64,000 nt of DNA from an uncultured Anaerolineales bacterium (GTDB lineage: Bacteria; Chloroflexota; Anaerolineae; B4-G1): assembly GCA_964542755.1 (NCBI GenBank), contig CAZIWL010000007.1, positions 1,146-65,145 of the forward strand, read 5' to 3'. Positions within the stretch are counted from its first letter, which is position 1, and the number at the start of each line of letters is the position of its first letter. The notes under the pieces are model-generated. The model was not told the DNA's origin. It did not search any database and worked only from the letters and a program-made list of their open reading frames with translations. This document shows, piece by piece, positions 1-64,000 of the stretch. The position numbers and the translations under genes were made by a program.

Positions 1-1140
1 GACGACGTTCCGCATCCCCACCCCAGCCACTCGGGGACAGGGGCCTGGATTGTCAAGAACAGCTGGGGAACGGGGCATGGGAATCAAGGCTTCGGCTACC
101 TGGCCTTTGACTCGAGCGATACGCAGGGCGTCGGCTACCTCGACTACAGGGACGCACTCTCCTCGGAAGATCTGCTCCACTGGGACGAAGCCGGGCTTGT
201 GTACGGTGTGGGATACGCAAGCAATACGGCGTGGATGGCCAACGTCTTCACCAGCGATCGGGCACAGCGTCTGACTCACGTCGAGTTCTGGACCACGAGC
301 GACAGCGCCCAGTATGAGGTGTACGTCTGGGCCGGTCAGTTCGGCTCGCAGCTCGCACATCAGGCGGGCACCGCGCCCGAGTTCGGTTACTACTCCGTCC
401 CCCTCTCCACGCCGATCGCTGTTGCCGAGGGTCAAGCGTTCACTATTGGCGTCCGGATGACCACCCCGGGCTATAACCACCCTCTAGCCGTCGAGGGGGC
501 CTATCCGGCGGGGGGTGTCAATCCACCCATCCAGGCTGGCGTCAGCTTCTCCAGGGCCAGCGCAGGCGGTCCTTGGCAAGATCTTAGCGGCGACGATCTG
601 AACGCTTGCCTCCGCGCCCGGCTCTCTCCGCATGCCCGTGTCCTCTACATCCCACTGGTCGTGGGCGGCGAAGGGGCGATGTATGACTTCGAAGGCGGGG
701 GGGCTGGATGGTCCGAGTACTCCCGGCAGGGACGTACGGTTATCACCAACGATCTTCCTGACGGAATCACCGCACGCAGCGGAGACTGGGCCGCCTGGCT
801 GGGGGGCGCCTATGACGAGTTGTCGTACGTTCAGCGGTCAGTGGCTGTCTCGCATGCCTTCCCCTATCTTGCCTACTGGCATTGGATTGATTCAGTGGAC
901 TACTGCTACTACGACTTCGGCGGAGTCACGGTCAACGGGGTCGCCAGGGTCGAGGAGTACGATCTCTGCGCATCGGAGAATACCGGGGGATGGGTGCGGC
1001 GGGTCGTCGATCTATCCTCCTACACCGGGCAATCCATCACTCTGCGAATCTGGGCGGAGGCGGACTGGTCGCTCAGGAGCAGCCTCTTCATCGATGATGT
1101 GAGCTTCGTCGACAGCACGTCCGCAGCTGCCGCCCGGTAG
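1..1140 (+). CDS. Papain-family (C1A) cysteine peptidase, 5'-truncated by the window edge; lectin-like domain, then a YIPLV motif and a MAM/choice-of-anchor-J-like beta-sandwich tail
   Basis: Frame 1 is open from base 1 (DDVPHPHPSHSGTGAWIVKNSWGTGHGNQGFGYLAFD) and in frame with the listed ORF 199..1140. WIVKNSWG is the C1A catalytic-Asn motif. The downstream region (THVEFWTT, YSVPL, LRARL) parallels the next gene. The catalytic Cys and His lie outside the window. Confidence 0.85.
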   Translation, partial: DDVPHPHPSHSGTGAWIVKNSWGTGHGNQGFGYLAFDSSDTQGVGYLDYRDALSSEDLLHWDEAGLVYGVGYASNTAWMANVFTSDRAQRLTHVEFWTTSDSAQYEVYVWAGQFGSQLAHQAGTAPEFGYYSVPLSTPIAVAEGQAFTIGVRMTTPGYNHPLAVEGAYPAGGVNPPIQAGVSFSRASAGGPWQDLSGDDLNACLRARLSPHARVLYIPLVVGGEGAMYDFEGGGAGWSEYSRQGRTVITNDLPDGITARSGDWAAWLGGAYDELSYVQRSVAVSHAFPYLAYWHWIDSVDYCYYDFGGVTVNGVARVEEYDLCASENTGGWVRRVVDLSSYTGQSITLRIWAEADWSLRSSLFIDDVSFVDSTSAAAAR

Positions 1141-1151
1141 ACAAGCCTCGG

Positions 1152-1170
1152 CCCTCCCACAGCGGGAGGG
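1152..1170 (+). terminator. GC-rich hairpin after the first peptidase
   Basis: CCCTCCC-acagc-GGGAGGG is a perfect 7-bp stem 12 nt after the stop codon; there is no U-tract. Confidence 0.3.
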
Positions 1171-1328
1171 GCCCGGGTGCAGGGTCCAGCCGAATTGCCT
1201 GGAAAGGGCCGCAGATGGCGCCGGGCGCGTTCTCGCTTGACCATACTCCCGTCCTTGCCGTCGGAGATCTTGGATCCCGCCGGGGGTATACGCCCGCCCG
1301 AACACCGGAGCCTCGCCCCGCCTGCGCC

Positions 1329-1356
1329 TTGACAGATCGTGGGTCTCGGCTAGCAT
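1329..1356 (+). promoter_or_regulatory. Candidate sigma70 promoter for the second peptidase
   Basis: TTGACA(1329-1334)-16 nt-TAGCAT(1351-1356). A strong RBS (TAAGGAGGT) precedes ATG 1496. Confidence 0.5.
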
Positions 1357-1495
1357 GCGACTCTGGCTAGAAAGCCCCGTCGGCGGGTTTGGATCATCCA
1401 TCCTGGTCCCCTCTCCTGGGACGTCATCAGGCCCTCCGGCCCACGGACAGCCACCGCGGCTGCCGGTTCTGATGTCTCTCTAAGGAGGTATCGGG

Positions 1496-3808
1496 ATGCG
1501 TACTTCATCTAAGGTCACGCTGCTGGTTGTAGCCTTCCTTGCCCTCGTCGCAGTCATGTCCATAGGGGCGGCGCCCGACGGCCCCAGACTCAGGTACACC
1601 TACTCGGTTGGGGTGCCCCCAGAGACAGGGATCGAGATCCCCCAAGCCGGCCCGCTGTTGCAAGAGCCCGATTCGCTGGGATTGCCCGCTGGCGGCGCGC
1701 GTCCGCCAGCCATGGACCTCTCCCACCTGGACGGCCGCTCAACCCTCGAGCCGTCGGCCGTCAGTGCCCTCCCCTCAACGTGGGACTGGCGTGCTCAGGG
1801 AAAGGTCTCGCCGGTCAAGAATCAACTCAACTGTGGTTCCTGCTACAGTTTTGCTGCCATCGGCAACATCGAGTCGAAGTTGTTGATCGACAATGATGGC
1901 TTGTACGATCTCTCCGAGAATCACGCCAAGGAATGCAACTGGCGCGAGCGCTCCAGTTACCAGGATCCACCGGGTCAACCCTGGGGAAGCTGCGACGGCG
2001 GGAATTACCACATGCTCGTCAGCCTCTTCTCCAGAGAAGGCATCATGCTGGAGGAGCATGATCCCTACGTAGCCAGCGATGTCGCCTGCAGCTGCACCAC
2101 GGGCTGTCCCCACGTTAAGACACTCCTCGATTGGCGTATCGTGTCGGCCAATGCCATCGCCGACACCGCGGCGCTCAAGCAGGCCATCTACGATTACGGT
2201 CCCGTCTACACCATGATGCAGGAGAAGAAGAGTGAGGGTTTCGACACCTCCTACGACGGGTCGTATACCTTCGACTATTCGGGGCAGGCAGGATCCACGA
2301 ATCACTGCGTCCTGATTGTCGGGTGGAGCGACAACTTGCCATCGCTGGAGGGCGGCACGGACCCGGCGGAGGGGTGGATTGTGAAGAACAGCTGGGGCGA
2401 CGGTTGGGGTGACAATGGCTACTTCTACGCCACTTACGGCACAGCTAATCTTGGGATGTATACCTCCTATATCCACGCCTGGCAGGATTATGAGCCGAAC
2501 GGCGATGTCTGGTACTACGACGAGGACGGATGGACAAACAGATACGGGTATCAGAATGATGCAACAACAGCCTGGGGGCTGGCTCGCTTCACCCCGGATG
2601 CCAACACCCACGTCACACGGGTGGAGTTCTGGACCACGGATGTCACGACCGACGTCGATGTCTATCTCTACGATGAGTTCGATGGCTCTACGCCCACGAA
2701 CAACCTGGCCCAGGTTCTCAATCAGTCTTTTCCCGCCGCCGGGTACCATTCCGTTCCGCTCGCCGCACCCGTCCCGGTGACATCCGGCAACGATGTGTTC
2801 GCCGTCATCGCCGTCACGAACCAGTCCGACGGATATCCCATCGCCGTGGATGAGAACGGCCCCTTCGAGACTGGCACCACCTACCTTAGCCATTACGGTA
2901 CGTCATGGACCGACCTGGGTCTGACGCACGGCGCCGATGCCGCCATCCGCCTGCGCACGCGCCCGATGTCGCCCACAGCCCCGATGGTCAGCGGAATCAG
3001 CCCATCGAGCGGGGTCAACACGGGCATTGTCCACGTCACCGATCTCAGCGGCAGTAACTTCCAGGTGGGCGTCACAGTGGCTCTGACGAAGTCGAACCAG
3101 GCCCCGATTGCGGGGACGTCCGTCTCCCGGGTTAGCTCGTCCCGGATCACGTGCGACTTTGACCTCACGGGGGCCGCGACGGGACCGTGGAACGTCGTGG
3201 TGACCAATCCCGATGCGCAGCGTGCCACCCTCTTGAACGGCTTCAGTGTGACGGTCCCCGGTGCACAAGAGCACAAGGTCTATCTCCCTCTTGTGCTGCG
3301 GCGGTATCCACCGATCCCTGGGGTCCCGTTCCTGAACGCGATCAGCAACCCCGACGGGGATGGAACCTACGACGTGAGCTGGAGCCCCGCTACGCTGGCG
3401 GACACCTACACCTTGGAGGAGGATGACAGCGCTAGTTTCTCAAGCCCCTCAACGGCGTATAGCGGCTCGGGGTTGATCACCTCCGTCGTCGGCAAGGCTC
3501 CGGGCCAGTACCACTACCGCGTGAAGGCCAGCAACGTCTGGGGCCAAAGCGGCTGGAGCAACGTGCGCCAGGTCAACGTGTCGGCGGCTATGGCGCAGCT
3601 CTACATCCAGAATGACACTGGTGGAACGCTCTGCTATGAGGTCTTCGGAACCGGTATCGGCGAGCGATGCTTCTCGTTGGGAAGGCACTATTACGGCAGC
3701 TTCCCGGCGGGCACCTATGCATGGTATGTTTCCAGCTCTTGCGGTTCCGGCAGTGCCACCACCGACTACCCGCCCGGAGAGTCTAGTCACCGCTTCTGGT
3801 GCGAGTAG
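1496..3808 (+). CDS. Secreted papain-family (C1A) cysteine peptidase with lectin-like, IPT/TIG-like and FN3-like domains
   Basis: Signal peptide; WDWR; QLNCGSCYSF (oxyanion Gln and catalytic Cys); NHCVLIVGW (His); WIVKNSWG (Asn); 'PMVSGISPSSG...WNVVVTNPD' TIG-like; VYLPLVLR; 'YDVSWSP...YHYRVKASN...SGWS' FN3-like. Confidence 0.92.
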   Translation: MRTSSKVTLLVVAFLALVAVMSIGAAPDGPRLRYTYSVGVPPETGIEIPQAGPLLQEPDSLGLPAGGARPPAMDLSHLDGRSTLEPSAVSALPSTWDWRAQGKVSPVKNQLNCGSCYSFAAIGNIESKLLIDNDGLYDLSENHAKECNWRERSSYQDPPGQPWGSCDGGNYHMLVSLFSREGIMLEEHDPYVASDVACSCTTGCPHVKTLLDWRIVSANAIADTAALKQAIYDYGPVYTMMQEKKSEGFDTSYDGSYTFDYSGQAGSTNHCVLIVGWSDNLPSLEGGTDPAEGWIVKNSWGDGWGDNGYFYATYGTANLGMYTSYIHAWQDYEPNGDVWYYDEDGWTNRYGYQNDATTAWGLARFTPDANTHVTRVEFWTTDVTTDVDVYLYDEFDGSTPTNNLAQVLNQSFPAAGYHSVPLAAPVPVTSGNDVFAVIAVTNQSDGYPIAVDENGPFETGTTYLSHYGTSWTDLGLTHGADAAIRLRTRPMSPTAPMVSGISPSSGVNTGIVHVTDLSGSNFQVGVTVALTKSNQAPIAGTSVSRVSSSRITCDFDLTGAATGPWNVVVTNPDAQRATLLNGFSVTVPGAQEHKVYLPLVLRRYPPIPGVPFLNAISNPDGDGTYDVSWSPATLADTYTLEEDDSASFSSPSTAYSGSGLITSVVGKAPGQYHYRVKASNVWGQSGWSNVRQVNVSAAMAQLYIQNDTGGTLCYEVFGTGIGERCFSLGRHYYGSFPAGTYAWYVSSSCGSGSATTDYPPGESSHRFWCE

Positions 3809-4154
3809 TGGGTCTGCCGGTGCATCGTCGCCGACGCCGGTTGGGCTCAAGCGGCGGTGCCAGTGACGGGAGCGAACGCCGGTCAGAGGTCGTCACGCGC
3901 CGTGGGCCGCCGACGCGTGGACCAGTGCTGGCGCCTCTCCGCCGGTCCTGTGGGTCGGCGAATCGAGCGGCCAATGAAACCGGTGGCCTGGAGGGGCCGT
4001 ACGTTCGTGGCTGGCTAACCGCGTGGTCACAGGGGTCCTTGCAGCGTTAGGTCGGGGTGGAGTCTGTCCGGATTAGCGCGGCTGGTGCCGTGCTGTCTGT
4101 TCTGAGCGCGCCAGGGGAGATCCTGCGCTCCGAGTGAACAGGGCGCGATCGGGC

Positions 4155-6404
4155 CTAGGATCGAGCAGTCGCCTGCTCCCAATGCGTTTGCAGCGCCGTG
4201 AAGGGCGCCGCCGGGCCCTGGTTGCCCCGCCTGCCCGAGTTCCAGGTCATGATCAGCTCTTTCTTGGCGCGGGTGATGCCCACGTAGAGGAGCCGCATGC
4301 GCTCGGAGGCGTAGTCTAAGCGAGCTTCCTGGGTAGCTGTCCCCTCAGCGTAGCCGACGTCGGATGGCGCCATCGCGTCCTTCAGCTGGGCGAGCGCCTC
4401 CACCTCCAGGTTGAGGCTGTCGCGCACGAACCACTTCTCCCCGATGAAGGCTTCGTGGGCGAGCCCCGAGGGGAAGTTGTAGTTGTTCAAGGACATCAGA
4501 TAGACCCGGTCCCACTCCAACCCCTTCGCCTTGTGGATCGTCGCCACGATCACCTTTCCCTTGTGCCGCTCGGGATCGAAACGCATATCGTCGTCGCTCA
4601 GACCGAGGAAGCGGCGCTCGTTCCGGGCAATCACGGCCAGCTCATCCGTCAGCTCCGGCAGACGCCAATCGGGATGGCGTTCGCCGACCCGCCCGAGCAT
4701 CACCGCGAGCTTATGCGCGATCGCCAGGTCGGCCGGCTCCTTGAAGAGGTCCTGGGCCAGTGTGAGGATCAGTTGGTCGATGGGGAGCACGGTGGCCTCT
4801 TGCCAGCGACGCACGTAGTCCCGGAACGGCCTCAGATGGTCGCGCAGCCTCACGACGGATTCGGCGCCGTCGATGGTGTCGAGCCAATCCCCGCCGAGCC
4901 GTGGCCAGAGAAACGCCTCGACGTGCCGGCACTGTCTGAGGGCCTTCGCCACCCTATCCACTCGCTCCTGCAGCTCTGGCTCCTCCCGGTCCCCTCTCCG
5001 CCAGACCCGGTAGACACGGGCCAGCTTGCGTGGCGACACAGGGTCGGCGAGATACTGGATCACGTTGCCCAGGGCCCCGGCTGTCTCTCGTGTGGCCCGA
5101 GTGCTGCGTAGAAGCTCGACGTGTTCGATCTCCCGGGCCTTCAGCTCGGCGACGACCTGGAAGCCGCGCAGATTGCGGGGAACCAGGACCGCCACCGTCG
5201 CGTCCGCGTGGTGCGGCAGCCATCGTTCCAGCGAGTCGACAACCGTGTCGATCTCGCCTTGCGGGGTGAGTTTCTTGCCATAGACGTGGACCTGATCCGG
5301 CCTGTCCGATGGGTTTGATTGAGGATCGCCCTCGGGCGTGGGCTGGATGTGCGGCTCGGTCAACGCGTCCCGCACCTCGTGGACGGGATGGTCTTGCTGG
5401 GTCCAGTCGATCAGGTAATTGGCCAGCTCAATGATGCTCCTGGTGGAGCGCCCGGAGTTGGGCAGATCGTGGCGAACAACGTCATCTTCCTCGAGGAAAT
5501 CCTTCAGATACTCAGGGCTTGCCGTTGTGAATGTCTCGTAGATCGCCTGATTGGGGTCACCGACGCGGACCCAGTTACCTGGAGCGCCCTGGCACCTCGC
5601 CAGCAGGTCCAGAATGTCCTGCTGGAGCCGGCTGCTGTCCTGAGCCTCGTCCTCCAGGATGTAAGGCCAGAGACGCCGCAGGCGCGCCAGGAGCTCCTTA
5701 TCGAGCCGCAGGGCCTCGAGGGCCAGGCGGATCAGGTCGTCGAAGTCGACGGCTCCTCGGTAGTTGAGGGCTCGCTGGTAGTCTGCGTAGATGGCCCAAC
5801 CCATCTCTGCCAGCGGAAGCGGCTTGGCATGACGGTCGAGCTGGGCCCGGACGTCAGAGGGGGTCGCCTGGTAGTCCTTGGCTTGCTTGATGAGACTGTA
5901 GGCGATGGCTCCTACCAGGTCCGGCCACTTGTCCCGCCGGACCCACGCCTCGCGACGCTCCTCCAGGTCGAGTGCCATATACGCGTCGATGGCGTCTGGA
6001 TGGCTGGCGAGCCAGGCGTCCGCCGCATTCTGTCGGATCCGATTCGCCTCGCGTTCGTCCACGATCTGAAAACCGTCAGAGAGGCCCACCAGGGCCGGCC
6101 TCTCCCGCACGATGTCGTGCGCCAGCCCGTGGAGGGTACGCACCCGGTATCCGACGTGGGGCAGCAGCCCCAGATCCTTCACGAACGCCCCGACCTGGCG
6201 GGCGAAATTATCGACCGCCGAGTTCACCAGGGTCACCACCAGGACCTCCTGGTCGTCGTCCAGGAGATCACTGGCGATCAGCTTGGCGGCCAGTGCCGAA
6301 AGGGTCACTGTCTTGCCGCTGCCGGGGACGGCGGAGACGCCCATCCTCCCACCGGCATAGCGCAACACCGCTTTCTGACTGGGCCGCGGCCTAAACACCT
6401 TCAC
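4155..6404 (-). CDS. UvrD/PcrA-like SF1A ATP-dependent DNA helicase with no C-terminal nuclease
   Basis: AVPGSGKT (I), EDEAQD (II), VGDPNQAIY (III), NSGRS (IV), TIHKAKGLEWD (V), ERMRLLYVGITRAK (VI). The protein ends shortly after motif VI. Confidence 0.92.
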   Translation of the reverse strand: MKVFRPRPSQKAVLRYAGGRMGVSAVPGSGKTVTLSALAAKLIASDLLDDDQEVLVVTLVNSAVDNFARQVGAFVKDLGLLPHVGYRVRTLHGLAHDIVRERPALVGLSDGFQIVDEREANRIRQNAADAWLASHPDAIDAYMALDLEERREAWVRRDKWPDLVGAIAYSLIKQAKDYQATPSDVRAQLDRHAKPLPLAEMGWAIYADYQRALNYRGAVDFDDLIRLALEALRLDKELLARLRRLWPYILEDEAQDSSRLQQDILDLLARCQGAPGNWVRVGDPNQAIYETFTTASPEYLKDFLEEDDVVRHDLPNSGRSTRSIIELANYLIDWTQQDHPVHEVRDALTEPHIQPTPEGDPQSNPSDRPDQVHVYGKKLTPQGEIDTVVDSLERWLPHHADATVAVLVPRNLRGFQVVAELKAREIEHVELLRSTRATRETAGALGNVIQYLADPVSPRKLARVYRVWRRGDREEPELQERVDRVAKALRQCRHVEAFLWPRLGGDWLDTIDGAESVVRLRDHLRPFRDYVRRWQEATVLPIDQLILTLAQDLFKEPADLAIAHKLAVMLGRVGERHPDWRLPELTDELAVIARNERRFLGLSDDDMRFDPERHKGKVIVATIHKAKGLEWDRVYLMSLNNYNFPSGLAHEAFIGEKWFVRDSLNLEVEALAQLKDAMAPSDVGYAEGTATQEARLDYASERMRLLYVGITRAKKELIMTWNSGRRGNQGPAAPFTALQTHWEQATARS

Positions 6405-6459
6405 GCGTCAATGCCTCCAACCCCCTGATCTGCCCTGAGCCCGGTGCATCCGTCCGACG

Positions 6460-6550
6460 GGCCCCGCGTCACACACCACGCGCCACGGATTACGCTGCCC
6501 ACCCAACCCATCAAGCCGTTCACACGTCGGCCGACCCATCCCCCCCAATC
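6460..6550. repeat. Degenerate 7/8-mer tandem low-complexity tract between the helicase genes
   Basis: cgtcaca|caccacg|cgccacg|gattacg, followed by ccca/ccatc-rich units (cccaccca acccatca ... gccgaccc atcc). Confidence 0.3.
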
Positions 6551-6555
6551 CAGTC

Positions 6556-8736
6556 TCAACGCCCTGTGTTCTCCCGCGCAGCGGTTTCCCTCAAGACTCT
6601 CTGAACGGCCTTCAGGAGTGGACCGGTCTGCTCGTGACCCTGCTCGCCCAACTCGCTCAACCCGAGGAAGACCTTCTGACGGCAACGACGAATCAGTCCT
6701 TGGCTCAGCCGCTGGAGGGCCTCCTGTCGGACGGCGACTTCGTCGCTGTCTGTCCAGGTCTCATCGTCTCTTCCTGGCGGCGGCCAGTGTCGGCTGAGAA
6801 CGTACGGATGGGTCAAAGGCTGATAGAGGCGTTCCCACCACCCCTGACCCCCGATGTTGAGCCAGAACTGGTAGTCTACTGGTCGATTTCGGATGATGAA
6901 CGTGTAAGCGGGGGCCAGAAGAATCGCCTCCCCCCGCTCCGGCCCCCAGCTCCGGACGTACTGGGCTGCAATCACGCCCTCTTCGACCATCGTGACATAT
7001 TCCTGGCCAAGGGAGGTCGGTGCCCCGTTCGTCCCTGTATATGGATACCCTCCGTCCTCAGTGACCCAGCGGAACTTGCGCACAGACTCGACGAGGTTGG
7101 CCGCCACCTCGGCCCCATCGAAATTGCGGTGGAACCCGTAGCCTTGCTGCGAGAGGAGCTCCCCGAAGAGACGGCTCAGGAAATGGTCGAGCGGTACGTG
7201 TTGCTCGTCGGCATCCACATAGGCCTGGATCCATACCCTGAGTCCCTCATATCGCTCGCCGAGCACATAGGTTAGCCGCTCTTGCATCTCGGGCTTGATG
7301 GCGTCAAACGAGCCCAGCGTGGGGTTCCCGTCGGACAACCGGTACACAATGCTGCTGAGCAGCTGCGCGCGGACGAGATCCATTCCCTCGACAGCCTGAA
7401 TCAGAGCTGCGGCCACGTCGTATTTGGTGGGATGCACCCCCCAGGCCGGGTGCGCGATGGCCGCCAGGGTCAGCAGGCAGCGAGTGGCTGCCTCCTCTCT
7501 CAGAGCCCGGGACGGTCTATGTGACTGCGTAGGAACGCCTCGTGCCTCAAGACGATTGGTGAGCGAGAAGCGCAGGGCGTCACTGAGAAACGGGGCCAGA
7601 ACGACGATCTCTCCTGGGGATACGCCCTCTTGCTCGACGAGGATCTCGACTTGGTCAGCGACCCAGTCGAGCATCTGAGGATAGTAACGGTGCGGCTCGA
7701 AGATCAGGGCTCGGTCCGTAAACACGTGGGTCTTTGAGGCGTCGTCAGCGGAGTTGAGCTGGCTCGAGAGCGCGGTACCGAGCGCCGCCACGTCCGGCGA
7801 CATCACGAAGGAGTCAGAGAAGGTGACGTGGTGATCACAGAGGTCGCGCAGAGAGTGGGCGCTTTGCGGGTCGGCACCTAGGAAGCGGCGATACCCGGCG
7901 GCCGAGTCACAGATCAATAGAGAGGATCGGGTCAAAGGGATCCACTCTCGCAGCAGATCGTGGGCGACGGGCACGTCCTCCTCGACGTTGTCTACCAGGA
8001 TGTGCTGATACCGGCCCGTCAGGTAGTCTCGGCAGATGGGCCGGGGCCAGAGATACGTGCAGAAGACCTCAACCTGGAGGGAGAAATCGAGGAGATTGTG
8101 ATCGAGGCAGTAGCGCCTGAAGCGGTTGGCGCACGTTTGAGCCTCCTCGTAGATCCGCTCGCGGCCGGGCTCGCCACTCCAGGCGGCCCTCAGCCTCTGC
8201 CCAATCCGCGTGTAGGAGAACCCGACCACGGCCGACTTGTTCAGGTTATCAATAATCTGACTGTAGAGCCGATTCCGATCAATAGTGACGCTCTCGAAGG
8301 CCCCCTCATCCAGGAGGGGGCGGATGACGCGTGCCATGTAGTACTGGGCCGTCTCCAGAGTCAAGAAGGTAGGGGGGTGATCTGGATGCCCGAACCCGGC
8401 CTCTTCGACGATCAGCGGCCAGAAGAGGTCCACCATACGCTGAGCCAGGCCTCCCAGTGTGAGCAGTGTAACCCTGCCCCGCGTGTCCAGGAGGGGCTGG
8501 TGGAGGGCCTCATAGTAGGGGACGCTCAACGTCCGTTGGGGCGTGAAGACCAGCATAGAACGCGCCGACGCGCCTGCCTCCAGCAGATGAAGCATGCGCG
8601 CTACCCCTGCCGTCGTCTTCCCCGTCCCGGCCGGGCCTTCCAGAAAGAGCTTGCTCCCGACGGAGCGATTCAACACACTCTGCTGCGAGGGCGACAGATT
8701 GTCCAAGGCGCAATGATCGGCGTAATCGAAGGTCAT
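6556..8736 (-). CDS. Degenerate SF1 helicase-like protein (AddB/AdnA/RecC-like partner), no nuclease domain
   Basis: Intact Walker A (LEGPAGTGKT), altered Walker B (ILVDNVEED), no recognisable motifs V/VI; directly upstream of and co-oriented with the active helicase. Confidence 0.75.
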   Translation of the reverse strand: MTFDYADHCALDNLSPSQQSVLNRSVGSKLFLEGPAGTGKTTAGVARMLHLLEAGASARSMLVFTPQRTLSVPYYEALHQPLLDTRGRVTLLTLGGLAQRMVDLFWPLIVEEAGFGHPDHPPTFLTLETAQYYMARVIRPLLDEGAFESVTIDRNRLYSQIIDNLNKSAVVGFSYTRIGQRLRAAWSGEPGRERIYEEAQTCANRFRRYCLDHNLLDFSLQVEVFCTYLWPRPICRDYLTGRYQHILVDNVEEDVPVAHDLLREWIPLTRSSLLICDSAAGYRRFLGADPQSAHSLRDLCDHHVTFSDSFVMSPDVAALGTALSSQLNSADDASKTHVFTDRALIFEPHRYYPQMLDWVADQVEILVEQEGVSPGEIVVLAPFLSDALRFSLTNRLEARGVPTQSHRPSRALREEAATRCLLTLAAIAHPAWGVHPTKYDVAAALIQAVEGMDLVRAQLLSSIVYRLSDGNPTLGSFDAIKPEMQERLTYVLGERYEGLRVWIQAYVDADEQHVPLDHFLSRLFGELLSQQGYGFHRNFDGAEVAANLVESVRKFRWVTEDGGYPYTGTNGAPTSLGQEYVTMVEEGVIAAQYVRSWGPERGEAILLAPAYTFIIRNRPVDYQFWLNIGGQGWWERLYQPLTHPYVLSRHWPPPGRDDETWTDSDEVAVRQEALQRLSQGLIRRCRQKVFLGLSELGEQGHEQTGPLLKAVQRVLRETAARENTGR

Positions 8737-8746
8737 ACTACCGCGC

Positions 8747-10177
8747 TTAGTCGGCGGTCTCGCCTCGTCCCTTCATGAATAGATAGCCGATGAGAGAGAC
8801 GATGACGGTCGCTGCTGCGAAGAGCCAGGTGGAGCCGGGGACACGCTTGAGCGAGCGCCATTTCTCCCCCAGTGACAGGTTCATGAGGAAGCCGGCGATG
8901 GGCTTGTGCTCCCGGCGGGCGATAGCGATGCGCTCCTTGAGGAGCTGTCTCACCTCGCCTGGCGGCAGCGAGGATACCAGGTCGGCCAGCATGGCCCCTT
9001 CTTCCTGGGTGATGGACGCCTTCTCTTCCATCAGCTCCTGGTAGGAATCTGCGGTCTGTTCGACGATGTTCGACCAGTCCAGGTGGCTCACCCGCTCCCG
9101 AGCATTCTGGCAGAGAGCCTCGTAGTCCGCTGCGGAGAGATCGCAGATGCGGCGCACGCTCTGTGCGAACCGTCTTGGGCCTGTCTCCTTCGGAAGGCGC
9201 GCACCGACCTGGTCGTCCACGAGTTCGTCGATCGTCTCATTCGAGAGCCCCACGACGGGCGTCCCCGAGGCGAGTGCCTCGATGACCACCAGGCTCTGCA
9301 CCTCCATCTTAGAGGCCGAGACAAAGATGTGGCTCCGCTCAAGGTAGGAGGGGATCTCCGGATGGGGAACCTGCCCGGCGAACAACACGTTCTCCAGATC
9401 TTGATCACGGCACGTCTGCTCCAGGCGCACTCGATACTCAGGGTTCAGCGCCTTGCCCAGCAGGACCAGCTTGTAGTGCTCTGGCAGGTGGGCAAGGGCG
9501 TTGATGAGATAGGCCTGGTTCTTGCGCTCGCTGAGGTACCCGATGAACACAAGCATCTTCTCCTCAGCCTCCACATCCGCGGTGGCACGGCCCGTATAGT
9601 GATCGAGATCCCGCCCATTCGGGATCACGAAGACCTGTCCCCTGTAGCCGAATTCGCGCAGCGCGCTCAAGGCTGACTGGTTCAGGGCTATGATGGCGTC
9701 GCAGTTGGTGTAGAAATCCGTCAGCACGCGACGTGAGATGGACTCACTCAAGGACCCCTGAAGCAGTTTCATGTCCAACGCGTCCGTCGCTCCGAAATCC
9801 AGGACCTTGCCGGGCAGCACGTGACTCGTGTGCACAAAGGGCACGCGGTTCATCTTGGCCCATATCTGGCCGATCAGGCCTACCAGGGCGGGTTCGTGGG
9901 CGTGGACGACGTCAGGACTGAAGGTGTCAAGGAAGTCGAACAGAGCCCGCACCGTCTTGGCTGAGAGTGCCGGCATCTGAAACTCACCTTCTCCCGCGCT
10001 TCGCACGCCAAACACGTGGAGTTGACTATCTTCTTCCTGGAACAGCCCCGTCTCGCGGGAGGGGCAGATCATGACCGTCTCGTGGTGTTCCGCGAAGTGA
10101 CGCGCAAGCTCGTGAGCCACGCGCCCTTCGCCTCCCCCGTGACCTCTCCTGAACAACGACAAGAAAGCGACTCTCAT
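8747..10177 (-). CDS. GT4 (GT-B) glycosyltransferase, diacylglycerol-glucosyltransferase-like, with a C-terminal extension and membrane anchor
   Basis: GGGEG; DVVHAHEP; VHTSH; IPNG; FIGYLSERKN; EVQSLVVIEALASGTP (EX7E region); C-terminal hydrophobic helix WLFAAATVIVSLIGYLFM. Confidence 0.88.
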   Translation of the reverse strand: MRVAFLSLFRRGHGGGEGRVAHELARHFAEHHETVMICPSRETGLFQEEDSQLHVFGVRSAGEGEFQMPALSAKTVRALFDFLDTFSPDVVHAHEPALVGLIGQIWAKMNRVPFVHTSHVLPGKVLDFGATDALDMKLLQGSLSESISRRVLTDFYTNCDAIIALNQSALSALREFGYRGQVFVIPNGRDLDHYTGRATADVEAEEKMLVFIGYLSERKNQAYLINALAHLPEHYKLVLLGKALNPEYRVRLEQTCRDQDLENVLFAGQVPHPEIPSYLERSHIFVSASKMEVQSLVVIEALASGTPVVGLSNETIDELVDDQVGARLPKETGPRRFAQSVRRICDLSAADYEALCQNARERVSHLDWSNIVEQTADSYQELMEEKASITQEEGAMLADLVSSLPPGEVRQLLKERIAIARREHKPIAGFLMNLSLGEKWRSLKRVPGSTWLFAAATVIVSLIGYLFMKGRGETAD

Positions 10178-10252
10178 ACTCTCCTCTGAGCCTATGTATC
10201 CTCCGGTGGAGCCGTGTTGGCCTCGGGTTCGAAGGTCTTCCTGGGTGGGTCC

Positions 10253-11416
10253 TCAGGTGCCTCTGGTGTCAAAGTCGAAACGGTCGAAGACCTCCCTGTA
10301 CCGGTCCACGATCTGCTCCTGGGTCAGTCCCATCTCCTCGAGCGAATACTCGTGCTCACTCTCGTGTTGACGGGCTCGCCGCGTCGCCTGGATCAGTATC
10401 TCGTCAAACTCGGAGCTCAGCTCCAAGCCAAATCGCTCATAGATCGTTCTCACCACCTCGTGCGCGTCGGTGACCAGATCGTCGAAACTCACCACGATGG
10501 CGCTATTCGGAAGAGCTCTGTCGAGATGCTCCAGGGGGTAGGTGTACCAGTGGTGGGCCATGTCGAGGATGTACTTGCGACTGCTGTAGGTCTCGACGGG
10601 ATCTCCCAGGAGCTGCCATTCATTCTCCTTCAAACTGATGTACGAGGGGATCATGTCGAGAGGGTTGCGCGCAAGATAGATGAACTTGGCGTCCGGAAAC
10701 TCGCGATACAGAGTGTCGACCATCGGTGAGAAATGGGGGTCCTTGGCCAGATAGCATCTCTCGCTGCCACTGTGGGCATAGATGTGTCGCTGAAGGCAGT
10801 GCGTATAGAACGCCATGATCCGTTCTTTTTCTTCTTCCGGCATCTGACTGTCGAAATACGTATACCGTTCAGCCTCATCCAGCATCGCCACGTACAGCCA
10901 TATCTTGAGCGTCGAGAAGATGTGGATCAGAAGGTACTCATCCTCTTCTGGTGCACGGAGGGCGATCCTATGAAGGACGTTGTCCTCTTGCCAGCCCTCC
11001 TCCAGCATGCCCAGCAGCCTGGCCATCGGTCTTCCGATCCGGTTGTCCAGCGAGGAGAGTGCCCAGAACGCTTTCCTCATTGTGACGGAAGGTGCGAGAA
11101 GCATCTCCCAAGTGCGCATAGAGAGGAACGTGGCCTCGTCTCTTGCCAGAAGACGCTGAAGAAAGGTCGTGCCGCTCCGTGGGTTCCCCACGATATAGAT
11201 GGGTCCTTTGATTCTTGCCTTGCGATAGCCTGGATAGAGGATCTCGTCAAGCAGGAAACCGGACCACGTCATAATCTGGACCAAGCCGTAGAGTGAGCCC
11301 GCTAGCGCTACCAGCCCGATCCGCTTCAGAGTCAGACGGTAGGCGGTCCCTTTGCTTTGAAAGAGTTGTTTGTAGAAAAATCGGGCGAAGCCCGCGAAAT
11401 TGTATGCCACGCCCAC
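10253..11416 (-). CDS. PAPS-dependent sulfotransferase with an N-terminal membrane segment
   Basis: IVGNPRSGTTFLQRLL (5'-PSB loop); LAKDPHF; YLARNPLDMIPSYISL (3'-PB motif); FDDLVTD. Confidence 0.88.
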   Translation of the reverse strand: MGVAYNFAGFARFFYKQLFQSKGTAYRLTLKRIGLVALAGSLYGLVQIMTWSGFLLDEILYPGYRKARIKGPIYIVGNPRSGTTFLQRLLARDEATFLSMRTWEMLLAPSVTMRKAFWALSSLDNRIGRPMARLLGMLEEGWQEDNVLHRIALRAPEEDEYLLIHIFSTLKIWLYVAMLDEAERYTYFDSQMPEEEKERIMAFYTHCLQRHIYAHSGSERCYLAKDPHFSPMVDTLYREFPDAKFIYLARNPLDMIPSYISLKENEWQLLGDPVETYSSRKYILDMAHHWYTYPLEHLDRALPNSAIVVSFDDLVTDAHEVVRTIYERFGLELSSEFDEILIQATRRARQHESEHEYSLEEMGLTQEQIVDRYREVFDRFDFDTRGT

Positions 11417-11471
11417 CCCTTCTTGTCCTCAGAAAGCTGCCAGGTGCACTGCCAACACGCCCAACAGCGCC

Positions 11472-12359
11472 CTAAAGCACTCCAGCTTGCACCATGATGG
11501 CCTCTATGGTCTCAAGCTCAGCGTCGTGCAGTGTCCGGAGTGGCGAGCGGACGGGCCCGCCGTAGTACCCCAAGAAATCCAGAGCGGCTTTGAGGCCGGG
11601 CACACCGAAACCCGATGTGACCGCGGTGTTGAGCGGGACCAGTCTCTGTTGGAGGATAGCGCCTTCACGCCATTCCTCCCGCCGGTAGTGATGGTATAGA
11701 TCGATCAGCATCTGGGGCGCGACATTCGCCAGGGCCATCACGCCGCCGACGGCGCCTACAGCCAGGCCTGGGAAGAAGAAGCTGGCAGATCCAGCCAGGA
11801 CTTGGAGGTCGTCCTCAGCCGCGCCCACGATTTCGGCGAGTTTGCCGACGTTACCGCCACTGTCCTTCAGTCCCACCACATTCGGATGACGCCCGATATC
11901 CAAGATGGTCTCCGCGCTCATATCGATGTGGGTAAACCGCGGCATGTTGTAGATCATTACCGGTACAGGTACCTTTTCCGCCACCGCCTCAAAGTGGCGG
12001 CGCAGGGCGCCCGGGGACATCTTCCCCCCGTAATAATGAGGGGTCAGCACGAGCACCACGTCGGCACCGGCGTCGGCAGCCAACTGGCTGACGGCGATAG
12101 TCTGCCGTGTTGACTCACATCCTGTGCCGGCGATGACGAGTTTGTCCTCCGGCACCGCCCGACGCACCGTCTGCCAGACCTTGACCTTTTCTTCCGTCGT
12201 CAGGTAGACGCCCTCCCCGTTGGAGCCGAGGACAACGTACCCGGACAGGTCATACTCGTTCCAGCGGCCCAGGTTCTCGGCCAGGGCTCCCAGGGCGAGG
12301 TCTCCCCGCTCATCGAAAGGTGTCGGGATGGGCGGAAAGACGCCGTGCAAGGATAGCAT
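11472..12359 (-). CDS. DHDPS-family class I aldolase, 4-hydroxy-2-oxoglutarate aldolase (HOGA1)-like
   Basis: GSNGE (not DapA GTTGE), GCEST, TPHYYGGKM, IYN, Schiff-base KDSGG, LAGSA, GAVGGVMALANV and GYYGGPVRSPL match the recalled HOGA1 pattern. Start moved to ATG 12359 (GGAG RBS). Confidence 0.8.
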   Translation of the reverse strand: MLSLHGVFPPIPTPFDERGDLALGALAENLGRWNEYDLSGYVVLGSNGEGVYLTTEEKVKVWQTVRRAVPEDKLVIAGTGCESTRQTIAVSQLAADAGADVVLVLTPHYYGGKMSPGALRRHFEAVAEKVPVPVMIYNMPRFTHIDMSAETILDIGRHPNVVGLKDSGGNVGKLAEIVGAAEDDLQVLAGSASFFFPGLAVGAVGGVMALANVAPQMLIDLYHHYRREEWREGAILQQRLVPLNTAVTSGFGVPGLKAALDFLGYYGGPVRSPLRTLHDAELETIEAIMVQAGVL

Positions 12360-12478
12360 CTTTGTCTCCATAAGGGTGTCGTTGCTCCTCATCCTCTTGT
12401 GTTCCGCGGATTGCCAACCCCTGCTTCTCAGAGCCCCCCGCATCGAACCGCCGGAGACTCAGCATCGTGGGGTGTGGA

Positions 12479-13666
12479 CTAAGCTCCTACCCAGGCTTGC
12501 TGCGCCGCCGCCAGGCCCGCCCCCACATCAAACCCGTAGCCCACGTCCGCCAGGCCCTGCTCGACGGCGCTGATGGTGGCCATCACGTCGGACTGATTGA
12601 CTGCCCCCATATGCCCGATGCGGAAATAGCTTGACTTGATATCCGGGTGGAGGCCGCCGGCGAGGATGACCCCCGCCTCGTTGATGCGTGCAAGCACGGA
12701 GCGATCCACGCCAGCGGGGAAGCAGGGTGCCGTAAGCGTGCGGGCTGCCACCTCAGCGGTTGCCGGGACCTGTGCCATTCCCAGGGCGGCGACAGCTGCC
12801 TTCACCGACCTGCTGACCCGTCGGTGGCGCTCAAATCGGGCGTCCATCCCCTCCTCGAGGATCTGCCCGAGGCTGATGTTAAGGGCCCAGATCAGGTTCA
12901 CCGGCGGCGTTCCGAAGTAGCCGGTCTCGCGAGCCTCGTAAGCTTCCATGATCGGCAGCCATTTCGTCCAGTCTGAGTAGTAACTCACCACGGGGGACTT
13001 CCGCTCCCAGAAAGCCTTCATCGCCCGGGGTCCGGCCATCACCAGCGCAAGCCCGGGCGGAACACCGATCGCCTTCTGCGACGCAGTCAGGGCGAGGTCG
13101 ACGCCCCAGGCATCTTGACGGAGCTCCTCACCGGCAACCGAGCAGACGCCGTCGACGACGACGAGCACGTCGTGCTCTCGCCCGATCTCTGCCAGCGCTT
13201 TCACGTCGGCTGCGACCGCCGTCGACGTGTCGACCTGGGTGATCGTCATCAGCTTATAGCCTCGTCCCGAGCTCGCCTCGTGTGCTTCCAGGGCTACCCG
13301 AACCTCATCCAGCGGCGGCACGTCGCCTATGGCGGGGGCGCGAACGTGGTTGACTTCGGCTCCGTAACGCTGCAGGATCTCGCCGAAGCGATCCCCGAAG
13401 ACCCCTGTGTTGACCACCAGGGCTGCATCGCCGGGTTCGATCAAATTCGAAGCGGCCATATCCATGGCGAGTGTGCCGGATCCGGCGACGACGAACGGCT
13501 GCGCCTCAGGGGCGAGAAACACGTGGCGCAGTCGCTCCAGCGCTGTCCCAAAAACCTCGACAAACTGGGGAGCGACGTGGCTTGTCGTAGGCATACCCAT
13601 TGCCCTCATCACAGCCGGCGTAAACTCAATGGGGCCCGGTATCATAAGAAGCTTGCGATCTTTCAT
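12479..13666 (-). CDS. Class V PLP aminotransferase, alanine-glyoxylate/serine-pyruvate aminotransferase family
   Basis: MIPGP; GSGTLAM; DTSTA; VDGVCS; TASQKA (PLP lysine); YFGTPPV; FRIGHMG. Confidence 0.9.
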   Translation of the reverse strand: MKDRKLLMIPGPIEFTPAVMRAMGMPTTSHVAPQFVEVFGTALERLRHVFLAPEAQPFVVAGSGTLAMDMAASNLIEPGDAALVVNTGVFGDRFGEILQRYGAEVNHVRAPAIGDVPPLDEVRVALEAHEASSGRGYKLMTITQVDTSTAVAADVKALAEIGREHDVLVVVDGVCSVAGEELRQDAWGVDLALTASQKAIGVPPGLALVMAGPRAMKAFWERKSPVVSYYSDWTKWLPIMEAYEARETGYFGTPPVNLIWALNISLGQILEEGMDARFERHRRVSRSVKAAVAALGMAQVPATAEVAARTLTAPCFPAGVDRSVLARINEAGVILAGGLHPDIKSSYFRIGHMGAVNQSDVMATISAVEQGLADVGYGFDVGAGLAAAQQAWVGA

Positions 13667-13717
13667 CTGTTCTACTCCTCCTCAGAATGTGGACGGTTAG
13701 GGTTATGAGGGTCAGCT

Positions 13718-14302
13718 TCAGCCGAGCTGTCCCAGTATGCTTAGAAGTTCCCGCACAAAGTTCTCAAATAGACGTAGTCCCATCTGTGCTCCAGACCAAG
13801 CCGCAATCAAGCAGAGCGGAACGACGCTGAACGCAAGCCCGCCCCAACCAATCAGAACCGCGAGGCGCGCTAACTTTTCGTCACCACACTTCCCTCTGCG
13901 AGCCATACCCCGGGCCCGATAGGCCATGGCCAAGCCCATTACGGCCCCCAGTGGCGGGAAGAAGAACGCGCCGAGCACGCTGACCAGCATGCTTACTGCC
14001 GCCGGGTTGCCCCGGAGCCGCCCCAAGAAGGCGCATAGGCCCGTGACCTGGCTACCACAGCGGTTGCAGTAGAGGGAACCCGCCTCGTTTCCGGCCCCGC
14101 ACTGATAGCACGTGATCGTCTTCTTGGGTTCGCCGACAGGCTCGGAATGGTCTAGCGTCGCCTGCGGCGCCGTTGCGCTTTGTCCGCAATACTTGCACCG
14201 TGTTCTCCCTGGCTCGACTTCAAGGAAATCGGGACTGCCGCAACCTGGGCACTTGAAGAAGTCGGCCAGGTACAATCGGTCTTTCTCCCTGTAAGGGGCC
14301 AC
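13718..14302 (-). CDS. Zinc-ribbon membrane protein (DUF4190-like C-terminus)
   Basis: CPGC...CKYC and CYQC...CNRC ribbons, followed by two hydrophobic helices (FFFPPLGAVMGL; LAVLIGWGG). Confidence 0.7.
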   Translation of the reverse strand: MAPYREKDRLYLADFFKCPGCGSPDFLEVEPGRTRCKYCGQSATAPQATLDHSEPVGEPKKTITCYQCGAGNEAGSLYCNRCGSQVTGLCAFLGRLRGNPAAVSMLVSVLGAFFFPPLGAVMGLAMAYRARGMARRGKCGDEKLARLAVLIGWGGLAFSVVPLCLIAAWSGAQMGLRLFENFVRELLSILGQLG

Positions 14303-14435
14303 GCTCCCCTCATCTGTCTCGGCCGGTCCTTTCGAGATCGCCTCCGGTCACCATAGTGTAGCCCATCCCTCTCGGTAGAGCAAGTAACACCCGGCAGCCC
14401 CCGCCTTCGACTGATCCTATGGCTCGAGGGTCCTA

Positions 14436-14464
14436 TTGCTCCTGGTCCGGCGCCGTGGTACAAT
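14436..14464 (+). promoter_or_regulatory. sigma70 promoter with extended -10
   Basis: TTGCTC(14436-14441)-17 nt-TACAAT(14459-14464), with TG at the extended -10 position. Confidence 0.6.
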
Positions 14465-14472
14465 TTGAAGCA

Positions 14473-14500
14473 GACGCCGGTGGAGAGGCGTCGTTTTTTG
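14473..14500 (+). terminator. Promoter-proximal hairpin with T-tract
   Basis: GACGCC-ggtggaga-GGCGTC followed by GTTTTTTG. Confidence 0.55.
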
Positions 14501-14541
14501 TGCCTGGGACATGACCGAAGATTCGGCCCCCGTGCTTCGAG

Positions 14542-14961
14542 ATGGGGTGCCCGACACGTTTGAGGGCTTCGCACAAGCTACAGCGAATTATGGGGAATGG
14601 AGGACATCCGCGACTGGCGCGGGAGCGTAAAACGCTCAGGGCGATGGTCCACATCGCCTGCGAGGGGCGCCACGGGACGCAGGACACCCTCTGCGACACC
14701 TGCAATCACCTCTTGCGCTACGCCCTGGGACGCCTGGATAAGTGTCCATATCAAGCCTCCAAGCCCACCTGCGCCAACTGCCCCATCCACTGTTACCATC
14801 CCGCGATGCGGGAGGAGATCCGCTCGGTGATGCGGTACGCGGGTCGGTGGATGATGCTTCGCCATCCCTTCCTGGCTCTGGGACACCTGTTTGACGGCCT
14901 GCGCAGGGCTCCGCAAGATGGGCCCCGTCAGGACAGAGAGCCGGGACACGCACCGGACTAG
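14542..14961 (+). CDS. YgbA-like Cys-rich protein ('nitrous oxide-stimulated promoter' family)
   Basis: RERKTLRAMVHIAC...H...LCDTC...YALGRLDKCPY...KPTCANCPIHCY...VMRYAG..MMLRHP is the family pattern. Alternative start at ATG 14590. Confidence 0.85.
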   Translation: MGCPTRLRASHKLQRIMGNGGHPRLARERKTLRAMVHIACEGRHGTQDTLCDTCNHLLRYALGRLDKCPYQASKPTCANCPIHCYHPAMREEIRSVMRYAGRWMMLRHPFLALGHLFDGLRRAPQDGPRQDREPGHAPD

Positions 14962-14990
14962 ACACACGTGAGTAAGGACGACAGAATCAG

Positions 14991-15893
14991 ATGACATCCC
15001 TCTTACAGAGGATACCTTTGAACCACTTTCCTTCGGAGCAGCTCGTCGCGCTCCGGAACGTGATGCGCACCCGCGCGTACAGCCGCATGACACAAGCCTT
15101 CCAAGCTGCCAAGACGGTTCTGTTCGACGATGATGCGCGCCTGGTCTTCTTTAGCGACCTTCACCGCGGAGACAGCTCACGCGCCGATGCTTTTGCCCAG
15201 AATGAGGAGCTTTTTCTTGGGGCGCTGCGTCACTATCTTGAGCGAGGCTTCAGCTACGTGGAGGTCGGTGACGGTGACGAGCTGTGGCAGAACCGCCGTC
15301 TGGGCGATGTCAAGCGGGCCCATCGGCGCACGTTCGACCTGCTCCACACCTTCGCCGCGGTTGGGCGGCTCCACTTGGTCTTTGGAAATCACGACATCCA
15401 GGGTTTCCAGCGCCGGTGGATGAAGAAAGACGGCTTGACGGCGCATGAGGGGCTCGTGCTGAAGCATGCCAGAAATGGTCAGCGCATTTTCGTCGTCCAT
15501 GGTCATCAAGTGGACTTCAAGAGCGATGCCCTCTATCGGCTTTCACGCTTGATCATCCGCCACGTCTGGCGGCACGTACAGAACCTGGGGATAACGGGCG
15601 TCGCATCGTCAATCGGGGAGTCCCGGAATCGCGAGACGATACGCCGGCGGGTCTCCGAGTGGATCGAGGCGCGCAAGCAGATGGTCATCTGCGGCCACAC
15701 CCACACGCCGAAGTGCGCTGGCCCGGGCGAACCGCCGTACTTCAATACCGGCTCCGGCGTCTTCGACGGGTACATCACGGGGCTCGAGATTCAGGACGGT
15801 GAGATAGCCCTGGTGAAGTGGTTCCGATCGGAATGGGGCCGGGCAGAAAGGTGGCTCCTGGCACCGCCGCGCCCGTTGAGCCTCGCTAGCTGA
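14991..15893 (+). CDS. Calcineurin-like metallophosphoesterase
   Basis: FSDLHRGD, VGDGDE, GNHD, VHGH, CGHTH, FNTGS. The start may be further downstream. Confidence 0.88.
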   Translation: MTSLLQRIPLNHFPSEQLVALRNVMRTRAYSRMTQAFQAAKTVLFDDDARLVFFSDLHRGDSSRADAFAQNEELFLGALRHYLERGFSYVEVGDGDELWQNRRLGDVKRAHRRTFDLLHTFAAVGRLHLVFGNHDIQGFQRRWMKKDGLTAHEGLVLKHARNGQRIFVVHGHQVDFKSDALYRLSRLIIRHVWRHVQNLGITGVASSIGESRNRETIRRRVSEWIEARKQMVICGHTHTPKCAGPGEPPYFNTGSGVFDGYITGLEIQDGEIALVKWFRSEWGRAERWLLAPPRPLSLAS

Positions 15894-15979
15894 TTCCTGC
15901 CCTGACGGGAGGCTCAGCCCGCCGCTGACGGACCACGGGGGATTGGGGACGCAGCTCGGACCCAGGTGGCTACCCGGGC

Positions 15980-16981
15980 TCAAGGCGCGCTTGCCGGATC
16001 CGTGTCGGAGTAGCGCTGGGCTATCTCGAGCAACGTCGGGATGTGTACGTTCCCCCCGCTGAGGACGACGGCGACGTTCTTGCCCAGTTGTTCGGCTCTG
16101 CCGGAAAGAACGGCGGCCAGCGCCACGGCGCCTCCCCCCTCCAGTACCAGATGATGATGCTTCAGGGCGAAGGCCATCGCCTCGGCGATCTCCTCCTCTG
16201 TTACTACCATGGTTGCATCGACGTACCTCTGGACCATGCAGAACGTGTACCGATTCGAGAGCCCGATACCGCCCGCCAGGGCGTCGGCCAGCGTCGGCTC
16301 TTCCTCCATTTCGATCGGTTTACCAGCTCTGAGGCTGTGGACCATCACCGGGGCGCGCTCCATCGATACGCCCACCGTCCGGATCGATGGGTCGGCCGCC
16401 TTCACTACCAGCGCAATACCCGAGATCAGTCCGCCGCCCGAGAGGGGGACCAGCACGGTGTCTAGCTCAGGAAGGTCCTCAAGGAGCTCCAGACCGATGG
16501 TTCCCTGTCCGGCGATGATCAGTGGATCGTCGAAGGGCGGGATCATCGTCAGCCCCTGGTCCTCCCGAACGTCGACGGCCCGCCGTTCGGCCTCGTCGTA
16601 GCTGTCGCCGTGCAGGACAACCTCGGCACCCAGACTTCGGATGCTCTCCACTTTGTTTGATGGGACGCGGGTCGACATACAGACCACGGCCCGGATCCCG
16701 AGCTCCTGTGCCACCAGAGCGACCGCCCTGCCGTGGTTCCCGCTGGAGACAGTGATGACCCCTCGGGCGCGCTGCTCCTGTTCCAGCCTGCGCAGCTTGT
16801 TGGCGGCGCCCCGGATCTTGAAGGCCCCGGAGCGCTGGACGTTCTCCAACTTCAGGTGGCAACGGACGCCCGTGCGCTCCTCCAGCGCGCTGGAGGGGAA
16901 GAGGGGTGTCCGGATGGCGATGCTCTGAATCGCACGCCTGGCCTCGTAGACGTCACGTAGCGTCACAGCTGCGTCAGTCAC
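15980..16981 (-). CDS. PLP fold-II threonine/serine dehydratase, EutB-like
   Basis: LKLENVQRSGAFKIRGA; SSGNHG; IIAGQGT; PLSGGGL; EPTLADALAGGIGLSNRYTF (EutB-type segment); VVLSGGN. Confidence 0.85.
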   Translation of the reverse strand: MTDAAVTLRDVYEARRAIQSIAIRTPLFPSSALEERTGVRCHLKLENVQRSGAFKIRGAANKLRRLEQEQRARGVITVSSGNHGRAVALVAQELGIRAVVCMSTRVPSNKVESIRSLGAEVVLHGDSYDEAERRAVDVREDQGLTMIPPFDDPLIIAGQGTIGLELLEDLPELDTVLVPLSGGGLISGIALVVKAADPSIRTVGVSMERAPVMVHSLRAGKPIEMEEEPTLADALAGGIGLSNRYTFCMVQRYVDATMVVTEEEIAEAMAFALKHHHLVLEGGGAVALAAVLSGRAEQLGKNVAVVLSGGNVHIPTLLEIAQRYSDTDPASAP

Positions 16982-17002
16982 CCTGGGCCTCCGCCGGGTT
17001 CA

Positions 17003-18130
17003 TCAGACGGCCTGCAACTCGATGATCAGATCGTGGATACGATCTAGAGCTGGGCGCAGGTAGTCAGCGGGAAGCCCAAAGCTGATTCGGAGGTGATGGT
17101 CGACACCGAAATGGTCCCCTGCCCCAACCAGGACGCTCTTCTCGCGGATGAGGCGATCCACAAGCTCAGTTGAGTTGATATCCAGGTGATAACGCGGGAA
17201 GGCGATGGCCGCTGCCCGGGGTGGAACCAGACTGAGGGTTCCTTCGTGTTCCTCCAACCAGGCCTCGAAGATCGCAAATCCCCTTCGGATATACCCGCGA
17301 ACACGCTGAATCAGACGAGGACGCACCGAGGGGGAGAGGGCAACGGTCGCGAGCTTGTTGGAAAGCATCGTGGCGCTGATTGTCGCGTACTCGTGACGTC
17401 TCCAGATGGCGTCCCGTGTCTCCTCCGGAGCAACGACCCAGCCGATGCGCAGTCCAGGCAGCCCGTAAGCCTTGCTCAGGCTGTTCATCGCCAGGACTCT
17501 GTCGTAGCGTCCCCAGAAAGTCGGCGTCTGTTCATCCGTCAGCCGTTCCGCTCCGCTGTAGACCTCGTCGGCCAGGATCCAGGCCCCCACCCGATCCGCA
17601 GCCTCCGCAATGCCGTCCATCTCGTCCTCTGAGAGGATGGCCCCCGTGGGGTTGTTCGGATTGCAGACCGCGATCAACTTGGTCTCCTCCGTCACCCTGT
17701 CGTTTAACTCGTCCAGATCCGGGGCCCATCCTTGCTCCTCTCGTAGGTGGAACGGCTTCACCCTGTACCCGCGATTGTGGCCGATGCCCCAGATCTGCAG
17801 ATAGTTGGGAAGCATCACCACGATCTCATCGCCTCTGTCGAGCATGGTCTCGACGGTGATGTAGTTAGCCTCGGCGCAGCCAACCGTCACGAGCACGTTG
17901 TCTGGACCAGCCCCCGGGTAGAGGGCGGCAATCCGCTCCCGCAGTTCCGGGGTGCCCTCCACGTGGGGGTAGTTGAGCTCTGTCGCCATCAGATCATCAA
18001 GGTCCGAACCGTCGCTCAACAACTCTTGCAGCGTCAGAGGATGGGCGCCGCTTTCGGAGAGATTGAACTCGACAGCCTGTTCCCAGTCTGACATGATGCG
18101 CTCAAGCTCGAAGGGGTGAAACTCGGTCAT
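17003..18130 (-). CDS. Class I/II PLP aminotransferase
   Basis: NPNNPTG; ADEVY; SLSKAYGLPGLRIGW (PLP lysine); HLRISF. Confidence 0.9.
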   Translation of the reverse strand: MTEFHPFELERIMSDWEQAVEFNLSESGAHPLTLQELLSDGSDLDDLMATELNYPHVEGTPELRERIAALYPGAGPDNVLVTVGCAEANYITVETMLDRGDEIVVMLPNYLQIWGIGHNRGYRVKPFHLREEQGWAPDLDELNDRVTEETKLIAVCNPNNPTGAILSEDEMDGIAEAADRVGAWILADEVYSGAERLTDEQTPTFWGRYDRVLAMNSLSKAYGLPGLRIGWVVAPEETRDAIWRRHEYATISATMLSNKLATVALSPSVRPRLIQRVRGYIRRGFAIFEAWLEEHEGTLSLVPPRAAAIAFPRYHLDINSTELVDRLIREKSVLVGAGDHFGVDHHLRISFGLPADYLRPALDRIHDLIIELQAV

Positions 18131-18164
18131 GATATCTCCTCGTCTCGCCTCGCGCTACGCGGTG

Positions 18165-19073
18165 TCACGTGGTGAAGATCACGGCGGCACCGATCAGGGC
18201 CACAACGGTCCCAAAGATGGAACGGGCCGTGATTGCCTCGTCAAAGATCCAGTGGTCGAAGGGGATGAGAATGATGGGGCTCAGAGCCATCAGCGTCGAG
18301 GCGATGCCCACAGGGGCGGATCGAACAGCGATCAAAGACAGCCAGACACCGATGAAAGGTCCGATGAACGCCCCGCCGACCAGCCAAATCCGGGTACGGG
18401 GGTCGTGCAACGCCTGCAACGTTGGTGCGATCTGGCCGCGAAGCAAGGCCATGAGCCATAGGATCGTGGCTGCCACGATCATCCTGATGACTGTGGCCGA
18501 GAGGGCGGGAAAGTCGCCCACCATGCCGCGCTTGGCCGCAACCAGTCCCAGGGCTTGACCCGTGGCGCCGGTTATGCCCAGGAGCACCCCCAGGGTTCTT
18601 TTCCGTGCGTCCTCCGCTTCCTTGATGTTGTCCTCGGACCGCGAGTCCGGCTGGCGTTCCGACACGACCCAGGCGATGCCCGCCACCGTGATTAGAATGG
18701 CGGCGATCTCTAAGGGCAGCAGCATCTCTCCCAGCAGAGCCCAAGCTGCCACCGTACTGATGACCGGCACCAGCGTCATCAGCATCATGGACTTCCGCGG
18801 CCCAATCAACAGAAATGCGTGAAAGAGAGACCCATCGCCCACGATGAGGCCGATGGTGCCCGAGACGCCCAGCCAACCCCAGCGATACAGCTCGGCTTCG
18901 ATGGGCCACACGGTGCCGCGGACCAACAGATGAGTCAGCGAGAGAAAGATGACGGCGAAAATGAGTCGGACCCGATTGACGACCCGAGAACCGACGCGTC
19001 GGCCAGCGAACGTGAACTGAATCGAGTTAAGCGACCAACAGAAAGAGGTCGCCAGAGCGGCAAGTTCTCCCAC
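18165..19073 (-). CDS. DMT/EamA-family transporter
   Basis: About ten hydrophobic helices in two repeats (GELAALATSFCWS; GDGSLFHAF..IGP; ASTLMALSPI). GTG 19073 has a GAGGAG RBS, so the listed N-terminal extension is discarded. Confidence 0.88.
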   Translation of the reverse strand: MGELAALATSFCWSLNSIQFTFAGRRVGSRVVNRVRLIFAVIFLSLTHLLVRGTVWPIEAELYRWGWLGVSGTIGLIVGDGSLFHAFLLIGPRKSMMLMTLVPVISTVAAWALLGEMLLPLEIAAILITVAGIAWVVSERQPDSRSEDNIKEAEDARKRTLGVLLGITGATGQALGLVAAKRGMVGDFPALSATVIRMIVAATILWLMALLRGQIAPTLQALHDPRTRIWLVGGAFIGPFIGVWLSLIAVRSAPVGIASTLMALSPIILIPFDHWIFDEAITARSIFGTVVALIGAAVIFTT

Positions 19074-19146
19074 TACGTGCTCCTCTTGAACGCGAAAGTT
19101 GTCGGCGACTGCCCTTCTCCAAAGAGGCTGCGTACGACGGGACTGC

Positions 19147-19830
19147 TCAGAAGCCTCTCTGCTGCCCCTGCCAGGGAGGAGGGGCGTCCTCCCCAAACTC
19201 CTCAACGCTGGGCCCGTTCAACGTCTGCAGCCGCCAGGTGCCGTAGAGATAGCTTGCGACCAGCAGCACAATGGTCGCTGGCCACCCCAGTACGACCGTG
19301 ACGACGCCGAGGGATGCTGCCCCCGCCCTCTGGAATAGCGCCCACTGTATGGCCAGGCGGAGGCTGAAGAAGACCCCCCACGCCGATGTCACCTCGCTGT
19401 AGGCTGGACGTACCTTCGGGTGCCAGTACCACGCCAGCGGCCACCCCCGGGCTAGATGGCTGCTCAATGCCACCAGGGGCCGCCCTATCAGCACACTGAT
19501 CAAGCAAATCAGGGCCGTCAGTCCGCCGTTGACCAGATTGGGAAGAAAGTACCCCTCCGCTCGGTCGCTCCCCAGGGCGGACAAGAGGGCCAGCGCCGTC
19601 GCGGCCAACCCCCCGGCGGCGTAGCCCCAGGGTTCCCCCCGAACGAGACGCACGAGACCCAGCGCGACGGCAACGCCCATCGCACCCCAGCTCGCCGCCG
19701 TGAAGCCGAGCACGGCGTTCAGGACGAGGAAGATAGTGGGGGGAAGAATAGCGTCGATCACGCGGCTGCGACCCGCCACGACCGCGCGGAACTCCTCTAG
19801 CACTTCCTGAAGCCTACTATCTTGTGCCAA
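19147..19830 (-). CDS. DUF3159-like membrane protein
   Basis: AEGYFLPNL; ISVLIGRPLV; WHPKVRPAYSEVTSAW; VVLGWP; mostly hydrophobic. Confidence 0.75.
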   Translation of the reverse strand: MAQDSRLQEVLEEFRAVVAGRSRVIDAILPPTIFLVLNAVLGFTAASWGAMGVAVALGLVRLVRGEPWGYAAGGLAATALALLSALGSDRAEGYFLPNLVNGGLTALICLISVLIGRPLVALSSHLARGWPLAWYWHPKVRPAYSEVTSAWGVFFSLRLAIQWALFQRAGAASLGVVTVVLGWPATIVLLVASYLYGTWRLQTLNGPSVEEFGEDAPPPWQGQQRGF

Positions 19831-19878
19831 CAGTCTATCTCCAAGTTAATGCCCGGCGTCTCGTCCAGTCCAGGGTAG

Positions 19879-19906
19879 AGTATAGCACGCCCGGACCCGC
19901 TGGCAA
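19879..19906 (-). promoter_or_regulatory. sigma70 promoter for the DUF3159-EamA-aminotransferase-EutB-like genes
   Basis: Minus strand TTGCCA-16 nt-TATACT with TG extended -10. Confidence 0.6.
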
Positions 19907-20142
19907 ACCGGTTCGAGTGGAGGTGTCGGCCTGATGCGGGTCCACAAGGTGAGATCGCCACTGGCCCATCTGGGCAGTCCTACGGCTTCTCGGCCTGCGT
20001 GCGCTGTCCCAAAGAGAGAATGCCCGCCATGGTCCGACCGTGTTTCCTTCCCGCGGATGGCGCATACAGTGCTATGAGTCCTTGCTTGGCGACCACAGCG
20101 CCACTGCATATGGAACTCTTATCCTTGTTGTCCAAAACAGCC

Positions 20143-20171
20143 TTGACAAGCATAACGGCTCACGCTATAGT
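20143..20171 (+). promoter_or_regulatory. Near-consensus sigma70 promoter upstream of slyD
   Basis: TTGACA(20143-20148)-17 nt-TATAGT(20166-20171). Confidence 0.8.
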
Positions 20172-20207
20172 CCAGGCATTGCCTAGGTAAGGTGCATGAA
20201 GATCTAG

Positions 20208-20245
20208 CGCCCAGTGTCTGATCTAGTCTGGGCGTTTTTGTTTTT
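20208..20245 (+). terminator. Intrinsic terminator inside the slyD 5' leader
   Basis: CGCCCAG(20208-14)/CTGGGCG(20228-34) stem followed by TTTTTGTTTTT. Confidence 0.75.
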
Positions 20246-20310
20246 CTGCTCAGGGTCTCTTGAGGGAGGCTATCGGATGACTCACAGGCCATTACGGCAA
20301 AAGGATACCA

Positions 20311-20820
20311 GTGACTGAACAGACTTTGGACATTGCTGACGGGAGAATCGTCTGCCTCGACTACACGCTCCGCCTCGAAGATGATGAGGTCGTCGACACG
20401 TCTGAGGACCGAGAACCGATCGAGTTCGTGCAGGGACAGCGGCAGATCGTACCCGGACTTGAGGATGCGCTCTACGGTATGGAGGTGGGCGACGAGAAGA
20501 GCGTGGTCGTGGAACCGGCTGAAGGATACGGCGAGAGGAATCCAGAAGCCAGCCAGGACGTGCCGCGGGACGCGTTCCAGGAGGACGTGGAGCTCGAAGC
20601 CGGCATGCCGATCCAGGTTTCGGATGGGTCAGGACGCACAGCCACGGCTTTCGTCGCGGAGGTCGGAGACGATTCCGTGAAGCTTGACTTCAACCACCCG
20701 CTGGCGGGTGAGACGCTCCACTTCGAGGTGGAGGTGGTAGACGTTCGGGAAGCGAGTGCCGCAGATCTGATGGGCGGCTGTGGAACGTGCGGCGGCTGTT
20801 CAAGCGACTCCTGCTGCTGA
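20311..20820 (+). CDS. slyD: FKBP-type peptidyl-prolyl isomerase SlyD with a Cys-rich tail
   Basis: VCLDYTL; IVPGLEDAL; EPAEGYG; LDFNHPLAGETLHFEVEV; tail GGCGTCGGCSSDSCC. Confidence 0.95.
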   Translation: MTEQTLDIADGRIVCLDYTLRLEDDEVVDTSEDREPIEFVQGQRQIVPGLEDALYGMEVGDEKSVVVEPAEGYGERNPEASQDVPRDAFQEDVELEAGMPIQVSDGSGRTATAFVAEVGDDSVKLDFNHPLAGETLHFEVEVVDVREASAADLMGGCGTCGGCSSDSCC

Positions 20821-20847
20821 ACTCCGCGCGCAGACAGACCAAGAAGG

Positions 20848-20880
20848 GAGAAGGCCCGGCCATGTCCGCCGGGCCTTCTC
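20848..20880. terminator. 12-bp perfect hairpin between the convergent slyD and GRE genes (probably bidirectional)
   Basis: GAGAAGGCCCGG-9 nt-CCGGGCCTTCTC. Confidence 0.75.
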
Positions 20881-20941
20881 ACATGGAGGCATGCGACGGG
20901 TTTCGGGGCCGAGGACCGCGCCGCGGCTCAAGCCGCATGGT

Positions 20942-23308
20942 CTAGAATCCCTTGTGCTCGGTCCGGGCGATGATCTCATCCTGCAGGGCCCGGCTCAGGT
21001 CACAGAAGTAGTCGCTGTACCCTGCCACGCGCACGATCAGGTCCCGGTAGTCGTCAGGGTGCTCCTGGGCCGCTCGCAGCGTCTCCGCATCCACCACGTT
21101 GAACTGAATATGGTGCCCATCTAGATTGAAGTACGTGCGGATCAACCGGGCAAACTTGTCCAAGCCGTCATCGCCCTCCAGCACCTGTGGCGTGAACTTC
21201 TGATTGAACAGGGTACCGCCCGTTCGAACGTGATCCATCTTGGTGACAGATCTTATGACCGCCGTCGGTCCCTTGCGGTCGGCTCCCTGGACCGGTGAGA
21301 TTCCTTCGGAGATAGGGCTGCCGCCCCTCCGACCGTCGGGCAAGGCGCCCACAACCGAGCCGAAGTAGACGTGTACCGTCGTGGGCAGCATGTTCACCCG
21401 GTAGGTGCCGCCGCGCGGTGTCGGTCGCCCGTCGACGGCGTTGAAATACGCCTCGAAGACGGCGACCATCACGGCGTCTGCGTAATCGTCGTCGTTGCCG
21501 TATTTGGGGGTCCGGTTTAGAAGCTGTTGCCGGAACCGTTCGCTGCCGCCGAAATCCTCCTGGAGCGCCCGTAGGAGCTCACCCATGGAGAGCGTCTGTT
21601 GGTCAAAGACGTGGTACTTCACGGCAGTCAAGGCGTCACTCATCGTGCCCAGTCCGACGCCCTGGATGTAGTTGGTGTTATAGCGCGTCCCCCCGTCGTG
21701 GTAGTCTCTGCCCCTCGCCACGCAATCGTCCGTCAGAAGGGAGAGGAACGGAGCCGGTAGTTCGCGAGCGAAGAGCCGCTCGATCACATTGTTGCCCCGG
21801 ACCTTGACGTCGATGAAGTACTGGAGCTGCTTTCGGTAGGCGTCGAAGAGCTCTTCGAAGGTCTCAAAGGTTGTCGGATCACCCGTCGACAGGCCGATCA
21901 CATCTCCGGTCCTTGGATCAACCCCATTGTTGAGTGTGATCTCGAGGACCTTGGGCATATTGAAATAGCCGGTTAGGATGTAGCTCTCTTTGCCGAAGGC
22001 CCCCGCCTCGACGCAGCCGCTCGTACCTCCCGCTCGGGCATCCTCGATCGACTTTCCTTGCCTCACCAGCTCCTGAACGATTAAGTCACAGTTGAACACG
22101 TCGGGCTTGCCCATTCCTTGACGGATTACCCGGCAAGTGTGGTCGAGGAATCCCCTGGGGCTCTTCTTGCTGATCTGGACCGATGGGTTGGGCTGCACCT
22201 GACGCATCGTTGCGATCACGTCTAGCATCAGGTGTGAGAGCTCGTTGGAGCCGTCGGAGCCATCCTGCCTCAGCCCGCCGAGGTTGATCTGCACGAAATC
22301 GGTGTACGTGCCGCTTTCCTCGGCCGTCACGCCTACTTTGGGCGGGGCCGGCTGATTGTCGAACTTGATCCAAAGGCACTGGAGCAATTCCTCGGCCTCT
22401 TCGCGTGTCAATGTGCCCGCGTCGACGTCCCGACGGTAGAACGGAAAGAGGTGTTGATCCAGATGCCCGGGACAGAACGCATCCCACGGATTCAACTCAG
22501 TGGTGACTCCGAGGTGCACGAACCAGTAGTACTGGATCGCCTCCCAGAAACTACGCGGCCCGTGCGCGGGGACGTGTCTGCAGATCGCGGCGATGCGGTC
22601 CAATTCCGCCCTCCGATCAGGGTCATTCTCCTGGCTGGCGAGCTCGATAGCCAGATCCGCGTGACGCTCCGCGAATCGAACCAGGGCATCCGCACAGATC
22701 CGCATAGCCGTCAACTCTTCCTGCTTGTCGTAGGCCTCTGGGTCGCCCAGGTAGTCGAGACCCCTCAGCTGCTGCGTGATCTCCCGCTTGAAGTCGAGCA
22801 TCCCCTTGCTGTATATCTTATCGTCGTGGACAGTGTGCCCCGGGGAGCGCTGCTCCATGAACTCGGTGAAGACCCCCGCTTCGTAAGCGGCCTTCCACGC
22901 CTCGGTCATCTCACCGAATATCCTGTCTCGCATCGACCGACCCTCCCAGAAGGGAATGATCGTGTCGCGGTAGACCCTCTTGGCGTCGTCGCTGACGGCG
23001 AAGGACGTCTTCTCCCGTGAGTCGAGAATATCGAGGTCTTCCATGGAGTGGCAGCAGAGCTCTGGGTACGTGGGGGCTGCCTTCGGGCGGGGGCCTTTCT
23101 CTCCCACGATCAGCTCGTCTGGCGCGATTATGATCGTCTTCCTGTCCATCAGATGACGGAAGGCCAGCGCACGCTCCACCGGCGTCGACAACGGTCGTCG
23201 CTGTTCTTTGTAGAACGCCGTCAGGAGCTCGGCCCGTTCGGCTGAGAGCGCGGTGACAGCCTCGCGGCTCTGCTCCCTCAGTCGACAAACTCGTTCAGTC
23301 ATTTCCAT
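20942..23308 (-). CDS. hypD: Glycyl radical enzyme, trans-4-hydroxy-L-proline dehydratase (HypD)-type
   Basis: RVAGYS (glycyl radical); GTSGCVE (Cys/Glu). TEFMEQRSPGHT, WDAF, ESGTYTDF, SYILTGY and MLPTT carry the residues recalled for C. difficile HypD (F152, H160, D278, S334, D339/F340, Y450, T645). Length is 788 aa. Confidence 0.85.
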   Translation of the reverse strand: MEMTERVCRLREQSREAVTALSAERAELLTAFYKEQRRPLSTPVERALAFRHLMDRKTIIIAPDELIVGEKGPRPKAAPTYPELCCHSMEDLDILDSREKTSFAVSDDAKRVYRDTIIPFWEGRSMRDRIFGEMTEAWKAAYEAGVFTEFMEQRSPGHTVHDDKIYSKGMLDFKREITQQLRGLDYLGDPEAYDKQEELTAMRICADALVRFAERHADLAIELASQENDPDRRAELDRIAAICRHVPAHGPRSFWEAIQYYWFVHLGVTTELNPWDAFCPGHLDQHLFPFYRRDVDAGTLTREEAEELLQCLWIKFDNQPAPPKVGVTAEESGTYTDFVQINLGGLRQDGSDGSNELSHLMLDVIATMRQVQPNPSVQISKKSPRGFLDHTCRVIRQGMGKPDVFNCDLIVQELVRQGKSIEDARAGGTSGCVEAGAFGKESYILTGYFNMPKVLEITLNNGVDPRTGDVIGLSTGDPTTFETFEELFDAYRKQLQYFIDVKVRGNNVIERLFARELPAPFLSLLTDDCVARGRDYHDGGTRYNTNYIQGVGLGTMSDALTAVKYHVFDQQTLSMGELLRALQEDFGGSERFRQQLLNRTPKYGNDDDYADAVMVAVFEAYFNAVDGRPTPRGGTYRVNMLPTTVHVYFGSVVGALPDGRRGGSPISEGISPVQGADRKGPTAVIRSVTKMDHVRTGGTLFNQKFTPQVLEGDDGLDKFARLIRTYFNLDGHHIQFNVVDAETLRAAQEHPDDYRDLIVRVAGYSDYFCDLSRALQDEIIARTEHKGF

Positions 23309-23391
23309 AGGCTCGGCCCTCCCAATACGTGGGGCAGATGTCGCCCCCCGTTAGATCTTAGACGTGGCAGCTTGCTCTCTCACTATCTAAC

Positions 23392-24294
23392 CTATCCGGG
23401 CATCACGTTCAAACCCCGGGACCGTAGACGCTCCCGGACCTCTTCAATCCTCTCCGGCCCGGGCGGTTGGATCTCTGGCATAGGACAATGCTTGCCCAAC
23501 CGCTCATACTTATCGCGCCCGATCTCATGATACGGCAACACGTCAATTCCATCAAGGGCCGGAAGGCTGAGGGCGAGGGTGCCGATGGCGCGAAGACTCG
23601 ACTCATCCTCGTTGATTCCCGGTATCAGCGGCACACGTAGAAGGATGTGCTCACCGTGCTGGGAGAGTGCACGCAGGTTTGCCAGGATGCGCTCGTTGGA
23701 CACACCCGTGACCTCCCGGTGGCGCTGGTCGTCAACCAGTTTCAGATCGTACAGGAAAAGGTCCACGTCCTCCCGCAGCTCATCAAGCACAGTCCAGGGT
23801 CCAAAGCCGCAGGTGTCCAGACAGGTGTGAACCCCCTCTCGGCGGCAAGCCGCCAGGAGACCGCGCAAAAAGTCCGGCTGGGACAGCGGTTCACCCCCTG
23901 AAAACGTGACGCCACCCTCGGACGTATCATAGAAAGGTGCGTCACGCAGGATCTCGTCCACCACCTCGCCGACGGTCATCTCCCGGCCCACCATCTCACG
24001 TGCCTCGGCGTAGCAGACCTCGACACAGGCCCCGCAGCGGGTGCAGCGCCTCCTGTCCGTGGTCATGTCACACTCATCGGATGCGATAGCGCCCTGCTTG
24101 CAGACAGCGACACAGGCCTGGCATCCGATACACCGTCCAGGGCGCAGGATCAGCTCCGGCGCGAGTAACTGTCCCTCGGGGTTATGACACCACCAGCAGT
24201 GCAGGGGGCAACCCTTGAGAAACACCGTGGTCCGAATCCCCGGGCCGTCGTGTATCGAGAACTTCTTGATGTCAAAGACGATTCCGCTCAACAT
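23392..24294 (-). CDS. GRE activating enzyme (radical SAM) with a ferredoxin-like insert
   Basis: DGPGIRTTVFLKGCPLHCWWCHNPE; CIGCQACVAVC and CTRCGACVEVC; GGVTFSGGEP; LPYH. Confidence 0.95.
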   Translation of the reverse strand: MLSGIVFDIKKFSIHDGPGIRTTVFLKGCPLHCWWCHNPEGQLLAPELILRPGRCIGCQACVAVCKQGAIASDECDMTTDRRRCTRCGACVEVCYAEAREMVGREMTVGEVVDEILRDAPFYDTSEGGVTFSGGEPLSQPDFLRGLLAACRREGVHTCLDTCGFGPWTVLDELREDVDLFLYDLKLVDDQRHREVTGVSNERILANLRALSQHGEHILLRVPLIPGINEDESSLRAIGTLALSLPALDGIDVLPYHEIGRDKYERLGKHCPMPEIQPPGPERIEEVRERLRSRGLNVMPG

Positions 24295-24432
24295 GACCTC
24301 AGTCCCTGGTGCCCCAAACCTCCTTGCTCAGAACCGGGCGGCGACAGCCAGCTTGTCGGAGTCTTCGCTGGCCCCCTCAGCAGCACGGGGGCTGCGCAGG
24401 TGTCGAAGGGCCATCCGATCCATCAAAGCGAA

Positions 24433-24458
24433 ACCGCCAGACTGGTTGATCTGGCGGT
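24433..24458 (-). terminator. Intrinsic terminator after the racemase
   Basis: ACCGCCAGA-8 nt-TCTGGCGGT perfect 9-bp stem; on the minus strand it is followed by TTCGCTTTG. Confidence 0.6.
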
Positions 24459-24513
24459 GTAGGGTCCTCTCCTATCTCGTCCGGCAGGCATGTGGAACCC
24501 GGGGCCCGATGCC

Positions 24514-25527
24514 CTACGGGGATCCTCCCTCCAGCAAGAAGCCGGACTTGAGCGGATCGTCACGGTCCACGACGAAGTGCTGGAAGCCTGTCACGTAGGC
24601 TCGACCGGCAATCTCGGGTATCACCGCGTCGAAGGTTCCTACTTTCGTCTCTCGGAGCAGGCGGCCCGTGAAGCGCGTGCCCAAAATGCTCTCGTTCACA
24701 AAAGGCTCGTCCAGCCCGAGATGTCCCTTCGCGTACAATGCCGCCATCTTGGCGCTCGTTCCGGTGCCACACGGGGACCGGTCCGCCTGCGACTCGCCGA
24801 AGATGACGACGTTGCGGCAGTCCACGTCGTCTTGTGGTCTGTCCTCATAGATCTCCACCAGGTCGATAGCGTCGATGTGGGGAGCCGTGGGATGGACCAC
24901 GTCGAGCTGCTCGTTGACCGCTGTCAGGATCTCCATGCCCTTGGCCGTGAGCTCTGCGAGGTTGGCCCGCTCCACTGGAAGGCCCAACTCCCCGGCGGGC
25001 ACGAGGGCGAAGAAGTTCCCTCCAAATGACACGTCCACCGTCAACCGACCCGAAGAGAGCTCAAGCTCGAGATCGTGCCGGTACAGGAAGGCGGGCACAT
25101 TCTCCACCGCGATTTCGCCAACTCGACCGTCTTCCACCTGAGCACGGGCGCGTACCAGCCCTGCGGGTGTGTCCAGCACGACGTCTGTCTCTGGCTCCTC
25201 GGCGGGGACGACGCCCGTTGCGAGTGCAGCGGCCACGGCCCCGATGGAGCCGTGCCCGCACATTGCCAGATAACCCCCTGTGTCCATGAAAACCACGCCT
25301 AGATCTGCTTCGGGGGAGGCCGGCGCCATCAGAATGGCGCCGAACATGTCTGCATGCCCGCGAGGTTCGTGCAAGAGCGTAGTACGGATGGTGTCGTATG
25401 CTTGCTGAAGCCGCTCGCGCCTTTCCGCCATGGTGCCGGGCAGGAACGGAACGCCGCCGACAACTACGCGGGTCGGCTCACCCGCTGTGTGTGTGTCGAC
25501 GGTGGTGAACACGTGCTCGTACGTCAT
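24514..25527 (-). CDS. prdF: Proline racemase (two-cysteine type)
   Basis: DTHTAGEPTR; EPRGHADMFG; FMDTGGYLAMCGHG; DVSFGGNF; NVVIFG..DRSPCGTGT. Both catalytic Cys are present, and the aromatic residues (DMFG, NVVIF) are typical of proline racemases rather than Hyp epimerases. ATG overlaps the upstream stop (ATGA). Confidence 0.85.
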   Translation of the reverse strand: MTYEHVFTTVDTHTAGEPTRVVVGGVPFLPGTMAERRERLQQAYDTIRTTLLHEPRGHADMFGAILMAPASPEADLGVVFMDTGGYLAMCGHGSIGAVAAALATGVVPAEEPETDVVLDTPAGLVRARAQVEDGRVGEIAVENVPAFLYRHDLELELSSGRLTVDVSFGGNFFALVPAGELGLPVERANLAELTAKGMEILTAVNEQLDVVHPTAPHIDAIDLVEIYEDRPQDDVDCRNVVIFGESQADRSPCGTGTSAKMAALYAKGHLGLDEPFVNESILGTRFTGRLLRETKVGTFDAVIPEIAGRAYVTGFQHFVVDRDDPLKSGFLLEGGSP

Positions 25528-26303
25528 TCCCACTCCCTGCTTCCCGAGGCGGCGTCCCCACCCAGGTACGCCTCAATCACGTGGGGATCGTTCTGCACGG
25601 CCGTCGGCTCTCCGGAGGCAATCACTTTTCCTGCGTCGAGAACGTAGACGTACTCGCAGACGCCGCTGATCACGCGCATCTTGTGCTCGACGATCATCAT
25701 CGTCTTCCCTTCAGCATGGATGTCCTTGAGGAGCTCCATGATCTGATCCGTGAGGGCTAGATCGACGCCCGCTGTGGGCTCGTCCAACAGGAGGAGGTCG
25801 GCGTCGGTCATCAGGGTCTGAGCGATGGCCAGAAGCTTGACCTGACCTCCGGACAGACTTCCGGTTACCTCATCTCGCTGATCCAGGAGCCCCACCCGGT
25901 CCAGCAACGCCTCGGCCCGCTCGATTTGCTGCTTGCCCTGACGCCGAACGGCAGGCCAACGCAACAGGACTGCCAGGGGATTCTCCCCCGTCAGCCGCTG
26001 ACCAGCCACCAGCATGTTTTCCATCACGGTCATGTCCCGAGGAACCTGTGGGATCTGGAAGGAGCGAACCATGCCGCGATTGGCAATGCTGTGGGGAGGG
26101 AGATCGCCGATGGAGTTGCCCCGGAGCTCCACGGTGCCCCTGTCCTGCTCGTAGAAACCCGTGATCACATTGAAGAGCGTTGTCTTGCCCGACCCGTTCG
26201 GCCCAATAAGGCCCGTGATGGACCCCTCTTTGACGCTGAGAGAGACAGCGCTCAAGGCCTGAAGGCCGCCGAACGCCTTGTGGATATCGTTGATTTCTAG
26301 CAT
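25524..26303 (-). CDS. livG: LIV-type ABC transporter ATP-binding subunit
   Basis: GPNGSGKTT; LSGGQ; LLLDEP; VEH; VIEAYLG. Confidence 0.92.
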   Translation of the reverse strand: MLEINDIHKAFGGLQALSAVSLSVKEGSITGLIGPNGSGKTTLFNVITGFYEQDRGTVELRGNSIGDLPPHSIANRGMVRSFQIPQVPRDMTVMENMLVAGQRLTGENPLAVLLRWPAVRRQGKQQIERAEALLDRVGLLDQRDEVTGSLSGGQVKLLAIAQTLMTDADLLLLDEPTAGVDLALTDQIMELLKDIHAEGKTMMIVEHKMRVISGVCEYVYVLDAGKVIASGEPTAVQNDPHVIEAYLGGDAASGSREWE

Positions 26304-27214
26304 CAGCTGCCTCCCTCCTCTTTCCCATAGGAGACCACGTGCCTACGCTCTGGAAGGATGCCCTGTGGTCGCGCCACGACAAACCCGATCGTCAAGACAC
26401 CTATCGACAGCGTCCGCAAGGCGGCCACGAGGCTGCTGGGTAGGTAGAGGTAGTCCTTGAGGAGTCGCGTCGAGGTATTGAGCAAGGTGATGACAAGAGC
26501 ACCAAGGAGGACTCCTTTTGCATTGCCCGAACCACCGACGATCATCATCGTCCAGATCAAGAACGTCACATCGGGTGCAAACGTCTCAGGACTGATGAAG
26601 GTGATGTAGTGCGCGTATAGACTTCCACCCAGAGCTGCCACCAGGCCGCCGACGATCATCGCCAGGGCCTTGAAGCGGAAGACGTCCTTGCCCAAGGCCT
26701 CCATGAGATCCTCCGCCTCGCGGAGGCCGCGCAGGACCCTCCCAAAGGGCGAGCGGTTCAGTCGCTCCAGGGCGAAGTAGACTGCCGCCAGGCAGACCAC
26801 CACGAACACGAGATAGAAGAGGGTGTAACTGTCGCCGAAGAGCGAGGAGAGCGGGCGAGGGATGCCGCGAATTCCGAACGGGCCCTCAGCCAGCCATTTC
26901 TCGTTGTTCACGAAAAGGCGCAGGCTCTCGGCCGCTGCGATGCTCACGATCGCCCAGTAATCGGCCCTCAGGTTGTGGGAGGGCAGGGCGATGATTAACG
27001 CGAAGATCGACGAGACGACCATACCGGCAAGCACCCCGAAGACAAAGGGCACGCCCGCCATGTACATCATCGCCGATGTGTATGCTCCGATCAGCATGAA
27101 AGCCGCTTGACCGAAGTTGGAGAGACCCGTCAGGCCGACCTGGAAGTTCAGGCTGAGGGCTACGATGGCGAAGATACCCGTCATAACCAGGAAATGAATC
27201 AGAAATGCTAGCAC
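26303..27214 (-). CDS. livM: LIV-type ABC transporter permease
   Basis: GLTGLSNFGQAAF; SPFGRVLRGLRE; GSLYAHY; GGSGN. GTG 27214 has a GGAG RBS. Confidence 0.9.
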   Translation of the reverse strand: MLAFLIHFLVMTGIFAIVALSLNFQVGLTGLSNFGQAAFMLIGAYTSAMMYMAGVPFVFGVLAGMVVSSIFALIIALPSHNLRADYWAIVSIAAAESLRLFVNNEKWLAEGPFGIRGIPRPLSSLFGDSYTLFYLVFVVVCLAAVYFALERLNRSPFGRVLRGLREAEDLMEALGKDVFRFKALAMIVGGLVAALGGSLYAHYITFISPETFAPDVTFLIWTMMIVGGSGNAKGVLLGALVITLLNTSTRLLKDYLYLPSSLVAALRTLSIGVLTIGFVVARPQGILPERRHVVSYGKEEGGS

Positions 27215-27215
27215 G

Positions 27216-28094
27216 TTATGACTCCTTTCTTCCCAGGACGCCACTAGGTCGGATGAGGAGGGTGAGGATGAGGACGATGAAGGCCAGTGCGGGCTTGTAC
27301 CGCACCGGGAACTGGAAACCGCCGATGTTGATGGCAATGCCAATGTTTTCGGCGGCTGCGAAAATCAGCGATCCAACCATCGCCCCATAGACGTTGCCGA
27401 TGCCCCCGAGGATGACCACACAGAAGGTCGCCAGGAGGATGACCTGGCCCATGCTCGGACGGAGCTGGGTCTCCAGGCCGATCAGGATCCCGCCGATGGC
27501 TGCGAAGGCGCACGCAAGGAACCAGACGTACAGCACCACGCGTTCGGTGTCGATCCCTGTTGCCTCGGCCAGCTCCCGATTGTCCGAGGTGGCGCGGATC
27601 GATCGCCCCAGATTCGTCCGATGAAGGAAGAGGTGGAAGCCGAGCATAGCGACGCCGGCGACGACCACGATCAGAATGCGGATCGGGGTCACTGTGGCCC
27701 CTAGAATCGTCAGCGGCTCCTGGACACCCAGGCCGTAGTCCTTAATCTGGCCGCCCCAGAAGACCTGTACCAGGCTGCGGATGCCCTGTGCCAGCCCGAT
27801 GGATGCGACCATCCGAATGAACGCGCTGCTCTCCCGCAGCCATTGGAAGATCGCGCGATCGGTGAGCATGCCCAGAATCCCGGTGATGATGACTGCCAGG
27901 ACGGCGGCCAGGATGAGGGGCATCCCGAGGCCTACGGAGAACAGCAGAGCGAGATAGGCGCCTAACGTGGCGAATGAATTCTGAGCGAAGCTGGCGAAAT
28001 CGAGAAGATCATACACCAGGGTCAGACTGATGCCGATCAGAGCTAGCTCGCTGGCTCGAGTCAGGATGTTGAAGATAAGCTGCGTTATTTGCAC
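27216..28094 (-). CDS. livH: LIV-type ABC transporter permease
   Basis: ALIGISLTLVY; TNLGRSIRATSDN; ATGID; LGGIGNVYGA. GTG 28094 has a GGAGG RBS. Confidence 0.9.
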   Translation of the reverse strand: MQITQLIFNILTRASELALIGISLTLVYDLLDFASFAQNSFATLGAYLALLFSVGLGMPLILAAVLAVIITGILGMLTDRAIFQWLRESSAFIRMVASIGLAQGIRSLVQVFWGGQIKDYGLGVQEPLTILGATVTPIRILIVVVAGVAMLGFHLFLHRTNLGRSIRATSDNRELAEATGIDTERVVLYVWFLACAFAAIGGILIGLETQLRPSMGQVILLATFCVVILGGIGNVYGAMVGSLIFAAAENIGIAINIGGFQFPVRYKPALAFIVLILTLLIRPSGVLGRKES

Positions 28095-28189
28095 GTCGAC
28101 CTCCTCCAAGTCAGGAGCGGGTTGCAGGGGGATGAGATAGACGACAGGGCAGCGCGCCCCGAGGAGCGCGCTGCCCACGGCCTTCAGTT

Positions 28190-29311
28190 CTACTGGTTGT
28201 ACAACTCCACGTGACCGTCGGTATAGATCAATTCGTCGTACGGCTGCTCCAGGCGCTGACCGTTCTCATCGAACTCAAGATCACCGGTGGCGGCATCGTA
28301 CCCCTTCGCCACCTCGGGGAGCGTGTTCTTGATGGACTCCGCGTCGGTGCCCCCTTCCCGCATCGCCAGCGCGATCAGCCACGCGGCATCGTACGCCAGG
28401 TAGCTGAAGGGGCCGCCGGGTTCCTCACCGAACTTCTCCTTGAAGGCCTCGGTGAAAGCCTGACCCGCCGGCATGTGGTACGCTGGCTCCAGGCCGATGT
28501 GCCCGTCGACAGTCTGGGGGTCGGCGACGCCTGTGCACATGGTCAAGTAGCCACCGATCCACTGGGCTTCCGCGCCCATCTCCATCGCCTGCTTGGTCAG
28601 GATCTTCGACTCCTCGCCGTAGGCCGTGTAGAGGATCGCCTCAGGATCCCCTTCGAATAGCCTCTGCAGCTCGGCTCGGTAGTCCGTCTGGGCCAGCGGG
28701 TACTCGATGATGGTCGTGATTTCGCCGCCGTTCTCCTCGAAGGTCTTGACCATCCATTCCTCCATCCCGATCCCGAAGGGGTTGTTCGGTACCAGGATGG
28801 CAGCCTTGGTGTAGCCTTCATCCAGCGCCAGCTTAGCTTGCTCGGAACCCATCAGGTGATCCAGGCCGATGGTGCTGAAGAAGTAGTCGCCAACCTCGGC
28901 ACACTTAGGGGACGTGGAGCCCGGGTTAACCATTACCACGCCCTGCTCCTGGGCGTAGGCTGCCGCTGGGAGGGTAACGCCGCTCGAGAAGATGCCGATG
29001 ATAGCCGGGACCTTGTTGACGTCGATGAGCTTGTGAGCGGCATCGGTGCCAGCCTCGGGACGGGACTCGCTGTCCTCGAAAATCACCTTCAGGTCACGGC
29101 CGTCGATGCCTCCATCCGCGTTGATCTGCTCGACCGCCAACTCCACGCCACGGCGCTCATCAATACCCTCATGTGTCGATGCGCCCGTCAGGGGGAAGAT
29201 CGCACCGATCGTCAGTTCGCCACCACCGCCTCCCAGCTGCCCACAGGCCGTCGTGGGGAGCAAGAGGACGACAACCACTAGTAGCGCAACAAGCTTGTGC
29301 AGGGTCTTCAC
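28190..29311 (-). CDS. livK: LIV-type ABC substrate-binding lipoprotein
   Basis: Lipobox-like LPTTAC; IGAIFPLTG; GVELAVEQINADGGIDG; YLAYDA; ATGDLEFDENG. Confidence 0.9.
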   Translation of the reverse strand: MKTLHKLVALLVVVVLLLPTTACGQLGGGGGELTIGAIFPLTGASTHEGIDERRGVELAVEQINADGGIDGRDLKVIFEDSESRPEAGTDAAHKLIDVNKVPAIIGIFSSGVTLPAAAYAQEQGVVMVNPGSTSPKCAEVGDYFFSTIGLDHLMGSEQAKLALDEGYTKAAILVPNNPFGIGMEEWMVKTFEENGGEITTIIEYPLAQTDYRAELQRLFEGDPEAILYTAYGEESKILTKQAMEMGAEAQWIGGYLTMCTGVADPQTVDGHIGLEPAYHMPAGQAFTEAFKEKFGEEPGGPFSYLAYDAAWLIALAMREGGTDAESIKNTLPEVAKGYDAATGDLEFDENGQRLEQPYDELIYTDGHVELYNQ

Positions 29312-29502
29312 TTCCTACCTCCTCGTGGATTCTACTGTACGCTCTCTCAGCGTCGTTCGTTGACGCTTGACAGTTCGAGGCGATCGTCTCGCTTCTGGTT
29401 CGGCACCACCTCCTTTCTTTGCCTGCGTCTCCGGAACCATTGGATGGTCGCTCCACCATGTTGGGGGCGAGTCTCAAGGCTGCTCCGGTTCTAGGGGTGG
29501 AG

Positions 29503-30216
29503 CTACGCGCCGCCCAGGTAGGCGGCTTTAACCTGGGGATCCGCCCTCAGTTCTTCGACCGATCCCTCCAGAACAACATGACCGGACTCGATCACGTAGC
29601 CACGCTCGGCGACCGAGAATGCCATACGGGCATTCTGTTCCACGATGAGGATGGTCATGCCTTCCTCGTTCAGCTTCCGCGTAACGTCGAAGATCTCTTG
29701 TACGAGAAAGGGGGCCAGTCCCATGGAGGGCTCATCGAGAAGCAGAAGATCCACATCGCTCATCAAGGCGCGGGCGATAGAGAGCATCTGACGCTCGCCA
29801 CCGCTGAGGGTCCCGGCAAACTGAGTCGTCCGCTCCTCCAGGCGAGGGAACACGGAGTATACCCATTCCAGGTCTTCCTGGACGGCTTTCTGATCCCTGC
29901 GGGTGATTGCCCCCATCTTGAGATTCTCCAAGACGGTGAGGGTGGGGAAGACCTGGTGCCCATCCGGGACCAACACGAGTCCCTTTGTGACCAGTCGATG
30001 AGCCGGAGTGCCCTGAATCTCCTCGCCTCGGTACCTCACACGCCCAGATCGTGGGGACAGGAGGCCGCTGATGGACTTGAGTGTGGTGGTCTTGCCAGCT
30101 CCATTGGCACCGATCATCGTTACGATCTCACCCTCATCGACCGTCAGGGAGACCCCGAAGAGTGCCTGCATGTCGCCATAGGAGGTGTGGATGTCCTCGA
30201 CTTCCAGGATGGCCAT
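29503..30216 (-). CDS. livF: LIV-type ABC transporter ATP-binding subunit
   Basis: GANGAGKTT; LSGGERQM; LLLDEPSMGLAP; VEQN; AYLGG. Confidence 0.93.
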   Translation of the reverse strand: MAILEVEDIHTSYGDMQALFGVSLTVDEGEIVTMIGANGAGKTTTLKSISGLLSPRSGRVRYRGEEIQGTPAHRLVTKGLVLVPDGHQVFPTLTVLENLKMGAITRRDQKAVQEDLEWVYSVFPRLEERTTQFAGTLSGGERQMLSIARALMSDVDLLLLDEPSMGLAPFLVQEIFDVTRKLNEEGMTILIVEQNARMAFSVAERGYVIESGHVVLEGSVEELRADPQVKAAYLGGA

Positions 30217-30297
30217 TGGTGCTCCTTCTCGATCTTGACTACGAAGCCCCCGGGAGAAGGGTTGTACCGTGGCGGGGTATGCGGCTGGTTAATTTCG

Positions 30298-30329
30298 ATT
30301 ATATTCACGACACTTGAAGGTGTCAAGTG
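30298..30329 (-). promoter_or_regulatory. Perfect-consensus sigma70 promoter with an overlapping palindromic operator, driving the ABC-racemase genes
   Basis: Minus strand TTGACA(30326-30321)-17 nt-TATAAT(30303-30298). CACTTGA-N5-TCAAGTG (30311-30329) covers the -35 element. Confidence 0.85.
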
Positions 30330-30439
30330 GGCATTCCTCCCGATAAACCGCGACAACTCTCACCAGTCAGCCCCAAGCGTCGGAGGGCGAGCCCGCTGGC
30401 TCACCGTGCGTTGATCATCGTTCTTCGCTCTACAAAAAG

Positions 30440-31597
30440 CTACTTAAGCTTCTCTTCGGCACCAAACTCCCGATAGGGACTGAGCTCCTCAAGCGTTTCC
30501 TCATCCTCCGGCGTCAGGTCCTCCTGGACCAGACGGCAGAGCACAGATCCCAGGCCGGGCCCGAGCATGAAACCCTGACCGCACATGCCGACGGCGAAGA
30601 TATAGCCCTCCAGTCCCTTGGAGCGTCCGACGATGGGGAAGCCATCGGGCGTCATGGGATAGAGCCCGCGCCACGTTCGGCGAACTCGAATGTTCGCGAG
30701 CTTCGGCATTAGGCCGACCATCCGCGGCGCTATCATGGGCAGGAAATCTGAAGTCTCTCGGCGATCGGTCCCTACGATGGGGGGCTCGGGGGTGATACAG
30801 AACACCAGGGCTCCGGTTCCGTGCTGATAGAAGTAGTAGTTCTTCGAGCCCTCAGCCGGGCGCAGGTCGACGACCATAGGTTCGAGAAACCGTCTCACCG
30901 GTTCTGTGATGCCTGCCTCGTGGCTGTCCGGGGTCACCGGCGCGTCGAGCCCTGCCATCCGGGCCGCCTGTCGACCCCACGCTCCAGCCGCGTTAATGAC
31001 TGTCTCCGTCGCGTATCCTCCCTGGTCCGTCCGGACGCCAACAACCTTGCCCCGTCGCGTAATGATGCCCGTGACTCTCTCGTTGAAGTGAAATCGTGCT
31101 CCGCGCTCCGCAGCACGCTTGTAGAAGGCGTGAGCACTGAGGAGCGGGGACGCGGAGCCGTCGCTGGGTGAGTAGGTACCGCCGATCAGGTTATTCCGGT
31201 TCAGCGAAGGGATGACGTCGAGCAGATCGTCCCGGTTCAGCCACTTGATCTCCAGCCCGAAGCCATGCTGGACGTCTAGCAGGTCCTTCAGGGCTTGTTC
31301 CTCCCGCTCGCGGTAGGCGACGAAGGAGTAGCCGCCCCGGTGCCACTCGATGTCATCGCCGTAAGTCTCTTCCCATGTGGAGAAGACCTGAAGCGACTCG
31401 ATGCATAGGCGAATCTTGGACCTGGCTGAGTGCGTGGCTCGGATGCCGCCGATGGCAGCCTTGTTGGACCCCTGCCCAGGACTGGCGAATTGGTCGATGA
31501 CCAGGGGCTGGAGGCCTGCCTCGGCTAGAGAGAGAGCTGTCGGCAGTCCCACACTCCCCGCACCGATGATCACGGCGTCGTAGACTTTGGTGGTCAT
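30440..31597 (-). CDS. DAO-family FAD oxidoreductase, beta subunit of a dye-linked proline dehydrogenase/sarcosine-oxidase-like complex
   Basis: IIGAGSVG; GSNKAAIGGIR; VINAAGAW; RTWRGLYPMTPDGFPIVG; GMCGQGFMLGP. Confidence 0.85.
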   Translation of the reverse strand: MTTKVYDAVIIGAGSVGLPTALSLAEAGLQPLVIDQFASPGQGSNKAAIGGIRATHSARSKIRLCIESLQVFSTWEETYGDDIEWHRGGYSFVAYREREEQALKDLLDVQHGFGLEIKWLNRDDLLDVIPSLNRNNLIGGTYSPSDGSASPLLSAHAFYKRAAERGARFHFNERVTGIITRRGKVVGVRTDQGGYATETVINAAGAWGRQAARMAGLDAPVTPDSHEAGITEPVRRFLEPMVVDLRPAEGSKNYYFYQHGTGALVFCITPEPPIVGTDRRETSDFLPMIAPRMVGLMPKLANIRVRRTWRGLYPMTPDGFPIVGRSKGLEGYIFAVGMCGQGFMLGPGLGSVLCRLVQEDLTPEDEETLEELSPYREFGAEEKLK

Positions 31598-31599
31598 GC

Positions 31600-33732
31600 T
31601 TACATGCCTCCCTCGTGTGCGTCCGTGGCGTGGGTGACCAGCACGTGTTCGGAAGGTCTCTCCCCCGCGCTAACCCCGGCGAAAGCCCCGAGGGGGACCT
31701 CCATGAAGAGCGGACGCTGTGTGTTCTCCTCGATGCTCTCGAGCTCGATCCCTTCCTCGCGGAAAAGCCGCTCGATCAGCGTGGTACACGTCTTGCCGCC
31801 GCAGGCTCCCATCCCGGCCCGAGTGACGGCTTTGATGTAGTTCATGTCGCGCACACCAGACCGAATCAGTTCCCGGATCTCCCCCGCCGTGACCCGCTCA
31901 CAACGGCAGATGATCTCGTCGTCCGCTAGCCGCTCAACGGCCTGTCCCTCGGCCTCCGTGACCCAGGGGTCCTGGACTCGAATGCCGGCGATCCGTTTCG
32001 CGATCTCTCGGGGCGCTCTCACTCGCACGAGGAGGGCACGGTCGGCAAACCGGGGGGTGCGCACACGCGAGACCTCAACGTTGCCAAGCACCTTTCCTTC
32101 CGTGTCCAGCACGGTCACAATGTCGCCGGCGTCGATGGTCTCCGATGGGAACTCGTAGGGGATTGTGACTGTGGGACGCAAGCGGTCGTCACGGTAATCG
32201 ACCAGTGTGATCGCCAGTCCCGGACAGACGGCGACGCACTGCTCGCAACCGATACATCCGTCTCCGATGTACTGCGGCAGGCCGCGGATGTCATTGCGCT
32301 CGATGACGATGCTTTCCTGAGGGCACACGGACGTGCAAGGGTTGCAGGGGATTTCCTGAGCACAGTGGAGGACCGGCAGGACACCTTCCTCCCCCTCCGG
32401 GATGTCCTCCGTCACGACGGCGCCAGGCCTCGACTTGAGAATCTCGGCGGTCCGATGCCACTCGGGGGGAATGTCCCCTACGTCCCTCCCCAACGTTCTC
32501 GCGATCTCCAGGCCACGAATCCGACCGGTGAACATAGCTGCCGATGCCTCGGCAATCTCCTCTGCGTCGCCAGCTGCGTAGACAGGAAGACCAAAGGTCT
32601 CTGCCTTCTCCACGAACTCGTCCACCGGCTCCAGCCCAACAGCCACGAGGACTGTATCGCACGCAAAGGTCTTCTCCGTGTCGGGGATGGGTTCCCAGTT
32701 GTTGTCGATCTCGGCGATGGTGACCGAATCGACCCGACTCTCGCCGTTGGCGCTTACGATGGTGTGGGAGGTGTAGATCGGGACGCCCAGGCGGCTCAAC
32801 TTGTCCTTGTGAACCTTGTAGCCGCCACACTCAGCCAGCGCCTCGCAGAGACCGATTACCTTGATATCCGCCTGCAGGGCGTGATAGCCAGCTATCAAGC
32901 CCACGTTCCCCCCGCCCACGATGAACAGCCGATCAGCCGACTTCACCATGTCGCGGTTGACCAGCGTCTGGAACGCACCGGCACCGTAGACACCGGGCAG
33001 GGTGTTCCCCTTGAACGCCAGGGACTTCTCCCGGGCCCCGGTTGCCACCAGAAGTGTCTGAGGGCGGACCAGCAGATAGTGACCCTCCCTCAGCAGACCG
33101 ACTTTTCTGTCGGAGAAGACGGCAAGGGCCGTAGAGTCCAGCCAGACCTGCACGTTCTCGAAGTCACGCACCTCTTCTTCGAGTTTCTCGGCGATGTCGA
33201 TGCCTCTCGTCCCAGCGTAGCAAGCTTCAATCGATCCGAAGAATTTGTGCGTCTGGAGCACCAGCTTGCCCCCCAGACGGTGTTTGTCGTCGACGATGAG
33301 GGTCCGGACGCCAGCCTTGCCCAGTTCGATGGCCGCGGAAAGCCCGGCCGGACCGCCGCCAATGATCAGGCACTCGATGTCGATCGTTCCGATGGGGTGA
33401 GTCTCCGGCGCGCTCTGAATGTCAGGCAGGGTCGGCCGTCCGTCCATGGGCTGGACATCCATCCCGGCAAGCACGGGTGCCATACACGACTTGACGGGGA
33501 TGCCATCCGCCATCACCAGGCACTGAGCACATTGCCCGTTGGCACAGAAGATGCCCTGGGGGGCGCCGTCCTTATGGTGATGCCCGAATATGCGGATGCC
33601 GTTGGCGAACAGGGCCGATGCGATGGTCTCACCCGCGTGCCCCGTCAGGGTCTCACCCTGCCAGGTGAACTCGACGGCCTCTTCCTCTTCGGCCGCGAGG
33701 ATGGGATGCTCACGGATCCGATAGTCCGTCAT
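31600..33732 (-). CDS. Fused alpha subunit: 2Fe-2S domain, FAD/NAD oxidoreductase, 2x[4Fe-4S] ferredoxin and BFD-like Fe-S domain
   Basis: GIFCANGQCAQC; IIGGGPAGL; ATGARE; VGGGNVG; CAQEIPCNPCTSVCP and CIGCEQCVAVCPG; IICRCERV...RAGMGACGGKTC. Start set at ATG 33732 (AAGGAG RBS). Confidence 0.85.
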   Translation of the reverse strand: MTDYRIREHPILAAEEEEAVEFTWQGETLTGHAGETIASALFANGIRIFGHHHKDGAPQGIFCANGQCAQCLVMADGIPVKSCMAPVLAGMDVQPMDGRPTLPDIQSAPETHPIGTIDIECLIIGGGPAGLSAAIELGKAGVRTLIVDDKHRLGGKLVLQTHKFFGSIEACYAGTRGIDIAEKLEEEVRDFENVQVWLDSTALAVFSDRKVGLLREGHYLLVRPQTLLVATGAREKSLAFKGNTLPGVYGAGAFQTLVNRDMVKSADRLFIVGGGNVGLIAGYHALQADIKVIGLCEALAECGGYKVHKDKLSRLGVPIYTSHTIVSANGESRVDSVTIAEIDNNWEPIPDTEKTFACDTVLVAVGLEPVDEFVEKAETFGLPVYAAGDAEEIAEASAAMFTGRIRGLEIARTLGRDVGDIPPEWHRTAEILKSRPGAVVTEDIPEGEEGVLPVLHCAQEIPCNPCTSVCPQESIVIERNDIRGLPQYIGDGCIGCEQCVAVCPGLAITLVDYRDDRLRPTVTIPYEFPSETIDAGDIVTVLDTEGKVLGNVEVSRVRTPRFADRALLVRVRAPREIAKRIAGIRVQDPWVTEAEGQAVERLADDEIICRCERVTAGEIRELIRSGVRDMNYIKAVTRAGMGACGGKTCTTLIERLFREEGIELESIEENTQRPLFMEVPLGAFAGVSAGERPSEHVLVTHATDAHEGGM

Positions 33733-33929
33733 TGGGTCTCTCCTTGTCTCGATCCGCACTTTTGTTCACCTCTCTTGCTGGTCGGCTGCCTCCACGTATC
33801 GAGTGGCCGGCAGTGAATATGCGGGAACTCAAGCTCAGCTGCGGTCGCAGAGGGGGCTTATCTAAGGCCGTGTCCCAAGATGGTGATCAGCCACCGCTCG
33901 GGAAGCTGTGTGCGCTCTCTTCCCCGCCG

Positions 33930-34271
33930 TTAGCCCGGGGGCCAACTCAGAGGGCGCCCGCCCAGTAGATGCATGTGGAGATGGTGGATGGATTGACCGG
34001 CCTCCGCCCCGGTGTTGACCACCAGACGGTAGCCTGAGTCGAGGCCTTCGTCCTCGGCCAGCTGGCGTGCCACGAGGAAGAGTCTGCCCAACCAAACCTC
34101 ATCTCCTGATTCGACCGCGTCGACACTTTCCACGTGTTCATTCGGTAGGATGAGGATGTGCGTAGGGGCCTGGGGGTTCTGATCCCGAAAGGCCGTCACG
34201 TACTCCCCTTCATAGACGATGCGCGCTGACTCTTCGCCCGAGGCGATGCGACAGAAAACACAGGTCGTCAT
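33930..34271 (-). CDS. HIT-family (HINT) nucleotide hydrolase
   Basis: CVFCRI; AFRDQNPQAPTHILILP; GQSIHHLHMHLLGGR. ATG overlaps the mtaB stop. Confidence 0.93.
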   Translation of the reverse strand: MTTCVFCRIASGEESARIVYEGEYVTAFRDQNPQAPTHILILPNEHVESVDAVESGDEVWLGRLFLVARQLAEDEGLDSGYRLVVNTGAEAGQSIHHLHMHLLGGRPLSWPPG

Positions 34272-35530
34272 AAGACAGCCTCTCCTCTCAAGTGGCCCTT
34301 CTCGGCACTCAGAATGCGCGCTTGGGTGATCTGGTTCATGAGATCTTGCTCGGCATCTGCGACGACGCGGAGGTAGTTGTCTGTCCAGCCGGTCCAGTGA
34401 CCGTCCTGCCGTTGTTTCTCCCAGAGCACGGGCAGCTCTCGACCCAGGAAGCGAAGTCGATACCGGCATCGTTGGCGGCGCGCTAGATTTCGTATCTTTC
34501 GGGCTCGGTCTTCCTTCACCTGGGAAGCGATGTGATGGGGGAGCCTTGAGGCTGGGGTGTGGGGTCGTTTGGAGTACGGGAAGACGTGGATCTTGGCGAA
34601 GGCTGTCTTCTCAACGAAGGCGTAGCTTGTGTCGAAGGCCGCCTGGTTCTCTCCAGGAAAGCCCACCATCACGTCGGTGGTGATCGCCACCTCGGGGATC
34701 TGGTCGCGGGCGGCCGCCACGAGTCGCGAGAATGCTTCCGTCGTGATGCGGCGTCCCATGCGCCGGAGCGTGTCGTCGCACCCGGATTGGAGCGGGAGGT
34801 GGAACTGTCGACAGAGACGGGAATCGTCCCAGAGATCGAAGAGGGTCTCCTGGATGTCCCATGGCTCCAGGGAGGAGAGCCGAAGCCTCCGCACGTCGGT
34901 GTCGGCCAGGACGGCTTCGACCAGGGATCGCAGTCCTTCGGGATACCCCAGATCTTGCCCGTACGCCCCGAGACACGCACCTGTCAAGACTACCTCGCGG
35001 GCATCAGCTTTCTCCACCAGCATCTGAATCTCGTGGACCACGTCGGCCATTAGGCGGCTTCGAGACCGTCCACGCAGCGAGCGAACGATACAGTAGGTGC
35101 AGTGGTTGTCGCAGCCGTCCTGAACCTTGACAAAGGCCCTGGTTCGCATGGTCTCCAGGGTCTCACCCGCTTCGCCAGGACGCCCGGGTGACTGCGCAAG
35201 ATTCGTGAGCAGGTCACCCGCGCGCTCTTTCTCCGCATTGGGAATCACCCAGCGGACCCCGGGGAGTCGGGCCGAGGTCTCCGGCCGCAGAGTTGCGTAG
35301 CATCCCATGATGGCAAGCCGAGCCTGAGGGTTGTCGCGATGTAGGGAGCGCATCTCGTGCCGCGTCTTTCGCTCGGCCTGGGCGGTGACGGCACACGAGT
35401 TGACGGCGATGGTATCGGCTTCGGCTGCGCTGGCCACGATCGTATGCCCGGCCCTCGCCAGCTCCTGGGCCAGCAACTCGATCTCGCTCCAGTTGAGACG
35501 ACACCCAACACTGTCGAGGTAGATCCGCAT
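34268..35530 (-). CDS. mtaB: tRNA t6A37 methylthiotransferase (radical SAM)
   Basis: GCRLNWSE; INSCAVT; KVQDGCDNHCTYC; HLPLQSG; DVMVGFPGE; HVFPYSKRPHT; TDNY. The motifs are MtaB-type rather than MiaB-type. Confidence 0.88.
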   Translation of the reverse strand: MRIYLDSVGCRLNWSEIELLAQELARAGHTIVASAAEADTIAVNSCAVTAQAERKTRHEMRSLHRDNPQARLAIMGCYATLRPETSARLPGVRWVIPNAEKERAGDLLTNLAQSPGRPGEAGETLETMRTRAFVKVQDGCDNHCTYCIVRSLRGRSRSRLMADVVHEIQMLVEKADAREVVLTGACLGAYGQDLGYPEGLRSLVEAVLADTDVRRLRLSSLEPWDIQETLFDLWDDSRLCRQFHLPLQSGCDDTLRRMGRRITTEAFSRLVAAARDQIPEVAITTDVMVGFPGENQAAFDTSYAFVEKTAFAKIHVFPYSKRPHTPASRLPHHIASQVKEDRARKIRNLARRQRCRYRLRFLGRELPVLWEKQRQDGHWTGWTDNYLRVVADAEQDLMNQITQARILSAEKGHLRGEAVL

Positions 35531-35593
35531 AGCAACTTCACAGCTTTCTAGACGCGCAGGGCGTCTATCAGGAGCATCCGGGCTGGCAGAGCG

Positions 35594-35621
35594 ATTATAG
35601 CACGCGTCCCCGCTCTGCAAA
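35594..35621 (-). promoter_or_regulatory. Extended -10 promoter for mtaB-HIT
   Basis: Minus strand TGC-TATAAT (35599-35594), with TTTGCA about 16 nt upstream. Confidence 0.65.
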
Positions 35622-35641
35622 AGGTCCACGGCCTGCCCCTC

Positions 35642-38245
35642 TCAGAGCACGTCAACAGGATCCACCTCGACGTGCCAGCCTGGAGGTATGTCAACGCGGC
35701 TGAGGAATGCCGGTGGGTCTGGATGACGTATCAGGATCTGCCAGCGGTAGCGGCCTCGGAGGCGTGCGAAGAACGGAGGGGCCGGACCGATGAGATTGGT
35801 CGTGGGCCATCCAGACCGCGCCAGGCCCTGGCGCAGCGTTGTGCTGAGTGTTTGCGACCTCGACTCGGCGCGGTAGTAGTCCTCGTCCTCGCAGGTCAGC
35901 TTGGCCAGGCGGCTGTAGGGAGGGTAGCCTTGTTCCCGCCGGAAGGACAGTTCGCGATCCGCAAACCCATCGTAGTCGTGCGTCGAGGCGGCGACGATAG
36001 CGTAGTGGTGTGGGTGGTAGCTCTGTATGACGACCCGGCCGCCCAGGAGCCCACGGCCCGCCCTTCCCGCCACCTGGGTGAGCAGTTGGAAGGTCCTCTC
36101 GCTGGACCGGAAGTCCGGCAGGTTGAGCGCCGTGTCCGCTGAGATGACGCCGACCACCGTGACCAGAGGGAGATCCAGGCCTTTGGTGATCATCTGTGTC
36201 CCCACGAGAACATCGGCGGCTCCGCTCGAGAAACGTTCAAGGATTGTGCTGTGGGCCTCGTGGGTCTGAGCCGTGTCCCGGTCCCAGCGCAGCAGACGCG
36301 CCTCTGGCCACCGGTCGCGCACGGCATTCTCAAGCTTCTGGGTGCCAAGGCCGAAGTACCGAATGCGGGTGCCTCCGCACTCAGGACACCGCTCAGGCTG
36401 GGGCTCACGGTGATTGCAGTGGTGACAGATCAGCTGTGCCCCGGGGCGGTGGTACGTCAGTGGAATATCACATTGGGGGCAGCGAACCACGTGACCGCAG
36501 TCACGGCATAGCACGTGGGTGGCGCTCCCCCGGCGGTTGAGGAATAGGATCACCTGTTCTCCGCGCGGCAGCGCCCCATCAATGGCCTCTTGGAGTGGCC
36601 GGCTGAAGATAGATCGATTACCGGCCCGCAGCTCCGCGCGGAGATCCACGACCTGGACGGGCGGCAAGGGTAGATAACGCGCCTTGCTGCTCTCGCTGCT
36701 CAGGGAGCGGTAGCGCGTCATCGCCAGATGGTGTCGGGCCTGGAGCTCCTGCAGCCGGCGGGTGTGCCCCATGATGCGCCGGGGCATCTCCTGCAGGGAG
36801 AACTCGCCCTGGGCGGCTCTGTAGTATGAGACCAGGCTGGGTGTGGCCGAGCCAAGAATCACCGTTGCTCCCGCCAGGTGACCGAGCTCAAGGGCCGTAT
36901 CTCGGGCGTGGTAACGCGGACGCGGGGCCACCTGTTTGTAGCTGTCGTCGTGTTCCTCGTCCAGCACGATCAGACCGAGAGGGGAGAGGGGCACAAATAG
37001 AGCTGAACGGGGGCCGACCACCACGTCCACGAGCCCCTCTCGCGCCCTTCGCCAGGTGTCATAACGCTCGCCGTCCGTAAGGGCACTGTGGAGAACGGTC
37101 ACACGGTCCGGGAAGCGGCCCGCGAAGCGAGCCACCGTCTGAGGCGTCAGCGATATCTCCGGAACTAGAATGATAGCCTTGCGCCCTTGGCGAAGGACCT
37201 CGTCCACGGCGCGGAGGTAGATCTCGGTCTTGCCCGAGCCCGTCACCCCGTGGAGCAAGTAGGAACCGGGCGTCCTGCTGTGGCTCGACGCGTGTCTTGC
37301 ATCACGAAGTGGTCCGGGCCGCGCCCTTCGGTCGATACCTTGCTTGATCGCTCGCCACACGGCCTGCTGGTCCGACGTCAGCGGCGGTGGCTCCGTGGTG
37401 ACGAAGACGTCGCCGGCCAGCGGGTCCCGCCATACCTCCCTCTTGGAGAACACGACGGCTCCTCGCTCCTCCAACTTCTTGAGGTGGTACCTGTCACAGT
37501 CGGTCTCCTCGTAGACCCAGCTCACCGGCACCGGCGCCCTCTCGAATTTGAGGAGATCCAGGATCGGAGGGTAGCATGCACTTTTCAGTCCCTTCGTCGC
37601 CTGGGCAAGATCCACCTCCGGCACCAGACGCACGTGCTCCACGAGCTTCGGCCCGGCCGACGGCGCGGCGAGAAAGGACTCTCGCGTGACGACGCCCCGG
37701 CGCTCGAGCTGTCGCGAGGCTGTACGCCAATCCACGCCAGGCAGCGCAGCGTTCAACTGATTGCCTGTGAGCCGGCCCCGACGTTTGAGCAACTCCAAGA
37801 GCTGCCCCTGCGCGTCGGTGTTGGCAGCATCCGGCTCGGCCCGGTCGTTGAGGGCGACCCGTACGTCGGAATGGCCTATCATCCCGGGAGGGAGCATCAG
37901 CTCGAGGCATTCATAGAGGGAGGCGACGTACTCGTCCCTCATCCACCCGGCCAAATCGATCTGTTCGGGCGTCAGCACCGGGTCGGGATCGACTAGCGAT
38001 CCTACCGGGCGGGTGTCAACAGCAGGCGGATCCCTGCTCAGGCCAACAACGACGCCGTAGAGCCGACGGGCTCGGAATGGGACCACGACCAGGGAGCCGA
38101 TACCGACTTGTCCGATGAGTTCCTCGGGCACGTGGTACGTGAAAGCGGGTCCGTTTTCCGAGGCCTTCGCTGGAGAGAAGACCACCACATCGGCAAAGGC
38201 ACGGTGTGTTTCTTCAGCCGTCGACGAGACCCCCGCGGTGCTCAT
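35642..38245 (-). CDS. priA: Primosomal protein N' (replication restart helicase)
   Basis: FTYHVP; LHGVTGSGKTEIY; VPEISLTPQ; DEEHD; SATPS; LNRRG; two Zn motifs (CRDC..CPQC; CHHC..CPEC); GTQMITKGLD; QVAGRAGR. Start at ATG 38245. Confidence 0.97.
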   Translation of the reverse strand: MSTAGVSSTAEETHRAFADVVVFSPAKASENGPAFTYHVPEELIGQVGIGSLVVVPFRARRLYGVVVGLSRDPPAVDTRPVGSLVDPDPVLTPEQIDLAGWMRDEYVASLYECLELMLPPGMIGHSDVRVALNDRAEPDAANTDAQGQLLELLKRRGRLTGNQLNAALPGVDWRTASRQLERRGVVTRESFLAAPSAGPKLVEHVRLVPEVDLAQATKGLKSACYPPILDLLKFERAPVPVSWVYEETDCDRYHLKKLEERGAVVFSKREVWRDPLAGDVFVTTEPPPLTSDQQAVWRAIKQGIDRRARPGPLRDARHASSHSRTPGSYLLHGVTGSGKTEIYLRAVDEVLRQGRKAIILVPEISLTPQTVARFAGRFPDRVTVLHSALTDGERYDTWRRAREGLVDVVVGPRSALFVPLSPLGLIVLDEEHDDSYKQVAPRPRYHARDTALELGHLAGATVILGSATPSLVSYYRAAQGEFSLQEMPRRIMGHTRRLQELQARHHLAMTRYRSLSSESSKARYLPLPPVQVVDLRAELRAGNRSIFSRPLQEAIDGALPRGEQVILFLNRRGSATHVLCRDCGHVVRCPQCDIPLTYHRPGAQLICHHCNHREPQPERCPECGGTRIRYFGLGTQKLENAVRDRWPEARLLRWDRDTAQTHEAHSTILERFSSGAADVLVGTQMITKGLDLPLVTVVGVISADTALNLPDFRSSERTFQLLTQVAGRAGRGLLGGRVVIQSYHPHHYAIVAASTHDYDGFADRELSFRREQGYPPYSRLAKLTCEDEDYYRAESRSQTLSTTLRQGLARSGWPTTNLIGPAPPFFARLRGRYRWQILIRHPDPPAFLSRVDIPPGWHVEVDPVDVL

Positions 38246-38265
38246 AGGCCCGGCGGCGCCCGGCG

Positions 38266-39102
38266 CTAGACCTCCTCGCCGAAACGGGGGCTGTAGCGCA
38301 GGAAGACCGCATACCCAACCGCGAGTACGACGAGGGATGTCACGGCGGTGCGAAGCAAGAAATCGAGTCCCGTGTAGGTCCCCCGGTAGAGCAGGTCTCG
38401 ATAGGAGGCGATCACCGACGCCATAGGATTCAGGCGTCTGAGCCAAAGTTGCGCGTCGAACGTGATCCCCAAAATCGTCTTCTCCTCGCCTATCTGTGTG
38501 ATGGGATAGAAGACGGGCGTGAGAAAGAACCATGCCTGCATCAATACGCTCAGGATGATCTGGGTGTCGCGGTAGAAGACGTTAAGCGTGGCAAGCATCA
38601 GGCATATGCCCAGGGCGAAAGCCATTTGCACAAGGATGGGTATCGGCAGCAAGAGGGCCCAGGGCGTTATCCTCGCCCCGGAGACCAGAGCCAGACCAAA
38701 GAAGACGGGCAGCGCGATCACGAAGTTGACCAGGTTCGACAGGAGAATCGAGATGGGCAGTACCTCTCGCGGGAAGTAGACCTTCTTGATGAGGTGGGCG
38801 TTCCCAACGATGCTGTTCGTCGCCTCCATGACTGCCTGTGAGAAGAACTGCCACGGCAGGAGCGCCGAAAGAAGGAAGACGTGGTAGTGTTCGAGATCGG
38901 AGCGGATGAACAGGAAATTGAAGACAACCGTGAACACCAGCATCATCAGCAGTGGATTCGCCCAAGACCACACAATCCCCAGCACGGAATTCCTGTAGCG
39001 AACCTTCAAGTCTCGTACCACAAGATTGCGAATCAGCTCGCGATACGTCCAGAGCTCGCGGAGCCGACCACCTATGCTTCTGGAGAACTGGTTTCCGCTC
39101 AC
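38266..39102 (-). CDS. wzm: ABC-2-type polysaccharide export permease
   Basis: RDLKVRYRNSVLGIVWSWANPL; LIKKVYFPRE; FYRD; FFLTPVFYP; LNPM. Confidence 0.92.
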   Translation of the reverse strand: MSGNQFSRSIGGRLRELWTYRELIRNLVVRDLKVRYRNSVLGIVWSWANPLLMMLVFTVVFNFLFIRSDLEHYHVFLLSALLPWQFFSQAVMEATNSIVGNAHLIKKVYFPREVLPISILLSNLVNFVIALPVFFGLALVSGARITPWALLLPIPILVQMAFALGICLMLATLNVFYRDTQIILSVLMQAWFFLTPVFYPITQIGEEKTILGITFDAQLWLRRLNPMASVIASYRDLLYRGTYTGLDFLLRTAVTSLVVLAVGYAVFLRYSPRFGEEV

Positions 39103-40349
39103 GTGTCCCTCTGCATCTCTACGCTCCCGGCTGCTCGTCTCGGAGCCTCTGTTTCGCCGAGGAGAGACTGGTAGATCTCCAACAGCCGCTGCCCGGAGCG
39201 CTCCCAGGAGAAGTGGGCGCTCGCTCGGGCGCGCAGCCTCCGCCCGAGCGCTCGTCGTTCAGGGCGCGGGAGCTTGAGCAACTCGTGCATAGCCCTGGCG
39301 AGAGCCCTTGAGTCGCCCACAGGGCTCGCATACGCGCCCAGTGATCCCAGGTACTCCCGGCTGACGGGCGTGTCGAAAGCGACGGTGGGCAGCTCCATCG
39401 CCATGTAGTTCAGGATCTTGCCCGCGCCCTCGGTCGTCGAGAGCTTCGGCGCCACTGCGATATCGCCCAGCGCCAGGTGTCTAGGGGCGTCCTCGTACGG
39501 CACCTTCCCTGTGAAGGTCACGTGCTCCTCGATGCCTAGCTCCCGTGCCATATCCCGGTATCTCTCAACGCTCGGAAACCCCATCATCAACAGGTGGAAC
39601 GGGGTCTCCCAGGCCATCAGATGGGTGGCAGCCCGGAGGAGATGGGGCGTCCCCTGATAGTCGGCCAGAAGCCCGAGATAGGCGACTATGGGTCGATCAT
39701 CCGGGAGGTGTAGGGCCGCGCGACTCTGTGCCAGGACCGCGGCGTCTATGGCGCGAGGATGAAAGAACTCCAGGCTGACACAGTCGGGCAGGGCGTGGAC
39801 CGTCTCCTCACGGCACTCAAAGTCTTGCTTGAGGAGGAGGGCTGTCGCGCTGGTGCTGGACACGATGGCATCTGGCATCTGCGTGATGCGCCGTTCCAGG
39901 AGTCTCGCCCAGCGGTGCCAGGCCCCTTCGGGATTCAGGAAATGGTGGTCCACCATCTCGCTCGTCATACTACCTTGAAAGTCCGCCACCAATGGAAGCC
40001 CCTTCAGCCCGCTGAGCAGGCGCCCGATCAGCGCGCCCTCATGGAGGTGTCCATGGATCAGGTCGTAATCGTGCCTCAGGACGGTCTCCAAGCCGGTCCA
40101 CACCAGGAAGGCATCGAAGGCGATCTTGTGGAGCGACGACCCGACCTCGTAGTTGGACCTCCACGGCGTCGCTCTCGTGCGCACGATATCGAGATCTGGA
40201 AGGTCACGCCCCAGGTAGTACGTGACGATCGTTACCCGGTGGCCCAATCGCTGAAGGGCCCGGGTCTCCTCCAGGATCCGTACGTGACACCCGTAGTCCA
40301 GAAAGAAGGACGTCGGGGCAACCATCAGAATGCGGTATGATTGGCTCAA
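39099..40349 (-). CDS. GT4 glycosyltransferase
   Basis: GCHVRILEE; HGHLHEG; YLGLL; EGAGKILNYMAMELP; FSWERS. Confidence 0.9.
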   Translation of the reverse strand: MSQSYRILMVAPTSFFLDYGCHVRILEETRALQRLGHRVTIVTYYLGRDLPDLDIVRTRATPWRSNYEVGSSLHKIAFDAFLVWTGLETVLRHDYDLIHGHLHEGALIGRLLSGLKGLPLVADFQGSMTSEMVDHHFLNPEGAWHRWARLLERRITQMPDAIVSSTSATALLLKQDFECREETVHALPDCVSLEFFHPRAIDAAVLAQSRAALHLPDDRPIVAYLGLLADYQGTPHLLRAATHLMAWETPFHLLMMGFPSVERYRDMARELGIEEHVTFTGKVPYEDAPRHLALGDIAVAPKLSTTEGAGKILNYMAMELPTVAFDTPVSREYLGSLGAYASPVGDSRALARAMHELLKLPRPERRALGRRLRARASAHFSWERSGQRLLEIYQSLLGETEAPRRAAGSVEMQRDT

Positions 40350-40394
40350 GGCGCCGGTCGTGATAGGACGCGTCGAGAATGGGTGCGCGCCGGT

Positions 40395-41408
40395 CTAGTC
40401 CTCGTCGGATTCCCCGGGACCTCGCTGGAGGCGAGAACCTAGGCTGCCGAAAAGCATCTGTCCGAGCTGTTTGGCAGCCCCTGGCATGTCCCGTCTGTCG
40501 AAGGTGCCATCCTCCGACCACATTCCCTTTCGACGCTGATTCATCCATCGAGATCGACCCTCTGCCGCCTGCCGTACCACGTCCTCCAAAGCCTCTTCGT
40601 CCGCCTTGACCAGAAGACCACGAAGATGAGTCAGTTCATCAATCAGAGCGTCTAGTCGTCGAAGCAGGTTGTCTCGATTGAGATAGAGCGACGGGTGTCG
40701 AGAGGGGACGTCCTCGATAGCCTCGGTGGCGCTGGCGAAGCGGCGCCCGGCGAACTTGCGCATCTCCTTCCAGCCGGGTGAATCCACGGTCGTGCGAAGG
40801 AGGGCGATGGTGAGCAGGTCCGGTAGTCCCTCGATGCCTGCCAGCAGGCCGTCGTGCTCCCTGACGTCGATGAAGAAGGGGTTGGCCTGGACTGCGTAGG
40901 CGAGCCAGGAGCAGACATTGATCGCCTCGCTCGGCGTGCTGGGAGATGCAGTGAAGCAGTAGAGAGCCTCGCGCAGCAGATCTGCTTCGGCATCCTTGAG
41001 TCCCTCCAGCGCCCGCAGCCCCACGATAGCGGGGTTGAGGATCACGTGACCACCAACAAACGACGTGTGCTTCGGAAGGGTCTCATCTGCCCACCGGAGT
41101 ACGGGGGCCTTCAGTCTCGCCGTGTCGGTGACGACGGCGCCGTCCGCCAGGTGGGGCCCGATCGATGCAAACGTGTCCCGGATTTTCGCGAGGGGCTGAG
41201 CGACGATGACGAGCTCCGCTCCCTCACAGGCCGCCTCCGGTTTGCGGCGGATGTCGTCAAGCGCCCCGCGGACCTTGGCTAGGTCGGCGATAGCCCGGTC
41301 CTCGTCGAAGCCCACGATCTCGAGAGACTCCTCACGGCCCTGAAGCGCGTAGGCCATAGACGCGCTGACCAGATTGATTCCCACAATCGCAATGCGACTG
41401 GTACTCAT
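40395..41408 (-). CDS. Prephenate/arogenate dehydrogenase-like protein with degenerate motifs
   Basis: TyrA-like layout (IAIVG..., VTDTARLK, FVGGH, EHD), but GLGLIG is replaced by GINLVS and SHLPH by EGLPD. Confidence 0.7.
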   Translation of the reverse strand: MSTSRIAIVGINLVSASMAYALQGREESLEIVGFDEDRAIADLAKVRGALDDIRRKPEAACEGAELVIVAQPLAKIRDTFASIGPHLADGAVVTDTARLKAPVLRWADETLPKHTSFVGGHVILNPAIVGLRALEGLKDAEADLLREALYCFTASPSTPSEAINVCSWLAYAVQANPFFIDVREHDGLLAGIEGLPDLLTIALLRTTVDSPGWKEMRKFAGRRFASATEAIEDVPSRHPSLYLNRDNLLRRLDALIDELTHLRGLLVKADEEALEDVVRQAAEGRSRWMNQRRKGMWSEDGTFDRRDMPGAAKQLGQMLFGSLGSRLQRGPGESDED

Positions 41409-41507
41409 TGTTCCATCTCCTCGATCAAGAGGCGCCGCGGGATGTCACTTGAGGCCGCTGGGTCTCGGGACATCCGGTTCCGACGTCTCATTCTCTAACG
41501 CTAAGCC

Positions 41508-42041
41508 CTAGTTCGCGTCGTCTGCTGCCTGAAGAGCACGCAGCAAGCGATCGCGCTCCGTCTCACAGACCGTTACCTTCCGCTCGTGAGACCTGACAAG
41601 TTCGACCGTCAAAGGCGAGCAGCCCGTCTTTCTTGCCCACCGTGCGCCGATCTCCGCATGGTCGCGGTACGTGGCGGCTGGACCTGCGTTGACCCCTCTC
41701 ACGGCCCCTTTGTCCCGGTCCAGCAACGAGGGTGCGACCTTCTCCACGAGCACGAGGAGGCCGCGTTGCCAGGGAGTGAGGAGACCAGCGGCCTTGCCGA
41801 CATCGTGAAGCAGGGCTGCCGCCAGAAGGTCTTCGTTGACGTGGCCTCCTCCCAGCAGGGCTTCGTAGACCTCCAGGGCGTGGCGCTGATCCTGAGGCGC
41901 TTGTCTAGCGAACAGGCACCGGGCCTCGGGCGGAAGAACCCTGGTAGCACGGCTCACCCTCCCTGGCGAGATCGCCCGGCGCGCTGTCAGCGCTCGCACG
42001 AACTGGTCCACGCGATAACGGACAGCGCCGATGAACCTCAC
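41508..42041 (-). CDS. HD-domain protein
   Basis: QRHALEV; ALLHDVGK; HAEIGA; SHE; AADDAN. Confidence 0.8.
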   Translation of the reverse strand: MRFIGAVRYRVDQFVRALTARRAISPGRVSRATRVLPPEARCLFARQAPQDQRHALEVYEALLGGGHVNEDLLAAALLHDVGKAAGLLTPWQRGLLVLVEKVAPSLLDRDKGAVRGVNAGPAATYRDHAEIGARWARKTGCSPLTVELVRSHERKVTVCETERDRLLRALQAADDAN

Positions 42042-42056
42042 GTCGGCTCCGGGCTG

Positions 42057-42698
42057 CTAGTACACCAGCAGGGCTCGGAACATGAAGTTCATCAGCGGAT
42101 TCATGATGAGGCCGAGGATGCCCAACCTCGATAGTAGATAGAGCCCTAACATCAGCCCAGGCCCCCCAAAACGCTCCAGGTCCTCCAGTTTGTTGGCCCA
42201 CTCCCGCGGGAGGAGCCACGCGAGGACGCGCGAGCCGTCCAGCGGTGGGAAGGGGATCAAGTTGAAGACCATCAGGGCCAGGTTGATGCTGATGAACTGG
42301 ATCAGGATGCCCTGCAGGCTGATCCTTGAGGAGCTTCTAAAGAGGCTTAGCCAGCCGAGACGGAAGGGTATGGCGGCCAGCATCGACAACACCAGGTTCG
42401 AGAGGGGACCGGCGACGCTCACCAGCGCGTGACTCTTGCGCCTCTCCCCGCGCAGACGGAAAGGATTGACGGGCACGGGCTTGCCCCAACCGAATCCGAA
42501 TATGGCCAATGATACCGTCCCGACGGGATCGAGATGGGCTAACGGATTGATGGTCAGACGCCCTCGTCGGGCGGCTGTGTCGTCTCCCAGTTGGTAGGCT
42601 GCCCAGGCGTGGGCCCATTCGTGGATGGGCATACTCGTCAGAAAGAGAATCCCCAGCGTAATCAGCCGGTTCAGATTGAACAAATTGTCAAACAACAA
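42057..42698 (-). CDS. Site-2 protease (M50) family membrane metalloprotease
   Basis: IHEWAH (HExxH); AGPLSN; FNLIPFPPLDGSRV (NxxPxxxLDG). Confidence 0.93.
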   Translation of the reverse strand: MLFDNLFNLNRLITLGILFLTSMPIHEWAHAWAAYQLGDDTAARRGRLTINPLAHLDPVGTVSLAIFGFGWGKPVPVNPFRLRGERRKSHALVSVAGPLSNLVLSMLAAIPFRLGWLSLFRSSSRISLQGILIQFISINLALMVFNLIPFPPLDGSRVLAWLLPREWANKLEDLERFGGPGLMLGLYLLSRLGILGLIMNPLMNFMFRALLVY

Positions 42699-42772
42699 TA
42701 TCCCTCGTGTGGTTCTATGGGCGACAGTTGGGTCTGAGAGCCCTGTCGCGACCTTAACGTCAAGCTGAAGGG

Positions 42773-42782
42773 ATTATAACAC
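42773..42782 (-). promoter_or_regulatory. Extended -10 promoter for the S2P-HD-TyrA-like-GT4-wzm-priA run
   Basis: Minus strand TGT-TATAAT (42778-42773); no clear -35. Confidence 0.55.
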
Positions 42783-42874
42783 GGCAAGAGGTTGCGGGCG
42801 AATAAACGGGGATTTGAGGGGGCTATGCAAGCTGTCGCCGCGTCAGTGTCCAACGCAGCCTGTCCGCAGGCTGG

Positions 42875-44365
42875 TCAGGAGGGCTCGATGGACGAGCCAT
42901 GTGTCGATTGTCGGTGGATCAACTCCGTCGCGGCTGTCGCCAGGCCGACGACCAGCCAGAACAGTGTCACTGAATGGTGGAAGTCGAGATTGAAGAAGTA
43001 GTGATCGAAGACGCCGCCCATCAAAGCCCCCACTAGGCCGGCGTGCAGGCCCCACCAGTATGCCTCGAGTTCGGTCCCCTCCGCCAGCTCCCGCGTTCGC
43101 CAGAAGCGCACCAAGAGGGTGCCGATGACGACTAGGAAGCTTGTCAGGCCTACGAGGCCCACCGTCTCGGCCATCAACAAGTAGAGATTCGCGACCCCAA
43201 TGTAGGTGTCGACGTCCGGAGATCCGGCAAAACCTACCCCAAGGACGGGATACCGGCGGATGAGTTTGAGCGCGTCCCGATACTCTCCCATCCTCATCTG
43301 GGTGGCCAGATCCTCCACCATGAATCCCTCAAGGAAGTGGGAGACCAGTGCTTGAGTCTGCGGGAGGAGGAGCATGAGCACCAGCGCCCCGCCCAGAAGA
43401 ATCCAGATCTTCCGGTATCGTAGCGTTGCCATGATGACCAGCGCAGCTCCGAGGCCCACCATGGATCCACGGCTCATGGTCAATCCCAAACAGATGGCCA
43501 TCACACCCAACATAGGAATCAGGTAGCGGCGGCGCATCAAGGGGCGCTGCACGAAGAGCTGAGGAAGGGTGATAGCGAGGCTGACGTTGAGCAGGCTCCC
43601 GAGCACGTTGGGGTCTACGGACGTCGATGTGGCACGCAGCGGCAGCTCCGGGTTCTCCCGGATGTACCGTAGGACACCCGGTCCAGTTGGGTATCCGATG
43701 CGGCCCAAGGCCGATAATGCCTGGATCACCAAATCGCGAGAGATCTGGTCGGCCACGATGTAGAGCGCCACGCCCAGCAGCGCGGAGACAAAGCTGCCCA
43801 CCAGTAGGGCGAGCAGCACCCGCCTTAGTCGTTCCTCGCTCCGCACCGTATTCACCACGACGAAGAAGAGGGCCACACTCAGCATCATCTCGGCGAACCG
43901 GCGGAGGTATGTCTGCAGGAACCCCAACGCAAGCGGCACGTGGCGCAATCCGAAGACGAACGCACCAACCGCGACAAGGATGAAGGCGAGGACCGGCCCG
44001 CCCAGTGGCGTAGTCACCGGGTTGTCGTCTGTGCCGCCCGCGATTTGGAGCAGCCAGACCAGGAAGAGGATTCCGAGCGCCGCGTCGAGGAAGGTGGGGG
44101 TGAAGCCCAGGTCGAAGGGAAATGAGGCAAAGGGGAGCAGGCAGACGACGCCGATGACGGACACGTAGGCCACCTCGATATCCTGCAGCATCCAGATGCC
44201 CAGAAACAGAGCGACCACGCCCGCTCCAGCCAGCAACGGGCCGACCTCCGACAGGAGGAAGCCGACACCGATCGCCAGGACGGCGCACAGGACGATCGCC
44301 GCCAGCGCCGAGAGCCAGCGATAGCGGGATGCGAACACGCGCAAGAGCCACTCTTGACTCGTCAT
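42875..44365 (-). CDS. O-antigen ligase/Wzy-like membrane protein
   Basis: Many TM helices; RATSTSVDPNVLG; TMSRGS; TQMR; PVLGVG; ETVGLVGL. Confidence 0.82.
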   Translation of the reverse strand: MTSQEWLLRVFASRYRWLSALAAIVLCAVLAIGVGFLLSEVGPLLAGAGVVALFLGIWMLQDIEVAYVSVIGVVCLLPFASFPFDLGFTPTFLDAALGILFLVWLLQIAGGTDDNPVTTPLGGPVLAFILVAVGAFVFGLRHVPLALGFLQTYLRRFAEMMLSVALFFVVVNTVRSEERLRRVLLALLVGSFVSALLGVALYIVADQISRDLVIQALSALGRIGYPTGPGVLRYIRENPELPLRATSTSVDPNVLGSLLNVSLAITLPQLFVQRPLMRRRYLIPMLGVMAICLGLTMSRGSMVGLGAALVIMATLRYRKIWILLGGALVLMLLLPQTQALVSHFLEGFMVEDLATQMRMGEYRDALKLIRRYPVLGVGFAGSPDVDTYIGVANLYLLMAETVGLVGLTSFLVVIGTLLVRFWRTRELAEGTELEAYWWGLHAGLVGALMGGVFDHYFFNLDFHHSVTLFWLVVGLATAATELIHRQSTHGSSIEPS

Positions 44366-44369
44366 GGAT

Positions 44370-46706
44370 TCAGTCCTCGTCCAACCCTTGATCGGCGCTC
44401 ACAGAGAGCGGGATCTCGACGGCGGTGCCACCGTCCGCACGCGGGAGACGTTCCATCGTATCCAGGTGATACATACCCACCAGGATTCGGTGCGGCCCGG
44501 CCGACGCGTCGGACGGCAGGGCAACGCGATGGAGATCGACCACCGTCTCCCCCGCCTCCCACAGCGAGGTCGGATAGTCTCCCGTCACCGGTGGGCCGTC
44601 CCCCTGTGCTATTGGCCGGTCCTCTTGCCCCAGCAGGTGCACGAACACCTGGTAATCCCTGGATGGGGCCTGGCGGGCCTCCCAGTGCAGGGTCACGGTC
44701 AGTGGCTCACCAGCACGGGCCGTCGCGGGAGAGAGATCGTAACCCAGAAGTGTCACGCCGTCGGCCAACTTCACGTCGAGGCGGTGCTCGGCACGAAGCT
44801 GAGTATCCGGTGGCGCCAGCTTTGCATAGCCCACCGGGATTGCACCGAGGGTCGCCTTGGCCTTTGGGTCGTAGAGTCCCACCTCCAGACGCAGGCGACT
44901 GGGAGCCTGCGCGTCCGGGGCCACGGGGATGCGGTAGGGGTCGCGCCAGACCTCGCCCGGATGCCACAGGCTGGTCGGGACCATCCCGCACGCCGGGTGT
45001 CGATTGATGTGACCGGCCAACTCATGCCCCCGACCTAGCAGACGCGCGAAACTCACGTAGTCCGTTGGGGTGGAGGTCATGGCCTCCCAATAGACGACGG
45101 CGTCAACAAATGCCCGGGGATTGTCGGCGTCCAGTGATTGCGGTTCGTATTCGACGCCCACCACCCGGGCAACGTCCTCCAACTCTTTGGGCTCAACACG
45201 TGCAGACTCCGGCACATCCGAGAGCTCCAGTGACTCTGGGCGTGCGTATTCCGGCGCGATGGCCACAAAGGGCAGCAGGCCGGCGATGATGAGCAGCAGC
45301 GCCCCGATGGCCGTCCCCACGGTCGGCCGCACCGGCTCTGGTGCCCACTGCCGGAATCCCAGGGCCATGAGCGAGCTGATGCCCGCGATGCCGGGAAAGA
45401 CGAGCCGCCCCTGGAAGGCGGGCGAGATCCACGTCCAGCGCAGCACGGAGACGAAGAGGATCAGGCCCCAGAGTGCAGGTATCATCACGGCACGGTCAGG
45501 GGCTTTGAATCCCCGTTGCCATCGTCGTCCGACCCAGATCAAGAAACCCGCCAGACCCAGCAGGGACAGGAGATCGAAGAGCCAGTAGACGGCCCGCGGG
45601 GCCATCACGTTGACGCCCCCGAAGAGCCCCCAGTAGGTCCAGCGGAACGTCCCAAACTCGCCCAGCCAATCATGCAGGTTGGGTGGTTGAGCCCGGGTGC
45701 CCTGGACGGCGATGAAGACGTTGAGCGCGGTGGGATCGCCGTAGAGCCTCCAGTTCCTCACGAACCACCATCCGCTCACTGCGGCTGCCACCAGCGCCAT
45801 GATCACTCCATAGCCAAGAATCCGGAGCAATCGATGAGACGGCCTTTCGTGGCTCCGTGTTTCCCAGGCACGAATTGCCACCACCAGACCCGCTACGGGA
45901 ATCAGTCCCAGTAGGCTGAGTTTCGTCAATGCCCCGACGCCGATCAGGAGCCCCAAGAGGGCGCTGCAAAGCCCCAGTCTGCCGAACCGGCCCGACTCGC
46001 CTCCTTTAGCGACGCGCACAATGACGAGGAGGGTGAAACTTCCGACGAGGGCAGCCATGGCATCGTTGTTCACCGATGCACTGACGAAAAGGAACATCGG
46101 ATTGAACGCCGTCAGCGCCGCGGCTCCCAGGGCGAGTGTCGGCCTCTCCGGGAAAAGGGTTCGCGATAGAGAGTACGTCACCAGCACCGTGGAGGCTCCG
46201 AAGGCTAGCGTCAGAAGCCGGATAACGCGGACGGCCAGAACGGAGCCCCTCCAGGGGAAAGCTTCCCTCTCTGGTCGATGGATGATCAGGTTCTTGTTGC
46301 ACACCTGGGTGGGATTGCCAATGAACGCGTGTTTGTTCTTCCACAGCAGGCTTGGGAGATCAGAGGTATCAATCCAGGACGTGGCCGCCGCCATGATGGC
46401 GTAGTAGGCGGGCGGCTGTCCCCCGTCCTGCAGCCAGGCGCAGTCGTCGGGCGACGCCTCGCAGACCTCGGGCTCAAGGACCGGCAGCTCACGATGTGTC
46501 TGGACATGCTGCACGTAGGGATAGTGTTTGAACTCGTCCGAGGCCTCAAGCACGGGGGTGACGAGGCTGTACAGGACGCCGAGCAGCACGAAGAGGACCA
46601 CTATCGCAGCCGCCATCATGGCTGGTCTGGAAAGCCAGCTGCGCGGCGGACCAGCCTCCACCCGGTCTCCCAGAGGGAGCTTGGGGCTCTTGCCTCTTCC
46701 AGTCAT
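44370..46706 (-). CDS. GT-C (ArnT/PMT-like, DUF2142-like N-terminus) membrane glycosyltransferase with 2 Ig-like domains (paralog A)
   Basis: TPVLEASDEFKHY; NKNLIIH; AFNPMFLFVSASVNND; LTK; QGRL; 2 domains with PTSxW. Confidence 0.8.
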   Translation of the reverse strand: MTGRGKSPKLPLGDRVEAGPPRSWLSRPAMMAAAIVVLFVLLGVLYSLVTPVLEASDEFKHYPYVQHVQTHRELPVLEPEVCEASPDDCAWLQDGGQPPAYYAIMAAATSWIDTSDLPSLLWKNKHAFIGNPTQVCNKNLIIHRPEREAFPWRGSVLAVRVIRLLTLAFGASTVLVTYSLSRTLFPERPTLALGAAALTAFNPMFLFVSASVNNDAMAALVGSFTLLVIVRVAKGGESGRFGRLGLCSALLGLLIGVGALTKLSLLGLIPVAGLVVAIRAWETRSHERPSHRLLRILGYGVIMALVAAAVSGWWFVRNWRLYGDPTALNVFIAVQGTRAQPPNLHDWLGEFGTFRWTYWGLFGGVNVMAPRAVYWLFDLLSLLGLAGFLIWVGRRWQRGFKAPDRAVMIPALWGLILFVSVLRWTWISPAFQGRLVFPGIAGISSLMALGFRQWAPEPVRPTVGTAIGALLLIIAGLLPFVAIAPEYARPESLELSDVPESARVEPKELEDVARVVGVEYEPQSLDADNPRAFVDAVVYWEAMTSTPTDYVSFARLLGRGHELAGHINRHPACGMVPTSLWHPGEVWRDPYRIPVAPDAQAPSRLRLEVGLYDPKAKATLGAIPVGYAKLAPPDTQLRAEHRLDVKLADGVTLLGYDLSPATARAGEPLTVTLHWEARQAPSRDYQVFVHLLGQEDRPIAQGDGPPVTGDYPTSLWEAGETVVDLHRVALPSDASAGPHRILVGMYHLDTMERLPRADGGTAVEIPLSVSADQGLDED

Positions 46707-49012
46707 CGGACGGTCACGTGCCCGATCACGACCGCATCATCCTCGATGCGCAGATCTGGACGATGCGCCCCTTCCTCGAGGCACGCGGGCAGACGGTGTC
46801 GGGTTTGGGATTCGTACATACCCGCCATCAGGAGGTAGCGGCCTGGCCGGGCTGTCCTTTCCACCTGAAGTCGATGGGGATCGCGCACGACATCCTCGGG
46901 TATCCAGAACGACGTGGGGAAGGCGCCGTCAAGCGGAGGGTGGTCGCTCTGGGAGATCAGGGACTCCTGCTCGTCTATCAGATGGAGGAAGACCGTGTGG
47001 TCGGTGTTCAGCGTCTTCTCCGCCTGCCACACCAACGTGACCGAGATTGCCTCCCCGGGGTGCACCTCGGTCTCCGACACATCGTAGCCCACCAGCGTGA
47101 TCGCCCCATCGAGTCGGGCCCCTACCTCGTGGGCGGCTTTGGCAGAGGCTGGCTCCATCGGGCGTACTGGAATGAGGTCGAGCAACATCATGTCCAGTGG
47201 CGTATCGTCCGGCGGACGCGTCACCGGCAAGCGAGTGCGGTTCTCGTCATAGAGTCCAGCATAGAGCGCAGCGGCTGTCGGCACCTCCGTGTCGAGTGGG
47301 AGTCTGAGCTCGTACTGGTCCCGGTAGATCACGTTAGCTTCCCACAGCGACGGGGGGAAGGTGCCCCTGCCGGGGTAGCAGTCCACGCCGCTGACCGCTT
47401 CCTTATCGCGCCCGAGTATCTGGACGAAAGCCAGGGCCTCTTCTTCAGGTTTCTGCCGCGCCCGCCAGTAGAGGCTGACGGAGAGGATGTCGCCAGGGTG
47501 GGCCCCCTCAGCCTCGATGTGACCTCCCAGGAGCTCGATGGGTGTCTGCCCAAAGGAGAGGTTCAGGCGGGACATATCCCTGGGCAGTTCGCTCTCATGC
47601 ACGATCGCGGGTTTCGCGTAGGCCGGGACGATGAAGGCGAAAAGGGAGATCGCCGCCATCGCGCATTGACCGCTGCCCATGAGGGCCGCCAGGGCCGGCC
47701 TCCAGCGATCCAGTGACAAACCCTCGGCCAGAAGGCGACTCATGCCCAGCATAATGAGGATCGATATCGCGGCCGTGGTCGGCATCAGATAGCGCCCCTG
47801 GGCTCCGAAGACGATCATGATGAACCGCCAGACGGAGCCTACATTCAGGAGCAGGGCGAAGGTGAGCACCAACAGCCCCTGCTGTACCGGCCGCGTGAAC
47901 TTCCGGGGGGAGAATTGATCGAGGGTCACCAGGACCAGGCCCAGGAGGGAGAGCCGCGTCACCACTCGCCACACGACGTACATCCATGGGGCCGCGGCGA
48001 TGTTGAACCAGCCGAACATTGCCCAGTAGGATTTCTCCAGCCCCCCCAGCTCGGGGATGACCTCGAGCACGCCGATCGGCTGGGCCCGCACGGTGGCAGT
48101 GTGACTCAACCATGCGTCGACGCCCATCAACTCATCGTAGAGGATAAGGTTACGGGCGAACCACCAGCCGCTCACCAAAGCCGCTGTCACGACTACCAGG
48201 GCCCAGCGGCCCCCCAGGGTTCGCAGACGGTGGCTGGCAGGATCCTCCTGGCGCTCGCCCCACTCTCGTAGGCTGTCGAACAGTAGGGCGAGTCCGACGG
48301 CGGGAGCCAGGACGACGCCGCTCAACTTGGAGAGCGCCGCCAGGCCCAACGCCGCACCGGTTAACAGGAGGCCTTTGGGAGGCAACCCTCTCGCCGCCAG
48401 GCGCACTGCTCCCCAGATGGCCAGTGACCCGAATGCCGTCACCGCCGCATCGTTGCTGACCCGGGCGCTGGTGAAGATGAACATGGGGTTGAGGGCAGCC
48501 AGGGCCGTGGCTCCCAACGCCAGCCAGCGCCTGTCCGGGAAGAGCTCCGTGGCGATGCCGTACACCGCCACGACAGCTACCATGCCCAGGGCTGTGGAGA
48601 CGAGGCGGGCGATGTGCATCGTCAGAGGTGTACCGCGCCACGGGAAATGTTCAGCCGGGGTATGCACCAGACGGTTCTTGTTGACGGTGCGACTCGCATC
48701 GCCCATCGTCTGATAGGGGTTCCGCCACGACCACTCCGCGAGCTCGACGTCGTCTTCGATCCAGAATGTCAGGGCGGCAACGAGCGAGTAGTAGACCGGA
48801 GGGTGGCTGGCAACGTAGCCGGTCACGCGCGCTCCCGACGGCGTCCCCTGGACCGGGAAACCACGGCCCTCGGTCAGCTCGTGGATGTAAGCGTAGTGCC
48901 CGTTGGCGTCCGGGGTCTCGAATATGGGTATGGTTACACCGTACAGCAGGGCCAGCGTCAGATAGAGCGCGAGGATGACGCCAAATGTCCGGTGTCTCTT
49001 GAGCCGCGCCAT
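46703..49012 (-). CDS. GT-C membrane glycosyltransferase with 2 Ig-like domains (paralog B)
   Basis: IPIFETPDANGHY; NKNRLVH; ALNPMFIFTSARVSND; QGRYL. ATG 49012 overlaps the upstream stop. Confidence 0.8.
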   Translation of the reverse strand: MARLKRHRTFGVILALYLTLALLYGVTIPIFETPDANGHYAYIHELTEGRGFPVQGTPSGARVTGYVASHPPVYYSLVAALTFWIEDDVELAEWSWRNPYQTMGDASRTVNKNRLVHTPAEHFPWRGTPLTMHIARLVSTALGMVAVVAVYGIATELFPDRRWLALGATALAALNPMFIFTSARVSNDAAVTAFGSLAIWGAVRLAARGLPPKGLLLTGAALGLAALSKLSGVVLAPAVGLALLFDSLREWGERQEDPASHRLRTLGGRWALVVVTAALVSGWWFARNLILYDELMGVDAWLSHTATVRAQPIGVLEVIPELGGLEKSYWAMFGWFNIAAAPWMYVVWRVVTRLSLLGLVLVTLDQFSPRKFTRPVQQGLLVLTFALLLNVGSVWRFIMIVFGAQGRYLMPTTAAISILIMLGMSRLLAEGLSLDRWRPALAALMGSGQCAMAAISLFAFIVPAYAKPAIVHESELPRDMSRLNLSFGQTPIELLGGHIEAEGAHPGDILSVSLYWRARQKPEEEALAFVQILGRDKEAVSGVDCYPGRGTFPPSLWEANVIYRDQYELRLPLDTEVPTAAALYAGLYDENRTRLPVTRPPDDTPLDMMLLDLIPVRPMEPASAKAAHEVGARLDGAITLVGYDVSETEVHPGEAISVTLVWQAEKTLNTDHTVFLHLIDEQESLISQSDHPPLDGAFPTSFWIPEDVVRDPHRLQVERTARPGRYLLMAGMYESQTRHRLPACLEEGAHRPDLRIEDDAVVIGHVTVR

Positions 49013-51798
49013 CACTCTACCCTCACCTCTTCCAACAACACATAGCCCCCGGGAACGACCTTCCCGTCCACCGTGGTCTGGGGTCGCTGGCCGGTCTCGG
49101 GGTCGAAAAACCCTATCAACAGGTCGTAGGTGCCGGGGGGGACGTCGGACAAGGACACGACGTGCGTGTCCGCGATGACTTCTCCTGCCCGCCAACTGGT
49201 CGTTGGGCGGGTCCAATCGACCGGCAGGCCACCGGCCTCGGCCAGCGGAGGCTCCTCCGCCTCGCCGACGTGTACGAAAACGTGGTAGTTCTCGTCCAGG
49301 GAGTCGTCCGCCTGCCAGTACAGGGAGAGATTCAGGGCACTGTCTTCACGCTCCAGGTCATAGCCCCGGAGATGGACCTTCTCCGCCAGCGTGTTGTCGC
49401 CCATCGTGTGGTCAACGTCCTCAGGCATTCTGGTAACCATAGGCCAGACGTCAATCTGCACGCTCCCCAACGTCAACCAATCGCGCTCTCCGTACCAGTG
49501 CTTCACTGGCACCACGCTTCCGTCTCTCTGCTCGATCAGACTTATCTGCACCTGGTGGCTTCCGCTCTTCAATTCGGCCGGAAGTTGCATAATCAAGCGC
49601 CCGGCCACTGGATCGCCGGGGGTCCACCTGCTGGTCGGATACTCTGCCGCACTGAGGGGCGTCTCCCTGCTGGTCACCACCCCCCGCTGCGGGTCGAGGA
49701 TGCGGATGCGTAGCGCGTAGTCGTCCTTCGGGGTCGCGCTTGCCCTCCACGTCAAATTCCCCGTAAGCGGATAACCGGCTCGGAAGGTATCGCTTTCCAG
49801 CTTCGCGTCGAGCAATTCAAGATTGCCCTCAAAGTGGGCCATCGGGCGGGCTGCGCCGTCCTGGGACGTGGGAGGGTCTACCCCGAGTTGTCCCACCTGG
49901 CGAGACTCGCCGAGCCCTACCGGTTCCAGGCTTAGCGTGTAGCTGATGGGAGGTAGATCCTCCGGCAGCGGTAACCGGAACTCGACGCGAACGATGTCGT
50001 CCGTCGGCCAGGCCGCGGGCGGATAGAACGGCAGGACGTCAGATCTTCTCTCATGCCAGACAGTCCCGGCGCTGTCCAGGAGTTGAGCCTTCAGCGTGAG
50101 AGGCTCCTCTGGTGGATCCTCGCCCACTTGCCAGTAGAGGTCCACCCACGCCTCCTTCCCTGCAGCGGTGCCCTGCGGGCGTATGCCCACCAGGTGAAGT
50201 CCGCCCCATCGCTCGTCCCGGGCATCCACGCCCGTCGGGATCGTCTCGAGAGTGGGCGGGTGGTGTTCATACCCTGCGACTCCGACGTAGGTCCACCAGG
50301 CTTCGAATTCTTGCTGGCAAACCTTGAAGAGGTTCGCCTCTGCCCAGTCCGGCAGGAAGTCGTGGGGGAAATACGTGGGCGGTGGGCCGTACATGAACCA
50401 GATACGCTCGTACCGGCGGGCCCACGCCTCAAAGCTGGCCTGGGCACGGGCTGTGTCCCGGTTGTTGCCGTAGCGCGGAATCGCGACCTCTGGGTAGGGG
50501 CCGTCATAGTAGTAGTCAAAAGTTAGGCGAATCACGGGGTGGTGCAGGATGATGGCGTCCCCGGGCCGGGCCCTCTCCTCGATGTACTGGACGGCGCCCC
50601 TGATGTCGTCCTTCCAGAATTGGTGAGAGGTGAGGATATCGTAGCTGGCACTGACGCGCAGGACAAGCACCAGACCCAGAGCCAGCACCAAGCTCGGGCT
50701 GAACCAGCGTCTGAGGGTGGTCAACCCTTGGGCCAGCATCAACTCAAAGGCCGGAGCGACCACCATCAAATGCCGCGGGTTCATGTAGTTTGGTTTGATC
50801 AGGGAGAGTGCGTACTGAAGGAGCACGGGGATAGCCAGGTAACCTAACCCGACGACCCAGCCACGCCGACGGGTCTCAACACCGGCCACGAGTATCCCCA
50901 CGCCGAATAGGCTGAGGAAGGGGAGTAGGCGCCACCACGGCTGTATCGCGGAGCGGGTGGGGCCCAGGCTGAACGAGCTCCAAGCTTCCTTAAGGATGAT
51001 GCCTAGGGGCCGATAGGTGAACGAGAAAGGATGGACACCCAGCAGCCGCCAGAGGAAGGGGACCAGGGGGAGCACCGCGATGATCAACGCGGCAAGGATG
51101 ACCAGCGGCTCGCGGCGCTGCCGCCGCACCCGGTGGAGACCGTAGACCCCCAGTTCGAAGGCCAAGAGGAGGAAACCCGCGTAATGAGTGTACAGGAGAG
51201 CCAGCGTCGTGACGACGTAGGCTGCGTAGTCCTTCCGTCGAGCCCCCTTCTCAAGAAGTGGTAGGAAGAAGTACATCGACGTCAGGCTCAGGACGACCAG
51301 CCAGGTATACATGCGGGCTTCCTGCGCATACCAGAGGAAGAAAGGAGATGCCGCCCCCATCAAGGCTGCCCAGAGACCTGTCTCGCGGTTGAAGAGAGCG
51401 CCTCCAACGACGTACAGGAGCGCTACGGAGAGCGTTGCTGCGAAGACCGAGGGAAACCGCAGGGCGAACTCGCTCCGCCCGGCAAGCGGTAACCAGACGT
51501 GCATCAACAGAAAGTAGAGCGGAGGATGGAGATCAGGGGTCCTGACGAACGATCCACGAGTTGATCCGTCTTGGTAATCAGGGTCGACCGGGATCAGATT
51601 GACGTTCTCGAAGATCAGACCGAGGGATTGCTCAGCCCGACGGAGCGTCAGGCCCTCATCGCTCCACAGGCTCTTGGCGCCCAGATCGTGCGTGCGGATG
51701 GCGAACGACAGCGCAACCAACAGGAGTAGAAACGTCCACACCCGTCGCGAGAGAGTATTGCGGCTTGAGAAAGTGAGTCGACCGTCCATCTCCGGCAT
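49012..51798 (-). CDS. GT-C (GT39-like) membrane glycosyltransferase with 3 Ig-like domains (paralog C)
   Basis: SLWSDE; HPPLYF; LRFPSV; YAQEARMY; YTHY; PRHL. Confidence 0.82.
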   Translation of the reverse strand: MPEMDGRLTFSSRNTLSRRVWTFLLLLVALSFAIRTHDLGAKSLWSDEGLTLRRAEQSLGLIFENVNLIPVDPDYQDGSTRGSFVRTPDLHPPLYFLLMHVWLPLAGRSEFALRFPSVFAATLSVALLYVVGGALFNRETGLWAALMGAASPFFLWYAQEARMYTWLVVLSLTSMYFFLPLLEKGARRKDYAAYVVTTLALLYTHYAGFLLLAFELGVYGLHRVRRQRREPLVILAALIIAVLPLVPFLWRLLGVHPFSFTYRPLGIILKEAWSSFSLGPTRSAIQPWWRLLPFLSLFGVGILVAGVETRRRGWVVGLGYLAIPVLLQYALSLIKPNYMNPRHLMVVAPAFELMLAQGLTTLRRWFSPSLVLALGLVLVLRVSASYDILTSHQFWKDDIRGAVQYIEERARPGDAIILHHPVIRLTFDYYYDGPYPEVAIPRYGNNRDTARAQASFEAWARRYERIWFMYGPPPTYFPHDFLPDWAEANLFKVCQQEFEAWWTYVGVAGYEHHPPTLETIPTGVDARDERWGGLHLVGIRPQGTAAGKEAWVDLYWQVGEDPPEEPLTLKAQLLDSAGTVWHERRSDVLPFYPPAAWPTDDIVRVEFRLPLPEDLPPISYTLSLEPVGLGESRQVGQLGVDPPTSQDGAARPMAHFEGNLELLDAKLESDTFRAGYPLTGNLTWRASATPKDDYALRIRILDPQRGVVTSRETPLSAAEYPTSRWTPGDPVAGRLIMQLPAELKSGSHQVQISLIEQRDGSVVPVKHWYGERDWLTLGSVQIDVWPMVTRMPEDVDHTMGDNTLAEKVHLRGYDLEREDSALNLSLYWQADDSLDENYHVFVHVGEAEEPPLAEAGGLPVDWTRPTTSWRAGEVIADTHVVSLSDVPPGTYDLLIGFFDPETGQRPQTTVDGKVVPGGYVLLEEVRVE

Positions 51799-51820
51799 GT
51801 TACCGCACTTTTCCGGATTC

Positions 51821-54094
51821 TCAAGAGTCGCCGGCGCGAACCGTCACGGTATCCAGGGGCACTGAGTCTCCTTGTACCACACCCTCGGGGCCAACGTAGG
51901 GTAGCCTGCGACTTGTCTCCAGGACGTAGAGTCCCGTGAGGAGCACGTAGTCCCCAGCGGGCACGTCCGGAGGGATGTGAATGGTGCGGGTCTCGGTCAC
52001 CACCTCGCCTACGTCCCAGAAGGACGTGGGATACGTTCCATCCTGAGGCTGGTCATCATGCTGAGCCAGTGGAGGGCCGCTCTCTGCCGCTAGATGGAGG
52101 AAGACCGAATAGTCCTCCGCGGGCCGTGCTTCAGCCCGCCAGAAGAGGGACACGTCCAGGCTGTCTCCAGCCACCACGTCGTTCCTTTCGATCTCATAGC
52201 CCAGAAGCGTGATCTCGCCGCCTAGATCCGCGTCGAGCCGCATAGGCACGGCGATTGTCGCATAGTCCTCGGGCGCGACCTTCAGCCGGTCAATGAACAC
52301 CAGCCCCTGGGGGGCACCGTCCGGCGCATAGGCCGGGAGCCGGCGCTGTTCGCCAGGCTCGTGCCAGCCAACCTCAATGGAATAGACGGCCGGTGCCGGA
52401 GCCTCCTCATTGACCTCGAGGTCGATGACGTCGCAGAAGCGGTCCCCGGCTGCCCAACGGCCTGTGGGGTAACGGCCCAGACCGGGGTGGGTGTTCCGGG
52501 CCCCCACGATTCTCTCCTTCTGGCCGAGGAGATGGACGAATGTGACGTAGTTTTCGTCCATCGTGCGCAGAGCCTCCCAGCAGAGGGTTACCTCGATTTG
52601 GTGTCCGGGAAGGGCGCGCCGGGTGCTGACGTCCTTGCCCACCAAACGGATTGACTCGCCGAATCGGATGTCGGTCGGTTCGGCGCACGTCCGCACGTCC
52701 TCGAGCGAGAGCATACGCGGCGTGCCGTAGGCTGGTCGAAGCACGCCGAGGAGTGCGAAAAGGGCCAACCCGAGCATGATCGTGACGACGCCGGCTGCCG
52801 TAAGAGATGTCCGGTTGCCTGTCCATTCCGCCAGCCCCGCTGCGTAGAGTGGAGCCAGGAAAGCTAGCGAGACGAAGAGGTAGCGGCCGAAATTCGCGGT
52901 GTCAATCAGCGTCATCCGCACGAAGACGACCAGAAAGGTGATCAACCCTGCGCTCGCCACGACGGCGACAGGAGCCCAGCTCAGAGGTCCAAGCGCGCCG
53001 AATGCCGACCTGGAGGGATGAGCCCGCCGTCGCGCCCAGGCAAGGGTCCACCCACCCAGGGACAACAATCCCAACAGGCGTGGGACGGCGTAGGCACTTG
53101 CCGGCATCGGGAGCTGCCCGTACCCGAAGACGCCCCAGAAGGAATCGTGCAGGAAGCCCAGCTCGCGGATTGCGGCGGCCAGGTTGGGTGCGTTGGTTCT
53201 GAACCCGCCCCAGGCCTCGACTTGCCGCGCCATGCTGGTCGGCTCACCGTAGACGATCTGATTGCGAATCAGCCACCACCCTCCGACCATTAGCGCCACG
53301 GCGGTGATCGTGCTTCCGAATTGCAGCACCTCCCGCCACCGGAGACTCTTACCTCCTGTCCAAAGACTGACCAACAACGCCAGCCCGATCGTCGGTACCA
53401 CCAGGAGGCATGTGAGCTTGGTCAGGAGAGCCAGCCCGACCAATCCCCCCAGCGCGACCGCCCGGCGCATAGTGACACCCCGTCTCAAGACCCGAGCGGC
53501 GAGGTACAGCATCCCCGCTGCCACGAGATTTGCCAGGGCGTCGTCGTGAACCGACGCCGAGATGAAGAGAAACATCGGATTGAGGGCCACGACGGCGACG
53601 GAGAGCACCGCCAGAGCCGGCCGCCCAGGCACCAGCTCACGGGTGGTGGCGTAGATGCACAGGATGGTGGCGCCACCCATCAGCAGCGAAAGCCAGCGAA
53701 CCAGGTGGACGCCCAGCGTCACATCTTGGTAAGGGAATCCCTCGAGTTCGGGATCGTGAAGATAGAGGTTCTTGTTGTCCACCCCGGGCTCATCCACTCG
53801 ATGAATCCAGAAGGCGTTCACCCGCTCGGTGATCAGGTCATAATTCTCATTCGGGACCCAACTGGTGAGCAGCGCGCCGAGCACATAGTAGGCAGGGGGG
53901 TGGTGGGCCTTTGTCGGCTCATCGGGCGTGAGGACTGGCAATCGGCGCTCCTCGACGAAGAAGCGGATGTTGGCGTAGTTCAACGATTCATCCGGGCTCT
54001 CGAAGATCGGGTTGATGATGCTGTACGCCAAACCCAGGATGAGGTAGAGGGCCAGAATCAAAAACAGCATTCGGCGCGCCAGCTGGTGTGTCAC
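51821..54094 (-). CDS. GT-C membrane glycosyltransferase with 2 Ig-like domains (paralog D)
   Basis: NPIFESPDE; HHPPAYY; NKNLYLH; ALNPMFLFISASVHDD; GRYLF. Confidence 0.8.
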   Translation of the reverse strand: MTHQLARRMLFLILALYLILGLAYSIINPIFESPDESLNYANIRFFVEERRLPVLTPDEPTKAHHPPAYYVLGALLTSWVPNENYDLITERVNAFWIHRVDEPGVDNKNLYLHDPELEGFPYQDVTLGVHLVRWLSLLMGGATILCIYATTRELVPGRPALAVLSVAVVALNPMFLFISASVHDDALANLVAAGMLYLAARVLRRGVTMRRAVALGGLVGLALLTKLTCLLVVPTIGLALLVSLWTGGKSLRWREVLQFGSTITAVALMVGGWWLIRNQIVYGEPTSMARQVEAWGGFRTNAPNLAAAIRELGFLHDSFWGVFGYGQLPMPASAYAVPRLLGLLSLGGWTLAWARRRAHPSRSAFGALGPLSWAPVAVVASAGLITFLVVFVRMTLIDTANFGRYLFVSLAFLAPLYAAGLAEWTGNRTSLTAAGVVTIMLGLALFALLGVLRPAYGTPRMLSLEDVRTCAEPTDIRFGESIRLVGKDVSTRRALPGHQIEVTLCWEALRTMDENYVTFVHLLGQKERIVGARNTHPGLGRYPTGRWAAGDRFCDVIDLEVNEEAPAPAVYSIEVGWHEPGEQRRLPAYAPDGAPQGLVFIDRLKVAPEDYATIAVPMRLDADLGGEITLLGYEIERNDVVAGDSLDVSLFWRAEARPAEDYSVFLHLAAESGPPLAQHDDQPQDGTYPTSFWDVGEVVTETRTIHIPPDVPAGDYVLLTGLYVLETSRRLPYVGPEGVVQGDSVPLDTVTVRAGDS

Positions 54095-56343
54095 GGCAGC
54101 TGCACCTCCGCCAATGGGATCGCGCCGTCCGTCAGATGCTCACCTGTGCCAGTTTGGACCGGCAGTCGTTCGCCCGTATCCAACAGATAGAGCCCCACCG
54201 ATAGGTCGTACTGCCCCGCGGGCAATCCCTGGACCTCCAGGACCCGCTGGTCCACGAACGCCTCACCCGGCGTCCAGTATGACGTGGGATAGTCACCATT
54301 CAATGGAGGACCGTCCGCCTGGGCCACCACCTTCCCCTCCTCGTTCCGTAGATGCACAAAAACGGTGTAGTCGCGGGGTGTCGAGGCCCGGCTGGCCCAG
54401 TGGAGGGCTAGCTGGAGGCCATCTGAGGTCCGCTCTAGCGCGTACCCCTCCAGGTTGGCGATGGGCCCGATCTGGTAGTCCGTCGCGGTCTCTGGCGGGG
54501 GCGGGTCCGCCGTTGGCGGCAGCTTCAGCCAGCCGATCGTGGCCTCCTGCATCTTGTTGCCCGCAGCGTCACGAGCGGTCAGGCGTCCGCTGCTCGGCTC
54601 GTAGAGTCCAACGTCCAGCCGCAGACGGCTCGGCCCCACGGCGTCGGCAGCGATGGGAATGGGCACCTCGTCGACGATGATCTCACCAGGCTCCCAGAAT
54701 GAGGTCGGATAGTGCCCCAGGCCGGGATAGGTGTCCCGCTGCCCGACCTTCTCGCCGTTCCTACCGAACAACTGTGCGAAGAGGACGTAATCGCTGTCGG
54801 TAGCTGCGATCACTTCCCAGATCAGCGTCACGCGCACGGTCTCCCCGGCGTCCACGGTCTCCCGACCCGAATCGTACCCGACGAGCCGCGCCAGGGGTTC
54901 TGCGCCCTCAAGGTATGTGCGATTTGCGGTGTGCGCCGACTCTGGTGGATCCGTGAGAATTGGCGGCCGTGCGTAGGCTGGGGCCAGGAAGCAGGTGAGC
55001 CCGGCAGCTCCCAGAATCAGCATCCCGACTGTGAGACCCACGGCCAGAAGGGTGTGGAACCGCCGGGGCAGCCACGCACTTAGCCCGGTTACCATAAGAA
55101 CTGCGATGGAGGGCAGCACCGGAAAGAGGTAGCGTCCGAAATTGGGCATCGGCCTCAAGAAGCGGCGCACGATCATCGGTCCGAAGCTCATCAAGAAGCT
55201 GGCGCTGAGGACTGTGAGCTGCGATCGTCGTCCAGTCAGGAGAACGGCTTCGAGCCTCGACCTACCGGGGTCGAGCGCGTGTCGGAGGCGAGAGAGGCCG
55301 AGATACCCCAGGCCCCCTATAGCAGTGACCGTCATGGCGTCCAAGACGCGATAGATCCACGTGGAAAGTGGAATCTGATTGTAGCCTAGGCGTCCCCAGA
55401 AGGATGTGCGCAACCAGTAGAGATCGGGACCCAGGTTCGCCAGCGTCACAGGCTCTTCCCGCAGCCCCCACTCGCTCATCTCTCGGCTCGTCCCCGTTGG
55501 ATCCCCGTAGAGAACCGTCTGCCGCACCAGCCAGGGACCGATGAGGAGGCCGGCGATGGCGAACGTCATCAATCCCAGTCGGGCCATCCGCCGCCAGGAC
55601 CGATCGCGCCAGGCCACCAGCGCCAGGGTCAGTGCGGCGGTCGGCACGAGCGCCACAACCGTCAGCTTCGAGAGCCAGCCCAGCCCGAGAGCCAGCCCCA
55701 GCCCGGCGCATCGCCGCCAGGTGGCGCCACGCCGCAGGATGCGCAACATAGCCCAGATGGCCAGGGCGCCGAAAAGCGTCGCCCCGTTATCATCGTTCAC
55801 GGCCCCCGAGATGAAGAGGTACTCGGGGATGAAGGCCGCAAGTCCCGCGGCCCCCAGTGCCATGGCCGGGCGACTAGGGTAGATTTCTCGTCCTATGCGG
55901 AAGGTCACCCAGATGGTGAGCGCCCCCAACAGGACCGATGCCAGGCGCACGACACGGATGCCGAGCCAGGTGTCGCTTTGCCGGAAGGTGTCGCTATCGG
56001 GGTGGAGATAGAGGTTCTTGTTGTCGCGTCCCACCTCACCGAACCGGTAACCAAAGAACGGATTGTGCCGCTCCGGCCACAGGTGAAGGTCGGCCTCGTC
56101 CATCCAGAAACTGACCAGGGCGCCGTAGGCGTAGTAAAGGGGTGCGTGGTGTCCAAAACCGCGGCCCCCGCCCTCCTCCAGCACGGGAGGACGCCCCGTG
56201 TTGACCAGGGCTCGGACGTACTCATAATGGTAGATCTCGTCGGGGGCCTCCAGCGTGGGCGTGGTGATTGCATACGCCGCGCTCAGTCCGATGAAGACGA
56301 CGAGGATGACGATCAGGCCGTGCCTTGCTCTCTTCTCAGTCAT
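54091..56343 (-). CDS. GT-C membrane glycosyltransferase with 2 Ig-like domains (paralog E)
   Basis: TPTLEAPDEIYHY; HHAPLYY; NKNLYLH; FISGAVNDDN; GRYLFP. Start ATG 56343. Confidence 0.8.
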   Translation of the reverse strand: MTEKRARHGLIVILVVFIGLSAAYAITTPTLEAPDEIYHYEYVRALVNTGRPPVLEEGGGRGFGHHAPLYYAYGALVSFWMDEADLHLWPERHNPFFGYRFGEVGRDNKNLYLHPDSDTFRQSDTWLGIRVVRLASVLLGALTIWVTFRIGREIYPSRPAMALGAAGLAAFIPEYLFISGAVNDDNGATLFGALAIWAMLRILRRGATWRRCAGLGLALGLGWLSKLTVVALVPTAALTLALVAWRDRSWRRMARLGLMTFAIAGLLIGPWLVRQTVLYGDPTGTSREMSEWGLREEPVTLANLGPDLYWLRTSFWGRLGYNQIPLSTWIYRVLDAMTVTAIGGLGYLGLSRLRHALDPGRSRLEAVLLTGRRSQLTVLSASFLMSFGPMIVRRFLRPMPNFGRYLFPVLPSIAVLMVTGLSAWLPRRFHTLLAVGLTVGMLILGAAGLTCFLAPAYARPPILTDPPESAHTANRTYLEGAEPLARLVGYDSGRETVDAGETVRVTLIWEVIAATDSDYVLFAQLFGRNGEKVGQRDTYPGLGHYPTSFWEPGEIIVDEVPIPIAADAVGPSRLRLDVGLYEPSSGRLTARDAAGNKMQEATIGWLKLPPTADPPPPETATDYQIGPIANLEGYALERTSDGLQLALHWASRASTPRDYTVFVHLRNEEGKVVAQADGPPLNGDYPTSYWTPGEAFVDQRVLEVQGLPAGQYDLSVGLYLLDTGERLPVQTGTGEHLTDGAIPLAEVQLP

Positions 56344-56481
56344 CGCTCGCACGTGCAGGTTCCAGATACGTCGATGGACGAAGAGCGCTGCAATCTCGGT
56401 TCCCAGACACTCTGGCGTCTCCTGGCCCATTCCTCCAAAGCGTATCAGCCGCCATCCGAACTCGCTCGAGCGAGTGGGTCA

Positions 56482-58563
56482 TCATGGTGCTCCCGAAATC
56501 GCGAGCTCGGAGAGGGTGATTTGCCCTCCTGGCAGCTCGGTTCCGTCGGCGTCCCGAGCCGGGAGACGCGCCTTCGTGCCGTAGTCGTACATACCCACGG
56601 ATAGGGTGTAGGTCCCTCGAGGCAGGCCCACCGGCACCGGGACCGGGTGGTCATCCCGGACTACCTCGCCCTTCTGCCAGCCCCAGGTCGGTCGGTCGCG
56701 CGACGCTGGCACGCCGTCGTGCTGGGCCACCAGATTGCCGCCCTGGTCCAGCACGTGCACGAAGACGTGGTTGTCGGCGCCTACCAAGCCGTCAGAGCGC
56801 CAGAATAGGGTCACCGAAAAGGTGTCGCCGGCGGAGAGCATCGTCGAGGGCAAGGTGTAGCCCAGCAGCTCGACGTGATCCCCCAATCTGGCGTCCACCC
56901 GGTGGTCGACCGAGAATGCGCTCAGGTCTCTCGCATAAGCACTACAAACCCAGACGTAAGGGACGCCGTCGAAGGACTGCGTCCAGATCGGACCCTCGGC
57001 CTGGCAGGCCTCCCAATACGTCTCACAGTGCTCAAAGCGGACCGATCGCTGGACATCATTGACGTGGAAGACTCGGTAGTCCACCGTCGTGTGGTTGATG
57101 GGCTTCGTTACACCCTTGAAGTTCTCCCGGAACATCAGATTGCCCGGGTCGCAGATGCCGACCGTGAGGAAGCCAGCTCCCGGCTTCTGGTTGAGGTACC
57201 GGGCCGCCCGGTCCAATCCCTCCCCTTGATCCCCGAGCTGGAACAGGCTACGGGCCACTCGTGACCCTCCCAGCAGGAGGTTGTGATGGGTCCCGGGGTA
57301 GGGGTGCACGCGCAGCACCAGCCCGCTGTGCAGGGCCAATACGCCGGCGAGAAGCAAGGCCGAAGCCCGGCCGGTCAGCCATGTGGTGCGTGCCCGCAGC
57401 GTCTCCATACCCCTGACCAATCCCCAGGCCGCCAGCACGTCCAGCGCCAGGAACACGGGCAACACGTATCGCGATGTCTTCTTAGCACTCAGCGTCATCT
57501 GCAGCAGAAAAGCGGTGGCGTAGACGAGCACATAGCGCGCGGTCCGCGAGTCCTCTTCACCCCGGTCCCGGACGGCGAACCAGAGGGCGAGGCCGAAAGC
57601 CGGCAGTGTGACCAGGCTCATTTTCCAGGCCAAGACGGCCGGATAGTATGTGGGTCCCAGGTTTCGGACCGTCTCGCCGAGGAAGAACTGGGGGAATGGG
57701 TGGGACTGCTCGGCGTGGTGCAGGACACCGTTGAGGAGCATGTCCGAGACAGTTCTTCCGGGTTGCACCCACATCGCTGGCCAGAGGACGAAGAAGACGA
57801 CCGCAGCCGCCATGACCCACACCGCCAGCGCCGGAATCGTTCTCTTAGGGAGCTTGCGCCAGGTGCTCACCTGCAGGAAGCTTGAAGCCCCGTCGCTGGA
57901 CAGATGTCCGATCGTGAGGCTTAGACCGGCGAACGGTACCAAGAACAGGGCTGGGCTCTTCGTCAGAAGGGCGAGCCCTCCAAAGACGCCGCTGAACACA
58001 AGCTCTGACCACCTCTTCGTCTGGGCGTAGCGAATCAGAAGGAGAGCACTGAGCAGCATGAAGCTTGACAGCAACGCATCGACGTGGATCAGCTTGCTCT
58101 GCGCGACGAAAAACGGGTCCAGCGCGAGGAAGACGCCGGCGATGAGACCCACGGCTTTGCCCATCAGCTGCGCAGCCAGCGCGCATGCGCCGAGAATGCA
58201 TAGGGCGATCACCAGACCCAGGGCCGCCGTACCGGCGTGCGCCGAAGGGCTCTGGGGACTCGGCAGCTCGCCCGGCAGGGAGACGATGTCCGCCGCGGGC
58301 TGCCCCTGGTTGGCCAGATAAGCCCGCATCCCTGAGCCAGCGATCCACATCGTGGTGACCCCGGGATGGTAGCTCTGGTAGGTCGCCTTCAGGTCTCCCT
58401 CGAAGAGGGCGCCCCAAAACGCGGCCGAGCGCTCGTACCAGACGGTATACTTCGACGCGGGGCACGGGAGGCGCACTGAAAGGGCCAGCAGGAATACACT
58501 TGCCATGCCCAACCAGTAAGCGCTTCTTTTCATGCTAGCCTCGGCCTGAACGGCGTCCACCAC
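56482..58563 (-). CDS. GT-C membrane glycosyltransferase with 1 Ig-like domain (paralog F, HPGVT subfamily)
   Basis: YHPGVTTMW; ALDPFFVAQSKLIHVD; LTKSP; KKTSRYVLP; HPY; GEG. Alternative start ATG 58533. Confidence 0.8.
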   Translation of the reverse strand: MVDAVQAEASMKRSAYWLGMASVFLLALSVRLPCPASKYTVWYERSAAFWGALFEGDLKATYQSYHPGVTTMWIAGSGMRAYLANQGQPAADIVSLPGELPSPQSPSAHAGTAALGLVIALCILGACALAAQLMGKAVGLIAGVFLALDPFFVAQSKLIHVDALLSSFMLLSALLLIRYAQTKRWSELVFSGVFGGLALLTKSPALFLVPFAGLSLTIGHLSSDGASSFLQVSTWRKLPKRTIPALAVWVMAAAVVFFVLWPAMWVQPGRTVSDMLLNGVLHHAEQSHPFPQFFLGETVRNLGPTYYPAVLAWKMSLVTLPAFGLALWFAVRDRGEEDSRTARYVLVYATAFLLQMTLSAKKTSRYVLPVFLALDVLAAWGLVRGMETLRARTTWLTGRASALLLAGVLALHSGLVLRVHPYPGTHHNLLLGGSRVARSLFQLGDQGEGLDRAARYLNQKPGAGFLTVGICDPGNLMFRENFKGVTKPINHTTVDYRVFHVNDVQRSVRFEHCETYWEACQAEGPIWTQSFDGVPYVWVCSAYARDLSAFSVDHRVDARLGDHVELLGYTLPSTMLSAGDTFSVTLFWRSDGLVGADNHVFVHVLDQGGNLVAQHDGVPASRDRPTWGWQKGEVVRDDHPVPVPVGLPRGTYTLSVGMYDYGTKARLPARDADGTELPGGQITLSELAISGAP

Positions 58564-58618
58564 GATCGACTCCTACTCATGCACGGTGCTAAGGGCTGAA
58601 TCTTTGCGCAGGGGCTCC

Positions 58619-58647
58619 ATTGTAACGCGAGGCATGGGCGCAGGCAA
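58619..58647 (-). promoter_or_regulatory. Internal sigma70 promoter ahead of paralog F
   Basis: Minus strand TTGCCT-17 nt-TACAAT; a GGAG RBS precedes GTG 58563. Confidence 0.6.
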
Positions 58648-58749
58648 GACCTGCTACGGGTCTTGGAACTCGATGGTGCCGGGGAGCACGCCATATTGGC
58701 TCTGGTCACCCACACGCTAACCCGCGCCGACTGATCTTTCGCCTCGGTC

Positions 58750-59060
58750 AAGGCGACCCAACCGTAGGCGGAAACGCGGCCGACCAGGTGCTCGGGCATC
58801 AGCCCGCCAACGATGCGGAATCCGGCTGCTTCGTGGCTCACCGGGCTGATACCGTTGGGATGATGGAGATAGGGGGTGTGGTAGAGCTGGTGATCCCTTG
58901 TCAGGGCGCGCCGGGTCCACCAGCCGTCCCAGTGGTGGCGGAGGCTGTCGTTGGACGGTCCCGGAAGGTGATCGTTCGTCTCCGTAATGAGGGGCCAGGT
59001 GATGAGGAGGCTGAGCGCCAGGTAGGCCAAGAAGGCCGCGAGGAACACCCAGCCTGACAC
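58750..59060 (-). pseudogene. N-terminal remnant of a YfhO-like/GT-C membrane protein
   Basis: VSGWVFLAAFLAYLALSLLITWPL...PGPSNDSLRHHWDGWWTRRAL...HTPYLHHPNG...AY matches the 'TWPL..G..D...W..WW...AL...YP.G' start of a large membrane family. The sequence loses similarity after about 100 codons. Confidence 0.55.
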
Positions 59061-59252
59061 GCGTGTCTCTCTCCCGCGTCCCGCGGTCTTGTTTCCCGTC
59101 TCCCAGCTAATCCCCGGCAGTCTCCTACGCGATTCCACTCTGCAAGGCCCTCCCGATCCCAGGTCGTTGGTACACTGGACACTTGCCCGGCTGTGCTGAG
59201 CCCTCGTCACGCATCTAGTCTCTGAGCTGGGCCGACAGGGCAACTCAGAGGC

Positions 59253-61487
59253 TCAGCCGTCGGATAGACCTGGCGAGGCTCTGCCGTGCGCCGCCTTGAG
59301 GATTCCGCCAACGGTGGAGAGGAGGACCAGTAGACCGAGGAGACGAGCCCATTGGGCCTGGGGGGCAGCTCGCCGCGCCGAGACCTGCAAGGAGGCAGCC
59401 ACGTAGTGGTCCCTACTTGTCGCCCGGCTGTCGCCACCAACGATGAGGCGCTCCCCGGTTCTCCAGTCGTAGAGCCCGACGGTCAACGTGTAGTCCCCTT
59501 CTGGGAGATCGGCGGGCAGCTCCATGGTATGTGGGTCGACGACCGTCTCGCCCGGTGTCCAGCTCCAGGTGGGTCGTGTGCCGTGATCCGCGGCCCCATC
59601 CTCTTGCCAGATCAGGCTGCCGTTGGGCCCTGTCAAGTGGAGGAAGATACTCAGGTCCTCGGTGATGGCCTCGGTTGCCTTCCAATAGAGGGCCACGGGG
59701 ACGTCGTCCCCCGGCGCCGCCTCCGTCCCGCGCAGGTCGTAGCCCACCAGACGGAATCGCTCGCCAAAGCGAACCTCTGTCCGGTGCTCGGGGGGGCTGC
59801 TCGATCCTAGCTTGGCGTAGAGCCAGGCATAGGGCACGCCGTCGAATGCAACGTCGCGCGTCGGCTGCCGGGCCGCGTACCGTTCCCAGATCCGGCCCCA
59901 CTCCTCAGCTTTGTAGTCGCGCGATGTATAGTTGCGGTGGAACGCGACATAGTCGGCCGACCCCGACGGCAGCGCCGCTCCCTCGCCGATCTCCACGGTG
60001 GTGCCACGGAAGGTCTGATTGAAGACGTGCTTCAGCTGGGCCGCCGTGGTGAGTCCCCCGGCCGCGGGCTTGGCGTTCAAGTAGTCAGTCAGCACGGCGT
60101 ATCCCTCACCTTCCTCTCCGATCAGGATGGCGTCGGCCGCAGCTGGCGGTCCCCCCGCCAGCCAGTTCAGGGCCGTCCCGTAGTAGGGATGACGTGGCAG
60201 GGACACGGCTCCCTGGATCACCACCGGTAGGGCCATTAGAGCCAGGCGGGCGAAACGCCGCTTCCCGGCGAGGGCCTTCGCCCAGGCGACGGCACCGGCC
60301 GCTGCCAGGATGGTGAGCGGCAGGAGTGCCGGGAGGATGTAGCGAGGCATCTTCTTGGCACCTAGCGACATCTGACCCAGGTAGAAGACGGCAAAAGCCA
60401 GAAGGAGGAGCAGATCGGTGATGGTCTGCTTTCGCGTAGCCTGGCAGGCACGCGCGGCGGGCTGAGGATCAAGGAGGGCGCCGAGCCCAATCGCTGCCCC
60501 GACGGCGAGGAAGAGTAGCTCAATCTCACTCGAGCGAAAGAGGAGCGAGATGAGATAGAACAGAGGCCCGGGGTCGTCCCGCACCACTTCGCCCAGGAAG
60601 AGCGTCGGACTGTCGTGGGCCGTCGTCGCGTGACGCGTGAGGCCCCACCTCACCGCAGCGATCCCCTTGCCCGGCGCAACCCACATCACCGGCCATGCCG
60701 CCACATAGACGATGCCGGCGACCAGAAGCCAGACGACCAGAGGCCCCGCCACGCTGAAGAATAGGTCCTTGATGGCGCGGCGGCCCTCGACCGCTAGGTC
60801 GGTCAGCAAGATCAGGCCGAAGAAGGGCACCAGGAAGACTGCCGGGATCTTCGTGAGTAGCGCCAGGCCTCCCAGCCCGCCAGACAGGACCAGCCAGGCC
60901 CACCCCCGCTCGCGGCGGTAAACCATCATCGCCAGGGCGGAGAGGAGCATCAGGGTGGCCATCGCAGCGTCCAGGTGGAGAATCTTGCTCTGTGCGATGA
61001 AGTAGGGGCTTAGGGCCAATAGAAGCCCTCCGACCACAGCCGTGCTTTCATCGAAGAGCCGCCTCAGGAGGAGATACACGCCGACCACGCCAACGGCTAT
61101 CAGCAGGGCCAGCGGCACCACGGCGGCTGCTATCTCATTCAGCGGAACGGGCCCGGAGAAGTGGATCGGCTCGAAGTCCGGCGGGACGGTACTGGCTGCT
61201 GGACGGATGCCAGAGAGGGCCCAGAAGACCTTCAGCCCGATCCCGGACAGCCACATGAGGGTCACCCCCGGATGCTCAGAGTAGACAGTACTCGCCCAAT
61301 CACCACTCAGCGTGTCCTCGATGAAGTAAGCCGAGCGGAGGTACCAGACAAGGGGACGAGAGACCGGTTGTACGGCCCGCGGCAATAAGGCGACGAGGAA
61401 CAGGATCGCCACGAATAGTCCGCGACCGAGTCTTGGTGAAAAGAACCTGGACCCCTTGGCCCGTCCGATACTATCGTTCTCCGTCAT
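59253..61487 (-). CDS. GT-C membrane glycosyltransferase with 1 Ig-like domain (paralog G, HPGVT subfamily)
   Basis: EHPGVTLMW; ALSPYFIAQSKILHLD; LTKIP; KKMPRYILP; HPYY; GEG. Confidence 0.8.
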   Translation of the reverse strand: MTENDSIGRAKGSRFFSPRLGRGLFVAILFLVALLPRAVQPVSRPLVWYLRSAYFIEDTLSGDWASTVYSEHPGVTLMWLSGIGLKVFWALSGIRPAASTVPPDFEPIHFSGPVPLNEIAAAVVPLALLIAVGVVGVYLLLRRLFDESTAVVGGLLLALSPYFIAQSKILHLDAAMATLMLLSALAMMVYRRERGWAWLVLSGGLGGLALLTKIPAVFLVPFFGLILLTDLAVEGRRAIKDLFFSVAGPLVVWLLVAGIVYVAAWPVMWVAPGKGIAAVRWGLTRHATTAHDSPTLFLGEVVRDDPGPLFYLISLLFRSSEIELLFLAVGAAIGLGALLDPQPAARACQATRKQTITDLLLLLAFAVFYLGQMSLGAKKMPRYILPALLPLTILAAAGAVAWAKALAGKRRFARLALMALPVVIQGAVSLPRHPYYGTALNWLAGGPPAAADAILIGEEGEGYAVLTDYLNAKPAAGGLTTAAQLKHVFNQTFRGTTVEIGEGAALPSGSADYVAFHRNYTSRDYKAEEWGRIWERYAARQPTRDVAFDGVPYAWLYAKLGSSSPPEHRTEVRFGERFRLVGYDLRGTEAAPGDDVPVALYWKATEAITEDLSIFLHLTGPNGSLIWQEDGAADHGTRPTWSWTPGETVVDPHTMELPADLPEGDYTLTVGLYDWRTGERLIVGGDSRATSRDHYVAASLQVSARRAAPQAQWARLLGLLVLLSTVGGILKAAHGRASPGLSDG

Positions 61488-61518
61488 TCTCGCGTGCCCC
61501 TGTCTCGCGTCTCGCGAC

Positions 61519-64000
61519 TCAAGGCTCTACCTCGACGTTGCCGAGCATCACCCGATCGTCGGGCAGCCGGTCTCCCCCCGGACCGTACACGAACAGACGA
61601 TCCCCGCTCGCGGGATCGTAGAGACCGATCCCTAGGGAATAGATGCCGGGCGGCGTCGCGGACGCCAGCTGGACGTGATATCGATCGGCCACGATCTCAC
61701 CTTTCTCCCAGTTTGTGGTGGGTCGAGCTCCCAGCCCAGGATGTCGGTCCCGCTGCGCCAGAATCCCGCCCCGACCGTCGTACAGGTGCACAAACACCTT
61801 ATAGTCGCGATCTGGCGCCCGGTCGGCCCTCCAGTACAGTGTCACGGCGACAGTCTCTCCAGGCTCTGCGCGACGATCCACGGTGTACCCCAGCAGGCTG
61901 ATCCCCTCACCAAGCGTGAAGGACACGGGCTCCTCCGGGTCCACGGTCGGGGTTGAGCCTGGGGTCGTTGACTGCACCCAGAGGTCCAGCAGTTCCACCG
62001 GATCGACCAGTACGGGCTCACCGCTCACGTCGAGGAGCTCGAGCGACAGCGTTGCTTCTCCAGTGGGCACACTCTCTTCGGTGGACAAGTAGTACCAGTC
62101 AGCCACCAGCTCGTCCGGCTGCCACTCGGAGGTTGGATGGTTGGTGCTTGTGACATCAAGCGCCTCCTGCCCGTAGATGGCGCCGTCACGTCCCGCGAGA
62201 CTGAGACGCAATCGGTAGTCGCGATCGATTGCGCCATTGGCTTGCCAGAAGAGGCGAAGGCCGACGGTCTCCCCCGCGAACATAGCCTCAGCGATCCCCG
62301 TGCGTCCAGGCTCCAACTCGTATCCCAGTAGGTTGAGATTCGCCGTAACCGGAACAACCACGCGGCGCGGGATGCTCAGATCCTGCGGGTTGGGCACCTC
62401 GTCGGGACGTCCGATCTCGACCGTCACCCGAGCGTCTGTCTCATTGGCAGCCTCATCCGACCCTAGCAGGCGCAAGCGCTCACCCGTCTCCAAGGTGTAC
62501 ACGCCGATTTCCAGATCATACACCCCTGGCGGGGTGCCCGGAGGCACGGCGAGGTGATAAAGGGCCGACCTGGTTGCACTTGTTTCCCAACGGGACGTTG
62601 GCTCGAGAGTCCGGTCTACGATCAGGCTGTCTCCTTGAACAATCCGGTGACCATGGCTATCATACACGTGGAGATAGACGGAGTAGTCCTCCTCCAATTC
62701 CTCTGTCGCCTCCCACGTGAGCACTATCCCGCCATCTCTGCCCCAGGCGGGTGGCGGATCCGTGACTCCGTAGCTCACCAGACGGAGCCCTTCGAATGCG
62801 AGGTCTAGCTCCCGGGACGCGACAGCCGGGTCCACGAGCTGATGGCGCGTGACCTCAGTCTGCCGGAAGCTGGCCCTGTCAAGCAGCAGGCCGCGGGCCT
62901 CCAGCAGGTTGAGGTAGCGATCACCCTCTGCCTCTGGGTAGCGGGGATACCATATCCGGCTGCAGCCGCCCGTAATCCCGTCCAAGAAATCGCTCATCGT
63001 CCCCAGATCAGGATAGGTGTACGAACGCGTCTTGGGGTCATATTCTGGCGAGAAGGTGTGGAGTGGGAGATTGCCTTTGTAGTGCTTGACGAACAGCGAC
63101 TTCCCGTTGGCCAACACACATTCCCCTCGGTCGGCCTGGGCGAGCTGTTCCACACGTGCTACGGCCTCCTCGTAGTCATCATTGTGGTACACCCAGGCAT
63201 AGTCAACGCCATGTAGGGAGACGACTCGCTCAGGCGTGCGCGAAGGGTTCAGGAGATACCGCTGGAGCAGCGCCGGCTGCTGGCGTCTCTGCACGTCCGA
63301 GATGTAGAAGACCACGTAGTCGCTCTGCCACGGGAAATACCGGTCCATCGGCCAGGTCTCCCCCTCGAACAGGGGAGCGAACGCCGCTGTCGTTGGCGTC
63401 GTAACCAGAAGCTCTTCGGCCTTAGGCTTCCCATTCAGGTACTCGGCGACCTGGTCGTAGCCCTCTCCCCACCCCACGAGGAGGACTCTCTGAGCTTTCT
63501 TTGCGCCTCCAAGTAGCGGATCGTAGTACGTCAGGTAGTAGGGATGGTGTGGCACAACCAGTGCCACCTGTGCGACGAGTATCACCAAGACTATCGGGAG
63601 CAGAAGGGCAGGGGGGCTGGAGGTCCGGTCACCGTTCACGCAGCGTCTTATGGCTTGGCACAGGCGCTCGCTTCCCCCCACCAGGCCCTGGGCAGCGGCG
63701 ATTCCCAGGGCTGGGAAGACGGGCAGCATGTACCGATCGAACATCTTGTCCCCCAGGCTCATGAAGATGGTGAAGAGTCCGCTGTAGGACAGGAGCGCCA
63801 ACAGACTAAACCGTGCGGTTTGCCGTGGGCCGCGCAGCGTGAGCCGGACAATGCTCCCTGCGAGGCCCAGCACGACCAGAGGACTAAGACGGAAAAGCGC
63901 CGCCACAGGATAGAATAGCCAGCCGGGATCGTGAACTGGTCTCCCGAGGAAGAAGTTGCCGGGGGTGTGTCCTTCCGCGGCGTATCGTGTGGCCGTGCCC
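61519..64000 (-). CDS. GT-C membrane glycosyltransferase with 3 Ig-like domains (paralog H); 5' end lies beyond the window
   Basis: The frame stays open to the window edge (GTATRYAAEGHTPGNFFLGRPVHDPGWLFYPVAALFR, homologous to F and G); KMFDRYMLP; HPYYLTYY; GWGEG. Confidence 0.8.
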   Translation of the reverse strand, partial: GTATRYAAEGHTPGNFFLGRPVHDPGWLFYPVAALFRLSPLVVLGLAGSIVRLTLRGPRQTARFSLLALLSYSGLFTIFMSLGDKMFDRYMLPVFPALGIAAAQGLVGGSERLCQAIRRCVNGDRTSSPPALLLPIVLVILVAQVALVVPHHPYYLTYYDPLLGGAKKAQRVLLVGWGEGYDQVAEYLNGKPKAEELLVTTPTTAAFAPLFEGETWPMDRYFPWQSDYVVFYISDVQRRQQPALLQRYLLNPSRTPERVVSLHGVDYAWVYHNDDYEEAVARVEQLAQADRGECVLANGKSLFVKHYKGNLPLHTFSPEYDPKTRSYTYPDLGTMSDFLDGITGGCSRIWYPRYPEAEGDRYLNLLEARGLLLDRASFRQTEVTRHQLVDPAVASRELDLAFEGLRLVSYGVTDPPPAWGRDGGIVLTWEATEELEEDYSVYLHVYDSHGHRIVQGDSLIVDRTLEPTSRWETSATRSALYHLAVPPGTPPGVYDLEIGVYTLETGERLRLLGSDEAANETDARVTVEIGRPDEVPNPQDLSIPRRVVVPVTANLNLLGYELEPGRTGIAEAMFAGETVGLRLFWQANGAIDRDYRLRLSLAGRDGAIYGQEALDVTSTNHPTSEWQPDELVADWYYLSTEESVPTGEATLSLELLDVSGEPVLVDPVELLDLWVQSTTPGSTPTVDPEEPVSFTLGEGISLLGYTVDRRAEPGETVAVTLYWRADRAPDRDYKVFVHLYDGRGGILAQRDRHPGLGARPTTNWEKGEIVADRYHVQLASATPPGIYSLGIGLYDPASGDRLFVYGPGGDRLPDDRVMLGNVEVEP

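Follow-up and report, generated by a model that had tools for sequence, protein, structure and literature searches.

A helicase pair of Anaerolineae as the probable motor core of a three-piece AddAB/AdnAB-like system

Background

In AddAB of the Bacillus subtilis type, AddA combines an SF1A helicase with a RecB-type nuclease, and AddB combines an inactivated helicase with a 4Fe-4S nuclease. AddB has a UvrD-like fold in which only motif I is left, and its NTP binding stabilises Chi recognition (PMC3321194). The mycobacterial AdnAB consists of two UvrD-like motor-nuclease subunits of about 1050-1100 aa each, both with a C-terminal nuclease, and the AdnA motor is dispensable. In RecBCD, the active SF1A motor RecB carries a fused nuclease lacking an Fe-S cluster, RecC is an inactivated helicase-fold subunit without an NTP site, and RecD (SF1B) is a second motor. 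Deinococcus radiodurans resects ends with UvrD and RecJ in its RecFOR pathway (PMC2806897). Here we present a gene pair of an active motor and a degenerate partner, and compare it with these systems.

Results

The gene pair and its motifs

The window, by which we mean the whole 64-kb stretch of DNA analysed, carries both ORFs on the minus strand at exactly the coordinates given by the first-pass annotation, the partner gene upstream and the motor gene downstream. The features are as follows.

8747..10177, minus strand: GT4 glycosyltransferase gene, ending 10 nt ahead of the partner start
6556..8736, minus strand: partner gene, 726 aa, UvrD fold (ORF and translation)
8614..8637, minus strand: partner Walker A / motif I, GPAGTGKT, aa 34-41
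7975..7995, minus strand: partner degenerate motif II, VDNVEED, aa 248-254, Asn for the catalytic Glu
7867..7914, minus strand: partner motif III-like segment, ICDSAAGYRRFLGADP, aa 275-290, motif III Gln lost
6784..6876, minus strand: partner Trp-rich C-terminal motif, DYQFWLNIGGQGWWERLYQPLTHPYVLSRHW, aa 621-651, at the place of motif V
6673..6705, minus strand: partner motif VI-like segment, SQGLIRRCRQK, aa 678-688, Arg conserved
6405..6555, minus strand: partner-motor intergenic spacer, 151 nt, poorly conserved
4155..6404, minus strand: motor gene, 749 aa, SF1A UvrD-like helicase (ORF and domain search)
6309..6332, minus strand: motor motif I / Walker A, AVPGSGKT, invariant
5637..5654, minus strand: motor motif II, EDEAQD, with canonical DE, invariant
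4260..4550, minus strand: region of motor motifs V and VI (sequence reading and orthologue alignment)
4506-4550, minus strand: motor motif V, IVATIHKAKGLEWDR, including TIHKAKGLE
4260-4292, minus strand: motor motif VI, LLYVGITRAKK, including VGITRA

The motor matches PF00580 (5.9e-38) and UvrD_C (3.3e-23), the match stopping at residue 723. Direct sequence reading finds motifs I-VI intact and invariant across 30 orthologues, with GDPNQAIYETF as motif III and NSGRST as motif IV, and this bears out the original description of an SF1A helicase with all motifs in place. As for the partner, the match to PF00580 is weak (1e-9) and confined to the N-terminus; apart from it we find no curated family, and the NCBIfam search returns none, the AddB model included. 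The AF2 model of the partner (pLDDT 72.5) has a full-length UvrD/Rep/PcrA/AddB/AdnB-like fold that also matches RecB. By Foldseek its best matches are to UvrD itself (4e-20); AddB (3u44_B) is matched at 2.4e-16, the best TM-scores fall on AdnB (6ppr_B, TMq 0.59), and RecC is absent from the top 50 structural matches. Sequence and model thus agree on the helicase-fold protein first described, with GPAGTGKT and with DN for DE.

In the partner, G34, G39 and K40 are invariant even in alignment A2 (27-65% identity). The degenerate motif II follows a beta strand (residues 245-248) in the model, and by hhalign it lines up with the motor family's YILEDEAQD. Within it, N250 reaches 90% conservation or more, and E252 and E253 are invariant. 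A motif Ia-like PQRTL is recognised by sequence reading with hhalign and predicted secondary structure, and the motif III-like D..AGYRRFLGADP aligns by hhalign to GDPNQAIYETF of the motor family, G281, R283, F285, G287 and A288 being invariant in alignment A3. Motifs IV and V are replaced. The Trp-rich motif is covered by no known family and is family-specific, with Q623, W625, W633 and L641 invariant family-wide down to 27% identity. Further downstream L681 is invariant, C685 nearly so and R684 conserved at 90% or above, and GLIRRCR would be, judged by the succession of helix and strand in the model, the positional equivalent of VGITRA. The earlier statement that motifs V and VI are lacking therefore holds for V, but a VI-like segment with a conserved Arg remains; likewise the protein is not bare after motif II, and Ia-like, III-like and VI-like segments persist.

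In a profile-profile alignment, partner and motor run collinear for about 520 residues, which is consistent with the two being paralogues. A domain search for PF12705 or any other nuclease domain is empty for both proteins, just as anticipated. We take the partner to be an ATP-binding, probably hydrolysis-deficient, 'AddB-like' subunit without a nuclease domain; the annotated architecture, an intact motor and a degenerate partner keeping Walker A, is real, and parallels AddB (PMC3321194).

Gene order and inheritance in relatives

Gene order was counted in 80 species-representative loci of the partner, with the judgeable loci as denominators. Of 73 loci, 70 have the UvrD-like motor gene downstream of the partner in the same orientation. 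A separate PD-(D/E)XK nuclease gene of about 276 aa follows the motor in 52 of 60, strongly backing the earlier idea of a nuclease recruited in trans, and recJ comes next after the nuclease in 39 of 48. Among metagenome loci with interpretable matches, the nuclease adjoins the motor and/or recJ in eight of nine. In three relatives (L001-L003) partner, motor, PF12705 nuclease and RecJ stand in this order with gene overlaps of 8 nt and 17 nt, and the 8-nt partner-motor overlap seen in their gene calls is present in many relatives. Motor-nuclease junctions overlap or are at most 30 nt long in 25 of 36 pairs, frequently with stop/start codon overlap. Unrelated genes (M14 carboxypeptidase, lipoprotein-like ORFs) occupy the partner-motor gap in 22 of 70 loci, showing that tight translational coupling is not universal; in the window, the minus strand of the 151-nt spacer is free of terminator-like sites. 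Relatives' neighbourhoods also contain dprA, topA and xerC-like genes.

The relatives' nuclease has a full-length PF12705 match (8.5e-30) with the residues D119, D133-W-K135 and Q151xxxY155. Its cysteines, C20...C231xxC234x5C240, have the spacing of the AddB ligands C801/C1121/C1124/C1130. The nuclease model matches Cas4-family ACE1, the AdnA nuclease domain (the best TM-score, TMq 0.56), Exo5, Dna2 and AddB, with the best Foldseek E-values for ACE1 and Cas4-family structures. In fold and cysteine pattern it is thus like the stand-alone iron-staple nucleases Cas4, Exo5 and the Argonaute-associated ACE1. Unlike Cas4 and ACE1, it has no CRISPR or Argonaute gene association, and unlike all three it keeps a fixed place beside the helicase pair and recJ and ends in a conserved acidic tail (...LDFEQIAEIEY). 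The neighbouring RecJ clears the TIGR00644 equivalog cut-off and is a bona fide recJ product.

The partner family belongs to the Chloroflexota class Anaerolineae and is essentially confined there, in at least 582 species-level genomes, with more than 6000 homologues of 55-94% identity in the class. The partner is conserved like the motor (mean pairwise identity 61% versus 63%; RecJ 54%, nuclease 51%), and the distance matrices of partner, motor, nuclease and RecJ are all congruent (Mantel r 0.80-0.90). Because the congruence is seen equally with recJ, it shows vertical inheritance and not specific co-evolution.

In the window the arrangement is different from that of most relatives. Its 64 kb contain neither a nuclease nor recJ, nor does a flank of about 6 kb past the left edge, and an HMM of the relatives' nuclease gives zero matches to all frames of the window. 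The closest relatives (L004-L011) likewise have neither gene beside the pair, and a second clade (L062, L069, L077, L078) is without an adjacent nuclease. Around the window pair we find a clade-specific synteny, sulfotransferase-GT4-partner-motor, in which the GT4 gene serves as a synteny marker and is probably no component of the machine. One relative (L012) shares the upstream sulfotransferase-GT4 synteny, yet retains nuclease and recJ downstream; this shows the window arrangement to be a derived break, and the window's clade has lost the linkage to nuclease and recJ. The label 'nuclease-less' is accordingly true of the window locus and its clade but untrue of the system as a whole.

Discussion

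On the whole, the initial interpretation is partly supported. The pair probably forms the motor core of a three-piece variant of AddAB/AdnAB that is as yet undescribed: we give a probability of roughly 60% to an AddAB/AdnAB-like end-resection system split over three polypeptides, with these two as its helicase core and the nuclease in trans, a system characteristic of the Anaerolineae. The 749-aa protein would be the sole active 3'-5' SF1A motor, and the 726-aa protein a paralogous UvrD-fold subunit that would keep P-loop ATP binding, although its catalytic Glu is gone, as are motifs IV and V. Comparable to AddB in its helicase-like half, this subunit may pair with the motor and serve in DNA binding, scanning or regulation without itself translocating. 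The nuclease would be a separate polypeptide instead of a C-terminal domain, a putative iron-staple (4Fe-4S) PD-(D/E)XK enzyme of the AddB/AdnA/Cas4/Exo5 kind, encoded in most Anaerolineae directly downstream and followed by recJ (5'-3' ssDNA exonuclease). Helicase pair, nuclease and RecJ together would unwind broken DNA ends and resect them, for repair that depends on RecA. In the window lineage, the pair was split from the nuclease-recJ module by a rearrangement immediately past the motor gene, and the nuclease, if retained, must have its gene at another locus and work entirely in trans.

This system resembles AddAB in having one active SF1A motor and a UvrD-fold subunit that keeps the Walker A/NTP site, in encoding the degenerate subunit first, and in the iron-staple nuclease of the relatives. 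Unlike in AddAB, neither subunit is fused to a nuclease domain, one free nuclease stands in place of two, recJ is linked, no AddA or AddB family model matches at its cut-offs, the partner retains motif III-like and VI-like elements, and the window shows no linkage of a nuclease gene to the pair. Since the best structural matches of the partner are to UvrD, and not to AddB or RecC, the AddAB analogy may be convergence instead of homology. With AdnAB are shared two paralogous UvrD-like subunits in tandem, the upstream one less canonical; AdnA, unlike the partner here, has kept Walker B as well as Walker A (discussion of PMC3321194), and reports of AdnAB come only from Actinobacteria (PMC6452273), whereas the partner family is found in Anaerolineae. 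The pairing of an active SF1A motor with an inactivated helicase-fold subunit recalls RecB and RecC, and the function shared with RecBCD would be end resection for RecA loading. As in D. radiodurans, a UvrD-type helicase would act with the RecJ exonuclease at double-strand breaks, and most relatives have recJ in physical linkage with the cluster; different are the dedicated degenerate partner, the Fe-S nuclease, and a motor that is no UvrD orthologue by NCBIfam cut-offs.

This last point bears on the possibility that the motor is the lineage's general UvrD/PcrA-type repair or anti-recombinase helicase (nucleotide excision repair, mismatch repair, replication-conflict clearance) with the partner as accessory, the adjacency to nuclease and recJ then reflecting a loose 'DNA repair neighbourhood' and no dedicated end-resection complex. 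The motor scores higher with Rep/PcrA/UvrD models than with AddA/RecB models and its closest PDB relatives are UvrD, Rep and PcrA, while other DNA-metabolism genes lie nearby in relatives and the cluster is sometimes interrupted. All these scores are, however, far under the cut-offs, about 10-fold too low for the UvrD/PcrA/Rep equivalogs; the fixed partner-motor-nuclease order with tight junctions is typical of subunits of one machine, and a dead-helicase partner with an iron-staple nuclease is the parts list of AddAB/AdnAB and not a UvrD accessory set. We therefore regard a general UvrD role as unlikely.

Rather improbable, too, is that the pair is genuinely nuclease-free in this lineage, with the Fe-S nuclease lost after the rearrangement and a pure unwinding heterodimer left, resection falling to unlinked nucleases of general function, RecJ among them. 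The third component could be lost here, as neither nuclease nor recJ is found in the window, its flank or beside the closest relatives' pairs, and the second clade without an adjacent nuclease fits as well. Such a pair would resemble AdnAB, whose helicase is reported to support recombination without resection by its own nucleases (PMC5314763). Against this, the window's partner and motor keep all family-invariant residues, L012 indicates a simple loss of adjacency, and the negative covers about 70 kb of a multi-megabase genome. Moreover, nuclease and recJ usually travel together and loss of recJ is unlikely, so relocation is more parsimonious; under the split-system reading the nuclease would thus persist elsewhere in the window's genome.

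A role of the pair in anti-phage defence, whether as a GajB helicase of Gabija-like type or in some other helicase-nuclease system, is highly improbable. PADLOC GajB profiles match the motor at 4.5e-41 and the partner weakly, at 6.6e-07, but these matches reflect generic UvrD similarity and a GajA/OLD-type partner is absent. One relative (L003) adjoins SIR2/TIR STAND genes; neither patchy strain-level presence nor a defence-island location is seen among the loci, and stable housekeeping neighbours without mobile-element signatures form the pattern of a core gene. Vertical, class-wide inheritance, with distances congruent to recJ, disfavours the defence alternative raised at first.

Finally, length distribution and domain scans refute the reading as an ordinary AddAB/AdnAB with nuclease domains missed or truncated through sequencing or assembly error, which the addB-addA-like order would recall: thousands of homologues share a size of about 700-750 aa, by which both window ORFs are full length, AddA/AddB/RecB models are absent or far under cut-off, and none of the best 150 representatives (at 50% identity) matches outside the helicase-fold region of about 700 aa. 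A single outlier (P0253) has 1419 aa and no Pfam domain. A protein 100% identical to the motor (P0433) is present in three independent ENA metagenome assemblies.

The helicase pair and its flanks

The pair consists of two genes, which the first-pass annotation had placed at the same coordinates and described as an intact SF1A helicase beside a degenerate helicase-fold protein, a description that is confirmed here together with its motifs:

6556..8736, minus strand, partner ORF, a 726-aa degenerate UvrD-fold protein
4155..6404, minus strand, motor ORF, a 749-aa SF1A helicase

The two ORFs are separated by a 151-nt spacer, in which we find no terminator-like site on the coding strand, no conserved sequence and no Rfam family. 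Directly upstream of the partner, a minus-strand block (8747-13666) encodes a class-V aminotransferase, a DHDPS-family protein, a sulfotransferase and a GT4 glycosyltransferase, and this block is conserved in the related loci L004-L012 and L015. Since the GT4 gene stops only 10 nt upstream of the partner start, the helicase pair in the window's clade may share a transcript with sugar or sulfation genes. On the other side, the motor gene faces two papain-family (C1) protease genes in tandem (199-1140 and 1496-3808, plus strand), which carry lectin-like/DUF4082 domains and are convergent with the pair. The left one appears to extend past the window edge in identical contigs (12597-17250 of L098), and the counterpart in L008, one of the closest relatives, is a 1714-aa giant with Kelch/beta-propeller repeats.

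The motor matches PF00580 (5.9e-38) and UvrD_C (3.3e-23); among solved structures, it is closest to UvrD, Rep and PcrA. It has the 1A/1B/2A/2B fold and the full motif set of the SF1A UvrD-like superfamily, that is, motif Ia together with motifs I (AVPGSGKT), II (EDEAQD), III (GDPNQAIYETF), IV (NSGRST), V (TIHKAKGLE) and VI (VGITRA), the latter six being invariant in 30 orthologues. The UvrD_C match reaches residue 723 of 749, 26 residues before the C-terminus, and therefore leaves no room for a nuclease domain; a Pfam scan likewise finds no PF12705 domain in the motor. Among the NCBIfam models, it falls below the cut-off of addA (TIGR02785, 82.5 against 707.65 bits), and orthology with UvrD, PcrA or Rep also fails (TIGR01075, TIGR01073 and TIGR01074, with 109.7, 112.9 and 121 bits against cut-offs of 1144, 911 and 951). 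In the related locus L012, four tandem 11-residue repeats (RGEVPLGPSLQ-like) are inserted in the C-terminal region of the motor (12214-14616), bringing it to about 800 aa.

The partner carries a Walker A motif (GPAGTGKT) and the sequence VDNVEED, and it is matched only weakly and N-terminally by PF00580 (1e-9). No NCBIfam family matches it, the AddB model included, and its matches to PDB chains, searched both by single sequence and by profile, are confined to the Walker A region of assorted helicases. An AlphaFold2 model built from 51 homologues (pLDDT 72.5, pTM 0.71) aligns in Foldseek with UvrD/Rep/PcrA across some 740 columns (E as low as 4e-20) and also matches AddB (3u44_B, 2.4e-16, TMq 0.56), AdnB (6ppr_B, TMq 0.59), AddA and RecB, while no RecC chain is found among the top 50 matches. 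Neither this model nor a Pfam scan reveals a nuclease domain, so that the earlier statement that both proteins lack one stands.

By the definition of the UvrD-like superfamily, the partner qualifies in its fold only. Down to 27% identity, the P-loop residues G34, G39 and K40, Asn250 in the position of the catalytic Glu, E252, E253 and a Trp-rich C-terminal motif (QFWLxxGxxGWWERxxQPLTHP) are invariant or nearly so. Motifs IV and V are replaced, and GLIRRCR (aa 680-686) is, judging from the sequence and the predicted secondary structure, a probable remnant of motif VI with its conserved Arg. With an invariant P-loop, Asn for Glu and lost motif elements, the partner looks like an NTP-binding, hydrolysis-impaired module. 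It is not decaying; the mean pairwise identity across species is 61% for the partner, 63% for the motor and 54% for RecJ, and the window's partner and motor keep every family-invariant residue.

Comparison of the two families by hhalign gives a collinear alignment of about 500 columns (probability 72%, E 3.4e-5), which pairs the Walker A motifs, sets the partner's DN against DE in motif II, and matches motif III to a similar segment, D..AGYRxFLGADP, whose Gln is lost. This suggests that partner and motor are paralogues, and it fits a tandem duplication. The collinearity is visible only by profile-profile comparison, BLASTP between the two being insignificant.

A cluster with a nuclease and RecJ in related genomes

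In three relatives (L001, L002 and L003), the partner (715-779 aa) is followed by the motor (745-760 aa), a PF12705 PD-(D/E)XK protein (274-276 aa) and RecJ, with gene junctions overlapping by 8 nt and 17 nt. We then counted the gene order in the 80 best species loci of at least 582, taking judgeable cases as denominators. The motor is downstream of the partner and in the same orientation in 70 of 73 loci, the nuclease comes after the motor in 52 of 60, and recJ comes after the nuclease in 39 of 48. When the gene ends are extrapolated, the motor-nuclease junction overlaps or is at most 30 nt in 25 of 36. The suggestion of the first-pass annotation that a nuclease is supplied in trans is thus borne out by the separate nuclease gene of the relatives.

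This nuclease matches PF12705 end to end (8.5e-30), with D119, D133-W-K135 and Q151xxxY155, and has four invariant cysteines (C20...C231-x2-C234-x5-C240). Their spacing is identical to that of the AddB 4Fe-4S ligands C801/C1121/C1124/C1130, which define the 'iron-staple' nucleases AddB, Dna2, Exo5 and Cas4 (PMC3321194). Its structural model (pLDDT 77.5) matches the Cas4-family ACE1, the AdnA nuclease domain (best TM-score, 0.56), Exo5, Cas4, Dna2 and AddB. With 503 bits, the neighbouring RecJ clears the equivalog cut-off of TIGR00644 (397 bits). In addition, the nuclease ends in an acidic tail (...LDFEQIAEIEY; 14362-15186 of L001), in which D265, E271 and E273 are invariant among 41 orthologues. 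The prediction has this tail disordered, with pLDDT under 50 from residue 234 onwards. By analogy with SSB C-terminal tails, the tail resembles a docking peptide, and it could tether the nuclease to the helicase pair or to RecJ.

We therefore read the pair as the helicase core of a split AddAB/AdnAB-like end-resection system with its nuclease in trans, with a probability of roughly 0.6. Alternatively, the motor may serve as a UvrD/PcrA-type helicase of general repair and the partner as its accessory factor, both standing in a loose repair neighbourhood. The motor scores the Rep, PcrA and UvrD models above the AddA and RecB models, none of which reaches its cut-off, and unrelated genes are occasionally inserted in the cluster; however, the motor lies 10-fold below the UvrD/PcrA/Rep equivalog cut-offs, and the gene order is fixed with tight junctions, so that we consider this explanation unlikely.

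As to the inserted genes, a gene of about 560 aa lies between partner and motor in six loci (L037, L040, L042, L044, L052 and L076). The copy in L037 is an M14 zinc carboxypeptidase (PF00246), and its N-terminal sequence is common to the other inserts of this size. Lipoprotein-like ORFs are found at the same place in L062, L077 and L078, and different short ORFs in L069. The partner-motor order persists despite the inserts, while the tight coupling is lost. The possibility that they are hidden nucleases was rejected, the M14 carboxypeptidase and the lipoprotein-like ORFs being unrelated to the system.

Lost linkage in the window's lineage

The nuclease gene, present next to the motor in most species loci, is absent there in the window and its flank. 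Neither the nuclease nor the RecJ of the relatives is found in the 64 kb by tblastn or, for the nuclease, by a family HMM run on all six frames, and the about 6 kb past the left edge, as read from the identical contigs L098-L100, carry genes for another C1 peptidase and a PMT_2 protein, as well as gyrA, but none for a nuclease. An adjacent nuclease is also absent in the closest relatives by partner identity (L004-L008 with 72-86%, L009-L011 with 65-68%), which share with the window the order aminotransferase-(DHDPS)-sulfotransferase-GT4-partner-motor and the convergent peptidase. L012 has the same sulfotransferase-GT4 context upstream, yet downstream, behind an inserted thymidylate-synthase-like ORF, it keeps nuclease and recJ. 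The window's arrangement is therefore derived, through a rearrangement directly after the motor gene.

A scan of metagenome contigs for an unlinked nuclease of the window's clade, with the nuclease of L012, the closest syntenic relative, as query, gave nine loci at 59% identity or less; eight of them had interpretable matches, all adjoining the motor and/or recJ, and no nuclease clearly apart from the cluster was found. The absence of an adjacent nuclease would also be expected if the variant in the window's clade were truly nuclease-free, which we regard as decidedly improbable. Because the invariant residues are all retained, and because nuclease and recJ usually travel together, it seems more likely that the nuclease has been relocated in the window's genome than that it has been lost.

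Distribution and inheritance

The partner has more than 6000 close database matches, and its family at 50% clustering has 1068 representatives, 384 of them below 1e-30. Among the best 150, the full-length representatives have about 650-760 aa and no fused nuclease, save one outlier of 1419 aa (P0253), a candidate fusion in which no Pfam domain is found. In the databases the partner is named only 'hypothetical protein', 'superfamily I DNA/RNA helicase' or 'ATP-dependent helicase'. That the pair is a mis-assembled canonical AddAB or AdnAB is refuted by the uniform lengths of about 700-750 aa across thousands of homologues.

A broad partner alignment (27-65% identity) was too diverse for a genome scan and was therefore set aside in favour of a second alignment, with which at least 582 relatives are detected in one genome per GTDB species. 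Of the 80 best matches, 79 bear titles of Chloroflexota or its lineages (Anaerolineales, Anaerolineaceae, Thermoflexales, Caldilineales, and MAGs labelled Chloroflexia), the exception (L086) being a contig of 2.2 kb from a MAG with the title Arcobacter sp. Among the more remote members are the cultured Flexilinea flocculi (WP_062283346.1, 'hypothetical protein') and one MAG labelled Clostridiales. Identical copies of the window's sequence occur in three ENA metagenome assemblies. The MAG CAVXCH01 has two partner-motor pairs on different contigs (L062 and L078), neither with an adjacent nuclease, which could be a duplication, strain heterogeneity or a binning artefact. In a mirror-tree analysis, recJ correlates equally well, so the correlation is counted as evidence of vertical inheritance and not of specific co-evolution.

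Such class-wide, vertical inheritance, congruent with recJ, also weighs against a defence system, an alternative raised in the first-pass annotation. Gabija would be the model, in which GajB stands next to GajA, an OLD-family ATPase/Toprim nuclease, with a patchy island distribution; the pair shows only generic similarity to GajB profiles and has no GajA-like neighbour, and a defence role is thus very improbable.

Comparison with known systems and proposed mechanism

The cluster resembles AddAB and AdnAB in its parts list, and differs from both in having no fused nuclease, one nuclease instead of two, no family-model match at cut-off and a different taxon, AdnAB being reported only in Actinobacteria (PMC6452273). 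Unlike AddA, which joins an SF1A helicase to a C-terminal RecB-type PD-(D/E)XK nuclease, the motor is a helicase only. The helicase-like domain of AddB has an N-terminal UvrD-like fold with the motifs lost except Walker A (PMC3321194), and the partner corresponds to it in its fold, its invariant Walker A, its Asn for the catalytic Glu and its replaced motifs IV and V; with no AddB family-model match, this is a functional resemblance only. The 4Fe-4S iron-staple nuclease, fused to the C-terminus of AddB, is a separate gene in the relatives of the window. Both AdnAB subunits are motor-nuclease fusions of about 1000 aa or more with Walker A and B, in contrast to 726 and 749 aa here with no nuclease and a partner without DE. 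AdnAB is a heterodimer of two paralogous UvrD-like proteins from tandem genes; in the present pair the order is tandem in 70 of 73 loci, the collinear profiles suggest paralogy, and a heterodimer is a prediction. RecBCD has three subunits, with an SF1B RecD and a RecC without an NTP site; the pair is not RecBCD, because there is no RecD-like gene adjacent to it in the window or the related loci and a P-loop is conserved in the partner.

What we observe are the components with the state of their motifs, their folds, their gene order and their inheritance; the working steps are what we infer. Motor and partner would pair as a heterodimer, like AddA(helicase)-AddB(helicase-like) or AdnB-AdnA. The motor would translocate 3'-5' and unwind from a DNA end, and the partner would hold ATP without efficient hydrolysis and handle or scan one unwound strand. 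The free iron-staple nuclease would be recruited in trans, possibly via its acidic tail, and RecJ would digest the 5' strand, leaving a 3' tail for RecA.

More tentatively, Anaerolineae may have a fourth architectural class of double-strand break resection machine beside RecBCD, AddAB and AdnAB, with a non-hydrolysing, ATP-binding SF1 'scanner', a single SF1A motor and a free, tail-docked iron-staple nuclease, operonic with RecJ. It would be either the ancestral, still unfused state of AddAB/AdnAB or the product of a UvrD duplication that converged on them independently. If so, the helicase core would be separable from the nuclease genetically, and perhaps functionally, as seen in the window's lineage. 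About 12% of bacterial genomes are reported to be without RecBCD, AddAB and AdnAB (PMC6452273), and an unannotated, class-wide Anaerolineae system would fill part of this gap; in the searchable literature we find no account of the cluster in Chloroflexi/Anaerolineae, and its partner subunit is in no curated family. A natural split version, in which the motor, the dead-helicase subunit and the iron-staple nuclease are three proteins, would be a convenient experimental system for studying the role of the inactivated subunit and of its conserved NTP site, the recruitment of the Fe-S nuclease, and whether fused AddAB/AdnAB arose by fusion of such parts. Genome annotation, for its part, gains a recognisable three- or four-gene signature.

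Other features of the window

A PriA replication-restart helicase of 963 aa with 3'BD, a Cys-rich region and PriA_C is encoded at 35642-38533 (minus strand); it is a further DNA-repair helicase in the neighbourhood, and it is unrelated to the helicase pair. In the gap of about 0.5 kb between priA and a GT4 gene, where no Rfam match is found, the sole long ORF (38582-38971) is probably non-coding, because its GC3 is 0.34 against 0.7-0.8 in real genes. At 20942-24294 (minus strand), a glycyl-radical enzyme (PFL-like and Gly_radical, 788 aa) adjoins its radical-SAM activase (300 aa). A long same-strand array at 42875-63906 (minus strand), with about nine large membrane proteins of 690-930 aa, looks like a striking paralogue expansion. 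Three of the four array proteins scanned (44370-46706, 49012-51798 and 54091-56430) match PMT_2, the ArnT/PMT-like glycosyltransferase family, and Pfam gives nothing for the fourth (61519-63906). The array is followed directly on its downstream side, and on the same strand, by a Wzy_C (O-antigen-ligase-like) gene (42875-44365, minus).

Follow-up and report, generated by a model that had tools for sequence, protein, structure and literature searches.

Does this locus in an uncultured Anaerolineae bacterium of marine sediment encode the end of hydroxyproline breakdown as it is known from animals? In mammals, HOGA1 splits 4-hydroxy-2-oxoglutarate (HOG) into pyruvate and glyoxylate, and alanine-glyoxylate aminotransferase (AGT) turns the glyoxylate into glycine; HOGA1 is the gene of primary hyperoxaluria type 3, and AGXT that of type 1. 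To our knowledge, the breakdown of hydroxyproline (Hyp) via HOG and glyoxylate is regarded as belonging to animals, with bacteria being credited with either an epimerase/deaminase route or the HypD route, and the literature searched contained no account of a HOGA1-type Hyp route in bacteria. The preliminary description of the 64,000-nucleotide stretch of DNA analysed here (the window) proposed that a HOGA1-like aldolase gene following an AGT-family gene marks the animal-type route in this bacterium. The two genes and the spacer between them are as follows.

11472..12371, minus strand: HOGA1-type class I aldolase (DHDPS family), 299 aa, predicted from PF00701, the match to 3s5o, active-site residues and tree
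12372..12478, minus strand: spacer from the AGT stop to the aldolase start, 107 nt, from sequence reading and scan
12479..13666, minus strand: class-V aminotransferase of the alanine/serine-glyoxylate (AGT) family, 395 aa, predicted from PF00266, the match to AGX1 and motifs

The aldolase ORF is intact and stays open, on the minus strand, as far as an ATG at 12443 (11472-12443). Translation most likely begins at the ATG at 12371 (METKML...) instead of the one at 12443, since an identical database protein (cluster representative P0006) has 299 aa and all homologs are about 299 aa long. The five motifs that had been read as HOGA1-type (GSNGE, GCEST, KDSGG, LAGSA and GYYGGPxRxPL) are all found in the translation, within LGSNGEG, GTGCEST, LKDSGGN, VLAGSA and GYYGGPVRSPL. 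A DHDPS-family TIM-barrel domain spans the full length of the protein (PF00701, 177 bits, residues 32-318, profile positions 2-287 of 289). When the PDB was searched with phmmer, the top match was human HOGA1 (3s5o, 268 bits, E 5e-79), with the next-best DHDPS-family structure at 154 bits and 143 other DHDPS-family sequences at or below 154. Reciprocally, the window aldolase is the top match in the genome when human HOGA1 is the query (43.6% identity over 289 aa). Judged by these scores, the resemblance to HOGA1 is much too strong to be due to chance.

The active site agrees with this assignment. In hHOGA, S77, N78, Y140, Y168, K196, S198 and G222 are important by mutagenesis, with Lys196 forming the Schiff base and Lys196, Tyr168 and Tyr140 being catalytic (PMC3188589). 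All seven are kept in the alignment of the window aldolase: the catalytic columns Lys196/Tyr168/Tyr140 read K/Y/Y, and the substrate-binding columns Ser77-Asn78 (GSNGE), Ser198 (KDS) and Gly222 read S, N, S and G. The HOGA-specific Asn78 occurs in 79/80 members of the clade to which the aldolase belongs and in 0/10 outgroups. In trees with human HOGA1 as the sole eukaryotic sequence, human HOGA1 is nested within the aldolase's bacterial clade, with a support of 99 in the first tree and 100/99 in the careful tree. A phylogeny against HOGA1, DapA, LhpC and KDG aldolases had been set beforehand as a test by the preliminary description; the aldolase sides with HOGA1, with DapA, NanA, KDG aldolases and LhpC falling outside, and a grouping with DapA is rejected by the AU test (p=0.0007). 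By tree, active-site residues and reciprocal best match, the prediction that the window aldolase is a HOGA1 ortholog is well supported, and on the same kind of sequence evidence it is one of many true HOGA1 orthologs that make up a large clade in bacteria.

Two other enzymes of the family had to be weighed against this identification. The gene could be the organism's DapA (4-hydroxy-tetrahydrodipicolinate synthase), serving lysine/DAP synthesis, given that the genome has dapB but no canonical-size DapA and that its other DHDPS-family genes are just two DHDPS-Fae fusions, both without Arg138. However, fusion 1 passes the DapA cut-off with 213 bits, whereas the window aldolase scores 172.2 bits on the DapA equivalog TIGR00674, below the cut-off of 206.15, and has S, N and F at DapA Thr44, Thr45 and Arg138 (E. 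coli numbering). Further, 42/51 aldolase-bearing genomes have a separate DapA above cut-off, and canonical-size DapA of 290-395 bits is present in most of the non-Chloroflexota ones. The TIGR00674 score, residues, tree and AU test together led us to rule out a DapA identity, and we hold a role of this gene in lysine synthesis to be highly improbable.

It is also very unlikely that the aldolase cleaves a 2-keto-3-deoxy sugar acid (KDG/KD-pentonate type) to pyruvate and glycolaldehyde or glyceraldehyde, with neighbouring dehydrogenases and the AGT handling the oxidised two-carbon product. Such a reading can draw on the Fe-ADH, Zn-ADH and 2-hydroxyacid dehydrogenase genes that flank the aldolase at some loci and on YagE/YjhH being the nearest outgroup of the HOGA1 clade in the careful tree, at a weak support of 88/70. 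Yet YagE reaches just 102 bits in the phmmer search of the PDB, against 268 for HOGA1, the archaeal KDG aldolase model gives 71 bits against a cut-off of 390, Gly replaces Asn78 in both YagE and YjhH, and neither a sugar-acid dehydratase nor a sugar transporter lies nearby.

The aminotransferase gene is intact, lies directly upstream of the HOGA1-type aldolase on the same (minus) strand, and matches Aminotran_5 (PF00266). Its best solved relatives are yeast AGX1 (2bkw, 268 bits) and Sulfolobus AGXT (3zrp, 231 bits), and the Nostoc, Arabidopsis and human AGTs score 145-180 bits (human about 145). The alignment with AGX1 is full-length, and the motifs TASQKAIG, VVVDGV and FRIGHMG align with those of AGX1; we take SQKA to hold the PLP lysine, VDGV to hold the aspartate that contacts PLP-N1, and the arginine of FRIGHMG to bind the substrate carboxylate. 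The top NCBIfam match is BhcA, at 239 bits versus a cut-off of 650, and no equivalog cut-off is reached. The assignment of 12479-13666 to the AGT family, closest to yeast AGX1, is well supported by these matches, and the aldolase does follow an AGT-family gene, as had been stated, with the class-V aminotransferase 107 nt upstream. Within the spacer, a GAGGAG element lies 13 nt ahead of the aldolase ATG at 12371, and a promoter and terminator scan found neither a promoter-like nor a terminator-like site there. After the aldolase, a terminator-like hairpin at 11394-11382 lies inside a sulfotransferase ORF and is hence uninformative.

Taken together, we consider it fairly probable, at roughly 60%, that this HOGA1-ortholog aldolase and the AGT form a module that ends Hyp/4-hydroxyglutamate breakdown, with the substrates predicted from the families to which the two enzymes belong. 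The aldolase would cleave HOG by Schiff-base (class I) chemistry to pyruvate and glyoxylate, and the AGT-family PLP aminotransferase would convert the reactive glyoxylate to glycine, making the pair a small end module of oxidative 4-hydroxyproline/4-hydroxyglutamate breakdown that yields pyruvate and glycine.

The pairing recurs well outside this genome. Among the 80 best-matching loci, 33 have an AGT-family gene within 3 kb of the aldolase and on its strand; they span about nine phyla, and the two genes occur in either order. Of the 42 loci with 3 kb or more of flank to each side, 21 have such a gene. The phyla include Chloroflexota, Bacteroidota, Ignavibacteriota, Planctomycetota, Bipolaricaulota, Thermotogota, Bacillota and Synergistota. 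When the class was sampled evenly, just 6/49 aldolase genes had an AGT-family neighbour. The adjacency is thus repeated but far from universal, which leads to the question of whether it is incidental in this lineage, with the AGT serving general serine/glycine/alanine metabolism and the aldolase acting independently. AGT orthologs are found in 82/201 genomes of the class, mostly without the aldolase (55/151 aldolase-free genomes have one); the low count in the even sample and the 107-nt spacer between the two genes point the same way. Against this, a same-strand pairing at 33/80 loci, spread over many phyla and found in either order, greatly exceeds what chance would give with one to three AGT-family genes per genome, and the other recurrent neighbours of the aldolase likewise act on glyoxylate, all of which makes an incidental adjacency distinctly unlikely.

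These other neighbours are GlcD-like FAD oxidases and GhrA-like glyoxylate-reductase-type dehydrogenases, which among the best 80 loci adjoin the aldolase at 13 loci (in three gene orders) and 7 loci, respectively. The GlcD-like gene (TIGR00387, 450 bits) is the commonest third partner in Anaerolineae, and the operon of Bacteroidales relatives runs GhrA-like gene, aldolase, AGT. At two loci, proline dehydrogenase genes of two unrelated kinds adjoin the aldolase-AGT pair. One (L079) has the order M24 Xaa-Pro peptidase, Pro_dh, aldolase, AGT-like gene, S37/S28-family peptidase, and genomes with this type of arrangement have a second Pro_dh elsewhere. The other (L069) has the order dehydrogenase alpha subunit (PDHalpha), DAO-family subunit, aldolase, AGT. 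Ignavibacteriota relatives have a dedicated Pro_dh paralog, with a P5CDH-type ALDH above the TIGR01236 cut-off elsewhere in the genome in one of the three. PALP and class I aminotransferase genes flank the aldolase at L062 and L075 too, although they belong to other subfamilies than those of the window, and the class I gene linked to the aldolase at L075 is AspAT-like.

Co-occurrence was assessed over 201 genomes of the class with tests that treat genomes as independent of phylogeny, so that kinship is ignored in the values given here: the aldolase co-occurs with HypD (OR 4.9, p=1.4e-5), with PDHalpha (OR 3.2, p=0.008) and with the AGT (OR 2.0, p=0.03). Both Pro_dh and the dehydrogenase complex are absent from about 20 of the 51 genomes with an aldolase, among them four (G034, G035, G039 and G042) that nonetheless have AGT, GlcD-like gene and aldolase together.

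Genomes of this last kind suggest another role, in which the aldolase-AGT pair serves glyoxylate/glycolate metabolism in general, as a hub without input from Hyp. HOG would then come from another source, or the aldolase would condense glyoxylate with pyruvate (for example, in the use of algal glycolate), while glycolate, glyoxylate and glycine would be interconverted by the AGT, joined in relatives by the GlcD-like enzyme. The rank of the GlcD-like genes among the partners in Anaerolineae fits such a hub, as does the origin of the organism, the public runs bearing its sequence being DNA from marine sediment and seawater. However, two unrelated proline dehydrogenases and proline-specific peptidases adjoin the aldolase (L069 and L079), the aldolase is enriched among HypD-holding genomes, and no enzyme that would take HOG onward in a synthetic direction was found. 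We also know of only one well-known biological source of HOG, namely 4-hydroxyglutamate/Hyp. The hub is, in our judgement, unlikely, though it deserves to be taken seriously.

If the module does end Hyp breakdown, the window and the genome should be able to deliver HOG. The features that bear on this are listed below.

15980..16981, minus strand: EutB-like PALP dehydratase (EutB model 411.7 bits vs 413 cut-off), pathway link unproven
17003..18130, minus strand: class I aminotransferase (PRK07324/GntC/VioD models best), pathway link unproven
20942..23308, minus strand: HypD glycyl-radical trans-4-hydroxy-L-proline dehydratase (NF043068)
23392..24294, minus strand: HypD activase (radical SAM)
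30440..31597, minus strand: DAO-family beta subunit of an L-proline-dehydrogenase-type complex, candidate first step (PF01266, 1y56_B)
31600..33759, minus strand: Fe-S/flavin alpha subunit of the same complex (Pfam)

Here, oxidation of hydroxyproline by the Fe-S L-proline-dehydrogenase-type complex (30440-33759) would be the origin of the HOG. The top solved relative of the DAO subunit is 1y56_B (P. horikoshii PH1364) at 180 bits, with the next at 96, and PH1363/PH1364 is an alpha4beta4 L-proline dehydrogenase (PMC4364671). The alpha subunit is a 719-aa fusion of Fer2_4, Pyr_redox_2, 4Fe-4S and BFD 2Fe-2S domains. Orthologs of both subunits occur at L069 (DAO 63% identical and directly upstream of aldolase-AGT; alpha 67%). 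A proline-racemase-family gene is found in the same locus of the window as the DAO subunit. The proposal of this complex as an upstream candidate is borne out in part: the similarity to 1y56_B and the L069 orthologs beside aldolase and AGT speak for it, but in the window the complex lies 17 kb from the aldolase, in a locus with HypD. The call of a HypD radical route near the aldolase was correct (NF043068, 1295 bits, over the cut-off of 1100); it is a separate, reductive Hyp route and thus another fate for Hyp.

The racemase-family gene and the DAO/Fe-S dehydrogenase also bring to mind the LhpC-type arrangement, in which the aldolase would be a DHDPS-family deaminase acting after an epimerase and a D-Hyp dehydrogenase. 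For comparison we used an ORF of the S. meliloti pSymB Hyp region (L086:9015-10031), a region found via two proline-racemase homologs; we take this ORF to be the deaminase from its place near the two proline-racemase-family genes and from the layout of that locus. LhpC, the Pyr4H2C deaminase, is indeed a DHDPS-family enzyme (PMC4113996), but the pSymB ORF is just 28% identical to the window aldolase (45 bits), carries M for N78, V for Y140 and F for S198, and falls far outside the HOGA1 clade, and an LhpC identity was rejected on these grounds. In addition, the window DAO is nearest to an L-proline dehydrogenase beta subunit, ALDH as the next enzyme of that route is absent, and the glyoxylate-handling neighbours would be left unexplained, so that we attach only the slightest probability to a deaminase.

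For the HOGA1-type route, the upstream steps are the difficult ones. The genome is 97% complete with an average GC of 63.3%, and profile searches of it found no match to Pro_dh (PF01619) anywhere. The preliminary description had noted that the P5C/3-OH-P5C dehydrogenase step is absent from the window, and this absence extends to the whole genome, where profile searches, including TIGR01236, gave no match; a copy elsewhere in the genome, for which the description had left room, was not found. The single PF00171 (ALDH) match is BADH-like and lies on a contig of 70.2% GC that looks foreign. At least 8 genes for tungsten-type aldehyde:ferredoxin oxidoreductases (AOR) are present in the genome, and 3-OH-P5C might be converted to 4-hydroxyglutamate by a non-ALDH enzyme for which one AOR is a possible candidate; with an AOR near the aldolase in just 1/80 loci, these genes are not linked to the aldolase, and AOR as a substitute for ALDH is speculation. 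The class I aminotransferase at 17003-18130, which had been put forward for an upstream step, belongs to a separate four-gene unit and is PRK07324/GntC/VioD-like, not AspAT-like; these family matches led us to discard it as a GOT2 equivalent. Many class I aminotransferases occur across the genome, with none linked to the aldolase here. A transamination step might be supplied by the AGT itself, which may take 4-hydroxyglutamate as amino donor and glyoxylate as acceptor.

The idea that this bacterium runs the animal-type route is supported in its final part, through the identities of aldolase and AGT and their recurring pairing, and is weakened further up by the lack of Pro_dh and P5C dehydrogenase in the genome. 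The hydroxyproline pathway is partly supported, and that this bacterium runs the whole of it is an inference, one step being without a candidate of the expected family. A bolder scheme, which we regard as doubtful, would have a ferredoxin-linked animal-type Hyp route in strict anaerobes, this bacterium among them, with the Fe-S L-proline dehydrogenase complex in place of PRODH2, a tungsten AOR in place of ALDH4A1, and the AGT pairing the aldolase's glyoxylate with 4-hydroxyglutamate, so that two enzymes would give pyruvate and glycine; this branch would balance the HypD branch 7 kb off in a Stickland-like Hyp disproportionation. As a corollary, eukaryotic HOGA1 would derive from this bacterial clade.

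Taken by itself, the window yields a well-grounded functional annotation in which the upstream steps are explained in part. Beyond it, the clade shows recurrent linkage to counterparts of the two remaining primary hyperoxaluria genes, AGT-family (AGXT) and GhrA-like (GRHPR-type), and in some phyla to dedicated proline dehydrogenases and proline-specific peptidases as well. If the reading is true, there would be a third microbial route for collagen-derived hydroxyproline, in which glyoxylate is released or detoxified, with a bearing on sediment carbon and nitrogen turnover and possibly on gut microbial oxalate precursors, and the HOGA1/AGXT/GRHPR trio would gain simple bacterial models.

Among known systems, the classical bacterial Hyp pathway consists of LhpA epimerase, LhpB(EF) D-Hyp dehydrogenase, LhpC deaminase and LhpG ALDH, and shares with the window a set of DHDPS-family, proline-racemase-family and DAO-family enzymes (PMC4113996). 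It differs in that the window aldolase is not LhpC-like, that there is no ALDH, and that the predicted products are pyruvate and glyoxylate, not 2-oxoglutarate. The dye-linked L-proline dehydrogenase clusters of Thermococcus/Pyrococcus (PH1363/PH1364; T. litoralis OCC_00332-00372) resemble the window in the DAO subunit, which is nearest to PH1364, and in the proline racemase homolog in the same locus, but as described they are without a HOGA1-type aldolase or AGT, and the window alpha subunit, as a fusion, has extra Fe-S domains.

Human/bovine HOGA1 (3s5o/3s5n) and the window aldolase share the DHDPS fold family, 43.6% identity, the seven residues and the clade, whereas the latter is without a mitochondrial presequence, comes from an anaerobic sediment bacterium, and has an activity that is predicted; the DapA Arg138 column holds Phe in the window aldolase and Asn in human HOGA1. 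With the AGTs (AGX1 2bkw, Sulfolobus AGXT 3zrp and human AGXT 1h0c), the window enzyme has the class-V fold and the PLP-Lys/Asp/Arg motifs in common, while it stays under every NCBIfam equivalog cut-off and has orthologs that are widespread without the aldolase; its amino donor could be 4-hydroxyglutamate, aspartate, alanine or serine.

Animal Hyp catabolism proceeds through PRODH2, ALDH4A1, GOT2 and HOGA1, then AGXT/GRHPR. In the genome studied here, ALDH4A1 has no counterpart and no GOT2-like gene is linked, and PRODH2 would be replaced by the non-homologous Fe-S L-proline-dehydrogenase-type complex, which may cover this step by analogy. The last two enzymes, in contrast, are present and linked in the window, the AGT beside a predicted glyoxylate-producing aldolase mirrors the animal metabolic order, and the GhrA-like/aldolase/AGT operon of Bacteroidales parallels GRHPR/HOGA1/AGXT.

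The aldolase gene of the window and the class-V aminotransferase gene upstream of it are both intact:

11472-12443, minus strand: aldolase ORF, 323 aa (DHDPS family, PF00701, 177 bits in Pfam)
12479-13666, minus strand: class-V aminotransferase ORF, 395 aa (PF00266 in Pfam)

Because the length is about 299 aa both in a database protein of identical sequence and in nearly all homologs, the true aldolase start is most likely the ATG at 12371 (METKML...), which is preceded by GAGGAG and lies 107 nt beyond the aminotransferase stop. The sequence recurs in metagenomes of marine sediment and seawater, where the matching runs are DNA only. At 11382-11394 (minus strand), 78 nt past the aldolase stop, a GC-rich hairpin with a T-run behind it falls within the predicted N-terminus of a sulfotransferase ORF (10253-11416); it is either a chance match or an indication that the sulfotransferase starts further downstream.

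The preliminary description had called the aldolase HOGA1-like from motifs that are all present in the translation (GSNGE, GCEST, KDSGG, LAGSA, and GYYGGPVRSPL), and this assignment held up. In a search of all solved structures, human HOGA1 (3s5o/3s5n) scored 268 bits against the window aldolase, versus 154 bits for the next DHDPS-family chain, 100-140 for typical DapA chains, and 102 for YagE, and the aldolase falls far under the cut-offs of the NanA, KdgD, HpaI, and archaeal KDG-aldolase NCBIfam models. The reciprocal search of the whole genome with human HOGA1 retrieved the window aldolase first (43.6% identity, 232 bits), with the next match at 94 bits. A structural and mutational study of the human enzyme identified Lys196, Tyr168, and Tyr140 as catalytic and Ser77, Asn78, Ser198, and Gly222 as substrate-binding residues, Asn78 and Ser198 being those that differ from DapA (PMC3188589). 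In our alignment, 7/7 of these residues are kept in the window aldolase, while the column of DapA Arg138 holds Phe. Of 80 bacterial homologs, 79 retain Asn78 and 70 retain Ser198 (the other 10 have Thr); Asn78 occurs in 0/10 outgroup sequences.

For phylogeny, annotated records supplied the references (E. coli DapA, NanA, YagE, and YjhH; S. meliloti and N. gonorrhoeae DapA; and the DHDPS-family gene that lies beside two proline-racemase homologs in the hydroxyproline region of S. meliloti pSymB), with the aligned part of human HOGA1 as the sole eukaryotic sequence. Human HOGA1 fell inside the bacterial clade in the 91-sequence tree (support 99), well separated from all references, and the clade of window aldolase and human HOGA1 received 100/99 in a 32-sequence tree under a site-heterogeneous model. 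The window aldolase grouped with neither DapA nor KDG aldolases, and its placement with DapA was rejected by the AU test (p=0.0007). Since human HOGA1 branches inside bacterial sequences, the trees suggest that the eukaryotic gene came from bacteria, or that transfer ran in the opposite direction. In both trees this one eukaryotic sequence paired as sister with L072, a sequence from an Anaerolineales MAG, near NC10/Syntrophales. The pSymB reference gene, the S. meliloti deaminase candidate, is 28% identical to the window aldolase over 204 residues, and an LhpC identity of the window aldolase was rejected.

Could the gene instead be this organism's DapA? The genome carries a good dapB, yet apart from the window aldolase, its DHDPS-family genes and DapA candidates are confined to two fusions in tandem outside the window (C64:14800-17722), both without Arg138 and with Phe at Tyr107, one of them barely above the dapA cut-off (213 bits). 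In these fusions, about 480 aa each and found in many Anaerolineae, a domain of the DHDPS family is joined to one resembling the formaldehyde-activating enzyme (Fae). However, the window aldolase itself scores 172 bits against the NCBIfam dapA model, below the cut-off of 206, and because a separate DapA above cut-off exists in 42/51 aldolase-bearing genomes (most of those outside Chloroflexota having canonical-size genes at 290-395 bits), DapA is not the conserved function of the clade. We regard a DapA role here as very improbable.

The neighboring gene had been described as AGT-family, which its relatives and catalytic motifs bear out. Yeast AGX1, an alanine-glyoxylate aminotransferase (268 bits), and the AGXT of Sulfolobus (231 bits) are its best solved relatives, ahead of cyanobacterial, plant, insect, and human AGTs, and the SQKA lysine, VDGV aspartate, and RIGHMG arginine all align. 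No NCBIfam equivalog was reached, the top model being aspartate-glyoxylate aminotransferase BhcA (239 bits versus a cut-off of 650). AGT membership is solid at the family level. The HOGA1 and AGT identities are thus established as far as sequence can carry them. The identity of the aldolase gene is not new, as IMG already names homologs "4-hydroxy-2-oxoglutarate aldolase" by orthology.

A scan with one genome per species found 260 relatives of the aldolase, and among the best 80 of these 260 loci, 33 have an AGT-family gene on the same strand within 3 kb, in either order (21/42 where at least 3 kb of flank is available on both sides). The phyla represented among the paired loci are Chloroflexota, Bacteroidota, Ignavibacteriota, Planctomycetota, Bipolaricaulota, Thermotogota, Bacillota, and Synergistota. 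For a family of 1-3 copies per genome, so many pairings greatly exceed the chance expectation. In an even class sample of 201 genomes, 50 carry the aldolase, none of them in more than one copy, and the six from the window's own order all lack it, which is an accessory-gene pattern. Neighborhoods fetched for all 49 other carriers showed an AGT-family neighbor in only 6; AGT orthologs occur without the aldolase in 55/151 genomes, and across genomes the two are weakly associated (OR 2.0, p=0.03). The two genes form a module that recurs without being a fixed operon.

The P5C/3-OH-P5C dehydrogenase, which the preliminary description had noted as absent from the window, was found neither there nor in the rest of the genome (97% complete). 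Pfam Aldedh has one match in the whole genome, a betaine-aldehyde-dehydrogenase-like protein far below P5CDH cut-offs, and TIGR01236 (P5CDH-type) has none. This lone ALDH gene adjoins an aspartate-dehydrogenase-like gene on contig C60 (24.9 kb, outside the window; 70.2% GC versus 63.3% for the genome), probably bin contamination. Pro_dh was likewise not found in the genome. The class I aminotransferase (17003-18130), offered as a candidate for the upstream steps, is not supported as the 4-hydroxyglutamate transaminase: it best matches PRK07324/GntC/VioD-type models, and its unit also contains genes for an EutB-like dehydratase, an EamA exporter, and a DUF3159 protein. The radical route suspected nearby is real, the glycyl-radical enzyme at 20942-23308 being a bona fide HypD (1295 bits versus a cut-off of 1100); because it is encoded, the organism certainly handles hydroxyproline (Hyp), by the HypD route at least. 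Outside the window, C82:10700-19900 holds a GntR-like regulator, two proteins of about 480 aa that look MttB-like by eye, a class I aminotransferase, and a second proline-racemase paralog that shares 52% identity with the one in the window (a third is on C256), and may serve proline-betaine/N-methylproline demethylation.

Most Bacteroidota, Ignavibacteriota, and NC10 carriers have Pro_dh, and P5CDH-type proteins exceed the TIGR01236 cut-off in 6/7 Bacteroidota, 1/3 Ignavibacteriota-type, one Planctomycetota, and one Acidobacteriota genome (G008 and G027), making a full animal-type set plausible in most Bacteroidota carriers; the others, including 3/7 NC10 genomes, have weaker matches only. Anaerobes with the Fe-S proline-dehydrogenase complex are without ALDHs. 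The window's genome has at least eight genes of the AOR family (tungsten-type aldehyde:ferredoxin oxidoreductases), and ferredoxin-linked aldehyde oxidation could fill the ALDH gap, though only as a hypothesis, since AOR genes are unlinked to the aldolase (1 of the best 80 of 260 loci).

Gene rows around aldolase homologs in other genomes
L079:4816-13392 (Ignavibacteriaceae): sensor histidine kinase, sigma-54 response regulator, M24 Xaa-Pro aminopeptidase, Pro_dh, aldolase, AGT-like gene, S37/S28-family peptidase
L069 (Thermotogae): PDHalpha, DAO, aldolase, AGT
L075:9036-14865 (Synergistales): Asp/Glu-racemase-family gene, aldolase, AspAT-like class I aminotransferase, AGT-like gene, PALP enzyme
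L051, L053-L056, L061 (Bacteroidales/Sphingobacteriia): GhrA-like 2-hydroxyacid dehydrogenase, aldolase, AGT

The L079 row is tidy and operon-like, and its Pro_dh-aldolase arrangement recurs in L070 and L073. In L069, the PDHalpha and DAO subunits are 67% and 63% identical to those of the window (31600-33759 and 30440-31597); the window DAO is closest to PH1364 (1y56_B, 180 bits versus 96 for the next), which in Pyrococcus is the beta subunit of an alpha4beta4 L-proline dehydrogenase (PMC4364671). With Pro_dh in L079 and a PH1364-type complex in L069, two non-homologous proline dehydrogenases are each placed beside the same aldolase-AGT pair, and these two loci connect the module with proline-type substrates. 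HypD occurs in 24/50 aldolase carriers versus 24/151 non-carriers (OR 4.9, p=1.4e-5) and a PDHalpha ortholog in 13/50 versus 15/151 (OR 3.2, p=0.008), which is supportive, not decisive, because these statistics ignore phylogeny and lifestyle. L075 has a second AGT-like copy about 7 kb upstream. The region 1-3808 of the window, about 8 kb from the aldolase, encodes secreted C1 (papain-family) proteases that carry a lectin-like domain; such a protease is immediately upstream of the pair in L045:7291-9882 (Phycisphaerales), and M28, M42, or M24 peptidases flank the aldolase at other loci.

Unbiased clustering of neighboring ORFs, followed by family scans, recovered further partners among the best 80 of 260 loci: a GlcD-like FAD oxidase in 13 (orders AGT-GlcD-aldolase, GlcD-AGT-aldolase, and aldolase-AGT-GlcD), a GhrA-like D-2-hydroxyacid dehydrogenase directly upstream of the aldolase in seven, six of them Bacteroidota, and Fe- or Zn-alcohol dehydrogenases in a few. 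Because each of these partners works at the level of glyoxylate/glycolate, they fit an aldolase that yields glyoxylate. The same partners could mark a glyoxylate/glycolate hub unrelated to Hyp, which, set beside the proline dehydrogenases adjoining the pair, we consider unlikely; other rivals have small odds.

We favor, at a probability of roughly 60%, a reading in which Hyp passes through the window's L-proline-dehydrogenase-type complex, the best-supported source of 4-hydroxy-2-oxoglutarate (HOG), and would then be oxidized to 4-hydroxyglutamate and transaminated, perhaps by AGT itself with glyoxylate as acceptor. The conserved lysine would bind HOG as a Schiff base for cleavage to pyruvate and glyoxylate, and AGT would turn glyoxylate into glycine; we infer the substrates, direction, and origin of HOG. 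A full-text literature search yielded no report of hydroxyproline breakdown by a HOGA1-type route in bacteria; the comparative context given here makes a concrete, testable case for such a route, whose anaerobic variant without ALDH is what may prove new.

The genomes of L079, L070, and L073 carry a second Pro_dh elsewhere, reminiscent of mammalian PRODH and PRODH2, and the bacterial operon of GhrA-like dehydrogenase, aldolase, and AGT mirrors the human trio GRHPR, HOGA1, and AGXT, all three primary-hyperoxaluria genes.

Follow-up and report, generated by a model that had tools for sequence, protein, structure and literature searches.

The closest described counterpart of the locus analyzed here is the proline cluster of Thermococcus litoralis and T. 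sibiricus (Watanabe et al., PMC4141209, PMC4364671). In 2014-15, thermophilic archaea and bacteria were reported to carry a cluster of proline racemase (ProR), L-proline dehydrogenase (L-ProDH, PDH) and LhpI with a 'putative PFL' at its flank; those publications gave the glycyl radical enzyme (GRE) this name and did not draw the link to hydroxyproline (Hyp) (PMC4141209, PMC4364671). A second counterpart is found in Clostridioides difficile and other Clostridiales, where HypD-proC (and prd) loci (PMC6219649, PMC7077986) encode HypD, trans-4-hydroxy-L-proline dehydratase, which there serves a reductive route (PMC6219649). HypD is widespread, and the use of its product, P5C, in most non-clostridial anaerobes is an acknowledged open point (PMC6219649). 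Parts of the locus also recur in the aerobic Lhp pathway of Pseudomonas and Sinorhizobium (LhpA as epimerase, LhpB/E/F as D-Hyp dehydrogenase, LhpC, LhpD) and in the HplG pathway (trans-4-hydroxy-D-proline C-N lyase, Hyp epimerase, OrtAB; Duan et al. 2022, as outlined in PMC13450708).

The window, the 64-kb stretch of Anaerolineae DNA that we analyzed, carries ten minus-strand genes between 20942 and 33732 in the order alpha, beta, livF, SBP, livH, livM, livG, racemase, activase and HypD (Table 1). The original prediction had identified these genes and given their order, strand and limits, all of which were borne out in the sequence. The same gene string, with identical HypD, is present on at least four independent metagenome contigs, and the locus is therefore not an assembly artefact. 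Pfam labels tiling the whole 64 kb (called genes and large ORFs) included no P5C reductase, Prd, PutA/PRODH or aldehyde dehydrogenase family, in agreement with the earlier statement that the window holds neither proC nor prdAB. The sole NAD-dependent look-alike in the window is a prephenate dehydrogenase (40395-41408). An Rfam search of 19000-36000 (E<=0.1) found no riboswitch or other RNA element, and exact look-up of two large window proteins returned no record.

Table 1. Genes and predicted signals of the locus, with the basis of each assignment.
Feature	Position	Strand	Basis
alpha, fused Fe-S flavoprotein, 710 aa	31600..33732	-	Pfam; Cys and Rossmann motifs
beta, FAD-dependent, DAO family, 385 aa	30440..31597	-	PF01266, 230 bits
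sigma-70 promoter TTGACA-17-TATAAT, upstream of livF, between beta and livF	30298..30326	-	12/12 consensus matches
livF-type ABC ATPase	29503..30216	-	LivF model, 262 bits, below equivalog cutoff
LIV/HAAT-family substrate-binding lipoprotein (SBP, livK type, 'LIV-A')	28190..29311	-	Peripla_BP_6, 194 bits
livH-type permease	27216..28178	-	BPD_transp_2
livM-type permease	26303..27214	-	BPD_transp_2
livG-type ABC ATPase	25524..26303	-	profile matches
proline racemase, 337 aa, Cys92/Cys255 type	24514..25527	-	PF05544, 403 bits
terminator-like hairpin between racemase and activase	24433..24458	-	10-bp stem, then T-rich tail
GRE activase	23392..24294	-	TIGR02494, 363 bits, above 174 cutoff
HypD, trans-4-hydroxy-L-proline dehydratase, 788 aa	20942..23308	-	NF043068, 1295 bits (1294.9), above 1100 cutoff
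strong terminator-like hairpin downstream of HypD	20848..20880	-	13-bp stem, 10 G-C pairs

Similar to the window, the Thermococcus cluster combines a HypD-type GRE and its activase with a Cys/Cys ProR, a heteromeric Fe-S/flavin L-ProDH and amino-acid transporters. Indeed, the published Thermococcus 'PFL' is a HypD (1165 bits, 15/15 active-site residues), and we re-label it as such. In the Thermococcus genome GCA_014361105.1, a single cluster holds two PDH complexes, LhpI, ProR, LhpH, HypD and activase, with no proC, P5C dehydrogenase or prd in the cluster. The original prediction knew of no description of this combination, but the same enzyme set was already in print for Thermococcus with its GRE labelled PFL. 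The two loci differ in several respects. The window encodes one dehydrogenase complex, in which a single 710-aa protein combines alpha, gamma and delta and beta is only 28-30% identical; the archaeon has two complexes. A LIV-type ABC importer takes the place of the archaeal SSF/SNF symporters, and LhpH and LhpI are missing. Additionally, the window racemase has Phe at specificity site 5 where the Thermococcus enzyme has Trp, and it is predicted from this difference to be proline-specific.

Assignment of the GRE as HypD draws on both scores and residues. The window protein aligns with 1070 bits to HypD structure 6VXC and with 407 bits to HplG (7VUA). In the ungapped alignment to 6VXC, all 15 of the C. 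difficile active-site residues checked recur unchanged, with a uniform offset of -2. The glycyl radical site is Gly765 and the CXE Cys loop is Cys434-Val435-Glu436. Residues defined by mutagenesis as essential or substrate-binding are also retained (His160, Asp278, Ser334, Asp339, Phe340, Tyr450 and Thr645), including the HypD-specific D278, S334, D339 and F340. HplG as the identity of this GRE is ruled out by the two scores together with the HypD-specific residues. The enzyme is predicted to dehydrate trans-4-hydroxy-L-proline to P5C. Although a hydroxyproline GRE adjoins a racemase-family gene here as in the HplG pathway as outlined, the window GRE is of the HypD type and the window has no OrtAB thiolase. 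The activase carries a CX3CX2C radical SAM motif (CPLHCWWC) at residue 29 and two CX2CX2CX3C ferredoxin motifs at residues 55 and 84. It scores 365.9 bits on the HypD-activase equivalog NF043069, under the 425 cutoff, as does the Thermococcus activase (378 bits), and is assigned to HypD because the two genes are adjacent. HypD and activase are orthologous to those of the Clostridiales, with an identical HypD active site, and the racemase is related to the Stickland proline racemase. In contrast to the clostridial loci, the window has no nearby P5C reductase or D-proline reductase and instead pairs HypD with a PDH-type complex and an ABC importer, which suggests oxidation rather than reduction.

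Alpha begins with a [2Fe-2S] Fer2_4 domain (Cys63/68/71/83), followed by Rossmann motifs for FAD (GGGPAG at 125) and NAD(P) (GGGNVG at 273), a 2x[4Fe-4S] ferredoxin domain (Cys457-470 and 493-503) and a BFD-like [2Fe-2S] domain (Cys609/611/644/649). Residues 5-436 align to the alpha subunit of Thermococcus PDH (39% identity), 456-586 to gamma (35%) and 605-686 to delta (41%); PDB matches are the N-terminal part of SoxA and PH1363. By these alignments, alpha unites in one colinear chain the counterparts of three subunits (alpha, gamma and delta) of the archaeal alpha-beta-gamma-delta L-proline dehydrogenase. Beta, which presumably acts as the catalytic imino-acid dehydrogenase, has as its best solved relative the beta subunit of P. 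horikoshii L-proline dehydrogenase (1Y56_B, 180 bits; next match at most 96 bits). Its sequence shares 30% identity with Thermococcus beta2, 28% with beta1 and only about 30% with characterized beta subunits overall, and it reaches no NCBIfam equivalog model. Together, alpha and beta supply the subunit set of T. profundus/P. horikoshii PDH2, namely a DAO-family beta, an alpha with Fer2_4 and FAD/NAD domains, a ferredoxin-like gamma and a small BFD-type delta, the last three being joined in this order in one protein. The pair would be a gene-fused bacterial version of the archaeal 'dye-linked' L-proline dehydrogenase. Other members of the superfamily of beta oxidize sarcosine, opines, D-hydroxyproline or glycine; judged by its nearest solved relative, the putative substrate of beta is L-proline.

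The importer is complete as a LIV/HAAT type, with an SBP, two BPD_transp_2 permeases and two ATPases with a BCA_ABC_TP_C tail, and all components score below the E. coli Liv equivalog cutoffs. PDB relatives of the SBP, at up to 111 bits, are generic Leu/Ile/Val binders and Atu2422-type proteins and are uninformative on the ligand. The racemase has the Cys/Cys catalytic pair, Cys92 in MCGH and Cys255 in SPCGTG, and its best PDB match is Acetoanaerobium sticklandii ProR (7PB3, 403 bits). Mapped through TlProR numbering (F62/L221/W241), its specificity sites are F64, L225 and F245, and Phe/Leu/Phe at sites 1, 4 and 5 is the signature of true proline racemases. The proline racemase equivalog NF010576 is the top-scoring model at 480.6 bits, yet this is under the 556 cutoff; the 4-Hyp epimerase and T3LHyp dehydratase models score 330 and 344 bits. 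The livG stop and the racemase start overlap in the sequence ATGA, tying the racemase to the importer by translational coupling.

The ten genes are probably not a single operon, because beta and livF are separated by a consensus promoter, and racemase and activase by a terminator-like hairpin. An inverted repeat (CACTTGA-N5-TCAAGTG) overlaps the -35 box of the livF promoter. A common operator was looked for and rejected: the regions upstream of alpha, livF, SBP, activase and HypD have no k-mer of at least 10 nt in common. Promoter and terminator signals, along with related loci, suggest three modules: alpha and beta; LIV importer and racemase; activase and HypD.

A genome scan with alpha yielded only 12 loci, several of them on short contigs. 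The alpha-beta core is widespread in Anaerolineae and kept at 76-99% identity; the slot downstream varies between HypD, a HypD remnant, racemase and an OCD-like (ornithine-cyclodeaminase/LhpI-like) gene. Alpha-beta is followed by LIV-A and ProR in L011; by LIV-A, activase and a deleted HypD in L100; by LIV-B, activase and HypD in L104; by LIV-B and HypD in L020; by LIV-B and the OCD-like gene in L101; and by the OCD-like gene alone in L103. The window SBP shares 81-93% identity with those of L011 and L100 and only about 30% with the LIV-B type of L020, L104 and L101. Of the four syntenic relatives that bear HypD, three (L020, L100 and L104) have no racemase. As predicted from their families, the variable partners would yield either L-proline (racemase, OCD/LhpI-like) or P5C (HypD). 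In L100, HypD is a 272-aa in-frame deletion remnant while alpha-beta and LIV are intact. Beyond these loci, the only recurrent neighbor at 80 environmental HypD loci is the activase (57 loci). Among 149 immediate neighbors of 64 environmental HypD loci, the next commonest is a GntR/FCD regulator (5/149) and no P5C-reductase family reaches even two members. The original prediction took a P5C reductase gene to be the usual companion of HypD; this holds mainly for Clostridiales and does not extend to these environmental loci. Taken with the promoter and terminator signals and the L100 remnant, the lack of fixed HypD neighbors elsewhere shows that independent gain and loss of HypD can occur.

The best-supported reading, which we consider somewhat probable, is that D/L-proline and hydroxyproline converge on P5C in a modular anaerobic imino-acid catabolic locus. 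Here the LIV importer would bring in D- and L-proline, which the racemase, being translationally coupled to the importer, could interconvert, with L-proline fed to alpha-beta. Beta would oxidize the imino acid at its FAD, and the flavin and up to four Fe-S clusters of alpha would hand electrons on to NAD(P)+, to ferredoxin or to some other acceptor. Under anoxia, activase and HypD would dehydrate trans-4-hydroxy-L-proline directly to P5C. Both routes would end at P5C, with the onward enzymes encoded outside the window; in the simplest case, a P5C/glutamate-semialdehyde dehydrogenase would yield glutamate. We infer the L-proline substrate of beta, oxidative direction, importer ligand, electron acceptor and P5C fate. 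Convergence best fits the joining of the alpha-beta core, in relatives, by genes predicted to yield L-proline or P5C, and the occurrence of the same set together in Thermococcus. Against it, no P5C-consuming enzyme is linked to the locus here, and none (nor prd or proC) lies within +/-10 kb of the related loci L100-L104. Additionally, for a fermenter it is energetically unfavorable to oxidize proline (about -0.12 V) with NAD+ or ferredoxin as acceptor. The low identity of beta to characterized enzymes, the other substrates of its superfamily, the independent gain and loss of HypD, and alpha homologs that lack a neighboring beta also count against convergence. Alpha-beta might instead be a reversible or electron-bifurcating P5C/proline oxidoreductase using NADH and ferredoxin in place of ProC, an idea that we regard as improbable. 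If it were true, non-Stickland anaerobes such as Anaerolineae could use Hyp-derived P5C as an energy-conserving electron sink, or disproportionate Hyp to proline and glutamate.

It is also conceivable, though unlikely, that the co-location is historical: an independent, mobile activase-HypD pair would have landed once beside a conserved operon for the use of proline or another imino acid in an Anaerolineae ancestor, with only the substrate class in common. Hairpins bracket the pair on both sides, the only steady companion of HypD at environmental loci is the activase, and the L100 remnant sits beside an otherwise intact locus. Moreover, every alpha-beta locus with HypD is bordered by HIT upstream and by FKBP/DUF3159/EamA downstream, so that these loci may represent one ancestral insertion and not repeated selection. 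However, HypD, PDH-type dehydrogenases and ProR also occur together in Thermococcus, in another gene order and another domain of life, which is hard to explain without a functional link. Proline-related genes are likewise found at other HypD loci: both L039 and L051 carry ProR-like genes, and L039 also encodes DPP-IV and S9 prolyl peptidases. We rate as distinctly unlikely a reductive, Stickland-like role, in which either an unlinked ProC or the reverse reaction of alpha-beta (NADH/ferredoxin) would reduce P5C to L-proline, the racemase would supply D-proline to a distant D-proline reductase, and hydroxyproline would act as electron acceptor. P5C reduction by NADH is strongly exergonic, alpha combines an NAD(P)-type Rossmann motif with Fe-S clusters of a low-potential type, and the nearest characterized relative of the racemase, the A. 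sticklandii enzyme, is a Stickland enzyme; Clostridiales use HypD in just this way (PMC6219649). Weighing against it, the enzymes that such a route needs, prd and proC, are absent from the 64 kb and the flanks of the related loci, and most HypD-bearing relatives have no racemase. Where alpha-beta occurs without HypD, it stands with an importer and L-proline-producing enzymes in the layout of a catabolic operon and not of a reductase, and the characterized archaeal homologs oxidize proline (PMC4364671 and references therein).

The original prediction had offered an Lhp-type alternative, in which the racemase-family protein epimerizes trans-4-L-Hyp to cis-4-D-Hyp and alpha-beta acts as an LhpB/E/F-like D-Hyp dehydrogenase yielding pyrroline-4-hydroxy-2-carboxylate, parallel to HypD. 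Like the Lhp pathway, the locus has a racemase-family enzyme, a DAO/2Fe-2S/FAD dehydrogenase of the same superfamily and an ABC importer; the domain families of alpha and beta (Fer2_4, Pyr_redox_2 with BFD, DAO) are those of HcnABC/LhpBEF, and the window contains a gene of the DHDPS family, which includes LhpC (11472-12443). We now find this alternative very improbable. The racemase is of the ProR type: at the discriminating sites it carries Phe/Leu/Phe, unlike Hyp epimerases (Ser/Val, His and Cys/Tyr) and the bifunctional Thermococcus enzyme (Trp), and its score is 481 bits with the model for proline racemase but 330 with the best-scoring 4-Hyp epimerase model. Alpha is colinear with L-proline dehydrogenase alpha-gamma-delta, ferredoxin-like gamma included, and alpha-beta is kept without an epimerase in L100, L104, L020 and L103. 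The DHDPS-family gene lies 8.5 kb off behind unrelated genes and is best matched by dapA, below cutoff. Neither LhpC nor LhpD is linked, nor is a Pyr4H2C deaminase, and the window has no alpha-KGSA dehydrogenase. Furthermore, the strictly anaerobic GRE and the 4Fe-4S domains argue for an anoxic setting, unlike the aerobic Lhp pathway.

On the convergent reading, the window locus, its Anaerolineae relatives and the Thermococcus cluster suggest a testable answer, for one group, to the use of the HypD product: Hyp and D/L-proline would be taken to P5C by a GRE and an Fe-S/flavin ProDH-type complex, with no proline reductase. The locus is coherent, built from known parts and mirrors the Thermococcus cluster; its significance is incremental, with no new enzyme family or chemistry. 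The compact two-gene form, an alpha-gamma-delta fusion plus beta, would be a handy one for biochemistry on an enzyme whose study has until now been confined to hyperthermophilic archaea.

Homologs of the individual subunits were also seen elsewhere. Plasmid-borne proteobacterial homologs of beta, of unknown or opine-type function, give similar scores at 29-33% identity; the annotated plasmid homologs comprise 1231 records, all below 33% identity and with generic annotation, and they give no lead on the substrate of beta. The Azospirillum case belongs to an HcnABC/opine-type trio adjoining a LIV transporter and not to an Lhp cluster. Lastly, alpha homologs without an adjoining beta occur at two loci, L008 and L009.

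The cluster follows the original prediction exactly in gene order and limits, with ten consecutive minus-strand genes at 20942-33732 transcribed in the order of the table below. At least four independent metagenome contigs carry the same gene string and encode an identical glycyl radical enzyme (GRE), and both flanks are present on one 240-kb contig (ERZ27256776:k141_1848978). The statement that proC and prdAB are missing from the window also holds: Pfam labels for the called genes and large ORFs tiling the 64 kb show no P5C reductase, Prd, PutA/PRODH or aldehyde dehydrogenase.

Genes of the cluster in transcription order (window coordinates)
Feature	Coordinates	Strand
alpha, Fe-S flavoprotein, 710 aa	31600-33732	minus
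beta, DAO-family flavoprotein, 385 aa	30440-31597	minus
livF	29503-30216	minus
LIV-type binding protein	28190-29311	minus
livH	27216-28178	minus
livM	26303-27214	minus
livG	25524-26303	minus
proline-racemase-family protein	24514-25527	minus
GRE activase	23392-24294	minus
glycyl radical enzyme, 788 aa	20942-23308	minus

Identification of the GRE as a trans-4-hydroxy-L-proline dehydratase (HypD) is borne out by a score of 1295 bits against a cutoff of 1100 for the NCBIfam HypD equivalog, by a gap-free alignment to C. difficile HypD (6VXC; 1070 bits), and by identity at 15 of the 15 residues described for that enzyme. Among them are the Gly that carries the radical and the Cys-Val-Glu loop, as well as three essential residues (His160, Asp278 and Asp339) and four that bind the substrate (Ser334, Phe340, Tyr450 and Thr645). 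The hydroxy-D-proline C-N lyase HplG was rejected as an assignment, with a match of only 407 bits against the 1070 to 6VXC. The activase has a radical SAM motif and two ferredoxin-type motifs, and scores above the cutoff of the GRE-activase subfamily model and below that of the HypD-activase equivalog. The racemase-family protein keeps the Cys/Cys pair, indicating a racemase or epimerase and not a 3-hydroxyproline dehydratase. At the substrate-discriminating positions it has Phe64, Leu225 and Phe245, the pattern of true proline racemases; hydroxyproline (Hyp) epimerases carry Ser/Val, His and Cys/Tyr at these sites, and in the bifunctional Thermococcus enzyme the last of them is Trp (PMC4364671). 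On the strength of Phe245, the window protein is predicted to favour proline strongly over the Hyp isomers. Among solved structures it is closest to the A. sticklandii proline racemase (403 bits). HypD, activase and racemase are all ordinary members of their families.

The presumed imino-acid dehydrogenase is made up of alpha and beta. The closest solved relative of beta is 1Y56_B, the catalytic subunit of P. horikoshii L-proline dehydrogenase (PDH), at 180 bits, with the next matches at or below 96 bits. In alpha, Cys motifs point to two [2Fe-2S] and two [4Fe-4S] clusters, and there are two dinucleotide-binding motifs. A published Thermococcus cluster combines LhpI, LhpH and two heteromeric L-proline dehydrogenases with a Cys/Cys proline racemase, and such clusters are reported to be flanked often by genes for a "putative pyruvate-formate lyase" and a Ser/Thr dehydratase (PMC4141209, PMC4364671). 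In the Thermococcus locus that we compared (L105, GCA_014361105.1), an SSF transporter is followed by an alpha-beta-gamma-delta PDH (beta, delta, gamma, alpha), an alpha4-beta4 PDH (beta, alpha), LhpI, the racemase ProR, an SNF transporter, an 819-aa GRE, LhpH and an activase, so that the LhpH gene separates the GRE gene from that of its activase. This GRE (GRE to activase, L105:12793-17266) passes the NF043068 HypD equivalog at 1165 bits, shares 56% identity with the window HypD and keeps 15 of 15 active-site residues; by these measures, the "putative PFL" of Thermococcus is a bona fide HypD. In the paper collection searched, no text was found that relates the archaeal GRE to either hydroxyproline or the dehydrogenases.

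Because window alpha aligns in order with the archaeal alpha (39% identity), gamma (35%) and delta (41%), HypD is shared, and beta matches the two archaeal beta subunits at 30% and 28% identity, the window appears to encode a gene-fused bacterial counterpart of the archaeal proline/hydroxyproline cluster. The two differ in that alpha, gamma and delta are separate genes in Thermococcus and one fused protein in the window. Additionally, Thermococcus has two PDH complexes and SSF and SNF transporters, whereas the window has a single alpha-beta pair and a LIV importer.

The window cluster is best read as three predicted transcription units, alpha-beta, livF through racemase, and activase-HypD. This reading follows from a perfect TTGACA-17-TATAAT sigma-70 promoter in the 223-bp gap before livF, a terminator-like hairpin in the 219-bp racemase-activase gap and a strong hairpin 3' of HypD, all called as consensus matches and not functional proof, together with gene overlaps at livM/livG and at livG/racemase, where the start codon of the racemase and the stop codon of livG share the sequence ATGA. 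An inverted repeat, CACTTGA-N5-TCAAGTG, overlaps the -35 box of the livF promoter (promoter and repeat together at 30298-30340, minus strand) and is a plausible operator. No regulator gene occurs among the ten genes, and neither an Rfam element nor a shared operator motif was found at the cluster.

The fused form of alpha abounds in Anaerolineae and Chloroflexota: a search returned 7888 matches at E<=1e-20, the best 120 of the 7888 being ~710 aa long and 73-99% identical. The original prediction had proposed a look for conserved Anaerolineae neighbourhoods, and one emerged in which the alpha-beta core is constant and the genes after it vary. The importer has one of two binding protein types, LIV-A as in the window or LIV-B, which is only ~30% identical to it.

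Comparison loci related to the window cluster (identity to window alpha)
Locus	Identity	Flanks	Gene content
L011	82%		alpha-MFS-beta, then LIV-A and racemase
L100 (GCA_964514285.1)	85%	window's flanks	LIV-A, activase, 272-aa HypD remnant
L104	81%	window's flanks	LIV-B, activase, intact HypD
L020	85%, alpha cut by contig end	window's downstream flank	LIV-B, HypD directly
L101/L102	76%		LIV-B, then ornithine-cyclodeaminase/LhpI-like gene and EamA
L103	78%		ornithine-cyclodeaminase/LhpI-like gene and EamA

In L100, the HypD gene (19363-20181, syntenic with window 20942-23308) has lost ~residues 261-777 in frame, joining the first ~260 residues to the last ~12 (…EEIIARTEHQAF). The deletion removes both the Cys loop and the glycyl radical site; the activase, alpha-beta and LIV genes are intact despite it. 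HypD and racemase are absent from L103:13298-16351 and L101:18394-22118, where alpha-beta is followed by the ornithine-cyclodeaminase/LhpI-like gene (split into 63-aa and 268-aa pieces in L101), EamA and a second DAO-family flavoprotein only ~30% identical to beta. Several Anaerolineales genomes have an MFS transporter after alpha (L008:4393-7733, L009:2672-6012, L011:10001-14647), placed between alpha and beta in L011. No beta lies beside alpha and the MFS gene within the L008 and L009 contigs; either alpha may have different partners there or the pair may be split.

HypD itself was surveyed in 80 environmental loci (62-78% identity), in which the activase was the only recurrent neighbour. 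Among the 149 immediate neighbours from 64 of these loci, GntR/FCD regulators were the commonest other family (5 of 149) and no P5C-reductase family had even two members. A few HypD loci have ProR-like genes or proline-specific peptidases (L039, L051).

The most economical reading of the cluster, and the one we lean towards, is a catabolic funnel of D-proline, L-proline and Hyp to P5C. The importer would take up proline-family imino acids, the racemase would equilibrate D- and L-proline, and alpha-beta would oxidise L-proline to P5C, passing electrons through flavins and Fe-S clusters to some acceptor. Under anoxia, HypD would convert trans-4-L-Hyp to the same P5C, which unlinked enzymes would then handle. 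Support comes from the variable alpha-beta partners, each expected to yield L-proline or P5C, and from the Thermococcus co-location, which is independent of the Anaerolineae arrangement. Against the funnel stand the low identity of beta to any characterised enzyme and the lack of a linked P5C-consuming gene; proline oxidation is also thermodynamically difficult in a fermenter. We count within its uncertainty that beta may be D-proline-specific, making the racemase redundant.

HypD has evidently been gained and lost independently, and the HypD-bearing Anaerolineae loci share ancestry, both of which weigh against the funnel; that HypD sits beside alpha-beta as a mere historical juxtaposition seems to us rather unlikely. 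Reductive use in the manner of Stickland metabolism, relying on proC and prd genes located elsewhere or on alpha-beta in reverse, is a somewhat weaker candidate. The Lhp-type epimerase/D-Hyp dehydrogenase route, offered as the alternative in the original prediction, is highly doubtful, since the racemase signature and the relatives without a racemase both argue against it. All genes of the locus belong to known families, and what is new is modest: fusion of alpha, gamma and delta, the coupling of a LIV importer to a racemase, a recurring Anaerolineae arrangement with a variable accessory slot, and recognition of the archaeal "PFL" as HypD, which connects this enzyme with proline-dehydrogenase complexes in both Bacteria and Archaea. 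Their interest lies in offering a route, open to testing, by which non-Stickland anaerobes could use hydroxyproline.

The flanking genes are housekeeping or unrelated. Upstream are HIT, a MiaB-like radical SAM enzyme, PriA, a glycosyltransferase, prephenate dehydrogenase and a long PMT_2 glycosyltransferase array; downstream are FKBP, DUF3159, EamA, an aminotransferase, an EutB-like dehydratase, a DHDPS-family gene, UvrD helicases and papain-like proteases. The array (44370-63906, minus strand) is an unbroken run of ~8 large membrane proteins of 690-930 aa, mostly with PMT_2/PMT glycosyltransferase domains and adjoined by a Wzy_C protein, suggesting paralogues that have multiplied for envelope glycosylation. 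At 199-3808 (plus strand) are two papain-like Peptidase_C1 proteins with lectin-like and DUF4082 domains, the first of them truncated at the window's edge; they would fit a peptide/amino-acid fermenter that scavenges extracellular protein. The EutB-like PLP dehydratase (411.7 bits against a cutoff of 413 for the hydroxyectoine dehydratase model) adjoins an aminotransferase-fold protein most like PRK07324 and the GntC/VioD cyclodehydratases (15980-18130, minus strand), with the EamA exporter-family gene upstream; the pair is kept downstream of HypD in L020 (12947-15124). The DHDPS-family gene, whose best model is dapA (172 bits against a cutoff of 206), adjoins a BhcA-like class-V aminotransferase (11472-13666, minus strand), and the two could form a small hydroxy-/oxo-acid module instead of serving lysine biosynthesis.
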